This document shows positions 1 to 32,000 of a stretch of 32,000 nt of DNA, piece by piece. The notes beneath the pieces are model-generated. The model saw only the letters and a program-made list of their open reading frames with translations. It searched no databases and was not told where the DNA came from. Numbering within the stretch: the first letter of the stretch is position 1; each line of letters starts with the position of its first letter. The position numbers were made by a program, and so were the translations under genes. The stretch comes from Candidatus Lokiarchaeum ossiferum (GTDB lineage Archaea; Asgardarchaeota; Lokiarchaeia; Sigyniarchaeales; Promethearchaeaceae), in the NCBI GenBank assembly GCA_025839675.1, contig CP104013.1, positions 5,280,001 through 5,312,000 of the forward strand. The letters are read 5' to 3'.

Positions 1-1
1 C

Positions 2-3000
2 AATTACATATTAGAGAACCATAGTAATTTTGACAGTTCACTTATAAAAATTGATATTTCCAAAATTCATTTAACGTATAGTGTAATAAATGGTAATGAA
101 TCTATTAGAGAAAGCAATTATGAAGAAATCCAAGAATTTCGACTGGATATTGACGATTCGAATGATCTTGATACTTTAGATATCTCATCTTTATTCAGTA
201 TTAATATTAGTTCAACATTACCAAATACTGAAACATTATTTGCTACTGACGAGGATTTAATATGGGGTAATAATCCAATATCATATTTAGCACTAAAAAA
301 CAAATATACTGCACAATATGATATTTTATTGGAAAATAGTGTTGAAATGGTGATATCTGATAATTTAAGAATACTTTCATCGAATAACTTGAAACTATAT
401 TTATATGAAAATTTTGAGCAATATTTACAATATGATAGTACTCTTGGACTATACTTTATTGAGGGAAGAAATGGAATTCTATGGTCCTTACGGAACGAAA
501 GATTTGAAACCTTGAAAATGAATTGTGAAGTTATTGATAGTGAGGTTCAAATTGAATTAGAATCTTGGAATTCAGATGTAGAATTACTTAATAATGGTAA
601 AACTAAAACTGTTTCAATCGCTGATGCTGATGGAGATAATGATCAAGATATAATACTAGATACTTCAACTGTAATCTATCAGCAAAAAAATGAAGCAACT
701 TATGCCATGAAAATATCTACCTTTGATAATGATGATGAATTGATTTGTGATATGAATTTCTTAGCAATTCAAGATAGAGGGGCACCTCATCCAGAATTTT
801 TTGGTCATCTATCAGAAATTGTGGAATTTGGTCGAAATTTTAGCCTAAATGTTGTTGATTATTCCACTGATTTAACTGATATTTATTTATTTTATTCATA
901 TAATGAAACTGGACCATTTATTGAATTAGATCATCAATCTATTACAGAGACCCAGAATTATTTCAGATATGAAATTGATAGTGAAAATTCTTCAGCATAT
1001 TTAAACGAAGGTAAAATATTTTTCAATTTTACCTGTACTGATGATTCAGGTTTAAATGGTTCAACAATATTATCATGTATAATTGATAGATCTCCTATTG
1101 ATCCACTATTTTCTGTAATTGATTTTGAGAAGACAATATTGGATGAAAATGACGATGAGATGAATTGTATATCAGTTCAAAGTAATATTGAAATTGATAT
1201 TCCTTATGAAGCAGAAACTGAAAGTGATTTAGATTATATCAAATTGTTCTTAATTTGTAATGATGAAATCATATGGAAGAATACATACTTCCCCTCTGAT
1301 TTAGTAAGAAGTGAAAATGGATATGAACTTCAATTCAATATATATGAAAATGTCATCAAATACATTATGAACTATAATATTAGCGATACTCTAAGGTTTG
1401 AATGGCAGACTGTAGATAAAGCTTGTAATATTCATGAATTTAAAAAAAATTATACCTTCAATCTTGATTCCGATTTTGAAATTTTCCTATGCAATGATGA
1501 TGGACTCATGCTTAATCAAAATGAAATAGATTTCTATTATTATAATGAATATATTAATGGAAAAGTTGTTGATTCATTTGGACAACCATTACCCAAGGAT
1601 TTTGAGTTTGATTTGTGCTTAGATGGTCTTATTCTCAATAAAACAAAGATTACTAATAATTATGGTAGTTTCAACGCTAAAATTGTTTCTTGTGAGTTGT
1701 ATTCTAATGATTTAAGATATAATCAAGATGTAATAATTAATGGAATTGATGGGAAATTTGAACAAGATAAGTCTATTCAAATGGGTGCGGGACTATCCTC
1801 AAGGTATTCACAAATTGATGCAGTAAATCGCTTATTTTTGGAAAGTGACAAGGGAAATATAGTCTTGAAATATGAAAATATGGATTACTCTGAATATAAT
1901 ATACTTGATGGATTTGAAGGATTTCATTTTGACTTGTTTATTCCGGCTGCAGTAAGCTATTTGTCTGGATCTACATTTAGTGAAATTCAATTGCAATTCT
2001 CCAATGCTTCTTCATCGCAATCAAACGAAAACGATACCATCTTTACATATACTCTCAATTCTCGTGAAATTCTTGATTTGTTAGATAAAGATCCTAATGT
2101 TTATACTTATTATGATATGCATGTTAAACATTTATCGATAGATGTTCCATTCTATGAACTTGATTCATCTAACTTTTATAATGAATTTGATTTATCTAAA
2201 ATTACAGCAGTTAGGATCGTAGGACAAGATAATTTAATCCATCCTGGTATCAATTTTCAAGATGCAACTTTTTATCGGCAAAGTTTAATGTGTGGAGGAC
2301 TATTCCTAATTGATTTAGTCAATAATGCAACTATGTATTATTCAGAAAATGCTCGTGGGTTGGATACTCCAAGAGAATATCAGATTTCTGCTCAAATTCA
2401 AAATTCAAATATTATGGATATATATGCATCATCTGATTTTTCCATTCAAATTGGTCGCATTAATACAGATTTCCTTAATATAGTTGACATTTTTGATGAT
2501 ATTCATTATTCTGATATAATTAGCATTAACGGAATTGGATTTGATAATGATTATGTGATTTTTACAAATGATATGGTAAATAGTTATCTTTGTTTAAAAT
2601 CTCATCCAAATTATACAAGTGATGAATATATTAATATAGGTGTTTCCTTCCCAATTGGAATTAAAACTAAAACTGACTTCATGATTATAGCTCAACCAAA
2701 TCATTATTATAATCTTGACTTGATTTATTCAGGATCTTCATTTTTTGAAAGTTCTGTTATTCCTATTATAGAAGGAGATTATGAAATTCAAAAAAAAAAT
2801 CTTTCTGTTGATTTATTTAGATATGATTTAGATGAACAATTTGAAATATCCATCGATAGAAATCAAACATCAATAATAAGAGGACAATTAATTGATAATG
2901 ATGGAAAGCCTATGTTTGAATTTGATACAACGTCTTCAGAAAATTTAAGTTTTTATATGTATAATGACTATATCTTAGAATTTAAAGAAGATAGAGAAAT

Positions 3001-6000
3001 ATTTTCGAATAATAATGTATTATTAGGTATTTATGATCGCAATTTTGATTATTGGATTGAAAATTCTCAAATAAAGGGAGGCTTTTTCAATTTCACTTTA
3101 AATAATACAAATAATGGAAATATTCCATTAAATCCAGGACGATATATATTTAATATCAATTTTACGGGAAATAATTATTACAATTCAATAAATAGAACAA
3201 TAATTATTGATGTTGAAGCAAGTGATGTACTATTTGAAATGAAAGATCCTGAAACAGATAGATGGGTTGATTTAAATTTTGAATTAGATCCATCAATTAC
3301 TTTTTCGGATTCCAAATCATATACATTTAGGCTAAATGATGCATATACTAATAAACCAATTTCGAATGTGCCAATATGGTTACAAATTAGTTTGGTTCCT
3401 TATGCTTATGATTCTTCTAAACTAGAAAATTTCTTATCTGATTGCTATGGTGATTATTTAATTAGACACGATAATGTCCCTGAAGAGTTAAGAATCAAGA
3501 AATATATTCAAGATAAAACAAGTAAGCCAATCGCATATCCATATTTCGATGAAAAATGTGAAGAAATTAGAACTTTTGGACCTTTGTATTATCAAATGGT
3601 AGAATCCAACAGTGAAGGTATTGTAGTTTTTAATATTGAAGGGGATGTATTTCAAAATGTAATGGACTATTGGTATGAAAAGCTTAAATTCACACCTATC
3701 TCTGTTGAGGATATTAATTTGTATATTAGAGCTTTTTATTCTTCTTCATTTGATGTTGAATTTATGCAAATTCAAGAAACAACCTATTATGAAAAATCAC
3801 TACCTATTGATTTATTTAACAATAATGAATGGATATATGATTATTCTGATGAAGAATATAATTTAATAAGTGATTATTTATCTGGAACGCTATATACTGA
3901 TCCATATCACAAATCGGGTTATGTTGATGGGATTATCACTATTGAAAAAGAAGATACCATGCTTATGAGTGCATATCAGGAAGTGGTAGGTGCAGGAAAT
4001 TTCACTTTATGCACTCAAGTCATTGAAGCAGATGTTGTAAATGGGCAATATATTCCTGAAAAACACGATGATTCTAACTTTATAGAAAAATATGGTTTAT
4101 CAAGTTTGGACAAATTCGCAATAACCATGGAGATTTATGATCACACTAATTTGAATAAATACATTTCCGGACAACATATTGGTTTTGGTAAATATGTGAA
4201 CTATAATAATGATGCTGATGATTTAGGCGTTGTAGAATATAATAATTCAGAAGCTATTTATGGGGTTGAATGGACGAATTTAGTTCCAAATTATTATAAT
4301 ATTCATTATTCAGTTGCTCAACCAGATAATGAACCATATACTGATGAAATATCTTATTCTAAAACATATAAAATGCCAATTAATACAAGTGTTCCTTTGT
4401 TATTGAAATCACAATCAACATTTAGTATTGATAATCCATCTCATGTCTATTCCATTCCACAATTTATAGAATCACTTGAGAACATTGATGTGTCCTATTT
4501 ATCTGAGAATTCTGAATATATTGATTCATTTTACGATGGGAATTATCCAATTATTAAAACTGATATTTCTATTTCTGCAGATTCTTTATCAGGTGAAAAT
4601 TATAATAATACGGATGAAGTTGTGGTAAATATTTTAGCGGATAATGTAGTTTTAGGTCAATATAAAGTAAGCAATTTTAGTGAAGAGTTAATTCATACAA
4701 AGCACTTTGAATTACCATTAAAAATACTTGAAGGTAGAATCCCAGATATTTCATTTAGGGTAGATTTTGTACCCTTACCGGAAAAAAATATTGATTGGGA
4801 TGAAGAAAGAGAAGAATTCGCATCCAATGATGCTGCTGATATTAATTGGGTTGATTATAGAGATTCCTTAATTCACAATGCATGGGTAGATTATCAAATT
4901 AGAACAAATTATGACATTAAAATTGATAATTTTGTTATCTCAGACTCTAATATTCTTGATAATGCTCAAAATTGGAATATCTATGATGATGTTAATGATG
5001 AATGGATTTATTCAAATGACACAACCAAACAATCTGATTCAATAGTACGAATTTCAGAAATGGGCAAAGATTCATCAACAATAAGTTCAACAAATGAATT
5101 TACGAAAGATTTAATCTCAACAATTAATAAAGTTAATATACTTCAATATCGAATTAATCAAGACTGTGCTGATTGGTCATCTGATATTATGCAAATATCT
5201 GATTCAATGACATTTAATGTATCCGAAATCTTCAAAGATGTATTTTATGTTGAGAGAATTAATAGAAATTGTTCAATTTCCTATGCAGATCCCGTTAGTG
5301 AAGAAAATGTTGAGGATGTTTATCAAACATTTAATGGATTTATGCTTTCAGATTTAAGTAATTGTGAAAATTCAATTAGAACTGCAAATTTTTATAATTC
5401 TTCAGAACTTGATTTTGCTTCTCAAAGTGCTATTTATGCTGGATTAAATCAAGGAGATGTTGTTAAAATTTCTATAAAAGATATTTATATGCCTTATCAA
5501 TCACAAATAAATTGGTCTTTAATCGCACCAAAATTTGATTCAGTTGATATTTCAAATATAGATATTCAATTAGATTTCAAAATTAAGGGAACGACGGAGG
5601 AGTATTTCTCAAATGGTGAAATTTATTACCATTATTTGAACGCTGCTTCATATAATGAAGATATTACAAAATATTTTGTAGATATGTCTCAAGTAATTCC
5701 TGAAGATTTTTGGAGTAAATTTGTAGATATTGAAATCATAATTCATGCCATTACTACAGATGATTTAGTTCAGTTATATTTACTTGATTCTCTTATTACA
5801 GGTAATGAAAATATAATAAAAATGAGTAATGTTTATCCTACTGCATTACGGGCAAGAATGTTTAGCACTAATTTAATGTATTTTTATACCAGTAATGCTT
5901 TTGATATTGGTGCCACAGTAACAGAGAATATTAACATAAATGATCAAAATGATATTCTCTATCGTTTAGAAGAAGATGATGATCCATATACAAATAATCT

Positions 6001-9000
6001 TATTGATATTCTTAATGTTTGGGATTGGAATGTATATGTTAATCCTCCTGAAGATGATATAAGAAGATATATTGATCTCTATAAATGGCATTATAATGAG
6101 GAAACAAAAACTTATGAAGAACTTAATGAGTTGACAGATTACAATCAAAATCTGCAGACATATTTTGATTTTGCTGATGACGATAATGATGGTTTATCCA
6201 TGGTTAAAATGAAATTTAAGGAAGCCTATATGGAAGATTTAACAGAACCGAAGAGATTCTCCGGATTATTAAGACTCTATAACAATGACTATGATAATCC
6301 TGAAGATCCTGAAAATTCAGGTTCTATTTTATCAGAAATGACCTCTCGTAAAATCACTGTTTTATTAAATCCAGAAACTTGGGAACAACAAGCTGAGATG
6401 ATTACACTTAAAACTAGTAGTACTTCAACATCAGACACTTATCGAACTGATTTAGGCAATAAGAATATAGACCTTGAAATAAAAAATGAATTTGAAAAGC
6501 AATCTTCTTTAACATATTTCTTAGAAGCTGGTATTAATGATGTTAATATTACAGATTGGTCAGAAGAAGTTAAGATCAAAAATGCTCCAACCACTACTGC
6601 GGGAAATCTGAAATATGACCTTGAAAATTATCAATCATATTATGATATTATTACTGGATTACCTGCTTCTGCTGAATTGGACTCGTCATATCTTTTCATT
6701 GAGTTGGAAAAACAATCTAATTTAATTTATGAATTCGATATGAATATTGATGGAATTTATGGTATAAATAGTCATTTAGATAAAGGAGAATATGAATTTT
6801 TAGACCTTCCTTTCTATATTGATAATTGCACATACATTGAAAATATTCAATTCTCTCTTTATGATTCCTCAACACTTAGATATACAGAATTAACAGAGAT
6901 ATCTGATCTCACTGATTATTATTCACGAAATAAAGTAATAGATATATCAGGCATTGATTTTGATACGATTAATTTTAAAATTCAATTTAAAGATATTGTA
7001 ACAGCATACGGTAAAAATCCGAATATTACTATCGGAGGATTAGGATTATTTGATGAGAAATCTGTAGGATATTTAAATATTAATTTAAGAGAAACCGAAT
7101 CTAGCCAGAGTGATACTTATACTACTTATTCACATCCCTTAACTCCTACAATATTTAATCCAATAGTTGCTCCTAATGCTAAGAAAATGGATTTAATATT
7201 AAATGATGAAATGGATGCTATTTTTATAAAAGAATTGTCCATTAAAACTCCTGAAAGGGCTAATGCGGAGTTAAATATTTTTGAATTAGCAATAAACGAT
7301 AAATTATCGTCCGATATTGAAGAATCTGTGATGGATAATTACAAAATATACTATTCCTATAAATTTGATGAATATCAAAATGAAATGATGAAAGAAATAT
7401 ATAGTGTTTATTCTGAAGATTTTGGGATGCCAGATTGGATATCTACAAACGGTCTAAAGGTATCGGAGTTAATGAAATGGAGTAATCAATATTCTATTGA
7501 TACAAATGGTGATGGAGATTTTGATATAACCATACAGATTTTTGACGGCGAAGGTAAAGGATCTGATATCTACGAAACTTTGCCGGATGGAACAGAAATC
7601 ACTTATTTCAATAATGGTATTCAGGATACTATGTTATATGATATTGGTAATGATGGTATATGGAATATTCTAGAAAAGAGTGATACTATTATCTCATCTT
7701 TCAATGTGACTGATCCAGCAGACAATGAAAATGGTTATTATTATGTTTCTGAATATAAATTTGAATATGAAGAAATTTGGGAAGATTTAACAGGAGATGG
7801 GATATTTAATATCAAAACTCAGGAATATAGGACTTCTGATTTAAAATCTCCAATACCTAATTATCGAGAATTTTCTACAATAAATTCCAATGGTGATGTT
7901 GAGAGTTATTTTGAGGTACATATTTCAGATGATGATTGGTCCGATTATACTTATGGGAAACTAACAGAGTTCGATTTTAATGGTGATGGGGTCTTTGAAT
8001 ATTCTGAAAAAAGAGAAGATCTATTTCCAAATACTAAAACGGTATTAGAATCCAATGATGAAAATCTTATATATGAAACTTACACCAAAACTTACATAGA
8101 TTCTTCGGGAAATAAAACTATTGAGGAAGGTATTGAATTTCTTCAGAATTTAACATTTATTTGTTTAGGTCCAGACCCTGTAGATGAATGGAATGGGGGT
8201 GAAGGAACCTACGAAAGAGTATTAGCAGGAGAATTTGTAATTCTTGAAGATATTCCAGTTAACTTTGATCCTAGAAGCTTTAGTGATATTCCAAATAGTA
8301 TTCGACTAGATGAACATGGAACCATTGCTTGGTATGATTCTGATAATAATGGGCATTATGAAATAGCTTTTATTTTTACTCAAGAATCATGGCAAGAACA
8401 AATTGCTGTAGCTGCATATCAAAGTAGTACTGGAAAATATGTTGTTCACACACAATATGGTGAATTTGAAAATTCTAACGATACAATTACAGCATTTCAT
8501 TGGTTATCTGATTATTATGACTTTACTGATATAATGGATGTGGGTTGGGATGCTGCTTATGATGATCATAATAGAAAAATGGGATCTGCAGATTTTTGGA
8601 TAACTCAAATAATGGATACATTGTTATCATGCTTAACTATGTTTATTGTTGGTGCATTAGCACCCGCAACTTTCGGTGCTTCTTTATTACTAACAACTGT
8701 AATAAATTCACTCTTTCAAAAATTACTTAGACCTCTTTTAGTCGATTTAATGGAAGAATTTGGGGTTCTAACTAGAGATCGAAGTCATATTTTAGGGGGT
8801 AAGGACGAATCTGGCTTGAAACATGATCCTATTGAATTTCTTGAAGAAGTAGGGCAAAGTTTTGTAGATGATTGGGCAATTTTTGGAAAATCAGAAGGCA
8901 TTCCATATTATACTGAGCGAGCTTACTTTACAGATGTTGATCCTTTCACAATTGATCAAAATAAAGAGCAATTTAGTTCAGATCCAAATGTAGATCCCAT

Positions 9001-11533
9001 GACTCAACATGAAAATAAGAGTGTTTGGGTTGAATATAAAGTTCCTCAACTATGGTGTCCTACTGGACGAGGGGATTATAATATTCTCTCAACTCTTGAT
9101 ATTAAAAAACATATAGACAATTCAGGGATATTTTCAGAAGATGTCGATCCTGAACTAGCATATTTGGGAATTCGAAAAGGTGTTCCTAATAGTTTTGGAT
9201 ATGCCTTAAAATGGTATCTAGAACAAATACATGCTGGTGTTGAATTTGATGATCCCGCTGAAGTTGTCATAAAAAGGAAAATGGATGAAGATAGTACTCG
9301 ACATCGAAGAATTATGCACCAATTTTTCTATCGAGATGCTCCTTGGGACACTGAAGAATTATGGGATTCCGAAATAGGAGAAGAAAATGGTTTTACAACA
9401 AAAAATTATATTAATGGCACTGAAAACACCTTAATCGAGAATTCTTTAGCAGATAATAGGAAATTGATTTATAAAACAAATGAATTTGGGCAACCTACCC
9501 TCACTGCAGCACCTAATACTACTTTGAATTACTCTGATTCAATAATTTACGAATTAGATTATTTACAGATGTGTATGATTTCAAAATATCGAACAGCATA
9601 TGAAGCAGGAGAAAAATACAATGCAGCAATTTTCTTTAGCACTTTAACAATCCAAATAGTTCAGACAGGATTAGCAATACTTGCAGGATATGCAGGAGGG
9701 GCCTTGCACAATAAAATAAAATGGCAAAATACATTGAGTAAAGCTTTAGGAGAAGAAGTAAAATTACAATTTTCAGAAGTATTCAATACTATTTGGAAAG
9801 CAGAACGTGGAATTAGAGGATTCATAGGAGAAATATTTGAAGAAATGGTACTTGAAGAAGCAGTTTCTTCAACTTTTATTTATCTTGGCTTTTCTGAAGG
9901 ATTATCAAACTTATTAGGAGAATCCATTTCATTTTCAACAATAAGCTCAGGTTTTAGCAAATTAACTTCTTTAGGAAAGAGTCAAACATCTGCTACTCCA
10001 AAGAAAACTAATTCGGAAATTGTAAAAAGTATCCAAACTGTAAATCAATTTGTTTTTGGATCTCAAACATCTAGTCCTAGCCAAGCAGGATCTAATTCCG
10101 AATTAATTCGAAGTAAGTTAGACTCCAAGAAATCATCCAAAACCGCTAAATATATGAGTATGAGTAATTTCATGATTCTTCATCAAGCAGCTCATACTCT
10201 AGATATGACTTCTATCACAAAATTGCAAGGTTATATCGACAACAACGCAGTTAATGATAAGATGGGAGGTTCATTGAATTTAGCAAGAAATTTAAAACTA
10301 TTATCATCAGTTCTTAGAATTCCTGCACTAGAGTATACTGGAATAAAGAGTAAAAAAGCTTTAGCAAAATTTGAGATTACTATGAAAAACGAAATTTTCC
10401 AAGAAATTCTTGAAGAGGGTGGTGGAGATCCAAGTAAAATTATCGCGAATAAGCTTTTGTGGGAAATGGGTAAACTTGGGCTTGGAAAAGATGGAAAATA
10501 TCGATATCAAAAGATGCAAAGTATTCAATATGTTGGAAATCAAAAAATGCTAACTGAAATTGTTCCAATTATCGAAAATGGGGAAATTTCTTCCATTATG
10601 GTTCAATTACAAGTTGATAATGATATAGTTGGAACTTTAACTCTCGATGAATATTTAGCATTAGAAACAACTCCAAATAGCTTATCTGAGCTCATTTTGC
10701 AATCAGATGAATTTAATATGGTTGATCCAGAAAGTATAGGTTCAACTCAATCAGGTGAATTCATAAAATCACTTCCAAAACAAGCAGCAAAATTATTGGA
10801 ATATCTAAATTTTCCCATCGAAGACTTAATTAGGGGTGATGGAAAAGCTATAAAGAAGTTTGTAAATTCTTTAGGTCTTGGAAAATCCGCTAGAGAATTT
10901 GTTGAATCTGTTTATCCTGCAATATTAACAAAATATAATAATAACCCTGCCGTTTTTATAAAACTATTTGAGACTATGCTATTTTCCAAGAGGACATTTC
11001 TTGAAATCGGTGGTATGACTATCAAAGATCGATTTATGAATGGACAAGATTCAACCATAATCAATAAAATGAAAGAATTATGTAAAGCTTTAGGGTGGGA
11101 ATTTGATAGTAGTAGAAACGTTGCGTTTCTTGAATTTGATTTAAAGCATTTAGATCAAGAAAATAACATTGAAGGATATATTGCATCTAAAAGTCAACCT
11201 GAGTCTATGAATTGGCAACCGACATTTGATAATGAGATAGCAGACATATTTGAAGCAATTGATAATAATGATGGATTAGGAATAAGATATACTGATACAG
11301 AAAGAAAAATGTTAATGGATCTTTTCTTTATTTTAAATATTGTAAATCAAAATAAATATATTGAAGGATCATCTGTAATATTATATACTCGTAATCCTCC
11401 TTGTCGATCATGTCAAAAAATAATAAAAAGAGTGGGAGAAATTCTCAAAACACAAGGTATACATCTTACCGTAATGTGGGGAAGCGATATTCTTATACCT
11501 TTCAATTGGCAACAGGTGAATTTAGATGATTGA
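2..11533 (+). CDS. Giant membrane-anchored surface protein, 5'-truncated by the window (3843 aa visible), with a C-terminal deaminase-like toxin-type domain (polymorphic-toxin-like architecture)
   Basis: Frame 2 has no stop from nt 2 to the TGA at 11531-11533. I translated 2-331 by hand (NYILENHSNFDSS...AQYDILLENS). The ORF-track start at 329 is only a TTG inside the open frame, so the true 5' end lies outside the window. The protein is Asn/Asp-rich. It has prealbumin/CarboxypepD_reg-like beta-sandwich signatures (GKVVDSFGQPLPKDFEF 1559-1609; IRGQLIDNDGKPMFEF 2876-2923), DxNGDG loops, two hydrophobic segments, a Ser/Thr-rich linker (~9930-10170) and a C-terminal PCxxC domain. Confidence 0.9.
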   Translation, partial: NYILENHSNFDSSLIKIDISKIHLTYSVINGNESIRESNYEEIQEFRLDIDDSNDLDTLDISSLFSINISSTLPNTETLFATDEDLIWGNNPISYLALKNKYTAQYDILLENSVEMVISDNLRILSSNNLKLYLYENFEQYLQYDSTLGLYFIEGRNGILWSLRNERFETLKMNCEVIDSEVQIELESWNSDVELLNNGKTKTVSIADADGDNDQDIILDTSTVIYQQKNEATYAMKISTFDNDDELICDMNFLAIQDRGAPHPEFFGHLSEIVEFGRNFSLNVVDYSTDLTDIYLFYSYNETGPFIELDHQSITETQNYFRYEIDSENSSAYLNEGKIFFNFTCTDDSGLNGSTILSCIIDRSPIDPLFSVIDFEKTILDENDDEMNCISVQSNIEIDIPYEAETESDLDYIKLFLICNDEIIWKNTYFPSDLVRSENGYELQFNIYENVIKYIMNYNISDTLRFEWQTVDKACNIHEFKKNYTFNLDSDFEIFLCNDDGLMLNQNEIDFYYYNEYINGKVVDSFGQPLPKDFEFDLCLDGLILNKTKITNNYGSFNAKIVSCELYSNDLRYNQDVIINGIDGKFEQDKSIQMGAGLSSRYSQIDAVNRLFLESDKGNIVLKYENMDYSEYNILDGFEGFHFDLFIPAAVSYLSGSTFSEIQLQFSNASSSQSNENDTIFTYTLNSREILDLLDKDPNVYTYYDMHVKHLSIDVPFYELDSSNFYNEFDLSKITAVRIVGQDNLIHPGINFQDATFYRQSLMCGGLFLIDLVNNATMYYSENARGLDTPREYQISAQIQNSNIMDIYASSDFSIQIGRINTDFLNIVDIFDDIHYSDIISINGIGFDNDYVIFTNDMVNSYLCLKSHPNYTSDEYINIGVSFPIGIKTKTDFMIIAQPNHYYNLDLIYSGSSFFESSVIPIIEGDYEIQKKNLSVDLFRYDLDEQFEISIDRNQTSIIRGQLIDNDGKPMFEFDTTSSENLSFYMYNDYILEFKEDREIFSNNNVLLGIYDRNFDYWIENSQIKGGFFNFTLNNTNNGNIPLNPGRYIFNINFTGNNYYNSINRTIIIDVEASDVLFEMKDPETDRWVDLNFELDPSITFSDSKSYTFRLNDAYTNKPISNVPIWLQISLVPYAYDSSKLENFLSDCYGDYLIRHDNVPEELRIKKYIQDKTSKPIAYPYFDEKCEEIRTFGPLYYQMVESNSEGIVVFNIEGDVFQNVMDYWYEKLKFTPISVEDINLYIRAFYSSSFDVEFMQIQETTYYEKSLPIDLFNNNEWIYDYSDEEYNLISDYLSGTLYTDPYHKSGYVDGIITIEKEDTMLMSAYQEVVGAGNFTLCTQVIEADVVNGQYIPEKHDDSNFIEKYGLSSLDKFAITMEIYDHTNLNKYISGQHIGFGKYVNYNNDADDLGVVEYNNSEAIYGVEWTNLVPNYYNIHYSVAQPDNEPYTDEISYSKTYKMPINTSVPLLLKSQSTFSIDNPSHVYSIPQFIESLENIDVSYLSENSEYIDSFYDGNYPIIKTDISISADSLSGENYNNTDEVVVNILADNVVLGQYKVSNFSEELIHTKHFELPLKILEGRIPDISFRVDFVPLPEKNIDWDEEREEFASNDAADINWVDYRDSLIHNAWVDYQIRTNYDIKIDNFVISDSNILDNAQNWNIYDDVNDEWIYSNDTTKQSDSIVRISEMGKDSSTISSTNEFTKDLISTINKVNILQYRINQDCADWSSDIMQISDSMTFNVSEIFKDVFYVERINRNCSISYADPVSEENVEDVYQTFNGFMLSDLSNCENSIRTANFYNSSELDFASQSAIYAGLNQGDVVKISIKDIYMPYQSQINWSLIAPKFDSVDISNIDIQLDFKIKGTTEEYFSNGEIYYHYLNAASYNEDITKYFVDMSQVIPEDFWSKFVDIEIIIHAITTDDLVQLYLLDSLITGNENIIKMSNVYPTALRARMFSTNLMYFYTSNAFDIGATVTENININDQNDILYRLEEDDDPYTNNLIDILNVWDWNVYVNPPEDDIRRYIDLYKWHYNEETKTYEELNELTDYNQNLQTYFDFADDDNDGLSMVKMKFKEAYMEDLTEPKRFSGLLRLYNNDYDNPEDPENSGSILSEMTSRKITVLLNPETWEQQAEMITLKTSSTSTSDTYRTDLGNKNIDLEIKNEFEKQSSLTYFLEAGINDVNITDWSEEVKIKNAPTTTAGNLKYDLENYQSYYDIITGLPASAELDSSYLFIELEKQSNLIYEFDMNIDGIYGINSHLDKGEYEFLDLPFYIDNCTYIENIQFSLYDSSTLRYTELTEISDLTDYYSRNKVIDISGIDFDTINFKIQFKDIVTAYGKNPNITIGGLGLFDEKSVGYLNINLRETESSQSDTYTTYSHPLTPTIFNPIVAPNAKKMDLILNDEMDAIFIKELSIKTPERANAELNIFELAINDKLSSDIEESVMDNYKIYYSYKFDEYQNEMMKEIYSVYSEDFGMPDWISTNGLKVSELMKWSNQYSIDTNGDGDFDITIQIFDGEGKGSDIYETLPDGTEITYFNNGIQDTMLYDIGNDGIWNILEKSDTIISSFNVTDPADNENGYYYVSEYKFEYEEIWEDLTGDGIFNIKTQEYRTSDLKSPIPNYREFSTINSNGDVESYFEVHISDDDWSDYTYGKLTEFDFNGDGVFEYSEKREDLFPNTKTVLESNDENLIYETYTKTYIDSSGNKTIEEGIEFLQNLTFICLGPDPVDEWNGGEGTYERVLAGEFVILEDIPVNFDPRSFSDIPNSIRLDEHGTIAWYDSDNNGHYEIAFIFTQESWQEQIAVAAYQSSTGKYVVHTQYGEFENSNDTITAFHWLSDYYDFTDIMDVGWDAAYDDHNRKMGSADFWITQIMDTLLSCLTMFIVGALAPATFGASLLLTTVINSLFQKLLRPLLVDLMEEFGVLTRDRSHILGGKDESGLKHDPIEFLEEVGQSFVDDWAIFGKSEGIPYYTERAYFTDVDPFTIDQNKEQFSSDPNVDPMTQHENKSVWVEYKVPQLWCPTGRGDYNILSTLDIKKHIDNSGIFSEDVDPELAYLGIRKGVPNSFGYALKWYLEQIHAGVEFDDPAEVVIKRKMDEDSTRHRRIMHQFFYRDAPWDTEELWDSEIGEENGFTTKNYINGTENTLIENSLADNRKLIYKTNEFGQPTLTAAPNTTLNYSDSIIYELDYLQMCMISKYRTAYEAGEKYNAAIFFSTLTIQIVQTGLAILAGYAGGALHNKIKWQNTLSKALGEEVKLQFSEVFNTIWKAERGIRGFIGEIFEEMVLEEAVSSTFIYLGFSEGLSNLLGESISFSTISSGFSKLTSLGKSQTSATPKKTNSEIVKSIQTVNQFVFGSQTSSPSQAGSNSELIRSKLDSKKSSKTAKYMSMSNFMILHQAAHTLDMTSITKLQGYIDNNAVNDKMGGSLNLARNLKLLSSVLRIPALEYTGIKSKKALAKFEITMKNEIFQEILEEGGGDPSKIIANKLLWEMGKLGLGKDGKYRYQKMQSIQYVGNQKMLTEIVPIIENGEISSIMVQLQVDNDIVGTLTLDEYLALETTPNSLSELILQSDEFNMVDPESIGSTQSGEFIKSLPKQAAKLLEYLNFPIEDLIRGDGKAIKKFVNSLGLGKSAREFVESVYPAILTKYNNNPAVFIKLFETMLFSKRTFLEIGGMTIKDRFMNGQDSTIINKMKELCKALGWEFDSSRNVAFLEFDLKHLDQENNIEGYIASKSQPESMNWQPTFDNEIADIFEAIDNNDGLGIRYTDTERKMLMDLFFILNIVNQNKYIEGSSVILYTRNPPCRSCQKIIKRVGEILKTQGIHLTVMWGSDILIPFNWQQVNLDD
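7499..8370 (+). repeat. FG-GAP/VCBS-like calcium-loop repeat region within the giant protein (possible beta-propeller)
   Basis: Six D-x-[ND]-G-D-G-type loops recur at roughly 30-120 aa spacing: IDTNGDGDFDI (7499), YDIGNDGIWNI (~7639), DLTGDGIFNI (~7783), INSNGDVESY (~7881), FDFNGDGVFEY (~7972), YDSDNNGHYEIA (~8336). The region lies just upstream of the first membrane segment. Confidence 0.5.
8621..8716 (+). other. Hydrophobic membrane segment 1 of the giant protein (one long helix or a helical hairpin)
   Basis: LLSCLTMFIVGALAPATFGASLLLTTVINSLF is 32 uncharged, mostly hydrophobic residues, flanked by polar sequence. Confidence 0.6.
9623..9706 (+). other. Hydrophobic membrane segment 2 of the giant protein
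   Basis: AAIFFSTLTIQIVQTGLAILAGYAGGAL, followed by the basic HNKIKW. Confidence 0.55.
11117..11530 (+). other. C-terminal cytidine-deaminase-fold-like (toxin-type) domain with a non-canonical first motif
   Basis: LGIRY-TDTE-RKMLMDLFFIL (D-T-E codons 11294-11302), then 33 residues, then VILYTRNP-PCRSC-QKIIKRVGE (PCRSC 11399-11413), then IHLTVMWG. This reproduces the strand-[H/C]xE-helix ... strand-PCxxC-helix ... strand layout and spacing of deaminase-superfamily domains. Asp sits where His/Cys is expected. Confidence 0.45.
11514..11519 (+). promoter_or_regulatory. Shine-Dalgarno-like AGGTGA for the downstream immunity-like gene
   Basis: AGGTGA lies 6 nt before the ATG at 11526, inside the 3' end of the giant ORF. 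ATG 11526 and TGA 11531-11533 overlap as ATGATTGA, consistent with translational coupling. Confidence 0.45.
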
Positions 11534-13088
11534 TATATTTACAAATTTTTTAAATGAGCAATATAAGAATGGTAGATTACAACAAAATGATAATATTGGT
11601 TGTAATAAGGAACAAATAAAAGAAATTGAAGAAAAATATCAGATTAAATTCCCTAAAATTTACATTTCTTTTTTGGAAAATTTTGGACTTAAATCTGGAC
11701 AGATATTTCCTTCAAAACATTTTTTTTCTTATCCATATTTGTTAAAAATGAAAAAATTAGTTAAAGAGCATTTAGATTACTTACCAGAATTTTATCTATC
11801 TGAAAATTGTTTCATTTTTTATCTAATAGAAGACTTTGATACAAATGGAGCATTTTTGTTTTTTAAACTTATTGAGGGTATTGATGATCCTCCAATTTAT
11901 ATTTATAGTGAAGATTTTAATTTTCCAATTTTATTTTTTGAATCATTTTCTAAATGGCTTTTTTCAAATCATTATCTACCATTTAGAGATAAAATTTTTG
12001 TGATTTCTAATGATATCAATGAAGATGAATTTGATATAATATCAAAAATAAAAAATGAAGTTGGTTCTGCAGATATTAGAATAAAAACAAAAAATAAGAA
12101 AATTTGTGAATTATTTATCAATAATTCATCAATTAGTGAAATCCCAGAAGAAATTGGAAGAATTTCTGAATTGGAGCATTTAGATTTATCCAATAATTTT
12201 ATAGCAAATATACCTAATCATCTTGAAAAATTGCACAAATTAAAAAAGTTGAATCTATTTAATAATAAAATTCTTTCTATCTCTGATGAATTTAAAGATC
12301 TACAATCATTGGAAGTTCTTTCTTTATCAAAAAATGAAATTGGCATTTTCCCAAATGAAATATCAGAGCTAAAAAAATTGAGAGTATTAGCACTATCTAA
12401 TAATTATATTTCAAATATTCCAGATTCAATTAACAATTTAAAAAGGTTAGAGGAAATTTATTTAAATTCTTGCGATATTGATAAAATTTCACCACTATTG
12501 TTTAAATTGTCAAATTTAAGAGTTATTGAATTATATGATAACAATATTAATGGTATATCCGAAAATACAATAAAAAATGAAAATTTAAAAATTTTAGATT
12601 TTTCAAAAAATAATTTTTCTACTATACCTTCATTTATTTATTGTTTTAATAAATTGAATGAGTTAAAGTTTGATGATAATAACTTAACGACTATTACTGA
12701 ATCTATCAACCAACTGCTCAATCTAAGATTCTTATCATTGAAGAATAATAAAATTAATCAATTGTCAGACAATTTTGGTGATTTATCAAATTTAGAAGAA
12801 ATATATTTTGATAATAATATATTGCAAAACATTCCTTTTTCTATTTGCAATTTGCAGAATTTAAAGATTTTAAGTCTTAGAGGTAATAAGATTGAAGAAT
12901 TACCTGAAGAAATGCAGAATTTGACAAATCTAGAATATTTAGATATTTCTAAGAATCTACTAAAAATTTTACCAGAATGGATATTAAAATATAAACATAT
13001 AAAAAATATTGATTTTTATTTAAATCCTTTAAAAAATTCAAGTATCTTAAAAAAAATAGAACTGCAAAAAAAAAAACGAGATCATTAA
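11526..13088 (+). CDS. SUKH (SMI1/KNR4)-type immunity-like domain fused to a 14-repeat LRR solenoid
   Basis: The N-terminal ~160 aa carry the SMI1/KNR4 pattern: CNKEQIKEIEEKYQIKFPKIYISFLENFG ... FIFYLIEDFDTNGAFLFFKL ... DDPPIYIY. The C-terminal ~310 aa are 23-residue LxxLxLxxNxIxxIPxxIxxLxx repeats. The gene overlaps the upstream toxin-like ORF by 8 nt. Confidence 0.8.
   Translation: MIDIFTNFLNEQYKNGRLQQNDNIGCNKEQIKEIEEKYQIKFPKIYISFLENFGLKSGQIFPSKHFFSYPYLLKMKKLVKEHLDYLPEFYLSENCFIFYLIEDFDTNGAFLFFKLIEGIDDPPIYIYSEDFNFPILFFESFSKWLFSNHYLPFRDKIFVISNDINEDEFDIISKIKNEVGSADIRIKTKNKKICELFINNSSISEIPEEIGRISELEHLDLSNNFIANIPNHLEKLHKLKKLNLFNNKILSISDEFKDLQSLEVLSLSKNEIGIFPNEISELKKLRVLALSNNYISNIPDSINNLKRLEEIYLNSCDIDKISPLLFKLSNLRVIELYDNNINGISENTIKNENLKILDFSKNNFSTIPSFIYCFNKLNELKFDDNNLTTITESINQLLNLRFLSLKNNKINQLSDNFGDLSNLEEIYFDNNILQNIPFSICNLQNLKILSLRGNKIEELPEEMQNLTNLEYLDISKNLLKILPEWILKYKHIKNIDFYLNPLKNSSILKKIELQKKKRDH
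12108..13040 (+). repeat. 14 tandem 23-aa leucine-rich repeats (coding)
   Basis: Read directly from the translation: ELFINNSSISEIPEEIGRISELEH / LDLSNNFIANIPNHLEKLHKLKK / LNLFNNKILSISDEFKDLQSLEV / ... / LDISKNLLKILPEWILKYKHIKN / IDFYLNPL. Confidence 0.85.
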
Positions 13089-14933
13089 GTGAGTGAATTT
13101 TAAAAACTTAAAATTTACCGTTTTTTCGTTTTTTTCTTAATTCTGCTTCCCACTTCCGACGTTTATCCCAAAATGCTTTTTGTCGTGGATTTAAAGCAAT
13201 CTCTTGAAGTTGACAAAAACCTGAATCTCGTGCTAGTTTAATCCACATAGAGTTTGTTTTAAACTCCCTTCCAGTTGAAAATGCACTTAATTTCGTCAAT
13301 AAGTCAGTTCTACCTAATTTATATGCTGTAATTGCTCGCATTAAATCCAGTATATATGTTAAGGTACGATGAAGGTGGGCCATATTCAATCCACGAGTAT
13401 TTAATCGTTTTTGATTATAAAATGTAGGGTTTGCAGATTGACCTGCTTCAACTAAAGGTCGTTGAGCATACATTAATAATATGTCTTGCTCTGTCCATCC
13501 AGGTGGAAAATAATCGGAATTAAACCAAAATCCTTTTTTTAATTCCCGAGTTGGATGAGTTTTAAGGTGTTTTGGTGCACGAAGCAAAGGAAAAATGCCC
13601 CGATCTTGATAAAATTCCAGACTTTTCTTACAATACGTACCTGTATCACCCATCACCATCTTCCACTCTCCAATTTTAAGATTATTAAAAGCGGTAAAGG
13701 TTTTGCGGGATGCTGGTTTATCGTTCATATTGCCTGGAAAAGTCTCAAAATGTATTGGAAGTGCCCGTTTCCAGCTCCCACAATACGCATAAAGTGTCCA
13801 ATGAACAAATCCAACACCAAGCTTCTTCCCTGAATGACGATAATATCCAGCATCACTATCATTATACTTTGTTGTTTTTGAATTTTTATTGTTGTTACAG
13901 TTCGTTCTGACAAATTGACCATCAAAAATCATGATTCTAGGAATGATTATCCTAAGATCAATAAGCTTCACGAACTAAGTTATGAAAATAATCCATGACT
14001 CGGGAAAGAGGGATACGATTCATAATATAACTGATATCATCCGCGGAGGGAAAGTAGTAAGAATCATGTAAAATCCCCTTCAAAGGATTATCACCAATAA
14101 AATATGACATTTTTTCTAAACCTGAATAATCTTTGAATCCAAGCTGGCGACGAAGTAGTTCAAATGCGATAATATCATGAAGGAACATTCCTTTGAAATG
14201 AACTCCCTGTATCTCCAATTCATCTTGAATTTTATCAAAGTAACTAAGATCATTCATTTCAAAGATATGATTGAAATATCCTGAAAATTTTGGTAGCGTG
14301 TGGAGCATATCCCACTCTGACTGCGGAAGTATGCCTTTTGCATAATCATCATAAGTTGTTTGCCCAAGATTGCGAAATCGCATGAAGTACTTCCGTTTGG
14401 GAAGAATATGTGCAATATTTCCGTATATATAATGCTCTAATCGTGTTTGGGATTTAGAAACTATCAATGAAGGGGCTTTCCGGGCGTGACGCTTGAATGG
14501 AAACCATTTAAATTTTTTATATACATAGCGATATGTCTTTGGAATCCACATTTCAAGTATTTGAGTTGATTTCAGACCGATATAATCATGTAACTGCATT
14601 TGATATATTGAAGGCCGTCGTCGATATTTGAATATTAGAATAGCTGATGCACCCCAGATATTGAATATATTAGTGTAAGGAAAACAAGAATAAAATTGTT
14701 TTGGTTTTTATATTATCTAAAATCTTGAAATTGGGCATGATTTTATGCTCATCATCAGATCATTTAAGATCCACTAATTTGGCCTAGCAAACGGGAAATT
14801 TTGTGAATGCTAAAAAACGTGTCCACTTTTGCTCGACAAAATTAAATGTGGTATAAAATGGGGGATTCAAAGCCAATGGGTGATAAATTACTAAAAAAAG
14901 TGAAAATTACAAAAAGTACGATTCACTCAAGTA
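13089..14933 (-). mobile_element. IS4/IS5-family insertion sequence; ends not confidently defined
   Basis: It contains the split transposase. The only terminal-repeat candidate I found is short: GAGTGAAT 13091-13098 versus ATTCACTC 14921-14928, each abutted by AAGT (13087-13090 and 14929-14932). In AT-rich DNA this could be chance. Confidence 0.35.
13108..14599 (-). pseudogene. IS4/IS5-type DDE transposase split into two overlapping ORFs by a frameshift
   Basis: ORF 14599-13958 (213 aa) has an InsH/DUF772-like N-terminal region (FELLRRQLGFKDYSGLEKMSYFIGDNPLKGILHDSYYFPSADDISYIMNRI). ORF 13971-13108 (287 aa) is DDE_Tnp_1-like, with candidate triad IMIFDGQF / VMGDTGTY / YAQRPLVEAGQ. By codon phase (14599 = 1 mod 3, 13971 = 0 mod 3), joining them needs a +1 or -2 shift. 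Confidence 0.75.
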
Positions 14934-15954
14934 AATTTTCCTTTTTTTTTAACAAATCAAATGATTTCTTTCGTGACATTTTTTTTTTACTCTCTCTATT
15001 TTCAATAATTTTGACTTATTTTGATCTAAAATAACGACAATTTCTCTATTTGTTGCTTTATTTCTCAATTAGAGCCTTTAAGTCAAGTTGTTTAGAAAAA
15101 TTGACCTTCTTCCATCATTCCAAATTCTAACTCTACGCTATAGGATGCCAATCCCATTATCTTTAATGTATCAACTCAAATCACATAATATTTATATAAT
15201 CCACTGACAAAATCTATTTTATGGTGTCTAATTAAACTTTATTCCCCCGAATCTGATTGGAGAACAATAATTTTTTTTTGTGCTCTGATTAGTTCAGTAC
15301 ATTGAAAAAAAGTTTGTCATTCTGCGGTGCGACGTGAAAGCTATATAATTGAATGCAAATACAATTTGAAATTTGCCCTACTGATGACGTAGTGAAGCTA
15401 TCCAAACATGCGTACTTGGTAACAAGTGGGTGTGAAGCTCTGGAGACAATGTACTTCTTTTTGTGAACACACAGAAAAAGAAGGCTAGCTTGGGTTCCTA
15501 TGGTAAACGAAAGTGAACTGGTATTTAAACCTCGTAAGACAAACGATGGCGAAATGTGTTGATACGCCAAGCTAAAATAGCACTATTGTTGGTAAAGTAT
15601 ACTCGCGGGTTATACTTTTGTCATCCCTTTAGCAATCGGGGAAGAGCCAGTACCTAAGGGAGCTGTTAAAAGTCAATTATCTGGAACACGGTAAGTCTAA
15701 TGATCCCCATTGACATGGTAGCGTAAGGTCAAAATGACCGCCACTCATCGAGACTGGCTATGCTATACAGAATGGTAACCTAAAGGTAACTGAAGGTGAT
15801 GGATCAGTAGATAGAGGATGTCGGAGAAAGCTAAAGCATGACTGTAATCGTTGTGATAAATGCAAATGCATTAACGTGAAAACGTGCCCACTTCCGACTG
15901 GTAAACAATGTAGAAGAGATTCGAGAAAACTCAAAGAAAAGTAGTGATTACACA

Positions 15955-17427
15955 TTGAAGAAAATCAATGAATCAAACAAAGAACGGCATGAAGTTCAAG
16001 TCTGTTGGTCCAAAATTGATTGGATCTCAGTCTGCTCATACGTCGAGCGATTACAGGATCGAATCTACATAGCAACTGAAAAGAAAGAATTTCGAACGGT
16101 AAAAAATCTTCAAAAATTAGCAATTCGTTCGCATTATGTAAAATTGTATGCAATACGAAATGTTACACAACTTAATTCTGGTCGGAAAACACCTGGAATT
16201 GACGGAATCACATGTCTTAATAATAAAGAAAGAGAATCACTCTACGAGATAGTTAAAACTTTCTCTTACAGTTCAATTAAGTCGTATCATCCAAAACCAG
16301 TCAAGAGAATTGAAATTCCCAAGGCAAATGGAAAGCTACGACCTATTGGTATTCCTACTGTGTTTGACAGAGTAATCCAAATGCTTGTCAAAATCGCTTT
16401 AGAACCTGAATTTGAACAAAAATTTCACCAAAACTCTTTCGGATTTCGTCCTGGACGATGTTGTCAAGATGCTGTTGAGGTTATTAACTACACAATTAGA
16501 TATGGTAAAGGTGAATATATCTTAAATGCAGATATAACTGGTTGTTTTGACAACATTGCTCATTCAACCCTTTTATCCGAGTTGCACGTCTTCAAACCTC
16601 TTGTTAAGAAATGGTTAAAGGCAGGAGTTTTGATTAATAATCGCAAATACGGAACAGAGAAAGGCACACCCCAAGGAGGAATTATTTCTCCTCTTCTTAC
16701 TAATATTGCTCTCAATCGTTTGGATTATCTATTTAATCGCAAAATTTCTTATCGTGGCAAAGAATATCAGACTACTCTTGTTAGATACGCTGATGACATA
16801 GTCATTTTAAGCACTAGTAAAAATTTTCTTGTTAGGATCAAAGATGTACTTGCGAAAACACTTTTGAGACAGGGGTTAACTTTAAATACCAATAAAACTG
16901 TCTTGATTCATAAATCGGAAGGTTTCAAATTCCTTGGATTCCATTTTATTCAACATCCCTATAAAACTCTTTGGATACAACCTGAAAAAGCATCCGTTCA
17001 ACGTATGCTACACAAACTCAAAGTTCTTTTAGATTCGCACAAGCAGATAAAAAGTGACGCTCTAATTTATGCGTTGAACAAGCGAATCTTGGGTTGGGCA
17101 CGCTATTATCAATACTGTAGGATAAATGGTATTTTTAATCGGATGGATTCAATTGTATTTAGATGGATCTGGAAGTGGTGTACCAGAAGGCATCCTCGAA
17201 AACCAAGAAAATGGTTAAGGCAAAGGTATTTTAAAGCAGTCAATTCTTTGAACTGGGTTTTCTCAGGTGATATATGGAGTCTTTCTTATTTTGTAGATGT
17301 TAAGCGCAAGAAATATCGATGGCGAGTAGGAAAGGAGAGTTATTTAAATCCTCGAGAAAGAAAGTTGTGGAAACAAAATAATATATGCAATTCTATCTAT
17401 AATAATGCAAATTCAGTCTTTTCTTAA
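15955..17427 (+). CDS. Group II intron reverse transcriptase/maturase (no recognisable HNH endonuclease domain)
   Basis: RT motifs: RKTPGIDGI (RT0), IEIPKANGKLRPIGIPTVFDRVIQ (RT1/2), FGFRPGRCCQDA (RT3), ADITGCFDNIAH (RT4), GTPQGGIISPLLTNIALN and LVRYADDIVIL (RT5, YADD), KFLGFHF (RT7), and maturase X motif RILGWARYYQY. The start is a TTG. The frame is open from 15880 with no in-frame ATG nearby, so the N-terminus is uncertain. Confidence 0.9.
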   Translation: MKKINESNKERHEVQVCWSKIDWISVCSYVERLQDRIYIATEKKEFRTVKNLQKLAIRSHYVKLYAIRNVTQLNSGRKTPGIDGITCLNNKERESLYEIVKTFSYSSIKSYHPKPVKRIEIPKANGKLRPIGIPTVFDRVIQMLVKIALEPEFEQKFHQNSFGFRPGRCCQDAVEVINYTIRYGKGEYILNADITGCFDNIAHSTLLSELHVFKPLVKKWLKAGVLINNRKYGTEKGTPQGGIISPLLTNIALNRLDYLFNRKISYRGKEYQTTLVRYADDIVILSTSKNFLVRIKDVLAKTLLRQGLTLNTNKTVLIHKSEGFKFLGFHFIQHPYKTLWIQPEKASVQRMLHKLKVLLDSHKQIKSDALIYALNKRILGWARYYQYCRINGIFNRMDSIVFRWIWKWCTRRHPRKPRKWLRQRYFKAVNSLNWVFSGDIWSLSYFVDVKRKKYRWRVGKESYLNPRERKLWKQNNICNSIYNNANSVFS

Positions 17428-17557
17428 ATTCTTCTGTCATAGAAAAAGTAATTGGAAGTCGCAAAAGAGCTGTTGATACCGCATTTAGGGATATTCAACC
17501 AGATTACTGTGACCTGAACGAATTTGAGTTGTGGTGACGCATCAGTTCTATTTGCTT

Positions 17558-17591
17558 GAGCCACTTACTTTGAAAGAAATATGGGTGGTTC
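17558..17591 (+). ncRNA. Group II intron domain V (catalytic hairpin)
   Basis: GAGCCACUUACUUU-GAAA-GAAAUAUGGGUGGUUC is 34 nt. It has the AGC triad at positions 2-4, a GNRA (GAAA) tetraloop, and a basal GAGCCAC/GUGGUUC helix with the typical G-U pair. Confidence 0.85.
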
Positions 17592-17594
17592 TGA

Positions 17595-17629
17595 GGGGGG
17601 AACGGGTTAGTAATAACCTTGCCCTACCC
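17595..17629 (+). ncRNA. Group II intron domain VI with bulged branch-point adenosine
   Basis: Hand fold: G95-G97 pair with C27-C29; U25/A26 are bulged; G98-G600 pair with C22-C24; A01-C03 pair with U19-G21; G05-U08 pair with A15-C18; 6-nt loop. A17626 lies 6 nt before the proposed 3' end at 17632. Confidence 0.65.
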
Positions 17630-17632
17630 GAC

Positions 17633-17998
17633 CGTGGGGAACCCTTCCATCCATTGGGTGGAAGAGGTTCTCAGGGTCAAGCTACCTTTCAGAGATATTG
17701 GCACACTTGTCGTTGGTACCATCCATTCCAGTGATGAATGCTAGGATGTCTTCCCATTGATGAGTCCCATGCCACGAAATTTCGTCCGTCCCCAAAGCTA
17801 CCGATGCAATTCTTCGGGGTTTTTCTTTCCACACAAGGGGAACCGAGACTACAGCCAGACTTTCATGGTTCACAGGGAGAAAAGAAGAATCCATATGGTT
17901 TAAGAATTTCAAGTTCAAATTTGAAATGAAAAATTGGCAGAGTTTTAGCGCACTCTACCAAAGTGCGAATTCAGAAAGCGCTGAATTCGGTGAATAAT
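17633..17998 (+). ncRNA. Structured non-coding leader of the IS110 element; candidate bridge RNA
   Basis: The 366 nt are visibly richer in G+C than the flanks, with no convincing ORF. Hairpins found by hand: GAACCCUUCCA...UGGAAGAGGUUC (~17639-17670), palindrome ACGAAAUUUCGU (~17774-17785), CGCACU...AGUGCG (~17949-17967), and GAAUUCAG-aaagc-CUGAAUUC (~17967-17987). Confidence 0.3.
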
Positions 17999-19504
17999 AT
18001 GACAACTTTATTGAAGAAAAAACTTTCGATCAGTGATAGTTCTCCTCTATTGATCCCCATAAATGACGATTCCCACTCAGAACTTGAGACATTTTCAGAA
18101 TATGGGATAGGTATGAATGTTCATAAAGACAGTATTGCTTTATGTGTCAGTGGTAGGCTTCCTACCAACGATTATGTACAAATTCAAGAACACAATTTCA
18201 AGAATACTTATGTAGGAGTCAATGAATTATGCCAATTCTTAAAAAGATTCAGCAAAGCTACAACTTTTTTGATGGAGTGCACAGGTGTGTATCACGTAGC
18301 CCTATATCGGGCACTTCAAGAGAAATTTCCTCACCAAATAGACATCATCATAGCCATGAATCCCCTTCTTGTTCATAATCGGATTGAGGATTTGGGATCC
18401 AAGACAGATCGTGCTGATGCCCGCACTTTGTCATCCTTAGCACTCTACCATTCAATTCTCAGACCAAGATATGTGGGAAGTGTTGTTTTTTTTGCAATCA
18501 GAGATCTTATGCGCTCCTACCATCGAAACACAACGCAAGTGACAAGGTTAATAAATCGAATTCATCGACAACTTCATTTGGCGAATCAAAAGTTCAAGTT
18601 TGATCTGAATGCCGAGTGGGGACTTCATTTGCTGGATCAATATATCAATCAATCGTGGTCTTTGGGAGCTTGTTATAATCATTTGTTCTCAGATTTGAAA
18701 ACTAAAGGTAAATACAGAGTTTTAGAAAAGAAGCAAGAAGAAATTGTACCTCATGCGGAGGTGATTTTAGCAGATACACAACGATTTATCCTTCAAATGG
18801 ATTTATTATGCTTAATGAGCAGTCAACAATCCAGTGCAAACTTTCTTCATGAAACAGAACGACAAGTTCTGCTCACTCCAAGCTTAGCCAAACATTATCA
18901 GCATATGCGCATCATTCCAGGCTTTAGTTCTGCAACCATTCTAACTGTGTTGACGAAGATTGGTGATTATTCACGCTTTCGGAATGCCAATATCTTTTGC
19001 AAATTTTGCGGAGTCGTTCCGAACATTCAGCAAAGCGGCAATTACTCTGCCAAAGGACATGTGAATCGCTTTACCAACAAACACTTACGATCGGCACTAT
19101 CCCAAGCCGCAGCAGCTGTCATTGGACGGTCTAATAAAGACACGGATATCGATGCATTTGCCTATAAGCAACGTTTTCTGCGACATATGCCCTTTAAAAA
19201 AGCAATGTTGAAAGTAGCTCAGAAATATGCTCGGATTCTGTATGGAATGTTCAATGAGATTCGACAATATGATCCCCACTTTGAAATTAATCGGAAAAAG
19301 GCAAAACGATTGAAAGTGCGCTTAGAAAAGCAGAATAATTTGATAGAGAGTGTCCAAACCCGAGCTTTGAAACGCAATATATCAAATTTTTTAGTAGCAA
19401 ATTCAGAATTATTGAACAGTACAAGCCGCTATCATTTATTTACTGGCTTTCACCGTTTAATTCAGAAATCTCGATACAGGGAGAAGGAGGATCACACCAA
19501 ATAA
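17999..19504 (+). CDS. IS110-family (DEDD + Transposase_20) transposase/recombinase, 501 aa from ATG 17999
   Basis: N-terminal RuvC-like motifs: IGMNVHKDSIAL (Asn where the first Asp is expected), FLMECTGVYH, SKTDRADARTL. C-terminal motif: IIPGFSSATILTVLTKIGDYSRFRNANIFCKFCGVVPNIQQSGNYSAKGHVNRFTNKHLRSAL. I prefer ATG 17999, preceded by GGTGA at 17989-17993, over the ORF-track GTG at 17963, which lies inside a hairpin. Confidence 0.85.
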   Translation: MTTLLKKKLSISDSSPLLIPINDDSHSELETFSEYGIGMNVHKDSIALCVSGRLPTNDYVQIQEHNFKNTYVGVNELCQFLKRFSKATTFLMECTGVYHVALYRALQEKFPHQIDIIIAMNPLLVHNRIEDLGSKTDRADARTLSSLALYHSILRPRYVGSVVFFAIRDLMRSYHRNTTQVTRLINRIHRQLHLANQKFKFDLNAEWGLHLLDQYINQSWSLGACYNHLFSDLKTKGKYRVLEKKQEEIVPHAEVILADTQRFILQMDLLCLMSSQQSSANFLHETERQVLLTPSLAKHYQHMRIIPGFSSATILTVLTKIGDYSRFRNANIFCKFCGVVPNIQQSGNYSAKGHVNRFTNKHLRSALSQAAAAVIGRSNKDTDIDAFAYKQRFLRHMPFKKAMLKVAQKYARILYGMFNEIRQYDPHFEINRKKAKRLKVRLEKQNNLIESVQTRALKRNISNFLVANSELLNSTSRYHLFTGFHRLIQKSRYREKEDHTK

Positions 19505-19529
19505 AAAAAATGGAAACTTTATCACTAAG

Positions 19530-19567
19530 GATGACCACTAGGTCATCTGGCTAAAGTTTTTTTTTTT
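19530..19567 (+). terminator. Hairpin plus oligo-T tract downstream of the IS110 transposase (terminator and/or IS right end)
   Basis: GATGACC-acta-GGTCATC (19530-19547), followed by an 11-T run (19557-19567). Confidence 0.35.
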
Positions 19568-19694
19568 CTTTTTCTCTCCTTTTCACCTCATTACATCTGT
19601 GATATAAAAAATTTGCAATTTATAGTATGTCATACTAATGTAATTGTAATTTCTTTAGAAAATTTAGCCAATTAAGAATAGATGCAAAAATCTA

Positions 19695-19700
19695 TTTATA
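19695..19700 (+). promoter_or_regulatory. TATA-box-like TTTATA positioned for a leaderless transcript of the first SIR2-TPR gene
   Basis: TTTATA is centred about 28 nt upstream of ATG 19726, and no SD-like sequence lies in between. TATA-like strings are common in this AT-rich DNA, so this is weak. Confidence 0.25.
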
Positions 19701-19725
19701 GTCATTTAACCCATGTAATTATATC

Positions 19726-22700
19726 ATGACCCAATCTGGAGTGAAGGGAAATTCTACAGCAAGTCCCACACAGTTAATCTCAGAATTATTCCATCCCGAA
19801 GGGAACTATACTTTCTTGGTGGGGGCAGGAATATCGATGAATGCCCCAGCGAATATTCCTAGCGCGGTCCAATTCGTCAAGAGCATTTTGGAACTTTGTG
19901 CCCCCCAAGAAGAAATAGACTCCATTCTCTCTTTACAATATCTACGGTATGAATTACTCATCGAGAAATTCAAAATCTATCTGGATACCAATCTACATTT
20001 CTTAGATTACTTAGAATTCGCAACCCAACCTAATCTACTTCACTTATTTTTAGCGAGTGCTTTACTGCATAAACAGTATTTAGTAACCACCAATTTTGAC
20101 TTCATGCTGGAGCGTGCCCTTCAAGCCATTTTATTACCCACCGAAGAATATAAAATTGTGCCAGTGATAACAAAAGCGGATTTTGGACGAGATTTTCGCC
20201 CATATGATTTAGTAGAACAAGGATTGTGTCCGATCTACAAAATTCATGGTTCCAAGAAAAATATTATAACGGGTGAAGATACCGCAGGGTCTCTGATCAC
20301 CACTATGGGGTCATTAGGAAGAGATAGGGCGATCGGGGAGACTTTTACGTTAGAGGAATATAAACAACAGCCTTTCTACAATTTAGTTAAAGGCCGTACC
20401 TTAATTGTCATGGGCTATTCGGGGAGTGATGACTTTGATATCGGTCCGATGTTAATGAATCTCCCGACCATTGAAAATTTGGTATGGATAGATCATTCTT
20501 CTGATAAGCATTGGAAAATTAATTGTATCGCCCCAGTTTCAACGTCGAATTCTTTCAAGAATCCTTCTTCAAAGACCTCCCAATTATTGCACAATATCGC
20601 ATCGAACATCAATATTTCAGTATATCATGTATTAGCCGATACTCATGACTTCGTGAAAACCGTTTTATGGCCAAAAATGATGCCTAATTTTCCCTTAGTA
20701 TCGGAAGAAATTCTACAAAACACCACCAAACTTCCCGATTTTAATCAATGGATTCAACAAGAATTCCAAAATGATTTACCAACGATGGTGAAAAAATGGC
20801 AATTTGCATGTTCTTTATATGCGGATTTTAATCAATGGAAGGCGCTAGGGCGTTGTGCAAAGAATGGGTTAGAAGAAAGTCAAAAGATTAATGATCCTCT
20901 CTCTCAAACCCTTTTTTTGAATTACTTAGGTAAAGCTCAAGCAAAACAGCTGAAGTTGTATTCTGCTATGCAACATTTTCAAGAAGGTTTAGATATTGCA
21001 GAAAAAACAGATCAGTTCGAATACATGGCCACTTTTATCAATAATGTCGGGGTGATCAGCAGTTATCTTCAATATGTGATGGATTCTTCCCAAAAAGAAG
21101 CCACTCTCGAAATGTTTGAAAATGCTCTCACGGTATTTGAACAACATCAAAATCAATGGGGAAAAATCGCCACTTTAACCAACATTGCCGGAATTGAATT
21201 TTTTCAAGGCAATTATTTGGAATCTAATAAGAATTTGATGGAGTCTTATACTCAAACTCAACATTTGGGCAACTTGGCATTCAAAAGTGTTATTTGTTAT
21301 GATTTAGCTATAATATGTGAATTTCTGATGTCTGAAAAAGACGTCCTAAACAATTATCATGAAGGGATTTCCATTAATCACCAGATGGGGGATGTTATAG
21401 GAGAATTAAATGGTCATTTTCAACTCCTTCAATATTGGTTCATAAAAGGAGATTATAAACAGGCAAAATCGGCCTTTTTACAAGCTCTCTCGCTTGGTTC
21501 TAAATGTAAAAATGAATCTTTGATTGCTGATCTCTATTCATGGAAAGCGTGGGTTGATTATAAAACCAATAATCTCGGCTCAGCCATTCAAAATATGCAA
21601 AAAACGTTTCAAATGTATGAGTCTTTGCAAAAAATAGATTTAGTGCGTTTATGGCAAGCTCAATCTTTAAGTGACCTTGGATATTTCGAATTTGGGCAAA
21701 ACCAACCTGAAAAAGCTTTAACTCATTGGAAACAAGCGCTCGCTCTAATTGAAGAAAAAAATCTCCATTCGCCTTACATTGAAATTATATCCAAACAACT
21801 CAACGGGAATATTAAAATTGCGCAAGATGAAATAAGGGTTCTTCCCTCACTCGATAATATCCTTCCTTACATTTCTGACCTTACTCATCATTTAAACTCG
21901 CTAGACGACAAAATTAAATTTTTGGAAAAGGCAATTGCTTCAGAATTCAAGTCTATTGATCTTCCTCCCTTTGAAGATCCTTTTCAAGGGAAAGTATACG
22001 CTAAAATTGATGCTCTCTTTGATCTTGGCTATTTATTCCTTACTAATCGAGATTCTATCAGAAGTACAGAAAAATTTGAACTTGCAATCGATCTTATTTC
22101 TCGCTTAGAACAATATTCCATGCTTGAAAGACATTTTGAAAATTTTGCTCATCTAGGTATTATTTGGAAGAATATTAGGGCGTATCGAACCCAATATTTC
22201 TTCCTAACTCAAGATGATTTTGATTTGACACAAGAAAACCTTAGTTGGATGGCTAGTTGGCACTCGCGGTCAAAATCAAAGGATGCCTTTAAATTTATGC
22301 ATCAAGCCCAGGATTGCTTCAACGATGAAAAATATACGGAGGCGATCGAATTATTTTCAAAAGCGAAAGACATCTTTGAAAAACTTGGGGAAACACGACA
22401 AGTGCAAGAAATCCAAGAAACCATAGATACGGTTCTAGTATTGAATGCGGTTGAAAATAAAAATTTGAAAGAAGAGATGACAAAAGATCCTGAATCCACC
22501 TTAAAAGTCTTGCAAACTCTACAGAAAATGAAGCTTCGTGGAAAATCAAATTCAACAGAAGAAGAAGATTCAGAATCTATTAAAATTGCTGAAGATAATC
22601 AAGATGATTCTTTTTCTAGTTTAAACGGGGTGTTCAACCGCGATTTGGTTTCTTCTACTCAATTTTTAATCACTTTGGAAGACAAAGGGCGTAACATCGA

Positions 22701-25008
22701 TTTTGTCCAAGACCATGATGATGAATTTTTCAATACATTGAGTAAACTTGATATGGCCTTAAAAATGTCTGAATCCATGGATGCAAATCAACCTTTGGAA
22801 AAGGTTGATTTGCTCGTTTTTATGGGTCAATATCTCGCGCAAAATAAAGAATTTACCATGGCTCAAGAACGGTTAGAGGAAGCCTATCACATTTCGAAAG
22901 TCTATGGGCGGGAAGCAAAGTCATATCTCGCAGATATTTGCAAAGGATTTGGGAATTTATATTATCACCAAGAAAAATGGGATGAAAGCTTACGGTATTT
23001 TGAGCAGAGTGTGAGGTTATATGAAACACTTCACAAATTAAAAGATGCGGCGATCTGTTTAAACATGCTCGGAGTTGTAAATCTTAAAATTCAAGATAAT
23101 CAAAGGGCATTATTTTATTTTGAGCAAGTCCAAAAATTCCCTATAAATGAAGAAAATGCTGAAAAAGTGGCAGAAAATTTAGTTAGGGCTGCTGAACAAC
23201 ATGAATTTTTTGGTCATTTTCAGCAGTCCCTTTCCTTTTTGCTGCAAAGTCAACAAATTTATGAAAGCTACCAGATCGAATCCAATATACTCGCTCCAAC
23301 ATATTTGAAAATTGCTCAACTCTATTTTTTAGTTGGTCATTTTGATAAAGCGCTACCTTATTATGAAAACGCTCTGAAACAATATCAACTGAGTGGTGAC
23401 ACTCATTATATCACGGTCTTACCCAAAAAAATTGAGGAATTGCAAAATAAACAACCTGATCAAGAAGTGCGATTAAAGGCTTTCTTTCATAAGGCGGAGG
23501 CCATGTGGGGTTCTGATGAACCCTTGAGTGACCTCTTGAAAGCTTATCAGAAAGTACTATTTATTGAGAGTTTTATTCCAAATATTGAGATTAAAGCAAA
23601 AACTTATTATAATCTCGGAGTTATTTACTCGATTTTAGGCGATCCCTATCATACACGAACTAATTTAGAAAAATTCTTTCAATTACTGGATTCAATTCCT
23701 TCAGATCCTCCTCTTGAAGAATTGAAATCGGATGCAACCACAAAACTTAACTTGGTTAAAGCCATTCCCGATTCCATTGAATTCTATGAAAACCAATTGG
23801 AAGATTTGCTCACAGAAGAGAATTATATCCAGGTTGGGAAGGTATATCGTCATCTTCTTCGTTTTTTTAATTTAAATCGGGATTATGGGAAATTAAGTCT
23901 AGCTTTATATAATTTTGCTCAAATTACCTTTACCAATTTGAATAATTTTAATGAAGCTATGCTTCTTTTTAAATTCAGCGCAGATGTATTTGCGCAATTA
24001 GGGGATGAACAAAAACGAAATGAAATTTGGAAAGAGCTTTCATCACAATATTTCACCCATGAACAGAAAGAGAAAAGTGTGGAATTTTGCCTAAAACTTG
24101 TGGATTATTATAAAGATCATCCTAATGAAACAGAATTATGTAAAATGGCCAATTTCACCGGAAATATCTATTCTGATTTACGAAAATATGAATTAGCAAG
24201 TAACTATAAAGAAATTGCTTTGAATTGTTGTAAAAGCTTGGAACTCCCTGATGAAAAACTGGATATTTTAATTGGTTTAGGATTCGTACAAGAACAGCAG
24301 GCAAATCTGGATGCTGCTTTACAAGCTTACCAAGAAGGTTTGCATTATGCTATCGATCAACAACATTCTGTATACATTCAAGCTTTCAATATTAATCTTG
24401 CAGAAATCAACTATTTTCAAGGAAATTTTCCGAAGGCAGAAGAATTCTCTCAAAAAGCAGTTGAATTATTTGATACCGTACAAATTGGAGATTATCTCGC
24501 CGTCGCTCATTCTCGCTTGGGGGATCTCCATTTTGATCAAAATGAGATCGAAAAAGCTCAGGAGTACTATGCCAAAGCGTGTGACTTTCACCAACAACAA
24601 GGAAATCAAGTAGATTTCTGGAATACTCAGCTAAAATATGATTTTTGTAAATATAAAATAGATCCTACTGAATTCTCTATTGAAGTATTTGATGAACGAG
24701 TAAAGGAGTGTGAACCCTTTGAAAATTCAGATACAAAAATTGAAATTTATATGACCATTGCCAAAATATGTGTTTCTCAGCAAAAATTTGAGAAAGCGCA
24801 AACTTTCTTCACTTTGGGATTGAGTTTAAGTGAACTACTTGCAAACGCCCTTTTTACAGCCTTTATTCTATATCTTTGGGGAAAAATGGAGTTTTTAAGT
24901 TTAGATAAGCCAGTAGGTATTGAAAAACTGACTCTCGCGAAAGATAAGTTTAAGCGGATAAATAACCCTGAAATCGAACAAGATATTCAAAAATTGCTCG
25001 AAAATTAA
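19726..25008 (+). CDS. SIR2-like (SIR2_2-type) domain fused to about 1400 aa of TPR repeats, 1760 aa
   Basis: SIR2 motifs: YTFLVGAGISMN (GAGIS 19822-19836), LVTTNFDFMLERA (Asn123, 20092-20094), YKIHGS (His174, 20245-20247), LIVMGYSGSDDFDI. The rest is KLC-like TPR units, interrupted by an acidic/Ser-rich linker (...STEEEDSESIKIAEDNQDDSF...). No Walker A motif was found. Confidence 0.85.
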   Translation: MTQSGVKGNSTASPTQLISELFHPEGNYTFLVGAGISMNAPANIPSAVQFVKSILELCAPQEEIDSILSLQYLRYELLIEKFKIYLDTNLHFLDYLEFATQPNLLHLFLASALLHKQYLVTTNFDFMLERALQAILLPTEEYKIVPVITKADFGRDFRPYDLVEQGLCPIYKIHGSKKNIITGEDTAGSLITTMGSLGRDRAIGETFTLEEYKQQPFYNLVKGRTLIVMGYSGSDDFDIGPMLMNLPTIENLVWIDHSSDKHWKINCIAPVSTSNSFKNPSSKTSQLLHNIASNINISVYHVLADTHDFVKTVLWPKMMPNFPLVSEEILQNTTKLPDFNQWIQQEFQNDLPTMVKKWQFACSLYADFNQWKALGRCAKNGLEESQKINDPLSQTLFLNYLGKAQAKQLKLYSAMQHFQEGLDIAEKTDQFEYMATFINNVGVISSYLQYVMDSSQKEATLEMFENALTVFEQHQNQWGKIATLTNIAGIEFFQGNYLESNKNLMESYTQTQHLGNLAFKSVICYDLAIICEFLMSEKDVLNNYHEGISINHQMGDVIGELNGHFQLLQYWFIKGDYKQAKSAFLQALSLGSKCKNESLIADLYSWKAWVDYKTNNLGSAIQNMQKTFQMYESLQKIDLVRLWQAQSLSDLGYFEFGQNQPEKALTHWKQALALIEEKNLHSPYIEIISKQLNGNIKIAQDEIRVLPSLDNILPYISDLTHHLNSLDDKIKFLEKAIASEFKSIDLPPFEDPFQGKVYAKIDALFDLGYLFLTNRDSIRSTEKFELAIDLISRLEQYSMLERHFENFAHLGIIWKNIRAYRTQYFFLTQDDFDLTQENLSWMASWHSRSKSKDAFKFMHQAQDCFNDEKYTEAIELFSKAKDIFEKLGETRQVQEIQETIDTVLVLNAVENKNLKEEMTKDPESTLKVLQTLQKMKLRGKSNSTEEEDSESIKIAEDNQDDSFSSLNGVFNRDLVSSTQFLITLEDKGRNIDFVQDHDDEFFNTLSKLDMALKMSESMDANQPLEKVDLLVFMGQYLAQNKEFTMAQERLEEAYHISKVYGREAKSYLADICKGFGNLYYHQEKWDESLRYFEQSVRLYETLHKLKDAAICLNMLGVVNLKIQDNQRALFYFEQVQKFPINEENAEKVAENLVRAAEQHEFFGHFQQSLSFLLQSQQIYESYQIESNILAPTYLKIAQLYFLVGHFDKALPYYENALKQYQLSGDTHYITVLPKKIEELQNKQPDQEVRLKAFFHKAEAMWGSDEPLSDLLKAYQKVLFIESFIPNIEIKAKTYYNLGVIYSILGDPYHTRTNLEKFFQLLDSIPSDPPLEELKSDATTKLNLVKAIPDSIEFYENQLEDLLTEENYIQVGKVYRHLLRFFNLNRDYGKLSLALYNFAQITFTNLNNFNEAMLLFKFSADVFAQLGDEQKRNEIWKELSSQYFTHEQKEKSVEFCLKLVDYYKDHPNETELCKMANFTGNIYSDLRKYELASNYKEIALNCCKSLELPDEKLDILIGLGFVQEQQANLDAALQAYQEGLHYAIDQQHSVYIQAFNINLAEINYFQGNFPKAEEFSQKAVELFDTVQIGDYLAVAHSRLGDLHFDQNEIEKAQEYYAKACDFHQQQGNQVDFWNTQLKYDFCKYKIDPTEFSIEVFDERVKECEPFENSDTKIEIYMTIAKICVSQQKFEKAQTFFTLGLSLSELLANALFTAFILYLWGKMEFLSLDKPVGIEKLTLAKDKFKRINNPEIEQDIQKLLEN

Positions 25009-25056
25009 TTTTTATCTTGAACTTTTTCTCCAATTCACTGTAATGCATTATTTTTA

Positions 25057-25710
25057 TTATTTTTTACCTCCAAGTACATAAATCCGGGATATTTTGATTT
25101 CGGAAGGATTAGGTTTCCGTGTTTCTGAGAATTCAATGTCAAATCCCCCTTTTTTGAATAACTCGTGGAGTTCTTCTACTTGAAATTGTGAAAAGTAGAG
25201 GTGGGTCGGAATCTCAAATACTTCTTCTAAGTATTCTTCTGCTTTCCCTTCTTTTACAACAACCAGCAATTTTCCATTAGGTCTTAAAATTCGGTAAAAT
25301 TCTTGGAATATGGCTGGAATACTTTTCTTTGGTGTATCAATAATTGAGTAATAAGCAATAATGCCATCAAAAGTCTCATTTTCAAATTTTAAATCTATTA
25401 AATTCATACGATAAAAATCTATTGAAGGATATAAATTTTGAGCCATTTGAATACACCGATCAGAAATATCAACACCAACGACCTCTAGGTCCAAATTGAC
25501 CAAGAAATTTCCAATATGAAATGAAGGACCGCACCCTGCATCTAAAATTTTCGCTTTTTCAGTAAATAAACCTGCAAAATTCGTTAAAATTTGGCGATCA
25601 TAGGGTTTGTCATCGAGTTCATTTTGAAATAATTCGTGGTATTTCTCAGAAATCAAATTATATGATTTGCGGGTATTCTCATGAACATCGTTTAGATCTA
25701 TATTCTTCAT
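25057..25710 (-). CDS. Class I SAM-dependent methyltransferase (Methyltransf_11/25-like), 217 aa from ATG 25710
   Basis: Motif I is KILDAGCGPSFH. The post-I acidic residue is in VVGVDISD. Motif IV-like sequence is FDGIIAYYS. The ORF-track start at 25722 is a TTG; an in-frame ATG lies at 25710. Confidence 0.8.
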   Translation of the reverse strand: MKNIDLNDVHENTRKSYNLISEKYHELFQNELDDKPYDRQILTNFAGLFTEKAKILDAGCGPSFHIGNFLVNLDLEVVGVDISDRCIQMAQNLYPSIDFYRMNLIDLKFENETFDGIIAYYSIIDTPKKSIPAIFQEFYRILRPNGKLLVVVKEGKAEEYLEEVFEIPTHLYFSQFQVEELHELFKKGGFDIEFSETRKPNPSEIKISRIYVLGGKK

Positions 25711-25992
25711 TGCACATCTCAATTAATCATTATGTCTCCCTTCAAAATAATTATTTTCAACCTTTTTCAAGGTTTTATGAGAATACTGTTTTCAGAAATA
25801 ATTTACTTGTTTTTAAAAATGGTAAAAATTAATTTCTTGTAGAATGCATTTTTGACTGAATTATTGAAATTTTCTTTATCCTTCCTCATGATATGTTTTA
25901 TTCCCCTTTATTTTTAAAGGAATTATATTGTGCTATATCACCAATATTATTGGTGGGACAAGATTTTTTTACCCATAAACGATCATCCCCGT

Positions 25993-28566
25993 ATGAATAT
26001 AAAAACCTTAGAAATGCTCAAACAAGGAAAAGCGGTTTTTTTCATTGGTGCGGGTATTTCTATGATTCCTCCTTCCTGTCTACCAAGTTGGTGGCAAATC
26101 AATCATATTATTTTGGATGCTTTGGAAAGTGAAGCCTCCAGTCTTATTCCACAGGAAACAAATATCGTTAAATTGATTAAAAAACGGGAAGAAGATGGGA
26201 AACTTCCTCCCGAATATGTTGCAGAAATCATAACAAATCGTATTGGGGATTCATACTTTGAAGTTTTACAGGGGTTAGAAGGAGAATCTCCTAATGAAGC
26301 TCATTTGTGGTTAGCAGTTTTGGCAAAAGCAGGATTGTTACCTGCAATTATTACTACCAATTTCGATACTCTAGTTGAGCGAGCCTTTGATGCCGTAGGT
26401 GTCCCGCTGGAAGTTATCGTTGATCCTAATGAGTATCTCGATGTTCCTAAACTCCTTGAAAATCATAATCCGAAAACTTCCCCTTGTCTTTTGCTTAAAT
26501 TGCATGGAACTGCCACACGACCGAAGACATGCATTGATACATTGGCTCAAAGAAAACGTGGATTACATCCAAATATTAATCAAGCTTTAAATTGTCTTGG
26601 ACAATCCAAATTTTGGATCTTTTTAGGGTATTCAGGTAGTGATTTAGAAGCCGATCCTGGTTATTTGGGCATACGAAAACGTATAAAGGATTCTCCAGGT
26701 TTTGCATGGTTACATCTCCCAAATCAAGAGCCATTATCAGTTGTTTCGGATTTAGCAACTGCGTATGGTGAAGATCGAGGTATTATTGATGTAGGAATAT
26801 TACCACAATGGTTTAATACATGTTCTACACTTCTTCCACCAAGGATCGTTGTACCACAGTTCATTTCATATACAAATGAAGAAATTAAACAAATTAAATC
26901 ACAAAAATTAAACCGTGTAGTTGAATGTGCACGATCTTGGGCTTCCGATCGAAGTAATTCTACTTGTGCAATCTTGCTTTCTGATATTGGAAATAACGCA
27001 GGACTTTACGATATTTCCCACCAATTAATTCAATCTATTTTATCCAATTCAAATATTGTTGATATCGATGGATTCAATTCGGGGATACTTCACTCGCAAT
27101 TAGGTGAAATTGAGAAATTCCATGGAAATTATGAAATTGCCCTAGAGAATTATCAAAAGGCAGCTGATCATTTTAAGTCTTGTAATCATACCGATGGATA
27201 TATTACGAGCTTAGGTGAAATTGCTCTCATTCAAGCAAATTTTGGGGAATTTGATAAAGCCATTGCAGTTACCAAAAATAATTTGAAGTACAACCAAGAT
27301 CTTTCTGATAATGAAGGAATAATTCATGCTTACTTAAATTTGGGAAGTCTTTACCGAGAGAATGATAATTTCGACTTGGCAAAAAATGTCTACTTACAAG
27401 CAATTAAATTTGCTGGACTACATGGTTTAGAGGTTTTACGGGCCAATGGATTACTTGGGTTAGGTCAAGTTGAAGATATTCTCTCAGAAGTTGACGCTGC
27501 TGAAGAAAAATTTCAAGAAGCTTATAACATATATTCACGATTGGGTGATGATGCTTTTGTTTCTGAATCGTTAAGATCTCTTGCTGGTATTTATTCTCGA
27601 AGAGGCGATTTGGTTCGTGCATTAAATTATCTATCCAACGCTTTACAAAAAGCAGATATGACTGGAAATAAATCACGTTATGTTCGGGCGCAAAAGGATA
27701 TCGCAGATATATTATTACAACAAGGCAAAAATAATGAAGCTCTTACACAACTCAAAAAAGCGAGCCAGACTGCTGAAGAACTCAACAATATTTCCCTTTT
27801 AATTACGCTTTGGCAAAGCATCGGTAATATCTATCAAAACCAAGGAGAACTCGATTTAGCTCATGAAATCTTTTCAAAATCATTAGAAAAAGCAAAACGA
27901 TTTGGATTAAAAGTCAAGATTGCAGGTCTGGAAAACAATCTCGGTATTATATCTGAACAGAAGGGTAATATCGATCACGCTTTGGAATATTATTGTCGAG
28001 CCAATGCTGCTTTCCATGAGACACATCAAGTTGAATCTCGAGCGGGAACTTTGGGGAATATTGGTAATATATTTTTGAGAAAGGGTGATTATAACAAAGC
28101 ATCGGAGAAATATCGTGAATCTCTTCGAATATTTGAACAATTAAATAATGTGGATGGAATAATTCGAACTCAGTACAATCTCGCTAATGCAAAGTATTAC
28201 ACTGGAGAAGTTCAAGCCTCCCAAATTTATTTTGAAAAGGCTATCAAATCTGCTGAAAAATATCAGCAGATTAATCTACGAGATACTTTCCAAATGAACT
28301 ATGCAAGTGTATTATTTGGCCTTGAGAATTTTGATGATGCGATTAGGATGTATTCTCAAGTGAGTAATTCTTTCTCAGCACGAGAAGATTACTATCAAGC
28401 TGGTTTGGCAAGTTATTATTGTGGATTGGCTTTTATCAAAATGCAATCAAGAGATGATGCTATATACTTTCTTGAACTGGCAATCAATTCTTGGAACAAG
28501 TTAGATACTATGCCAGAACAGAAATCTGAAATTGAAAATATCCTTCTTTCATTAAATTCTACATAA
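25993..28566 (+). CDS. SIR2-like (SIR2_2-type) domain fused to TPR repeats, 857 aa from ATG 25993; paralogue of 19726-25008
   Basis: SIR2 motifs: AVFFIGAGISMI (26047-26061), IITTNFDTLVERA (Asn123, 26359-26361), LKLHGT (His171, 26503-26505), IFLGYSGSDLEADP. About 13 KLC-like TPR units follow (for example LGNIGNIFLRKGDYNKASEKYRESLRIFEQL). I prefer ATG 25993 to the ORF-track GTG 25930 because it places the Asn at the same residue number as in the paralogue. No Walker A motif. Confidence 0.85.
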   Translation: MNIKTLEMLKQGKAVFFIGAGISMIPPSCLPSWWQINHIILDALESEASSLIPQETNIVKLIKKREEDGKLPPEYVAEIITNRIGDSYFEVLQGLEGESPNEAHLWLAVLAKAGLLPAIITTNFDTLVERAFDAVGVPLEVIVDPNEYLDVPKLLENHNPKTSPCLLLKLHGTATRPKTCIDTLAQRKRGLHPNINQALNCLGQSKFWIFLGYSGSDLEADPGYLGIRKRIKDSPGFAWLHLPNQEPLSVVSDLATAYGEDRGIIDVGILPQWFNTCSTLLPPRIVVPQFISYTNEEIKQIKSQKLNRVVECARSWASDRSNSTCAILLSDIGNNAGLYDISHQLIQSILSNSNIVDIDGFNSGILHSQLGEIEKFHGNYEIALENYQKAADHFKSCNHTDGYITSLGEIALIQANFGEFDKAIAVTKNNLKYNQDLSDNEGIIHAYLNLGSLYRENDNFDLAKNVYLQAIKFAGLHGLEVLRANGLLGLGQVEDILSEVDAAEEKFQEAYNIYSRLGDDAFVSESLRSLAGIYSRRGDLVRALNYLSNALQKADMTGNKSRYVRAQKDIADILLQQGKNNEALTQLKKASQTAEELNNISLLITLWQSIGNIYQNQGELDLAHEIFSKSLEKAKRFGLKVKIAGLENNLGIISEQKGNIDHALEYYCRANAAFHETHQVESRAGTLGNIGNIFLRKGDYNKASEKYRESLRIFEQLNNVDGIIRTQYNLANAKYYTGEVQASQIYFEKAIKSAEKYQQINLRDTFQMNYASVLFGLENFDDAIRMYSQVSNSFSAREDYYQAGLASYYCGLAFIKMQSRDDAIYFLELAINSWNKLDTMPEQKSEIENILLSLNST

Positions 28567-28755
28567 TTCATTTAAGATGTCTTAATCTCTCTTAAATCTC
28601 TTTTTTCCCTAGTTTCTCGGCCAATAATCTACTCAAAAGTTGAAAAGATCCAATTATTGTCATTGGAATAATTATTAAAAAGAATCGGTCACAATATCGT
28701 TAACTTACCCTTAAGGGTATAACCTTCATTCTTGCAATTGGGATATAGCGAGATA

Positions 28756-29982
28756 ATGAATAATCATCAACACCCTAATACACAAAACGAATTGTCAAAA
28801 ATGGAAAAAGATCAATCATATGGGATATTTCGCCATATTGATGAGATGAATCTTTTTTTCTCTTTTCCAAAAAACAGTTCTTGGCATCTCCAGCAAATTA
28901 AACAATTTTTAACAGAACAAGGCGTATGTTTTGAAAAAGTTCGAGATCGCTATTTCCAAAAACGGGTCTATCGACGTATAAAGTGGTTGGAGAAAAAAGA
29001 TTGCGAAAAATATTATTCCTTTCTGCGAAAAAGTGAAGAAGAGATAAATTGGTTCAAAGGAACCATTTCTGATCATATTCTTGCCATTTCTGAAGTAAAA
29101 AATATACCTAAAGCCTTCCAAAAATCTCTGGAAAATGATAGAAATAACTTTAATCTTCTCCTAGTTTTGTTTAAATCTGCCGGGTTAGATTTAGATAATT
29201 ATCGTGAACATTATCTCCAACATCGGGTTTTAAATCGAATATCAAAATTGAAGATGTCTAATTTATCTGCCTATATTTCCTATGTTAAAACACATCCTGA
29301 AGAAATCCATAATTTCGTGGGTAGTTTAGCCATTAATACAACCAAATTCTTCCGAAATAAGTCTGTCTGGGTGTATCTCGAATCCCAATTATTTCCCTTT
29401 TTGAATATCCAATCTCAAAATGAAACAAAGTCGCTGACAAATAAGTCTATCCGAATTCTCTCGGCACCTTGTAGTTCGGGGGAAGAACCCTATTCGATCG
29501 CGATGATTCATGAAAAATTATGTAGCAAAGGTATAGTTCATCGTCCCCTCGAAATAGTCGCACTTGATATTGATATTGATGCAATAAACAAAGCTCAGAC
29601 TGCTTTCTATGGAAGGAGTTCAATAAATCATTTGGATCCATATTATACTTCCCAGTTTTTTCATTTTGAAAGTTTACATCCAAAAACCAAAGAAAAACTC
29701 TTTGGTTTGTCTTCTGAGATTACAAGAAAAGTGAAGTTTTTCAATTACAATTTATTTGAATCATTAGAACGTTTTGGGAAATTTGATGTGATTTTTTGCC
29801 GTAATTTCTTAATTTATATTTCAAAAGAAAGAGAATTTGATGTTTTGAAACATTTAATTTCGGTATTGAATCCGGGCGGATTTCTAAATATTGGAAAATC
29901 TGAAACTATAGATCTGTCCTTGGATTTTGGACTTAAGATCAAAGATATTGCTTCAAATACGTTTCAAACGCTAAAATTATAG
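28756..29982 (+). CDS. CheR-type SAM-dependent protein methyltransferase with a duplicated CheR_N-like helical domain
   Basis: CheR signatures: LAINTTKFFRN, IRILSAPCSSGEEPYSIAMI, FDVIFCRNFLIYISKE. Two CheR_N-like segments are present: FLTEQGVCFEKVRDRYFQKRVYRRIKWL...YYSFLRKSEEEINWF (~28888-29068) and LFKSAGLDLDNYREHYLQHRVLNRISKL...YISYVKTHPEEIHNF (~29152-29353). I prefer ATG 28756 to the ORF-track TTG 28732. Confidence 0.85.
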   Translation: MNNHQHPNTQNELSKMEKDQSYGIFRHIDEMNLFFSFPKNSSWHLQQIKQFLTEQGVCFEKVRDRYFQKRVYRRIKWLEKKDCEKYYSFLRKSEEEINWFKGTISDHILAISEVKNIPKAFQKSLENDRNNFNLLLVLFKSAGLDLDNYREHYLQHRVLNRISKLKMSNLSAYISYVKTHPEEIHNFVGSLAINTTKFFRNKSVWVYLESQLFPFLNIQSQNETKSLTNKSIRILSAPCSSGEEPYSIAMIHEKLCSKGIVHRPLEIVALDIDIDAINKAQTAFYGRSSINHLDPYYTSQFFHFESLHPKTKEKLFGLSSEITRKVKFFNYNLFESLERFGKFDVIFCRNFLIYISKEREFDVLKHLISVLNPGGFLNIGKSETIDLSLDFGLKIKDIASNTFQTLKL

Positions 29983-30008
29983 AAAAAAGGGTTAAATTTC
30001 GTTTTATT

Positions 30009-30923
30009 TTAGAAATAGAGCATGATTTTTTGAACTTCTTCTTTCAATGCTGTGGTTTTTGCTAAAATCTCTTCTGGATTGGTGGTAGTAACATTATTAT
30101 ATCCAATACTTAAGAAGAATTTTCGCTTGCTATGTGTAAAACGTGAGATTTGGATTGAAGTTGGCCCTGTTTGTAATGAAAAATCCGCCATATTCAATTC
30201 CACTTTTTTAGACTCAAAGCTAGAAAATAATTCTGGTGCGACATTCTTCATCATTTCTTGGTCTACACTGGAAGCAAAATAAGACCCAATCTCGACGAAA
30301 TTTTCAGAATATATTATGATAAAGTCAATATTTTCTTGGAAATTATTTTTTTCCACAAATTCTGAGAATATCACGCCAAAATTATCCATTAAAATCGAAT
30401 TTCCCATTAATGCTTTCGATAATGCGTGAATGACTGAGATTGGATTGAATATGGAAGTATGGAAAATATCGGCTTCAAGAGGTTTCGCCATCTCAACGAA
30501 TTTTTGCCCTACTGTTTCAGCAAGCCTCATTGTATCTGCATCAAGTTCCATTCCTGGATCCAGCTTGTTAATCACAATATTGATTTTCGCTTCAGGACTA
30601 TATTCAAGAATGGCTACTCTCACTGCTTGGAAATAATTAATTGCATCATTAAAAGAACTTTGATCTTGAATATCAATGACATAAAAACATTCATCAATAT
30701 CAGAAAAATTTATCTCAGCTTTTTTTATGTGCTTCTGGCGAAGTTTAGATTGGCCTCCAAGATCCCAAATGACGATTTCCTTATCAAGAAAGTTGATCTT
30801 TGTTCTCTCTATTCCTTTTGTGGGTTTAAGTTTACTTAGGGCTTTAAATTCGCGCTGAAATGTTTTTACAATGCTTGTTTTGCCGGAGTTATCTATTCCT
30901 ATAATGGGTATTTTGATTGCCAT
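30009..30923 (-). CDS. Small GTPase with a C-terminal roadblock-like domain (Rag/Gtr-like architecture), 304 aa
   Basis: G1 GIDNSGKTS, G2 PTKGIE, G3 WDLGGQ, G4 NKLD, and a G5-like HTSIFNPISVIHALSKAL (compare Rag/Gtr TSIWDxxxxxAWS). A further ~130 aa follow (NFGVIFSEFVEK...IDFIIIYSENFVEIGSY) in the position of the Rag roadblock domain. Confidence 0.75.
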   Translation of the reverse strand: MAIKIPIIGIDNSGKTSIVKTFQREFKALSKLKPTKGIERTKINFLDKEIVIWDLGGQSKLRQKHIKKAEINFSDIDECFYVIDIQDQSSFNDAINYFQAVRVAILEYSPEAKINIVINKLDPGMELDADTMRLAETVGQKFVEMAKPLEADIFHTSIFNPISVIHALSKALMGNSILMDNFGVIFSEFVEKNNFQENIDFIIIYSENFVEIGSYFASSVDQEMMKNVAPELFSSFESKKVELNMADFSLQTGPTSIQISRFTHSKRKFFLSIGYNNVTTTNPEEILAKTTALKEEVQKIMLYF

Positions 30924-30995
30924 GTTTATCTGCCATTTATATCAAGTAATACTATCTTAAATATTTTTTTTGAATATGAAAAAAAGAGAATCTTA

Positions 30996-31901
30996 TTAGA
31001 AATAGTTCATTAACTTCTTAATATCTTCCAAAAGATTAAACGAGTCCATTATTAGAGGTGATGCATCAAGAATTTTGGTAGAATCGTAGCCAAAAGTGAA
31101 ATAAAATGGTTCTTCTCCTATTTCAAATGCAATCATATATAATGTGATTTCTTTTACTTGAAGTGATATTTGCGACAAATTTAATTGTTTTTCTGTAAAA
31201 GTTTTAAATATTTCATGGGAAATATCTCGCATTTGTTGCTGATTAATTGCAGGATTGAAATAGTTTCCAATTTCCATCAGATTTTTTGTAAAAATCATTA
31301 TAAAATCACAACCATTTCCTTTGTTAATAAATTCCATGAATAATATTTGAAAATTATCATAAAGTGTTGTATTCTGGAAAATTGGCTTGGAAAATGCGCG
31401 TATAACATTTATTGGGTTGAAAATTGATGTCTTTGCAATTCTAATATTTAATGGTTGACTGAGTTCCAGAAATTTTTTTTGAAGGGTTTCATACATCTTG
31501 ATATGATCTTCACTGGCTTCAAAACCTGGATCAAATTTATTTATCAGCAAATTGATGGTAGCATCTGGAGAGTATTCCAAAATTGATTCTTTAATATCCC
31601 CAAAAAATGTCATTGATTCCGTCATTGCATCTTGATCTTGAAAATCAATAACAAAGAACAATTCTTCAATGCCGGAAAAATAGGTTTCTGCCTTCTTTTT
31701 ATAGGATTCGCGATATTTTTCTTGACCACCAAAATCCCAAACGACAATATCTGAATCAAGGAATTTTAGCTTGGAACGTTCAATTCCCTTGGTGGGTTTA
31801 ATGGCTTTTTCCAAGGTTTTAAATTCTCTTCGCAGAGTAAGGATTAAACTTGTTTTTCCTCCTCCCGCAATTCCTAAAATTGGTAACTTTCGAATAGGCA
31901 T
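30996..31901 (-). CDS. Small GTPase with a C-terminal roadblock-like domain (Rag/Gtr-like architecture), 301 aa; paralogue of 30009-30923
   Basis: G1 GIAGGGKTS, G2 PTKGIE, G3 WDFGGQ, G4 NKFD, and G5-like KTSIFNPINVIRAFSKPI. It is colinear with the neighbouring gene along its whole length. By eye the identity looks like roughly 40%. Confidence 0.75.
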   Translation of the reverse strand: MPIRKLPILGIAGGGKTSLILTLRREFKTLEKAIKPTKGIERSKLKFLDSDIVVWDFGGQEKYRESYKKKAETYFSGIEELFFVIDFQDQDAMTESMTFFGDIKESILEYSPDATINLLINKFDPGFEASEDHIKMYETLQKKFLELSQPLNIRIAKTSIFNPINVIRAFSKPIFQNTTLYDNFQILFMEFINKGNGCDFIMIFTKNLMEIGNYFNPAINQQQMRDISHEIFKTFTEKQLNLSQISLQVKEITLYMIAFEIGEEPFYFTFGYDSTKILDASPLIMDSFNLLEDIKKLMNYF

Positions 31902-32000
31902 TATTATAACTTTAATTTTAAACTTTTTAAAGCTTAAAAGTAATCATTTTGTTCAAAAACTACTTTTGAAGAGTTGAGAAATATTCCGAAATTGTGGTAT

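Follow-up and report, generated by a model that had tools for sequence, protein, structure and literature searches.

A probable polymorphic toxin–immunity system with an Asgard-specific architecture in Candidatus Lokiarchaeum ossiferum

The giant protein NEF87_004486 (WP_457917599.1) of the cultured archaeon Candidatus Lokiarchaeum ossiferum B-35 and the product of the gene that follows it, ORF2, probably make up a polymorphic toxin–immunity system, built on a new, Asgard-specific architecture. At the heart of this reading lies a simple observation: the constant body of the protein ends at a short junction, the cassette beyond it varies among homologues, and the next gene varies along with it. 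The window, by which we mean the whole stretch of 32,000 nucleotides that was analysed, holds the 3' half of the giant gene (2-11533), followed by ORF2 (Table 1). A first-pass annotation of this DNA had proposed a toxin and its immunity gene in a host that looked archaeal. The host is indeed archaeal, the proteins of neighbouring genes matching the records of strain B-35 exactly, and the toxin–immunity reading draws support from the computational checks that were run on profiles, cassette swapping, an orphan cassette and the host.

Table 1. Features of the giant gene, ORF2 and the downstream boundary (nt and aa positions of the window unless stated otherwise)
Feature	Position (nt)	Strand	Basis or remark
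C-terminal 2,864 residues of the ectodomain	2..8593	+	Translation; predicted extracellular region totals ~6,600 residues
Membrane-proximal ectodomain	7439..8593	+	Family-conserved; 43% identity to P0001; profile matches in 33 proteins
44-residue hydrophobic stretch (aa 2865-2908)	8594..8725	+	Hydropathy; predicted two-helix transmembrane hairpin
Conserved alpha/beta loop domain between hairpin and third helix	8726..9625	+	Alignments A4-A6
Third transmembrane helix (aa 3209-3227)	9626..9682	+	Hydropathy, alignments, AF2 model
Conserved helical 'stalk' (aa 3228-3570)	9683..10711	+	36% identity to P0001 as far as the junction
Junction motif FNMVDP (aa 3571-3576)	10712..10729	+	Similarity among homologues stops there
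Variable C-terminal cassette, 267 aa + stop	10730..11533	+	No relation to the P0001 and P0051 tails
RYTDTERK, exact RxxDxExK helix-2 signature	11285..11308	+	Asp7507, Glu7509 (full-length numbering); contains DTE
PCRSC, PCxxC zinc-binding motif, predicted start of helix 3	11399..11413	+	Motif position
AGGTGA, Shine-Dalgarno-like	11514..11519	+	6 nt 5' of the ORF2 ATG
ORF2, 520 aa, without signal peptide	11526..13088	+	Overlaps the giant ORF by 8 nt, ATGATTGA, at 11526-11533
SUKH/SMI1_KNR4 domain of ORF2, aa 25-145	11598-11960	+	PF09346
~13 leucine-rich repeats (LRR) of ORF2, aa ~190-500	~12093-13025	+	3' of the SUKH domain
Split DDE (IS4-like) transposase	13108..14599	-	Bounds the locus 20 nt past the ORF2 stop

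A constant body and exchanged tails

The giant reading frame runs from nt 2 to the TGA at 11531-11533 on the forward strand, 3,843 codons without a stop, and continues past the 5' end of the window. The size first given, more than 3800 residues, agrees with these codons and falls short of the complete protein (P0002) by a factor of two, as the latter counts 7,585 residues from the RefSeq start or 7,593 from the GenBank start; the gene call on a Logan contig, which stops at window nt 13119, is also of 7,593 residues. Judged by eye, the start of P0002, MKRKIMAFFILNLFTVSTAFDILASGC, resembles a signal peptide with a lipobox-like cysteine, and the same can be said of a segment of its homologue P0051 (...LAFVLLFIMAISPSQWIFGSAC). 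Within the window the ectodomain is rich in Asn, Asp, Ser, Ile and Tyr and has no Pfam match (2..8593), and its membrane-proximal part displays DxDxDG-type motifs, reminiscent of calcium sites, at aa 2500, 2658 and 2779 (motif scan). What had been described as a repeat-rich presentation region proved to be free of internal repeats when the full 7,585-residue protein was compared with itself by BLASTP (E<=1e-3), and free of tandem repeats in nt 1-13100 as seen by Tandem Repeats Finder.

The family, which carries no other annotation, comprises 33 profile matches, the named members all being Asgard, and we found no paper that describes it. No known trafficking domain was found for it, and no Pfam domain in the nine members scanned; TPS, FHA, VENN, YD/RHS, PAAR, LXG/WXG, HINT and other trafficking or processing domains are absent from these nine and from the window translation, and no domain of the TPS/FHA/VENN or YD type is on record for the full-length proteins of 7,593 and 7,451 residues. 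Up to the junction (FNMVDP here, FTMIDP in P0001) the window protein is 36% identical to P0001, and it is unrelated to it beyond. The junction follows the pattern hydrophobic-x-h-h-Asp-Pro across the family, with Asp-Pro invariant in 19 of the 19 sequences of the junction alignment, and the tails that come after it belong to at least 10 unrelated classes. P0001 and P0051 are 90.9% identical over 1,130 residues through the junction; their tails are unrelated and their partners differ, an LRR fusion in the one case, a WD40 fusion in the other. The downstream partner is accordingly of several kinds: SUKH-LRR in the window, LRR with an unknown domain at locus L002, and WD40 with an unknown domain at locus L012, behind a 91%-identical body.

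A further locus, L003, displays the giant gene, an LRR gene and then an orphan cassette, with a different small ORF after the orphan tail. The first 300 nt of the orphan repeat the main gene at 91% identity and lead to a second junction, YELVDP, and to a different tail, and the GC content falls from ~60% to ~28% at both junctions. This discontinuity, together with the 300-nt homology arm, shows cassette exchange; at the junction in the window, the GC content changes without a sharp break. The swapping of C-terminal cassettes with matched downstream genes, which the first-pass annotation had suggested looking for in orthologous loci, is seen in homologous loci, and L003 has an orphan cassette; in the L. 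ossiferum genome none follows ORF2. Of 6 loci, 5 have an LRR protein next, whatever the tail class, so that the target of the LRR partner may be the constant body and not the tail.

The tail and its partner

To judge from its sequence, the last ~110 residues of the cassette are a divergent deaminase-like core of the DxE type, nearest to the BURPS668_1122 clade. The layout noticed at first reading (xxE ... PCxxC) is present, DTE and PCRSC being 30 residues apart. When its last 200 residues are compared with Pfam Toxin-deaminase (PF14424, BURPS668_1122), the tail matches with E=3e-6 and 27.9 bits (23.9 bits for the whole 3,843-residue window translation). The profile check that had been proposed thus gave a significant match, yet one that is 1.7 bits under the gathering cut-off of 29.6 bits, and the tail is for this reason termed 'BURPS668_1122-like', without curated membership. 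The alignment, IRYTDTERKM...PPCRSCQKIIKRV, includes both catalytic motifs and takes in only the half of the profile from helix 2 to helix 3 (positions 85-131 out of 146). RYTDTERK and the RxxDxExK signature that Table 1 of PMC3239186 gives for the clade agree at 8 of 8 specified positions; in PCRSCQK the CxxC is present, with Lys where the CxxCxS of the clade expects Ser. The DxE variant, C-terminal truncation and SUKH immunity are all reported for this clade, SUKH being among its listed immunity proteins (PMC3239186).

In a single-sequence AF2 model of the tail (pLDDT 48.9), PCRSC has a strand (piece residues 148-153) and a helix (159-174) around it; the local succession helix(DTE)-strand-PC-helix-strand, with the motifs where the helices begin, agrees with a2-b3-a3-b4 of the deaminase core (local pLDDT 55-75, the whole model being unreliable). 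Foldseek returned no significant match for this low-confidence model, and the tail has no sequence relatives in an index of 5.8 billion sequences and nothing in the NCBIfam or PDB sequence searches. The other tails of the family have no known toxin match.

ORF2 is presumed, from its sequence, to be an immunity or partner protein. Its N-terminal domain is SUKH-like, as had been claimed: residues 1-165 alone score 44.1 bits against PF09346 (SMI1_KNR4) and the whole protein 39.8, for a cut-off of 25.4, aa 25-145 aligning with profile positions 1-123 of 125, and the SUKH_5 and SUKH_6 profiles match as well. Sequence search yields no homologue of this domain. The overlap of the two genes and the AGGTGA ahead of ORF2 were read correctly from the start, and they mark ORF2 as translationally coupled, on this sequence evidence, to the giant ORF.

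The same data can be asked to bear a plainer explanation, namely that the protein is a structural adhesin or envelope protein with a fast-evolving, non-toxic C-terminus, its deaminase-like motifs being a chance resemblance or a degenerate relic and ORF2 an LRR scaffold with a SUKH fold. The sub-threshold Pfam score, the Asp in place of the usual His or Cys zinc ligand, the lack of homologues of tail and SUKH domain by sequence search, the low confidence of the tail model (pLDDT 49) and the absence of a recognisable toxin domain in the other tails all lend themselves to it. We nevertheless regard it as quite unlikely: E=3e-6 is significant, DxE is what defines the matched clade, and the motif agrees at every specified position. 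Furthermore, 91%-identical bodies carry unrelated tails, which excludes fast divergence, and the GC discontinuity and homology arm indicate exchange.

Predicted membrane topology

The hydrophobic segments at aa 2865-2908 and 3209-3227 bear out the original description of a membrane protein. In the AF2 model of the membrane module, built from a 9-sequence alignment, a Pro/Gly loop of 7 residues links the two helices of the hairpin, which span model residues 40-63 and 71-96 (local pLDDT 58-79); the first helix contains an invariant Asp (D49 in alignment A6). The loop domain is characterised by the motifs RDRSH, RHRRxMHxFFxR and NYSDPxxYExDYxxMC, and it has no known fold and matches nothing in Pfam, PDB sequences or Foldseek. 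Beyond the third helix comes a flank rich in Lys, as well as invariant Glu residues (ExxxE, EEMVxE); ahead of the junction, the stalk region carries a linker rich in Ser, Thr and Gln and a small domain of mostly beta structure. The stalk is predicted by this model to be cytoplasmic, and a three-pass topology, hairpin plus third helix, would place the tail in the cytoplasm of the producer, which is unusual.

Such a topology invites us to consider a cis-acting sensor or self/non-self device, in which the ectodomain would sense a non-kin cell, a virus or a surface and the effector would act in the producer, with no export. In such a device the three-helix module would relay the signal, and LRR, WD40 or SUKH partners would restrain a suicide, growth-arrest or signalling effector. 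We hold this reading to be unlikely. The C-in orientation predicted from the hairpin, the third helix and the Lys-rich flank beyond it would suit such a device, as would partners that all lack signal peptides and display scaffolds typical of signalling or immune hubs, the defence-like SIR2-TPR proteins nearby, and the fact that no secretion or delivery domain was found in Pfam, PDB sequences or Foldseek; a hypervariable surface-protein module of Thermococcales has been read along similar lines (PMC8416519). Against this, the model from which the topology is predicted has a pLDDT of 61, SUKH domains serve overwhelmingly in immunity to exported toxins, and orphan cassettes that carry homology arms, together with AT-rich tips and the co-variation of tail and partner, are the hallmark of toxin–immunity pairs exchanged in conflicts with neighbours.

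Relation to known systems

The CdiA-CT/CdiI and Rhs-CT/RhsI systems (Zhang et al. 2012, PMC3482391) share with the present one a giant protein, here presumably exported, whose body is constant, a short conserved junction motif and unrelated tails, a downstream gene (here of putative immunity function) that tracks the tail, orphan cassettes with homology to the body, and a GC-rich body with AT-rich tips. They differ in that here there is no known trafficking or processing domain, the body is non-repetitive, the Asgard host has a single membrane, a three-helix membrane module precedes a tail predicted to be cytoplasmic, and the junction reads hydrophobic-x-h-h-Asp-Pro. Because the domains of CdiA/CdiB and Rhs/YD toxins are absent, and because the junction is VDP without GL (versus the aspartyl-protease motif DPxGL), we see the system as their analogue, not as a member.

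With the BURPS668_1122 deaminases (Iyer et al. 2011, PMC3239186) the tail shares DxE for HxE/CxE, RxxDxExK in the predicted helix 2 and PCxxC at the predicted helix 3, a chain that stops shortly after strand 4, SUKH as putative immunity protein, and its place at the end of a giant, presumably secreted protein; it departs from them by its score under the cut-off, its partial alignment, CRSCQK for CxxCxS and the lack of a close relative. That clade is known from bacteria and Perkinsus, whereas the present host is archaeal. A SUKH gene directly after the toxin gene is again a known arrangement (Zhang et al. 2011, 2012; PMC3113570, PMC3482391), and LRR proteins are a recognised though minor class of immunity proteins, Imm-LRR (PMC3482391). 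Here, by contrast, SUKH and LRR are fused in a single protein, and LRR (once WD40) proteins follow nearly every family member across unrelated tails, while immunity proteins made of such repeats are, according to Zhang et al. (PMC3482391), not in wide use among different toxins.

In the examples considered here (PMC6393860), archaeal polymorphic toxin systems likewise have C-terminal toxin domains and downstream immunity genes, with bacterial-type domains (colicin D, PD-DExK, the DUF4157 protease signature), unlike here; Zhang et al. view archaeal polymorphic toxins as gained from bacteria (PMC3482391). The present body and junction differ in being Asgard-specific and without known domain match. 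Archaeal polymorphic toxin systems were reportedly treated by Makarova et al. (mBio, 2019). The exchangeable deaminase-like cassette and the matching SUKH-LRR gene behind it point to an Asgard-specific counterpart, not described before, of the polymorphic toxin weapon known from bacteria. Teneurins, giant surface proteins anchored in the membrane, derive from polymorphic toxins, and Neisseria FrpC cleaves itself at an Asp-Pro bond; both are analogies only, as a sequence or structural relationship to the present protein was not detected. Cleavage may occur at the Asp-Pro of the junction here.

A possible mechanism

We may now sketch how the polymorphic toxin–immunity system would operate. The lipobox-like N-terminal signal would export a non-repetitive ectodomain of ~6,600 residues, and the hairpin and third helix would leave the last ~615 residues, toxin included, on the cytoplasmic face, where SUKH-LRR would bind and neutralise the nascent toxin. 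New tails would be installed by homologous recombination via the conserved sequence that precedes the junction, and the Asp-Pro bond would be the release site. Contact mediated by the ectodomain would be followed by entry of the cassette into the cytoplasm of a neighbour, for which fusion, protrusions or vesicles are topologically consistent routes, and in the recipient the cassette would deaminate nucleic-acid bases unless the cognate immunity protein is there. The complete picture, an intercellular weapon proper to the Asgard lineage that combines a ~7,600-residue surface filament, a three-helix module and a cytoplasmic exchangeable cassette, released at Asp-Pro and neutralised by LRR/WD40 scaffolds (here SUKH-fused), is put forward tentatively, as a possibility we rather doubt. 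If true, it would imply toxin delivery by a route not known from prokaryotes, such as fusing protrusions or vesicles, and the archaeal lineage nearest eukaryotes would be one that has deaminase toxins and immunity proteins on repeat scaffolds. The LRR and WD40 scaffolds of the partners are themselves eukaryote-like. Counting against a toxin, the secretion, repeat or processing domains of known polymorphic toxins are missing, and the delivery machinery is not evident.

Genomic setting

The locus is AT-richer than its surroundings (GC3 0.14-0.19 versus 0.24-0.31), it apparently has no counterpart among the protein clusters of another L. ossiferum genome, and IS elements and a group II intron flank it. 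These traits would speak for a region that belongs to a mobile element or a virus, encoding for instance a giant protein of the receptor-binding or tail-fibre kind, and not for a chromosomal conflict system. This we find scarcely credible, since virus or plasmid hallmark genes are absent from the window and from related loci, the homologues sit among housekeeping genes (proteasome, UPF0179, dehydrogenases), and the mobile elements lie downstream, as independent insertions. Defence-like SIR2-TPR proteins are encoded near the locus.

Exchange of tails at a conserved junction

The decisive part of the case for a polymorphic toxin is comparative, and is read from sequence. Used as a query, the last 1,000 residues of the giant protein recovered one homologue, P0001, which is 36% identical up to the motif FNMVDP (FTMIDP in P0001) and unrelated beyond. 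A profile of the family-conserved module matched 33 proteins of up to 6,327 aa among 1.84 billion cluster representatives. The named members belong to Promethearchaeota and Sigynarchaeota MAGs, and one contig bears UPF0179 as well as a proteasome beta subunit of archaeal type; the family alignments found no relatives in GTDB genome contigs and JGI metagenome contigs. The conserved part ends in hydrophobic-x-h-h-Asp-Pro in all 19 sequences reaching the junction, past which come tails of short (186-267 aa) and long (590-1,250 aa) classes, mostly mutually unrelated. No Pfam domain was detected in the nine other family members scanned, nor in several alternative tails, and four of these tails had no match among PDB sequences.

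The cleanest case of cassette exchange is the pair formed by P0001 and a second homologue, P0051, which are 90.9% identical across 1,130 residues, extending some 35 residues beyond the junction, while their final ~190 residues share nothing. The next gene at the P0001 locus encodes an LRR protein to which a further domain is appended at the C-terminus, as against a WD40 protein, likewise with a domain added, at that of P0051, so that the swapping of cassettes with matched partner genes, for which the first-pass annotation had proposed to look, is indeed seen. An orphan cassette is present at a related locus, L003, and none was found in the window, where an IS element begins 20 nt past ORF2, the downstream partner gene. 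At L003 a module gene and an LRR gene are followed by a second pre-junction copy and a small unrelated ORF. This copy opens on a repeat of 300 nt at 91% identity and then has a separate junction, YELVDP, and a different tail; GC drops from ~60% to ~28% at both junctions, and no sharp GC step marks the window junction. Of the features by which polymorphic toxin loci of the CdiA/Rhs type are defined, the Asgard family matches the constant body and fixed junction, P0001 and P0051 the exchange of a cassette along with the neighbouring gene, and L003 the orphan cassette with homology arm and AT-rich tips.

Architecture of the giant protein

The open frame, by translation, runs from nt 2 over 3,843 codons to a TGA at 11531-11533, its 5' end lying beyond the window. 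The gene is called at 7,593 aa on a public Logan contig whose sequence is that of window positions 1526-13119, and an exhaustive profile search recovered the full-length protein, P0002, at 7,585 aa; the protein is giant, as had been claimed, and its true length is double the >3800 aa that the window displays. It is NEF87_004486 (UYP48201.1, WP_457917599.1), annotated 'hypothetical protein' in the 6.04-Mb genome of Candidatus Lokiarchaeum ossiferum B-35, an exact match that bears out the archaeal host proposed at first reading.

By inspection, the N-terminus, MKRKIMAFFILNLFTVSTAFDILASGC, resembles a signal peptide with a lipobox-like Cys, and the same layout is seen in the 7,451-aa homologue P0051. 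An ectodomain of ~6,600 residues follows, enriched in Asn, Asp, Ser, Ile and Tyr, with no Pfam domain in the scanned window translation and none on record for the whole protein. It had been described as repeat-rich, a description to be abandoned: self-BLASTP revealed no internal repeats, and there are no tandem DNA repeats.

An AF2 model built with a nine-sequence alignment (pLDDT 61, pTM 0.62) resolves the first hydrophobic stretch into two helices separated by a 7-residue Pro/Gly loop, and the family alignment places an invariant Asp inside the first helix of this hairpin. The loop domain that follows was considered as a catalytic peptidase and rejected, its candidate Cys and His varying across a 14-sequence alignment. 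The module had no PDB match, whether by sequence profile or by Foldseek of the AF2 model. Because the N-terminus would be exported and the chain would then make three membrane passes, the last ~615 residues are predicted to be cytoplasmic, a topology based on the positive-inside rule and on this moderate-confidence model (used for helix topology only).

Features of the locus and its neighbourhood (nucleotide positions in the window; aa, residues counted from nt 2)
Feature	Position	Strand	Details
Membrane-proximal region	aa ~2480-2860		family-conserved; DxDxDG-type motifs
First hydrophobic stretch	aa 2865-2908		44 residues; hydropathy
Loop domain	after hairpin		~300 residues; conserved alpha/beta; RDRSH, RHRRxMHxFFxR, NYSDPxxYExDYxxMC
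Third membrane helix	aa 3209-3227		Lys-rich C-flank, invariant Glu residues
Stalk	leads into junction		~340 residues, helical and Ser/Thr-rich
Junction FNMVDP	aa 3571-3576		
Tail	C-terminus of giant protein		last 267 residues
ORF2	11526-13088	+	520 aa; overlaps giant gene by ATGATTGA
IS4-like DDE transposase	13108-14599	-	split in two ORFs; directly after ORF2
Group II intron, complete	15378-17632	+	Rfam D1-D4 15378-15556; domain V/VI 17556-17632
Intron reverse-transcriptase/maturase ORF	15955-17427	+	RVT_N, RVT_1, GIIM
IS110-family transposase	17963-19504	+	RefSeq name 'IS110 family RNA-guided transposase'
SIR2_2 + TPR protein	19726-25008	+	1,760 aa; flanks methyltransferase
Class I methyltransferase	25057-25722	-	between two SIR2_2 + TPR genes
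SIR2_2 + TPR protein	25930-28566	+	878 aa; flanks methyltransferase
CheR-type methyltransferase	28732-29982	+	~140-aa N-terminal extension
Two tandem small GTPases	30009-31901	-	~300 aa; Gtr1/RagA + Arf profiles; 44% identical

A divergent deaminase-like tail

The only Pfam match in the tail, with its last 200 aa scanned, is to PF14424, the toxin-deaminase family of BURPS668_1122 (E=3e-6), at 27.9 bits, below the gathering score of 29.6 bits. The aligned stretch, IRYTDTERKM...PPCRSCQKIIKRV, covers both catalytic motifs; the deaminase proposed at first reading is therefore retained as to its motifs, the score staying short of formal membership. In this clade DxE replaces HxE/CxE, the signatures are RxxDxExK in Hel-2 and CxxCxS in Hel-3, and C-terminal truncation is frequent (Iyer et al. 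2011, PMC3239186, Table 1 and text). The R-Y-T-D-T-E-R-K of the tail matches RxxDxExK exactly; P-C-R-S-C sits 30 residues beyond it, and the protein stops 39 residues past the second Cys. Having no detectable homologue for an alignment, the tail was modelled by AF2 from its single sequence, poorly (pLDDT 48.9), the best part consisting of a helix starting at DTE, a strand, a helix starting at PC and another strand, the succession that makes up the deaminase core. With this poor model as query, Foldseek gave no significant match against the PDB, and nothing came from PDB sequence search, NCBIfam or a 5.8-billion-sequence index. The tail is accordingly termed BURPS668_1122-like; very probably a homologue, it is not a curated member of the family.

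Partner genes

The overlap of the two ORFs and the AGGTGA motif 6 nt upstream of the ATG of ORF2, both reported from the bare sequence, are present. That ORF2 begins with a SUKH domain was likewise upheld: residues 25-145 match nearly the whole SMI1_KNR4 (SUKH-1) profile at 44.1 bits in a scan of residues 1-165 by themselves and at 39.8 bits within the whole protein, for a cut-off of 25.4, and the SUKH_5 and SUKH_6 profiles match too. About 13 LRRs occupy residues ~190-500, and there is no signal peptide. SUKH is, with Imm2 and Imm3, among the immunity proteins of the BURPS668_1122 clade (PMC3239186). No close homologue of the SUKH domain turned up in a word-indexed sequence database to point to an origin of the cassette, nor did NCBIfam give any match.

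Of six loci whose context could be used, five have an LRR protein next (the window, L002, L003, L005, where there are two tandem paralogues, and L006) and the sixth has a WD40 protein; none of these partners carries a signal peptide. Imm-LRR is an established class of immunity protein; repeat-based types of this kind find no wide use among different toxins, and in archaea most immunity superfamilies are absent and classical polymorphic toxins rare (Zhang et al. 2012, PMC3482391). Two readings may be proposed from these architectures: either each tail would be bound by an LRR surface that evolves to fit it, or the LRR/WD40 part would bind the constant cytoplasmic stalk, the appended small domain (SUKH here) being the tail-specific inhibitor.

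A possible mechanism and its significance

A mechanism in keeping with what is observed (the architecture and its junction, the exchange of cassettes, the coupling of the two genes, a SUKH domain and motifs of deaminase type) would have the ectodomain exported, the chain passing the membrane three times, and the tail stored in the cytoplasm, bound by the SUKH-LRR protein; released at the Asp-Pro bond, the tail would act as a deaminase in any neighbouring cell without immunity, recombination switching one tail for another. The main rival, which takes the predicted cytoplasmic tail at face value, sees in the giant protein a sensor acting in cis, with an effector at work within the producing cell. 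For a toxin acting on neighbours, cytoplasmic storage as predicted poses a concrete puzzle of cell-to-cell transfer; passage via fused membranes, protrusions or vesicles would fit the topology, speculative as this is, and L. ossiferum is known for its membrane protrusions.

Polymorphic toxins, BURPS668_1122-type deaminases and SUKH immunity are known concepts. What appears new is the presentation, membrane and junction module, confined, to judge by its named members, to Asgard archaea, together with its repeat-scaffold partners and the predicted topology. A full-text literature search found no paper on NEF87_004486, L. ossiferum toxins or the protein family; Makarova et al. 2019, reportedly the main survey of archaeal polymorphic toxins, lay outside its coverage. 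Asgard archaea are the closest prokaryotic relatives of eukaryotes, and to our knowledge their conflict systems are almost unexplored. The locus is testable, since its host is among the very few cultured Asgard archaea, and the constant module (body, three-helix membrane unit and Asp-Pro junction) can serve as bait for many unrecognised toxin and immunity domains in Asgard genomes. Being a highly divergent DxE deaminase-like domain, the tail is also of practical interest, because DddA and other bacterial toxin deaminases were developed into base editors. The recruitment of LRR and WD40 scaffolds as toxin partners touches on the origin of eukaryotic deaminases and repeat-based immune proteins, proposed to have arisen from the conflict systems of prokaryotes (Iyer et al. 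2011, PMC3239186).

The neighbourhood and related loci

The toxin locus (2-13088) has a GC3 of 0.14-0.19 versus 0.24-0.31 in the neighbouring genes (13100-32000), and no part of the window is more AT-rich than ORF2, at 21% GC. The IS4-like element, the intron and IS110 form a mobile-element cluster just downstream, where orphan cassettes would be expected; the intron reverse-transcriptase cluster contains the B-35 genome only. SIR2-repeat architectures are typical of NAD-depleting defence and conflict systems, and for this reason the SIR2_2 + TPR region may be a second conflict locus beside the first. The tandem GTPases, of a eukaryote-like kind typical of Asgard archaea, carry a ~125-aa C-terminal extension and are conserved in both L. 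ossiferum genomes. No other chemotaxis gene is visible in the window beside that of CheR type. About 7 kb beyond the right end, a triose-phosphate isomerase (L008, 3358-4158; an exact L. ossiferum protein) is bacterial-type, with 218-267 bits to bacterial models versus 45 bits to the archaeal subfamily; the doubt that this cast on an archaeal host was removed by the names of the exact-match protein clusters. By protein clusters, the second L. ossiferum genome (6,274,825 bp) has the GTPases, CheR, this isomerase and thioredoxin, and is not included in the 90% clusters for the giant protein, the intron reverse transcriptase and the IS110 transposase. The two genomes may differ at this locus, or the second may have the giant gene without annotation.

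Among relatives, short members (907-2,296 aa; L003 5944-8724, L005 8001-14891) lack a signal peptide, begin just before or within the module and are preceded by genes in divergent orientation; truncation, displacement of a cassette or a short form with a function of its own may account for them. By eye, several long tails (600-1,250 aa; among P0010, P0013, P0003, P0006, P0007 and P0025) display PD-(D/E)xK-like nuclease motifs, e.g. CIPDALIKVK...FLMESLDE, and the P0051 and L003 orphan tails have a Cys/His peptidase-type look, resemblances without support in Pfam or PDB searches. Directly upstream of P0051, on the opposite strand (L012, 2636-7642, -), a 1,668-aa protein with a faint PPC-domain match may belong to the same island as a further surface protein.

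Follow-up and report, generated by a model that had tools for sequence, protein, structure and literature searches.

The closest described relatives of the element analysed here are IS621 and ISCro4, two bridge RNA systems of the IS110 group (PMC11208160, PMC13626964; PDB 8wt6, 8wt9 and 9t56). Two recent preprints report that excision of IS110 elements frees the top strand as a single-stranded circle (10.1101/2025.10.25.684509; 10.64898/2026.08.31.748434). For CazIS110-1, the first of them describes a single-stranded donor as about 20-fold poorer than a duplex one at the right junction (10.1101/2025.10.25.684509). The 2025–2026 papers leave two questions open: the strandedness of IS110 circles (single or double), and the way in which a single-stranded circle is recognized although it offers the left donor guide no bottom strand for pairing. 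An IS110 family of Lokiarchaeia is a natural, covariation-backed candidate answer to the question of single-stranded circle recognition.

The window, a stretch of 32,000 nucleotides from Candidatus Lokiarchaeum ossiferum, belongs to a genome assembled as a single 6,035,313-bp contig with 33.6% G+C. It contains a whole IS110-family element, intron included, at 14969–19559 on the plus strand, to which the coordinates of all its parts given below refer. The element measures about 2,285 bp without the intron and has a TT(T) core at either boundary. A genome search found no second copy of the element or of its intron, and because the element is single-copy, its boundaries were taken from multi-copy relatives, at the points where homology ends and the flanks diverge. 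All multi-copy families have a short core at both junctions, a T run of TT or TTT. Named recombinase homologues come mostly from Promethearchaeota/Lokiarchaeia, and the cultured Promethearchaeum syntrophicum carries eight copies of the family in two sub-families, which are active-looking members. A paralogous element, 40% identical, is present in the same genome as three copies and one lone left end (G000:C1:5676040-5676481), in which the left target guide and the flank have co-changed at the base preceding the core.

Another mobile element, with pieces of a DDE transposase on the minus strand, occupies 13108–14950 and ends about 20 bp 5' of the IS110 left end; its terminal 250 bp occur four further times in the genome. 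The flanking genes at 11526–13088 and 19726–25008 encode an SMI1/KNR4-LRR protein and a SIR2-TPR protein, surroundings that, on these predicted products, form a conflict or defence-like neighbourhood.

The recombinase is a 501-aa DEDD protein encoded at 17999–19504, with PF01548 and PF02371 domains. Its start at ATG 17999, also chosen by an earlier sequence-only reading of this DNA, agrees with a first methionine that is nearly invariant among 52 homologues and with a ribosome-binding site, GGTGA, at 17989–17993. An alignment-based structural model (pLDDT 82) best matches IS621 and ISCro4 (Foldseek E 4e-12, target TM 0.76); a single-sequence model with pLDDT 35 was set aside. Relative to IS621, helical additions are confidently modelled at residues ~200–260 and ~400–501 (19200–19501), and these could touch extra RNA helices or the donor hairpin. 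Residue 40 (codon 18116–18118) is Asn in the window copy and Asp in 53 of 54 sequences. The DEDD tetrad of the window copy is therefore not intact (first catalytic Asp to Asn), while Ser346 is present; the E, D, D and Ser of the catalytic set are conserved across the family.

The left end consists of 14972–15326 and 17633–17998, about 721 nt in all, and the right end of about 55 bp. The two pieces are joined because intron-free relatives and a two-piece covariance-model match span the insertion site. When the intron is cut out in silico, the joined exons are 82% identical to the intron-free relative L003 over 670 nt, across the insertion site, and about 20 more relatives are likewise uninterrupted there. 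When a covariance model was built without the window, its match to the window broke off at 15326 and picked up again at 17633. The sequence-only reading had proposed that the 366 nt at 17633–17998 are a candidate bridge RNA. The region is very probably part of the bridge RNA of the IS110 element, judging from its conserved structure and guides; it is archaeal and lies in the left end, as in the IS110 group. It is, however, only the second exon, made up of a linker hairpin, the donor-binding loop (about 17675–17790), 3' hairpins and the ribosome-binding site, whereas the target-binding loop (15258–15319) lies in exon 1, across the intron. The two loops are alike, each with a 9-nt guide on its 3' side preceded by AT, giving a two-internal-loop RNA in the non-coding end; for the donor loop, the assignment of an outer closing helix is ambiguous, and the RNA is split by the intron in the window copy.

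The 366-nt region is taken to be non-coding because its short open reading frames (63 aa on the plus strand, 78 aa on the minus strand and 67 aa starting in the intron) overlap and because many indels among homologues across 17633–17998 are not multiples of three, which bears out the earlier judgement that no frame there is credible. Its G+C content is 44.8%, against 38.5% in the recombinase frame, 37.1% in the intron and 33.6% in the genome. The impression of a G+C-rich leader thus holds overall, but only the first 250 nt (49.6%) are responsible for it; the last 116 nt have 34.5%. As a single sequence, the region folds only modestly better than its shuffles (z -2.2). At least four hairpins had been folded by hand; those at 17636–17673, 17699–17769, 17934–17961 and 17966–17989 recur among homologues, and the first three show compensatory changes. 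Covarying stems, which the sequence-only reading had suggested seeking in homologous copies, are present: across 21 relatives, 93.7% of cells are paired, 17 of 35 pairs show double-sided change, and all 500 shuffles and all slid controls are exceeded, on a structure partly derived from the same alignment, which favours it. A pseudoknot of helices 75–78/273–276 and 122–125/332–335 is not claimed, as the two cross each other and lack double-sided changes. The last two hairpins, next to the ribosome-binding site, may serve translational control rather than form guide RNA.

A TATA-like box conserved in 21 elements lies at 15191–15198, inside the left end and about 220 nt from the circle junction. 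Transcription is predicted, from archaeal TATA spacing, to start at about 15223, which would give an RNA of about 340 nt if it stops at the last conserved helix and of as much as about 470 nt if it reaches the start codon, longer than the 150–250 nt first expected. The box is 2.3 kb upstream of the 366-nt region, beyond the intron, in line with the suspicion that the intron parts the region from its promoter. About 6 nt 3' of the box, a CGACAAAA-type motif (15205–15212) is conserved in 21 elements and is possibly a protein-binding site for autoregulation. At E<=1, Rfam 15 matched only intron domains in this locus and gave no family for the bridge RNA; a sigma-70 and terminator scan, using models unsuited to archaea, stayed at chance level. 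In 151 genomes of the order, a covariance model of the 5' 151 positions had no matches outside the host family. One pattern match in a viral contig is AT-rich, lacks the rest of the RNA and was taken as chance.

Four guides can be assigned. The left and right target guides (15269–15277 and 15303–15311) lie in the target-binding loop, the left donor guide occupies 17689–17697 with a 7-nt covarying core at 17691–17697, and the right donor guide (17771–17779) is the complement of the core plus the bases that open the left end. All four covary with their cognate DNA in 15–20 element families (permutation p<=5e-5 each), although the permutation and Fisher tests ignore relatedness and one guide state maps to a single branch. 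The left target guide matches its own left flank at 3.09 of 6 positions against 2.13 for non-cognate flanks (p 3e-5), a signal abolished by shifts of 1–2 nt; for the right target guide and right flank the values are 7.79 against 7.07 of 9 (p 2e-5), with shifted controls not significant. The right donor guide scores 4.37 against 2.90 of 5 on the left-end start, and the fourth guide/DNA pair 6.75 against 5.32. In the window copy, 7 of 9 positions agree between the left target guide and the left target flank plus core (14963–14971). The strand polarity is that of a bridge RNA: the left target guide pairs the left target's bottom strand, the right target guide the right target's top strand, and the right donor guide the top strand of the left-end start. 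That start (14972–14985) contains the right-donor sequence (14972–14976) and the left sub-terminal repeat (14977–14985), complementary to 19504–19512, and covaries with both the right donor guide and the right-end repeat. The right donor guide partly served to locate the left-end position, which the boundaries of multi-copy elements support independently and an all-against-all scan supports too. Targets are AT-rich with a T run at the end; 17 of 34, a count taken without a chance control, are no more than 30 nt away from the stop codon of a frame on the same strand that is at least 80 codons long, a placement compatible with oligo-T terminators.

The fourth guide departs from expectation. Complementarity to the ends and flanks of the element had been anticipated, and three guides behave as in IS621, but the left donor guide pairs an internal arm. 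The right end (19504–19559), defined by homology and junction folding, comprises a sub-terminal repeat (19504–19512), a 5' arm (19513–19528), an inner hairpin (19530–19547), and a 3' arm with the core (19549–19559). The left donor guide is complementary to a top-strand 7-mer of the hairpin's 5' arm (19520–19526, with one mismatch in the window copy), which lies about 35 bp in from the right terminus of the element. This pairing is the top signal of an unbiased scan of the RNA against the right end, and the same scan found no conserved match to the terminal right-end bases anywhere in the RNA. Across 15–20 families, the guide matches the canonical terminal bases at 1.2 of 7 positions, which is not significant. 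Four guide/arm states occur in the near clade, where 2–4 variable bp separate the guide-bound arm from the core. In seven held-out elements, six of them at 25–28% protein identity, the arm matches at 6.3 of 7 positions against 3.7 when permuted (p 2e-4), and the canonical terminal bases at 2.4 of 7 against 2.4. Registers in the distant clade are motif-anchored, and those of L143, L135 and L136 were read by eye.

In L108 the arm was located only after the guide had been read, and it matches at 7/7. The guide of L013 matches the arm at 7/7 and the terminal DNA at 6/7, a double match that suggests, and would be expected from, an origin of the arm by inverted copying of the donor site. Uncompensated guide/arm breaks occur in L028, L030, L007 and the window copy; the mismatch of the window copy is absent in a 92%-identical relative. 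D40N together with this mismatch probably renders the window copy inactive in cis. The possibility of an inverted pseudo-donor in the duplex right end was rejected by inspection, the core or the right-donor match being missing. In L051 (2390–2470), the last 27 bp of the right end, core included, are tandemly duplicated. Ca. Harpocratesius has non-autonomous elements of about 150–210 bp (L085:4758-4915, G135) in which the start of the left end and the terminal bases of the right end are retained; one short element of this kind apparently has no right-end hairpin arm, an observation relevant to whether the arm is needed.

Circle junctions assembled in silico (right end, core and left end) fold into one long hairpin in 18 of 18 distinct cases, with 12–16 pairs crossing the junction and z-scores of -4.3 to -9.2; the junctions of five distant elements and of L108 fold too. 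The sub-terminal repeats pair across the junction and the arm's partners are the terminal bases and the core, leaving the guide-bound segments partly in an internal loop and a 4–6-nt bulge. Changes in the sub-terminal repeat and in the base that follows the core are accompanied by changes in their partners about 50 nt away. G–T pairs are rarer in the right-end inner hairpin (5 of 144) than in the RNA hairpins (120 of 754), a scarcity that leans softly towards DNA. Top-strand and bottom-strand junctions fold about equally well.

Complementarity, covariation and foldability together suggest, with a probability of roughly 60%, that the donor is fold-back, single-stranded DNA; its DNA nature, its strandedness and its role as substrate are all drawn from these three lines. 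In the proposed mechanism, a promoter within the left end would produce a long bridge RNA, which in the window copy is interrupted by the group II intron and could become whole only through splicing. The target loop would direct insertion to AT-rich sites with a terminal T run, a step that covariation supports. The recombinase is assumed to free a single-stranded circle of the top strand, in keeping with the reports on IS621 and CazIS110-1. At the circle junction, the right end would fold over the core and left-end start, the hairpin acting as its own 'bottom strand'. The right donor guide would then read the left-end start, partly bulged out, and the left donor guide would read the 5' arm of the hairpin, partly in an internal loop; the complementarity is computed, and its use in recombination is the proposal. 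Because the left donor guide would read a substitute bottom strand carried on the right end, the circle could insert without second-strand synthesis, and a self-supplied bottom strand would address the roughly 20-fold deficit reported for CazIS110-1. We put at about even odds the broader statement that the Lokiarchaeia IS110 clade performs RNA-guided recombination on a self-folded single-strand donor, that its circle inserts without second-strand synthesis, and that the window intron makes the guide splicing-dependent.

RNA–RNA pairing with the 3' UTR is the main rival to the fold-back donor, although we consider it unlikely. It accepts the bridge RNA and supposes that the left donor guide pairs an RNA copy of the right end, supplied by the 3' UTR of the recombinase mRNA or by read-through of the circle junction. 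The pairing could be an inhibitory switch, or the second RNA piece could itself supply the terminal donor guide; the hairpin might double as a terminator, and the right donor guide would carry DNA donor recognition. Since such a transcript has the top-strand sequence, identical covariation is predicted. A T run lies directly 3' of the hairpin, half-match recognition is reported for IS621 (10.64898/2026.08.31.748434), and RNA contigs, from which the ends and strand of a transcript cannot be read and which DNA carry-over may explain, cover exon 2 and 19196–19574. The compensatory pairing of right end with left end across the junction, at the sub-terminal repeat and the core-adjacent base, is hard to explain in this way, however, and the poverty of the right-end hairpin in G–T pairs and the double match of L013 also speak against it.

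A double-stranded donor is less probable still. The hairpin would then be a transient cruciform, or the arm in duplex DNA would be a remote anchor, mainly for right-junction excision, and a duplex circle would insert. The equal folding of both strands agrees with this, few G–T pairs would fit a two-stranded cruciform, and CazIS110-1 is reported to favour duplex donors about 20-fold at one junction (10.1101/2025.10.25.684509); yet the conserved bulges and internal loops at the guide-binding segments would make a long cruciform costly, as would outer-stem G–T pairs, which are mismatches on the bottom strand. Very little weight is left for a structured 5' UTR or regulatory leader, or a plain intron-flanking exon, with guide matches arising by chance in AT-rich DNA. 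The target guides are indeed low-complexity A/T runs, no Rfam family is matched, and the last two hairpins abut the ribosome-binding site, where translational control may be their role. Against this stand the register-specific covariation of four guides with null shifted controls, the held-out arm test, the two-loop architecture and a recombinase fold like those of IS621 and ISCro4, and the idea is largely refuted computationally. Covariation and complementarity are both present, the region is part of the left end of the IS, and the layout is not IS1111-like: neither a downstream guide RNA with a long right end nor inverted repeats ~7 and 3 bp from the ends were found. By its sequence features, the family looks like an IS110 bridge system, except for the canonical left-donor geometry and, in the window copy, the catalytic tetrad.

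Prokaryotic group II introns insert in mobile elements, and the intron at 15327–17632 lies between the two loops of the bridge RNA, so that exon 1 carries the target loop and exon 2 the donor loop. It begins with GTGCG at 15327, has Rfam hits at 15378–15556 and 17556–17632 (RF00029), domains V (34 nt) and VI, a 3' AY, and an RT/maturase frame (15955–17427) without an endonuclease domain. EBS2 (15538–15544) pairs 7/7 with 15312–15318, and EBS1 (15604–15609) pairs 6/6, with two G–U pairs, with 15321–15326. The sequence-only reading correctly put the intron 3' end, 17632, at the edge of the 366-nt region, but that edge is not the start of the leader, since the left end runs to about 721 nt with the intron inside it; its suggestion that the intron had landed within the element agrees with the relatives that are uninterrupted across the site. 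Because the intron sits between the target and donor loops, an intact guide in the window copy would depend on splicing. RNA contigs from four runs of one study run unspliced over the border of intron and exon 2 and contain no spliced joint; contigs of three runs end at 17974–18000, and none covers exon 1 or the initial 500 nt of the intron.

The insertion site is a conserved linker, and most relatives would fit the intron too. None of about 30 intron loci has another intron at this position of the RNA, so no claim is made that the intron homes to bridge RNAs in particular; on these loci, the intron in the bridge RNA is one event, with no demonstrated homing family. A related intron (L083:1-2520, 63% protein identity) lies in the frame of another IS110 recombinase directly after the D-V-H motif, just after the first catalytic motif; its joined exons restore the frame, and its EBS1 has changed to suit, covarying with the site. 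Group II introns nested within group II introns occur at the related loci L082, L151 and L154.

If the fold-back donor is real, the family offers a bridge recombinase suited to single-stranded cargo, and some donors escape guide prediction based on terminal matching. It is rare for a mobile intron to interrupt a guide RNA, though the copy in question is probably dead; an archaeal bridge RNA, taken alone, adds to a class already known. A literature search that covered few subscription papers found no fold-back donor, Asgard bridge RNA or intron in a bridge RNA.

The Loki family shares with IS621 and ISCro4 a DEDD RuvC plus Ser-Tnp fold, a long left and a short right end, a target loop 5' of the donor loop, left guides of about 9 nt, and the strand polarity of both target guides and the right donor guide. 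Its left donor guide reads an internal top-strand arm, whereas that of IS621 reads the terminal right-end bases, and its arm–core offset varies by 2–4 bp where the IS621 register is fixed. Further differences from IS621 and ISCro4 are an RNA predicted at about 340–470 nt with extra helices (against 177), a putative TATA-type promoter within the left end that would not be rebuilt at the circle junction, sub-terminal repeats of 8–11 bp (against 2–3 bp), a 501-aa recombinase with helical additions (against ~326 aa) and, in the window copy alone, an intron.

Integron attC sites and the sub-terminal hairpins of IS200/IS605 also recombine on a folded single DNA strand with bulges. There, proteins (tyrosine or HUH enzymes) rather than an RNA guide do the reading, and the enzymes are unrelated to that of the Loki family, so the likeness of its proposed donor to them is an analogy only. 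Top-strand copy-out and a single-stranded circle are assumed for the Loki family as in CazIS110-1 (10.1101/2025.10.25.684509) and the IS621 half-match model (10.64898/2026.08.31.748434). In those sources, the circle is taken to be made double-stranded or inserts more poorly as a single strand, and no self-folded donor appears in the parts available.

The IS1111 group and its seekRNA (10.1101/2024.04.26.591405) have sub-terminal inverted repeats of similar length, the left one starting about 5 nt past the core. Unlike that group, the Loki family has its RNA upstream of the gene and a short right end, and its right repeat lies about 45 bp from the end, with the hairpin between, rather than 3 bp. 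In ISPpu10 (10.64898/2026.03.19.712850), a DNA stem-loop likewise contributes to IS110 recognition, but there it lies in the target and is described as a determinant apart from guide pairing, whereas the Loki stem-loop is in the donor and is the partner of the guide. The intron resembles those of mobile elements and of Asgard archaea (10.1101/2024.12.10.627823) in its GUGCG start, domain V, pairing of EBS1 and EBS2 with the 5' exon, and RT/maturase; unlike the other group II introns compared, it has a guide RNA as its host exon.

Follow-up and report, generated by a model that had tools for sequence, protein, structure and literature searches.

Adjacent SIR2_2-TPR proteins of a Lokiarchaeal genome as proposed independent members of a large Asgard family of ligand-gated NAD+-consuming switches

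The window analysed here, a 32,000-nucleotide stretch of DNA from Candidatus Lokiarchaeum ossiferum, encodes two proteins, P1 and P2, in which an N-terminal SIR2_2 domain is followed by a long TPR array. P1 and P2 are not a pair. We propose that they are independent single-chain members of an Asgard SIR2_2-TPR family that may act as ligand-gated NAD+-consuming switches and do not form a two-gene system, a proposal in which our belief and our doubt are evenly balanced. The genes and their parts are as follows.

19726-25008, + strand: P1, a 1760-aa SIR2_2-TPR protein (ORF; Pfam SIR2_2 and TPR families)
19726-20730, + strand: SIR2_2 (SIRim-type) catalytic domain of P1, aa 1-335 (AF2, Foldseek and PDB profile search)
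20803-21795, + strand: first TPR block of P1, about aa 360-690 (TPR_12, TPR_2 and TPR_10 matches at aa 321-700; NCBIfam TPR at 401-679)
21796-22755, + strand: middle region of P1, about aa 691-1010 (a helical region that matches TPR/MIT-like families weakly and contains an acidic stretch of low complexity)
22756-25005, + strand: second TPR block of P1, about aa 1011-1760 (best stretches of Pfam TPR_12, TPR_2, TPR_1 and TPR_MalT at 1074-1628; TPR matches at aa 1001-1200)
25993-28566, + strand: P2, an 857-aa SIR2_2-TPR protein of a subfamily other than P1's (ORF; homologue N-termini)
25993-26862, + strand: SIR2_2 catalytic domain of P2, aa 1-290 from M22 (Pfam SIR2_2, partial PADLOC matches, AF2 model)
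26875-28557, + strand: TPR superhelix of P2, aa 295-855 (about 13 regular repeats of a helix pair, each about 40 residues long)

The reading frame of P2 is open from the GTG at 25930, corresponding to the 878 aa first listed. The N-termini of the P2 homologues all coincide with M22 (MNIKTL...), and this comparison makes ATG 25993, with 857 aa, almost certainly the true start. The nearest relatives of P2 (P0001-P0004) show 52-56% identity across the N-domain. P1 belongs to a long subfamily (about 1700-1900 aa) and aligned end to end with homologues of 1708-1890 aa at 25-31% identity; the exact P1 protein was also present on Logan contigs.

The SIR2_2 domain with its family motifs, reported for both proteins in the initial annotation, was confirmed by the profile search. 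Both proteins exceeded the gathering score of Pfam SIR2_2 (PF13289, 24.5), P1 with 30.6 bits (4e-7) and P2 with 43.8 bits (3.6e-11). The motifs of P1 are GAGIS33, TTNFD121, IHGS173 and GYSGSD230. The positions given for the catalytic residues were also correct, N123 and H174 of P1 being encoded at 20092-20094 and 20245-20247, and N123 and H171 of P2 (numbered from M22) at 26359-26361 and 26503-26505. As N123, H174, GAGxS, TTNFD and GYSG.D, representing catalytic and NAD-pocket residues, were invariant across 113 family members, the motifs are not a product of chance.

The AF2 model of the P1 N-domain (pLDDT 85, pTM 0.88) is by fold nearest to immune NADases. Foldseek matched it to KomC, SPARSA Sir2, Sir2-HerA, Avs5 and FAM118B better than to classical sirtuins, which gave only weak matches (E>0.01 in Foldseek; E>=9e-5 over short stretches in the profile search). 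When the family profile was compared with the PDB, DSR2 ranked first (6.9e-13) and SPARSA Sir2 was found at 1.5e-11. The alignments brought the catalytic Asn and His into register; the catalytic motifs of P1 and P2 fell on TTNYD and KVHG of DSR2. The domain has a Rossmann fold with a helical insert and extra strands, lacks the zinc ribbon and lies nearer to the immune SIR2s, and no CxxC zinc motif or module was detected in it. P1 and P2 belong to the SIR2_2/SIRim subfamily of the sirtuin superfamily, and their SIR2 domains probably cleave NAD+.

The long TPR arrays described behind the SIR2 domain were likewise verified by the Pfam TPR families, spanning roughly 1425 aa in P1 (TPR_12, 1e-47) and roughly 560 aa in P2 (TPR_12, 8e-47, 7 stretches). 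The full-length AF2 model of P2 (pLDDT 87.7) is alpha/beta at 1-280 and all-helical from residue 295, a SIR2 domain followed by an uninterrupted TPR solenoid with no alpha/beta insert, and Foldseek matched it to the TPR domains of LGN/Pins and OGT (TMt 0.5-0.68). In the middle region of P1, the Pfam search at E<=1 found nothing beyond weak TPR, MIT and FliS-like matches. This region is 33-38% conserved across the long-class homologues, similar to the TPR parts, and its only GKS (position 939) lies inside the acidic stretch, with no Walker A there.

Motif scans for GxxxxGK[ST], [AG]xxxxGK[ST] and hhhhD[DE] were negative in P1 and P2, and Walker A was absent from all 146 database homologues checked. 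Pfam gave no match to NTPase, SLOG, Piwi or HerA families in either protein (at E<=1 for the unannotated middle of P1), and P1, P2 and the ORFs around them gave no SLOG, Macro or TIR match. The earlier statement that the proteins carry no Walker A, SLOG, pAgo or HerA part therefore holds and, with the defining parts missing, the layout is not that of Avs/STAND, SIR2-HerA, Thoeris or SPARSA.

P1 and P2 had been presented as two divergent copies that sit side by side in one system. They share 22% identity and represent different old subfamilies, and an antisense methyltransferase gene sits between them. A second SIR2-TPR gene within 10 kb was found in none of the 80 related loci examined (the best 80 of 173), the gene standing alone in all of them, and P2-like loci were solitary, with no second SIR2-TPR gene within 8-10 kb. 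The two-gene system was rejected on these grounds. The methyltransferase and CheR were rejected as conserved partners as well, since they were not kept as neighbours: across the 80 loci CheR had no match and the methyltransferase weak generic matches in four. None of the three, pair, antisense methyltransferase or CheR, was thus conserved in related genomes. The adjacency of P1 and P2 is best explained by a local rearrangement in a transposon-rich region.

The three mobile elements and the toxin/immunity module said to lie beside the locus were all identified. They are a group II intron (RNA domains 15378-15556 and 17556-17632; RT ORF 15955-17427), an IS110 transposase (17963-19504), DDE transposase fragments (13108-14599), and a SUKH-LRR immunity-type gene following a giant ORF with a weak deaminase-toxin match. 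The G+C content was 34-38% over the P1 and P2 genes versus 27-33% in the giant gene, in agreement with the earlier reading. The window neighbours of P1 and P2 are the methyltransferase, CheR, GTPases and transposases. The surroundings of the two genes in this window are plastic, containing mobile elements and a toxin-immunity pair. The host had been taken for an archaeon; it is an Asgard archaeon of the Loki type.

The SIR2_2-TPR family comprised 1199 clusters (50% identity) at E<=1e-30, and word-index matches numbered 174 and 26, nearly all Asgard. The GTDB representative genomes, which lack the window's own genome and in which the best locus is 66% identical, contained 173 family stretches. 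The best 80 of these 173 came from 61 genomes, 18 of which carried two to three loci, including the cultured Promethearchaeum syntrophicum MK-D1, whose homologues lie on NZ_CP042905.2. The family is very large and confined almost entirely to Asgard archaea. Its proteins occur as several paralogs per genome in fixed size classes, and their TPR arrays vary widely in length (450-3154 aa). An 803-aa class showed 41-92% identity and kept its synteny in about 20 genomes. In the fixed genes, conservation was 54-67% for the TPR region and 63-73% for the SIR2 domain; of three classes compared, two had TPR parts almost as conserved as the SIR2 domain. In P1's own class, the long one, the TPR part was much less conserved (32-40%) than the SIR2 domain (61-68%), a divergence compatible with a diversifying sensor.

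Virus- or mobile-element-borne relatives were rejected, as the IMG/VR scan gave at most 30% identity and no close viral copies. A eukaryotic sister clade was also discarded: the sole EukProt match, P0013 (40% to the P2 N-domain), retrieved metagenomic proteins only and may be contamination. No description of the SIR2_2-TPR family was found in the literature searched on SIR2-TPR and Asgard SIR2, and an Asgard defence survey mentions neither SIR2 nor TPR (PMC11291487). The proposal of an undescribed defence system thus stood as regards the missing description, and a paired defence-island system was unsupported.

The survey of gene neighbourhoods covered about 75 loci and 292 representatives of neighbour families, among which one type III CRISPR-Cas set was the only specific defence match. 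The remaining defence matches were generic domains. As the survey called ORFs crudely and compared family representatives without a matched background, "not enriched" is here a judgement and not a statistic. Whole subfamilies are syntenic fixed chromosomal genes amid housekeeping genes, namely nadB, ADH synthase, subtilase, ERCC4, DinB and nadC. The nadB gene, clearing its curated cut-off with 693 bits, is co-directional and lies a median of 108 nt downstream of one subfamily's gene (19 loci), nadC (277 bits) is located four genes away from the long class, and a Macro-domain gene occurs near the family gene in about seven loci. The nadB/nadC linkage belongs to subfamilies other than P1's or P2's and could be inherited synteny.

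No family member gave a full-length PADLOC match, the matches being confined to parts of the SIR2 motifs or to generic TPRs. The P2 N-domain partially matched PDC-S65 and the pAgo-associated SIR2 (Aga_SIR2) models, P2 and its relatives covering only about positions 120-190 of the 592 in PDC-S65. PADLOC thus returned partial SIR2 matches for P2 and no full-length model for P1 or P2, and their assignment to a catalogued defence system was rejected. The defence island postulated for the locus did not emerge, the neighbours being mostly housekeeping genes with one CRISPR locus among about 75. The initial annotation had itself named core, syntenic housekeeping-type genes outside defence islands as the outcome that would speak against it, and this is largely what was found. 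An immune role of the family is weakened, and the framing of P1 and P2 as a pair in a defence island should be dropped.

In the proposed switch, the SIRim-type N-domain would bind and cleave NAD+ via Asn123 and His174 (P1) or His171 (P2), and the C-terminal TPR superhelix would bind a protein or peptide ligand and would also control self-assembly. The ligand would change the oligomeric state and turn on the NADase, as in DSR2, Avs5, ThsA and FAM118B. We infer ligand gating of P1 and P2, and their activation by oligomerisation is presumed by analogy with these proteins. On balance we favour, by a small margin, a switch that is integrated into the host and linked to NAD+, with a stress or regulatory function, over mobile antiviral cargo of the classical kind, because the genes are fixed, lengths are conserved, the TPRs are conserved in two classes, and the neighbours are housekeeping genes together with nadB and nadC. 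Such a switch could include infection sensing. The linkage to nadB, nadC and Macro hints that some members serve NAD homeostasis rather than virus defence.

Abortive infection in the manner of DSR2 is a possible but doubtful alternative. The TPR array would then bind a viral protein and release the SIR2 NADase, NAD+ would be depleted and the infected cell would cease to grow, with two copies broadening the range of viruses sensed. The SIR2 domain is indeed nearest to DSR2, SPARSA Sir2, KomC, Avs5 and ThsA, all antiviral NADases, and the layout of an effector with a repeat sensor fits. The many paralogs with TPR arrays of 450-3154 aa, the TPR of the long class diverging faster than its SIR2 domain, and the mobile-element-rich locus adjoining a toxin-immunity module in the window are also in line with antiviral action. 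To our knowledge, the characterised prokaryotic relatives of this SIR2 clade are all antiviral effectors, and a dedicated immune role therefore stays a strong prior. However, PADLOC matched no family member over its full length, a single CRISPR locus occurred in about 75 neighbourhoods, and subfamilies show synteny with housekeeping genes as well as conserved TPRs. Pairing, moreover, was seen in this window only (0/80 other loci), and viral contigs lacked close homologues.

A bolder possibility, which we rate as unlikely, is that Asgard archaea carry, fixed in the chromosome, a vertically inherited, multi-paralog set of NTPase-less SIRim-TPR NADases as germline-style sensors of innate immunity or programmed dormancy, with at least one paralog coupled directly to de novo NAD synthesis via an operon-like nadB linkage. 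The logic of such a sensor set would be nearer to eukaryotic repertoires (SAMD9, FAM118 and SIR2-NLRs) than to bacterial defence-island cargo.

NAD+-dependent protein modification is improbable. The proteins would act as lysine deacylases or ADP-ribosyltransferases with the TPR recruiting host substrates, a housekeeping regulation expanded in Asgard archaea. The orthologue groups are vertically inherited and conserved, their TPRs included, and the TPR fold resembles the peptide-binding TPRs of LGN/Pins and OGT. Among the housekeeping neighbours are a Macro-domain gene, of ADP-ribose-processing type, and a gene of the acetyl-CoA synthetase type that was seen at one P2-like locus. Sirtuins use a zinc module for acyl-lysine peptides, but the domain here, of the SIR2_2/SIRim class, is without one, and the matches to classical sirtuins were weak (Foldseek E>0.01, profile E>=9e-5). 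Cryptic STAND or ternary-conflict proteins with a degenerate NTPase, or catalytically dead scaffolds, are largely refuted and very improbable: P1 aa 691-1010 could not be placed confidently in any family, but P1 and P2 contain no Walker A or B and the 146 homologues no Walker A, the search at E<=1 found no NTPase, the P2 model is SIR2 followed by continuous TPR, and the invariant catalytic Asn and His argue that the enzymes are not dead.

From bacteria to humans, NADases of the SIR2_2 (SIRim) type recur as immune effectors, and Asgard archaea are the nearest known relatives of eukaryotes. The SIR2_2-TPR family, with more than 1000 clusters (50% identity) and present in MK-D1, fuses the effector directly to TPR without a STAND NTPase. 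If its members are ligand-gated NADases, they would represent a minimal effector-sensor design and offer a new way into NAD+ signalling and immunity in the lineage leading to eukaryotes.

Among the known systems, DSR2 of Bacillus subtilis resembles P1 and P2 in its N-terminal SIR2_2-type domain with aligned Asn and His, the best profile match among solved structures, and in being a single chain without NTPase whose long C-terminal alpha-solenoid is thought to be the sensor. Full-length DSR2 chains appeared among the Foldseek matches to the P2 model with low full-length similarity (TM about 0.2). DSR2 carries a MID domain and, in place of TPR, a HEAT-like domain at its C-terminus (PMC11850899), whereas the C-terminus of P1 and P2 is TPR, and the DSR models in PADLOC matched neither protein. 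DSR2 is also bacterial defence-island cargo, while the family consists mostly of fixed Asgard chromosomal genes, for which the neighbourhood survey found no defence-island location. The parallel with DSR2 drawn earlier thus stands for the SIR2 profile match and the repeat sensor and fails for the MID and HEAT-like parts and the island location.

Avs5 (AVAST type 5, SIR2-STAND-TPR) likewise joins a SIR2 effector to a C-terminal repeat sensor (fold match 9nc9, E 2e-5), but its central STAND NTPase, which drives filament assembly, has no equivalent in P1 or P2. By structure, the P1 SIR2 domain matched SPARSA Sir2 and KomC best (8y80, TMq 0.60; 8zsf, E 2.9e-7), but those systems lack TPR arrays, and the window contains no APAZ/pAgo, KomA or KomB partners; in the Aga_SIR2 models, nothing beyond the SIR2 motif region was matched. 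Thoeris ThsA differs in its SLOG or Macro part fused to SIR2 and its ThsB TIR partner, none of which occurs at the P1/P2 locus, and SIR2-HerA in its adjoining HerA gene, which has no counterpart among the window neighbours. FAM118B/SIRanc belongs to the same SIR2_2/SIRim subfamily (Foldseek match 9r0p, profile E 2e-7), but is short, filament-forming and without TPR. A published tree labels SIR2_2 proteins that have TPR (PMC12700824), and fusions of eukaryotic SIRim proteins with TPR-like domains have been illustrated (10.1101/2024.09.18.613514).

The genes for P1 and P2, the two SIR2_2-TPR proteins of the window, were located among the following features.

2-11533, + strand: giant ORF of at least 3843 aa, extending past the left window edge
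11526-13088, + strand: SUKH (SMI1/KNR4)-LRR immunity-type gene, overlapping the end of the giant ORF
13108-14599, - strand: two neighbouring ORFs of 287 and 213 aa with weak DDE_Tnp_1/IS1634-type transposase matches
15378-17632, + strand: complete-looking group II intron (Rfam and RT/maturase ORF)
17963-19504: IS110-family transposase, downstream of the group II intron
19726-25008, + strand: P1, 1760 aa
25057-25722, opposite strand to P1 and P2: methyltransferase gene lying between them
25930-28566, + strand: P2, 878 aa counted from GTG
28732-29982, + strand: CheR-type methyltransferase, stand-alone, extended at the N-terminus by about 140 aa
30009-30923 and 30996-31901, - strand: two tandem small GTPases, about 300 aa each

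The start codon of P2 was most likely the ATG at 25993 (857 aa), because the homologues begin at the equivalent of M22, and counting from this ATG reproduced the numbering of N123 and H171 in the initial annotation. The observations made there on the two sequences were correct. The four SIR2_2 motifs (GAGIS, TTNFD, [IL]HG[ST] and GYSGSD) were present at the assigned positions in both proteins, and the proposed layout of a SIR2_2 N-terminus followed by a long TPR array was confirmed by Pfam, with SIR2_2 scores of 30.6 bits in P1 and 43.8 bits in P2 (gathering score 24.5) and TPR families filling the remainder (TPR_12 at 1e-47 and 8e-47, also TPR_MalT and SNAP). In the confident full-length model of P2 (pLDDT 87.7), residues 1-280 formed an alpha/beta SIR2 domain, followed from residue 295 by about 13 uninterrupted helix-pair repeats. 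Across both proteins, only aa 691-1010 of P1 could not be assigned with confidence to a family; this region was helical in appearance, with weak TPR/MIT-like matches and an acidic low-complexity stretch. A motif scan of P1 and P2 detected neither Walker A nor Walker B, and a scan of their unannotated stretches at E<=1 detected no NTPase, SLOG, Piwi or HerA family, in agreement with the reported lack of Walker A, SLOG, pAgo or HerA-like parts.

The model of the P1 N-domain (pLDDT 85, pTM 0.88) was closest to KomC, SPARSA Sir2 (TMq 0.60), Sir2-HerA, Avs5 and FAM118B, with classical sirtuins at E>0.01. The best solved relative by profile was DSR2 (6.9e-13), followed by SPARSA Sir2, KomC, FAM118B and ThsA, and the catalytic Asn (N123) and His (H174 in P1, H171 in P2) were aligned with those of these relatives. 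Given these fold and profile matches and the absence of a CxxC zinc module from the SIR2 domain, it was assigned to the SIR2_2/SIRim class. The characterised members of this class are NAD+-cleaving enzymes, typically switched on by a change in oligomeric state (10.1101/2024.09.18.613514; PMC12700824; PMC11850899). P1 and P2 lacked the hallmarks of Avs/STAND, ThsA, SIR2-HerA, SPARSA and PDC-S65, and their earlier placement outside the first four of these systems was upheld. SIR2_2-TPR fusions already appear in trees and figures of published work (PMC12700824; 10.1101/2024.09.18.613514); our literature search found no paper describing the Asgard SIR2-TPR family, and the Asgard defence survey made no mention of SIR2 or TPR.

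The SIR2-TPR family is real and large. A family profile built from 25 N-domains detected 1199 clusters at E<=1e-30 and 4662 at E<=1e-10 when searched against 1.84 billion representatives of clusters at 50% identity. The homologues of the P1 and P2 N-domains, named just "SIR2 family protein" or "tetratricopeptide repeat protein" in their sources, were nearly all from Asgard archaea (Promethearchaeota/Lokiarchaeia, Hermod-, Hel-, Hod-, Sigyn- and Thorarchaeota). Searching GTDB representative genomes with a single peptide pattern yielded 173 coding stretches; the best 80 came from 61 genomes, and 18 of these 61, including that of the cultured Promethearchaeum syntrophicum MK-D1, carried two to three loci each. 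The motifs GAGxS, PN..H, TTNFD, K.HG and GYSG.D and one Trp were invariant or nearly so among 113 sequences, Walker A was found in none of 146 retrieved homologues, and viral contigs yielded no close relative. The exact P1 protein was also present on two Logan contigs, which encoded Arf/RagA-like small GTPases and an OST3-like thioredoxin. What gives the finding its value is not this locus but the family as a whole: its expansion across Asgard archaea, the linkage to nadB described below and its occurrence in a cultured strain.

P1 and P2 had been proposed to form one two-copy system. They shared 22% identity; the N-domain identity to their nearest relatives was 63-66% for P1 and 52-56% for P2, and they are members of different, old subfamilies separated here by an antisense gene. 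An N-domain HMM search found a second SIR2-TPR copy within 10 kb in 0 of 80 related loci, P2-like loci being solitary as well. No CheR-like gene was found near any homologue, and the methyltransferase had only weak generic matches, in four loci; neither these genes nor the pair itself was conserved.

Full-length members fell into sharp size classes of about 600, 803, 810, 945, 1050 and 1700-1890 aa, and P1 belonged to the last of these, the long class, with whose members it aligned end to end at 25-31% identity. The 803-aa class (about 20 genomes, 41-92% identity) kept its gene order: two to three LMW-phosphatase genes on the opposite strand, the SIR2-TPR gene, nadB, ADH synthase, subtilase, and ERCC4 or a membrane protein. 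The nadB gene (L-aspartate oxidase; 693 bits, cut-off 629) was co-directional and a median of 108 nt downstream of the SIR2-TPR gene in 19 loci (L012-L032, e.g. L019:412-7072 and L027), and a Macro-domain gene was present upstream at about seven loci. In one long-class group (L010, L011 and L043), the flanking genes were DinB, class II aldolase, a TIM-barrel protein and nadC (277 bits, cut-off 198), with nadC at a distance of four genes from the SIR2-TPR gene. Such proximity possibly reflects a functional link of NAD-using enzymes with de novo NAD synthesis. P2-like genes neighboured succinyl-CoA ligase, cytochrome bd and UbiA, or PHP, SfsA and an acetyl-CoA synthetase-type gene. The identity of the TPR/remaining region was close to that of the SIR2 domain in the 803-aa class (54-67% and 63-73%, respectively) and the 810-aa class (62-71% and 67-77%), but clearly lower in the long class (32-40% and 61-68%).

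The defence-island setting assumed initially was not supported at the level of the family. When 292 neighbour-family representatives, encoded within four genes of a SIR2-TPR gene, were compared with PADLOC at 1e-10, the specific defence matches were one Csm4/Csm5/Cas6 set and one CARF/Csx1; the others were generic (methyltransferases, AAA ATPases, helicases, TnpB, the conserved subtilase and a radical-SAM protein). The neighbours showed no obvious defence enrichment, in a survey by simple ORF calling without a matched background that is not a statistical test. The homologues were largely core, syntenic genes, which by the terms set in the initial annotation counts against its proposal, and the framing of P1 and P2 as a paired defence-island system was not supported.

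In the best-supported model, P1/P2-type proteins would be a self-contained, ligand-gated NAD+-consuming switch. The TPR superhelix, which in P2 resembles the peptide-binding TPR domains of LGN/Pins and OGT, would bind a protein or peptide and govern assembly; assembly would open the SIR2 site, and the opened site would cleave NAD+. Architecture, active-site conservation and fold class are observed features; catalysis, gating and oligomerisation enter the model by analogy. The proteins would work most like DSR2 without being DSR2: their sensor is a TPR array, they matched no DSR model and the genomic behaviour differs. That the switch is integrated in the host and linked to NAD has about an even chance of being right; in its favour are the fixed gene order, the conservation of the TPRs, the housekeeping neighbours and the nadB/nadC/Macro linkage. 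A dedicated DSR2-like antiviral role, favoured by enzyme ancestry and layout, is less likely. A TPR-targeted protein deacylase or ADP-ribosyltransferase appears improbable, and a cryptic STAND protein or dead enzyme highly so.

Some homologues were unusual. The metagenomic P0147 (3154 aa) carried an intact N-terminal SIR2 domain and, after about 2000 aa of TPR, a second SIR2-like domain, degenerate, around residue 2620 (TTNQD, GYP, no HG). P0013 (EukProt, GEZN01006892.1), an Ala-rich 486-aa protein from a eukaryotic transcriptome set with 40% identity to the P2 N-domain, had only metagenomic and no further eukaryotic relatives in the database, and may represent contamination or rare transfer. 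Loki-type SIR2-TPR genes also occurred on the contigs of loci L061 and L067 (DATKTW01, labelled Candidatus Nanopelagicaceae bacterium) and of loci L009 and L019 (both labelled Odinarchaeota H3M.118); these genes were 86-96% identical to, or syntenic with, Promethearchaeota genes, and the bins look mislabelled or mixed.

The mobile elements and toxin/immunity module noted beside P1 and P2 were verified (group II intron, IS110, DDE fragments and SUKH-LRR), as was the higher G+C of the P1/P2 locus than of the giant gene. The lone Pfam match of the giant ORF was a weak one, at its C-terminus, to a deaminase toxin family (24.7 bits, under the cut-off of 29.6); together with SUKH-LRR, the arrangement in this Asgard archaeon matches that of a polymorphic toxin and its immunity protein. 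The 287- and 213-aa ORFs are probably a single transposase gene broken by a frameshift. The group II intron comprised D1-D4 domains (15378-15556) and a catalytic 3' domain (17556-17632) by Rfam, with the RT/maturase ORF (15955-17427) between them. No other chemotaxis genes were in view in the window near the CheR-type methyltransferase. The tandem small GTPases gave Gtr1/RagA- and Arf-type matches and had long C-terminal extensions; they belong to the eukaryote-like signature proteins that are typical of Asgard archaea.
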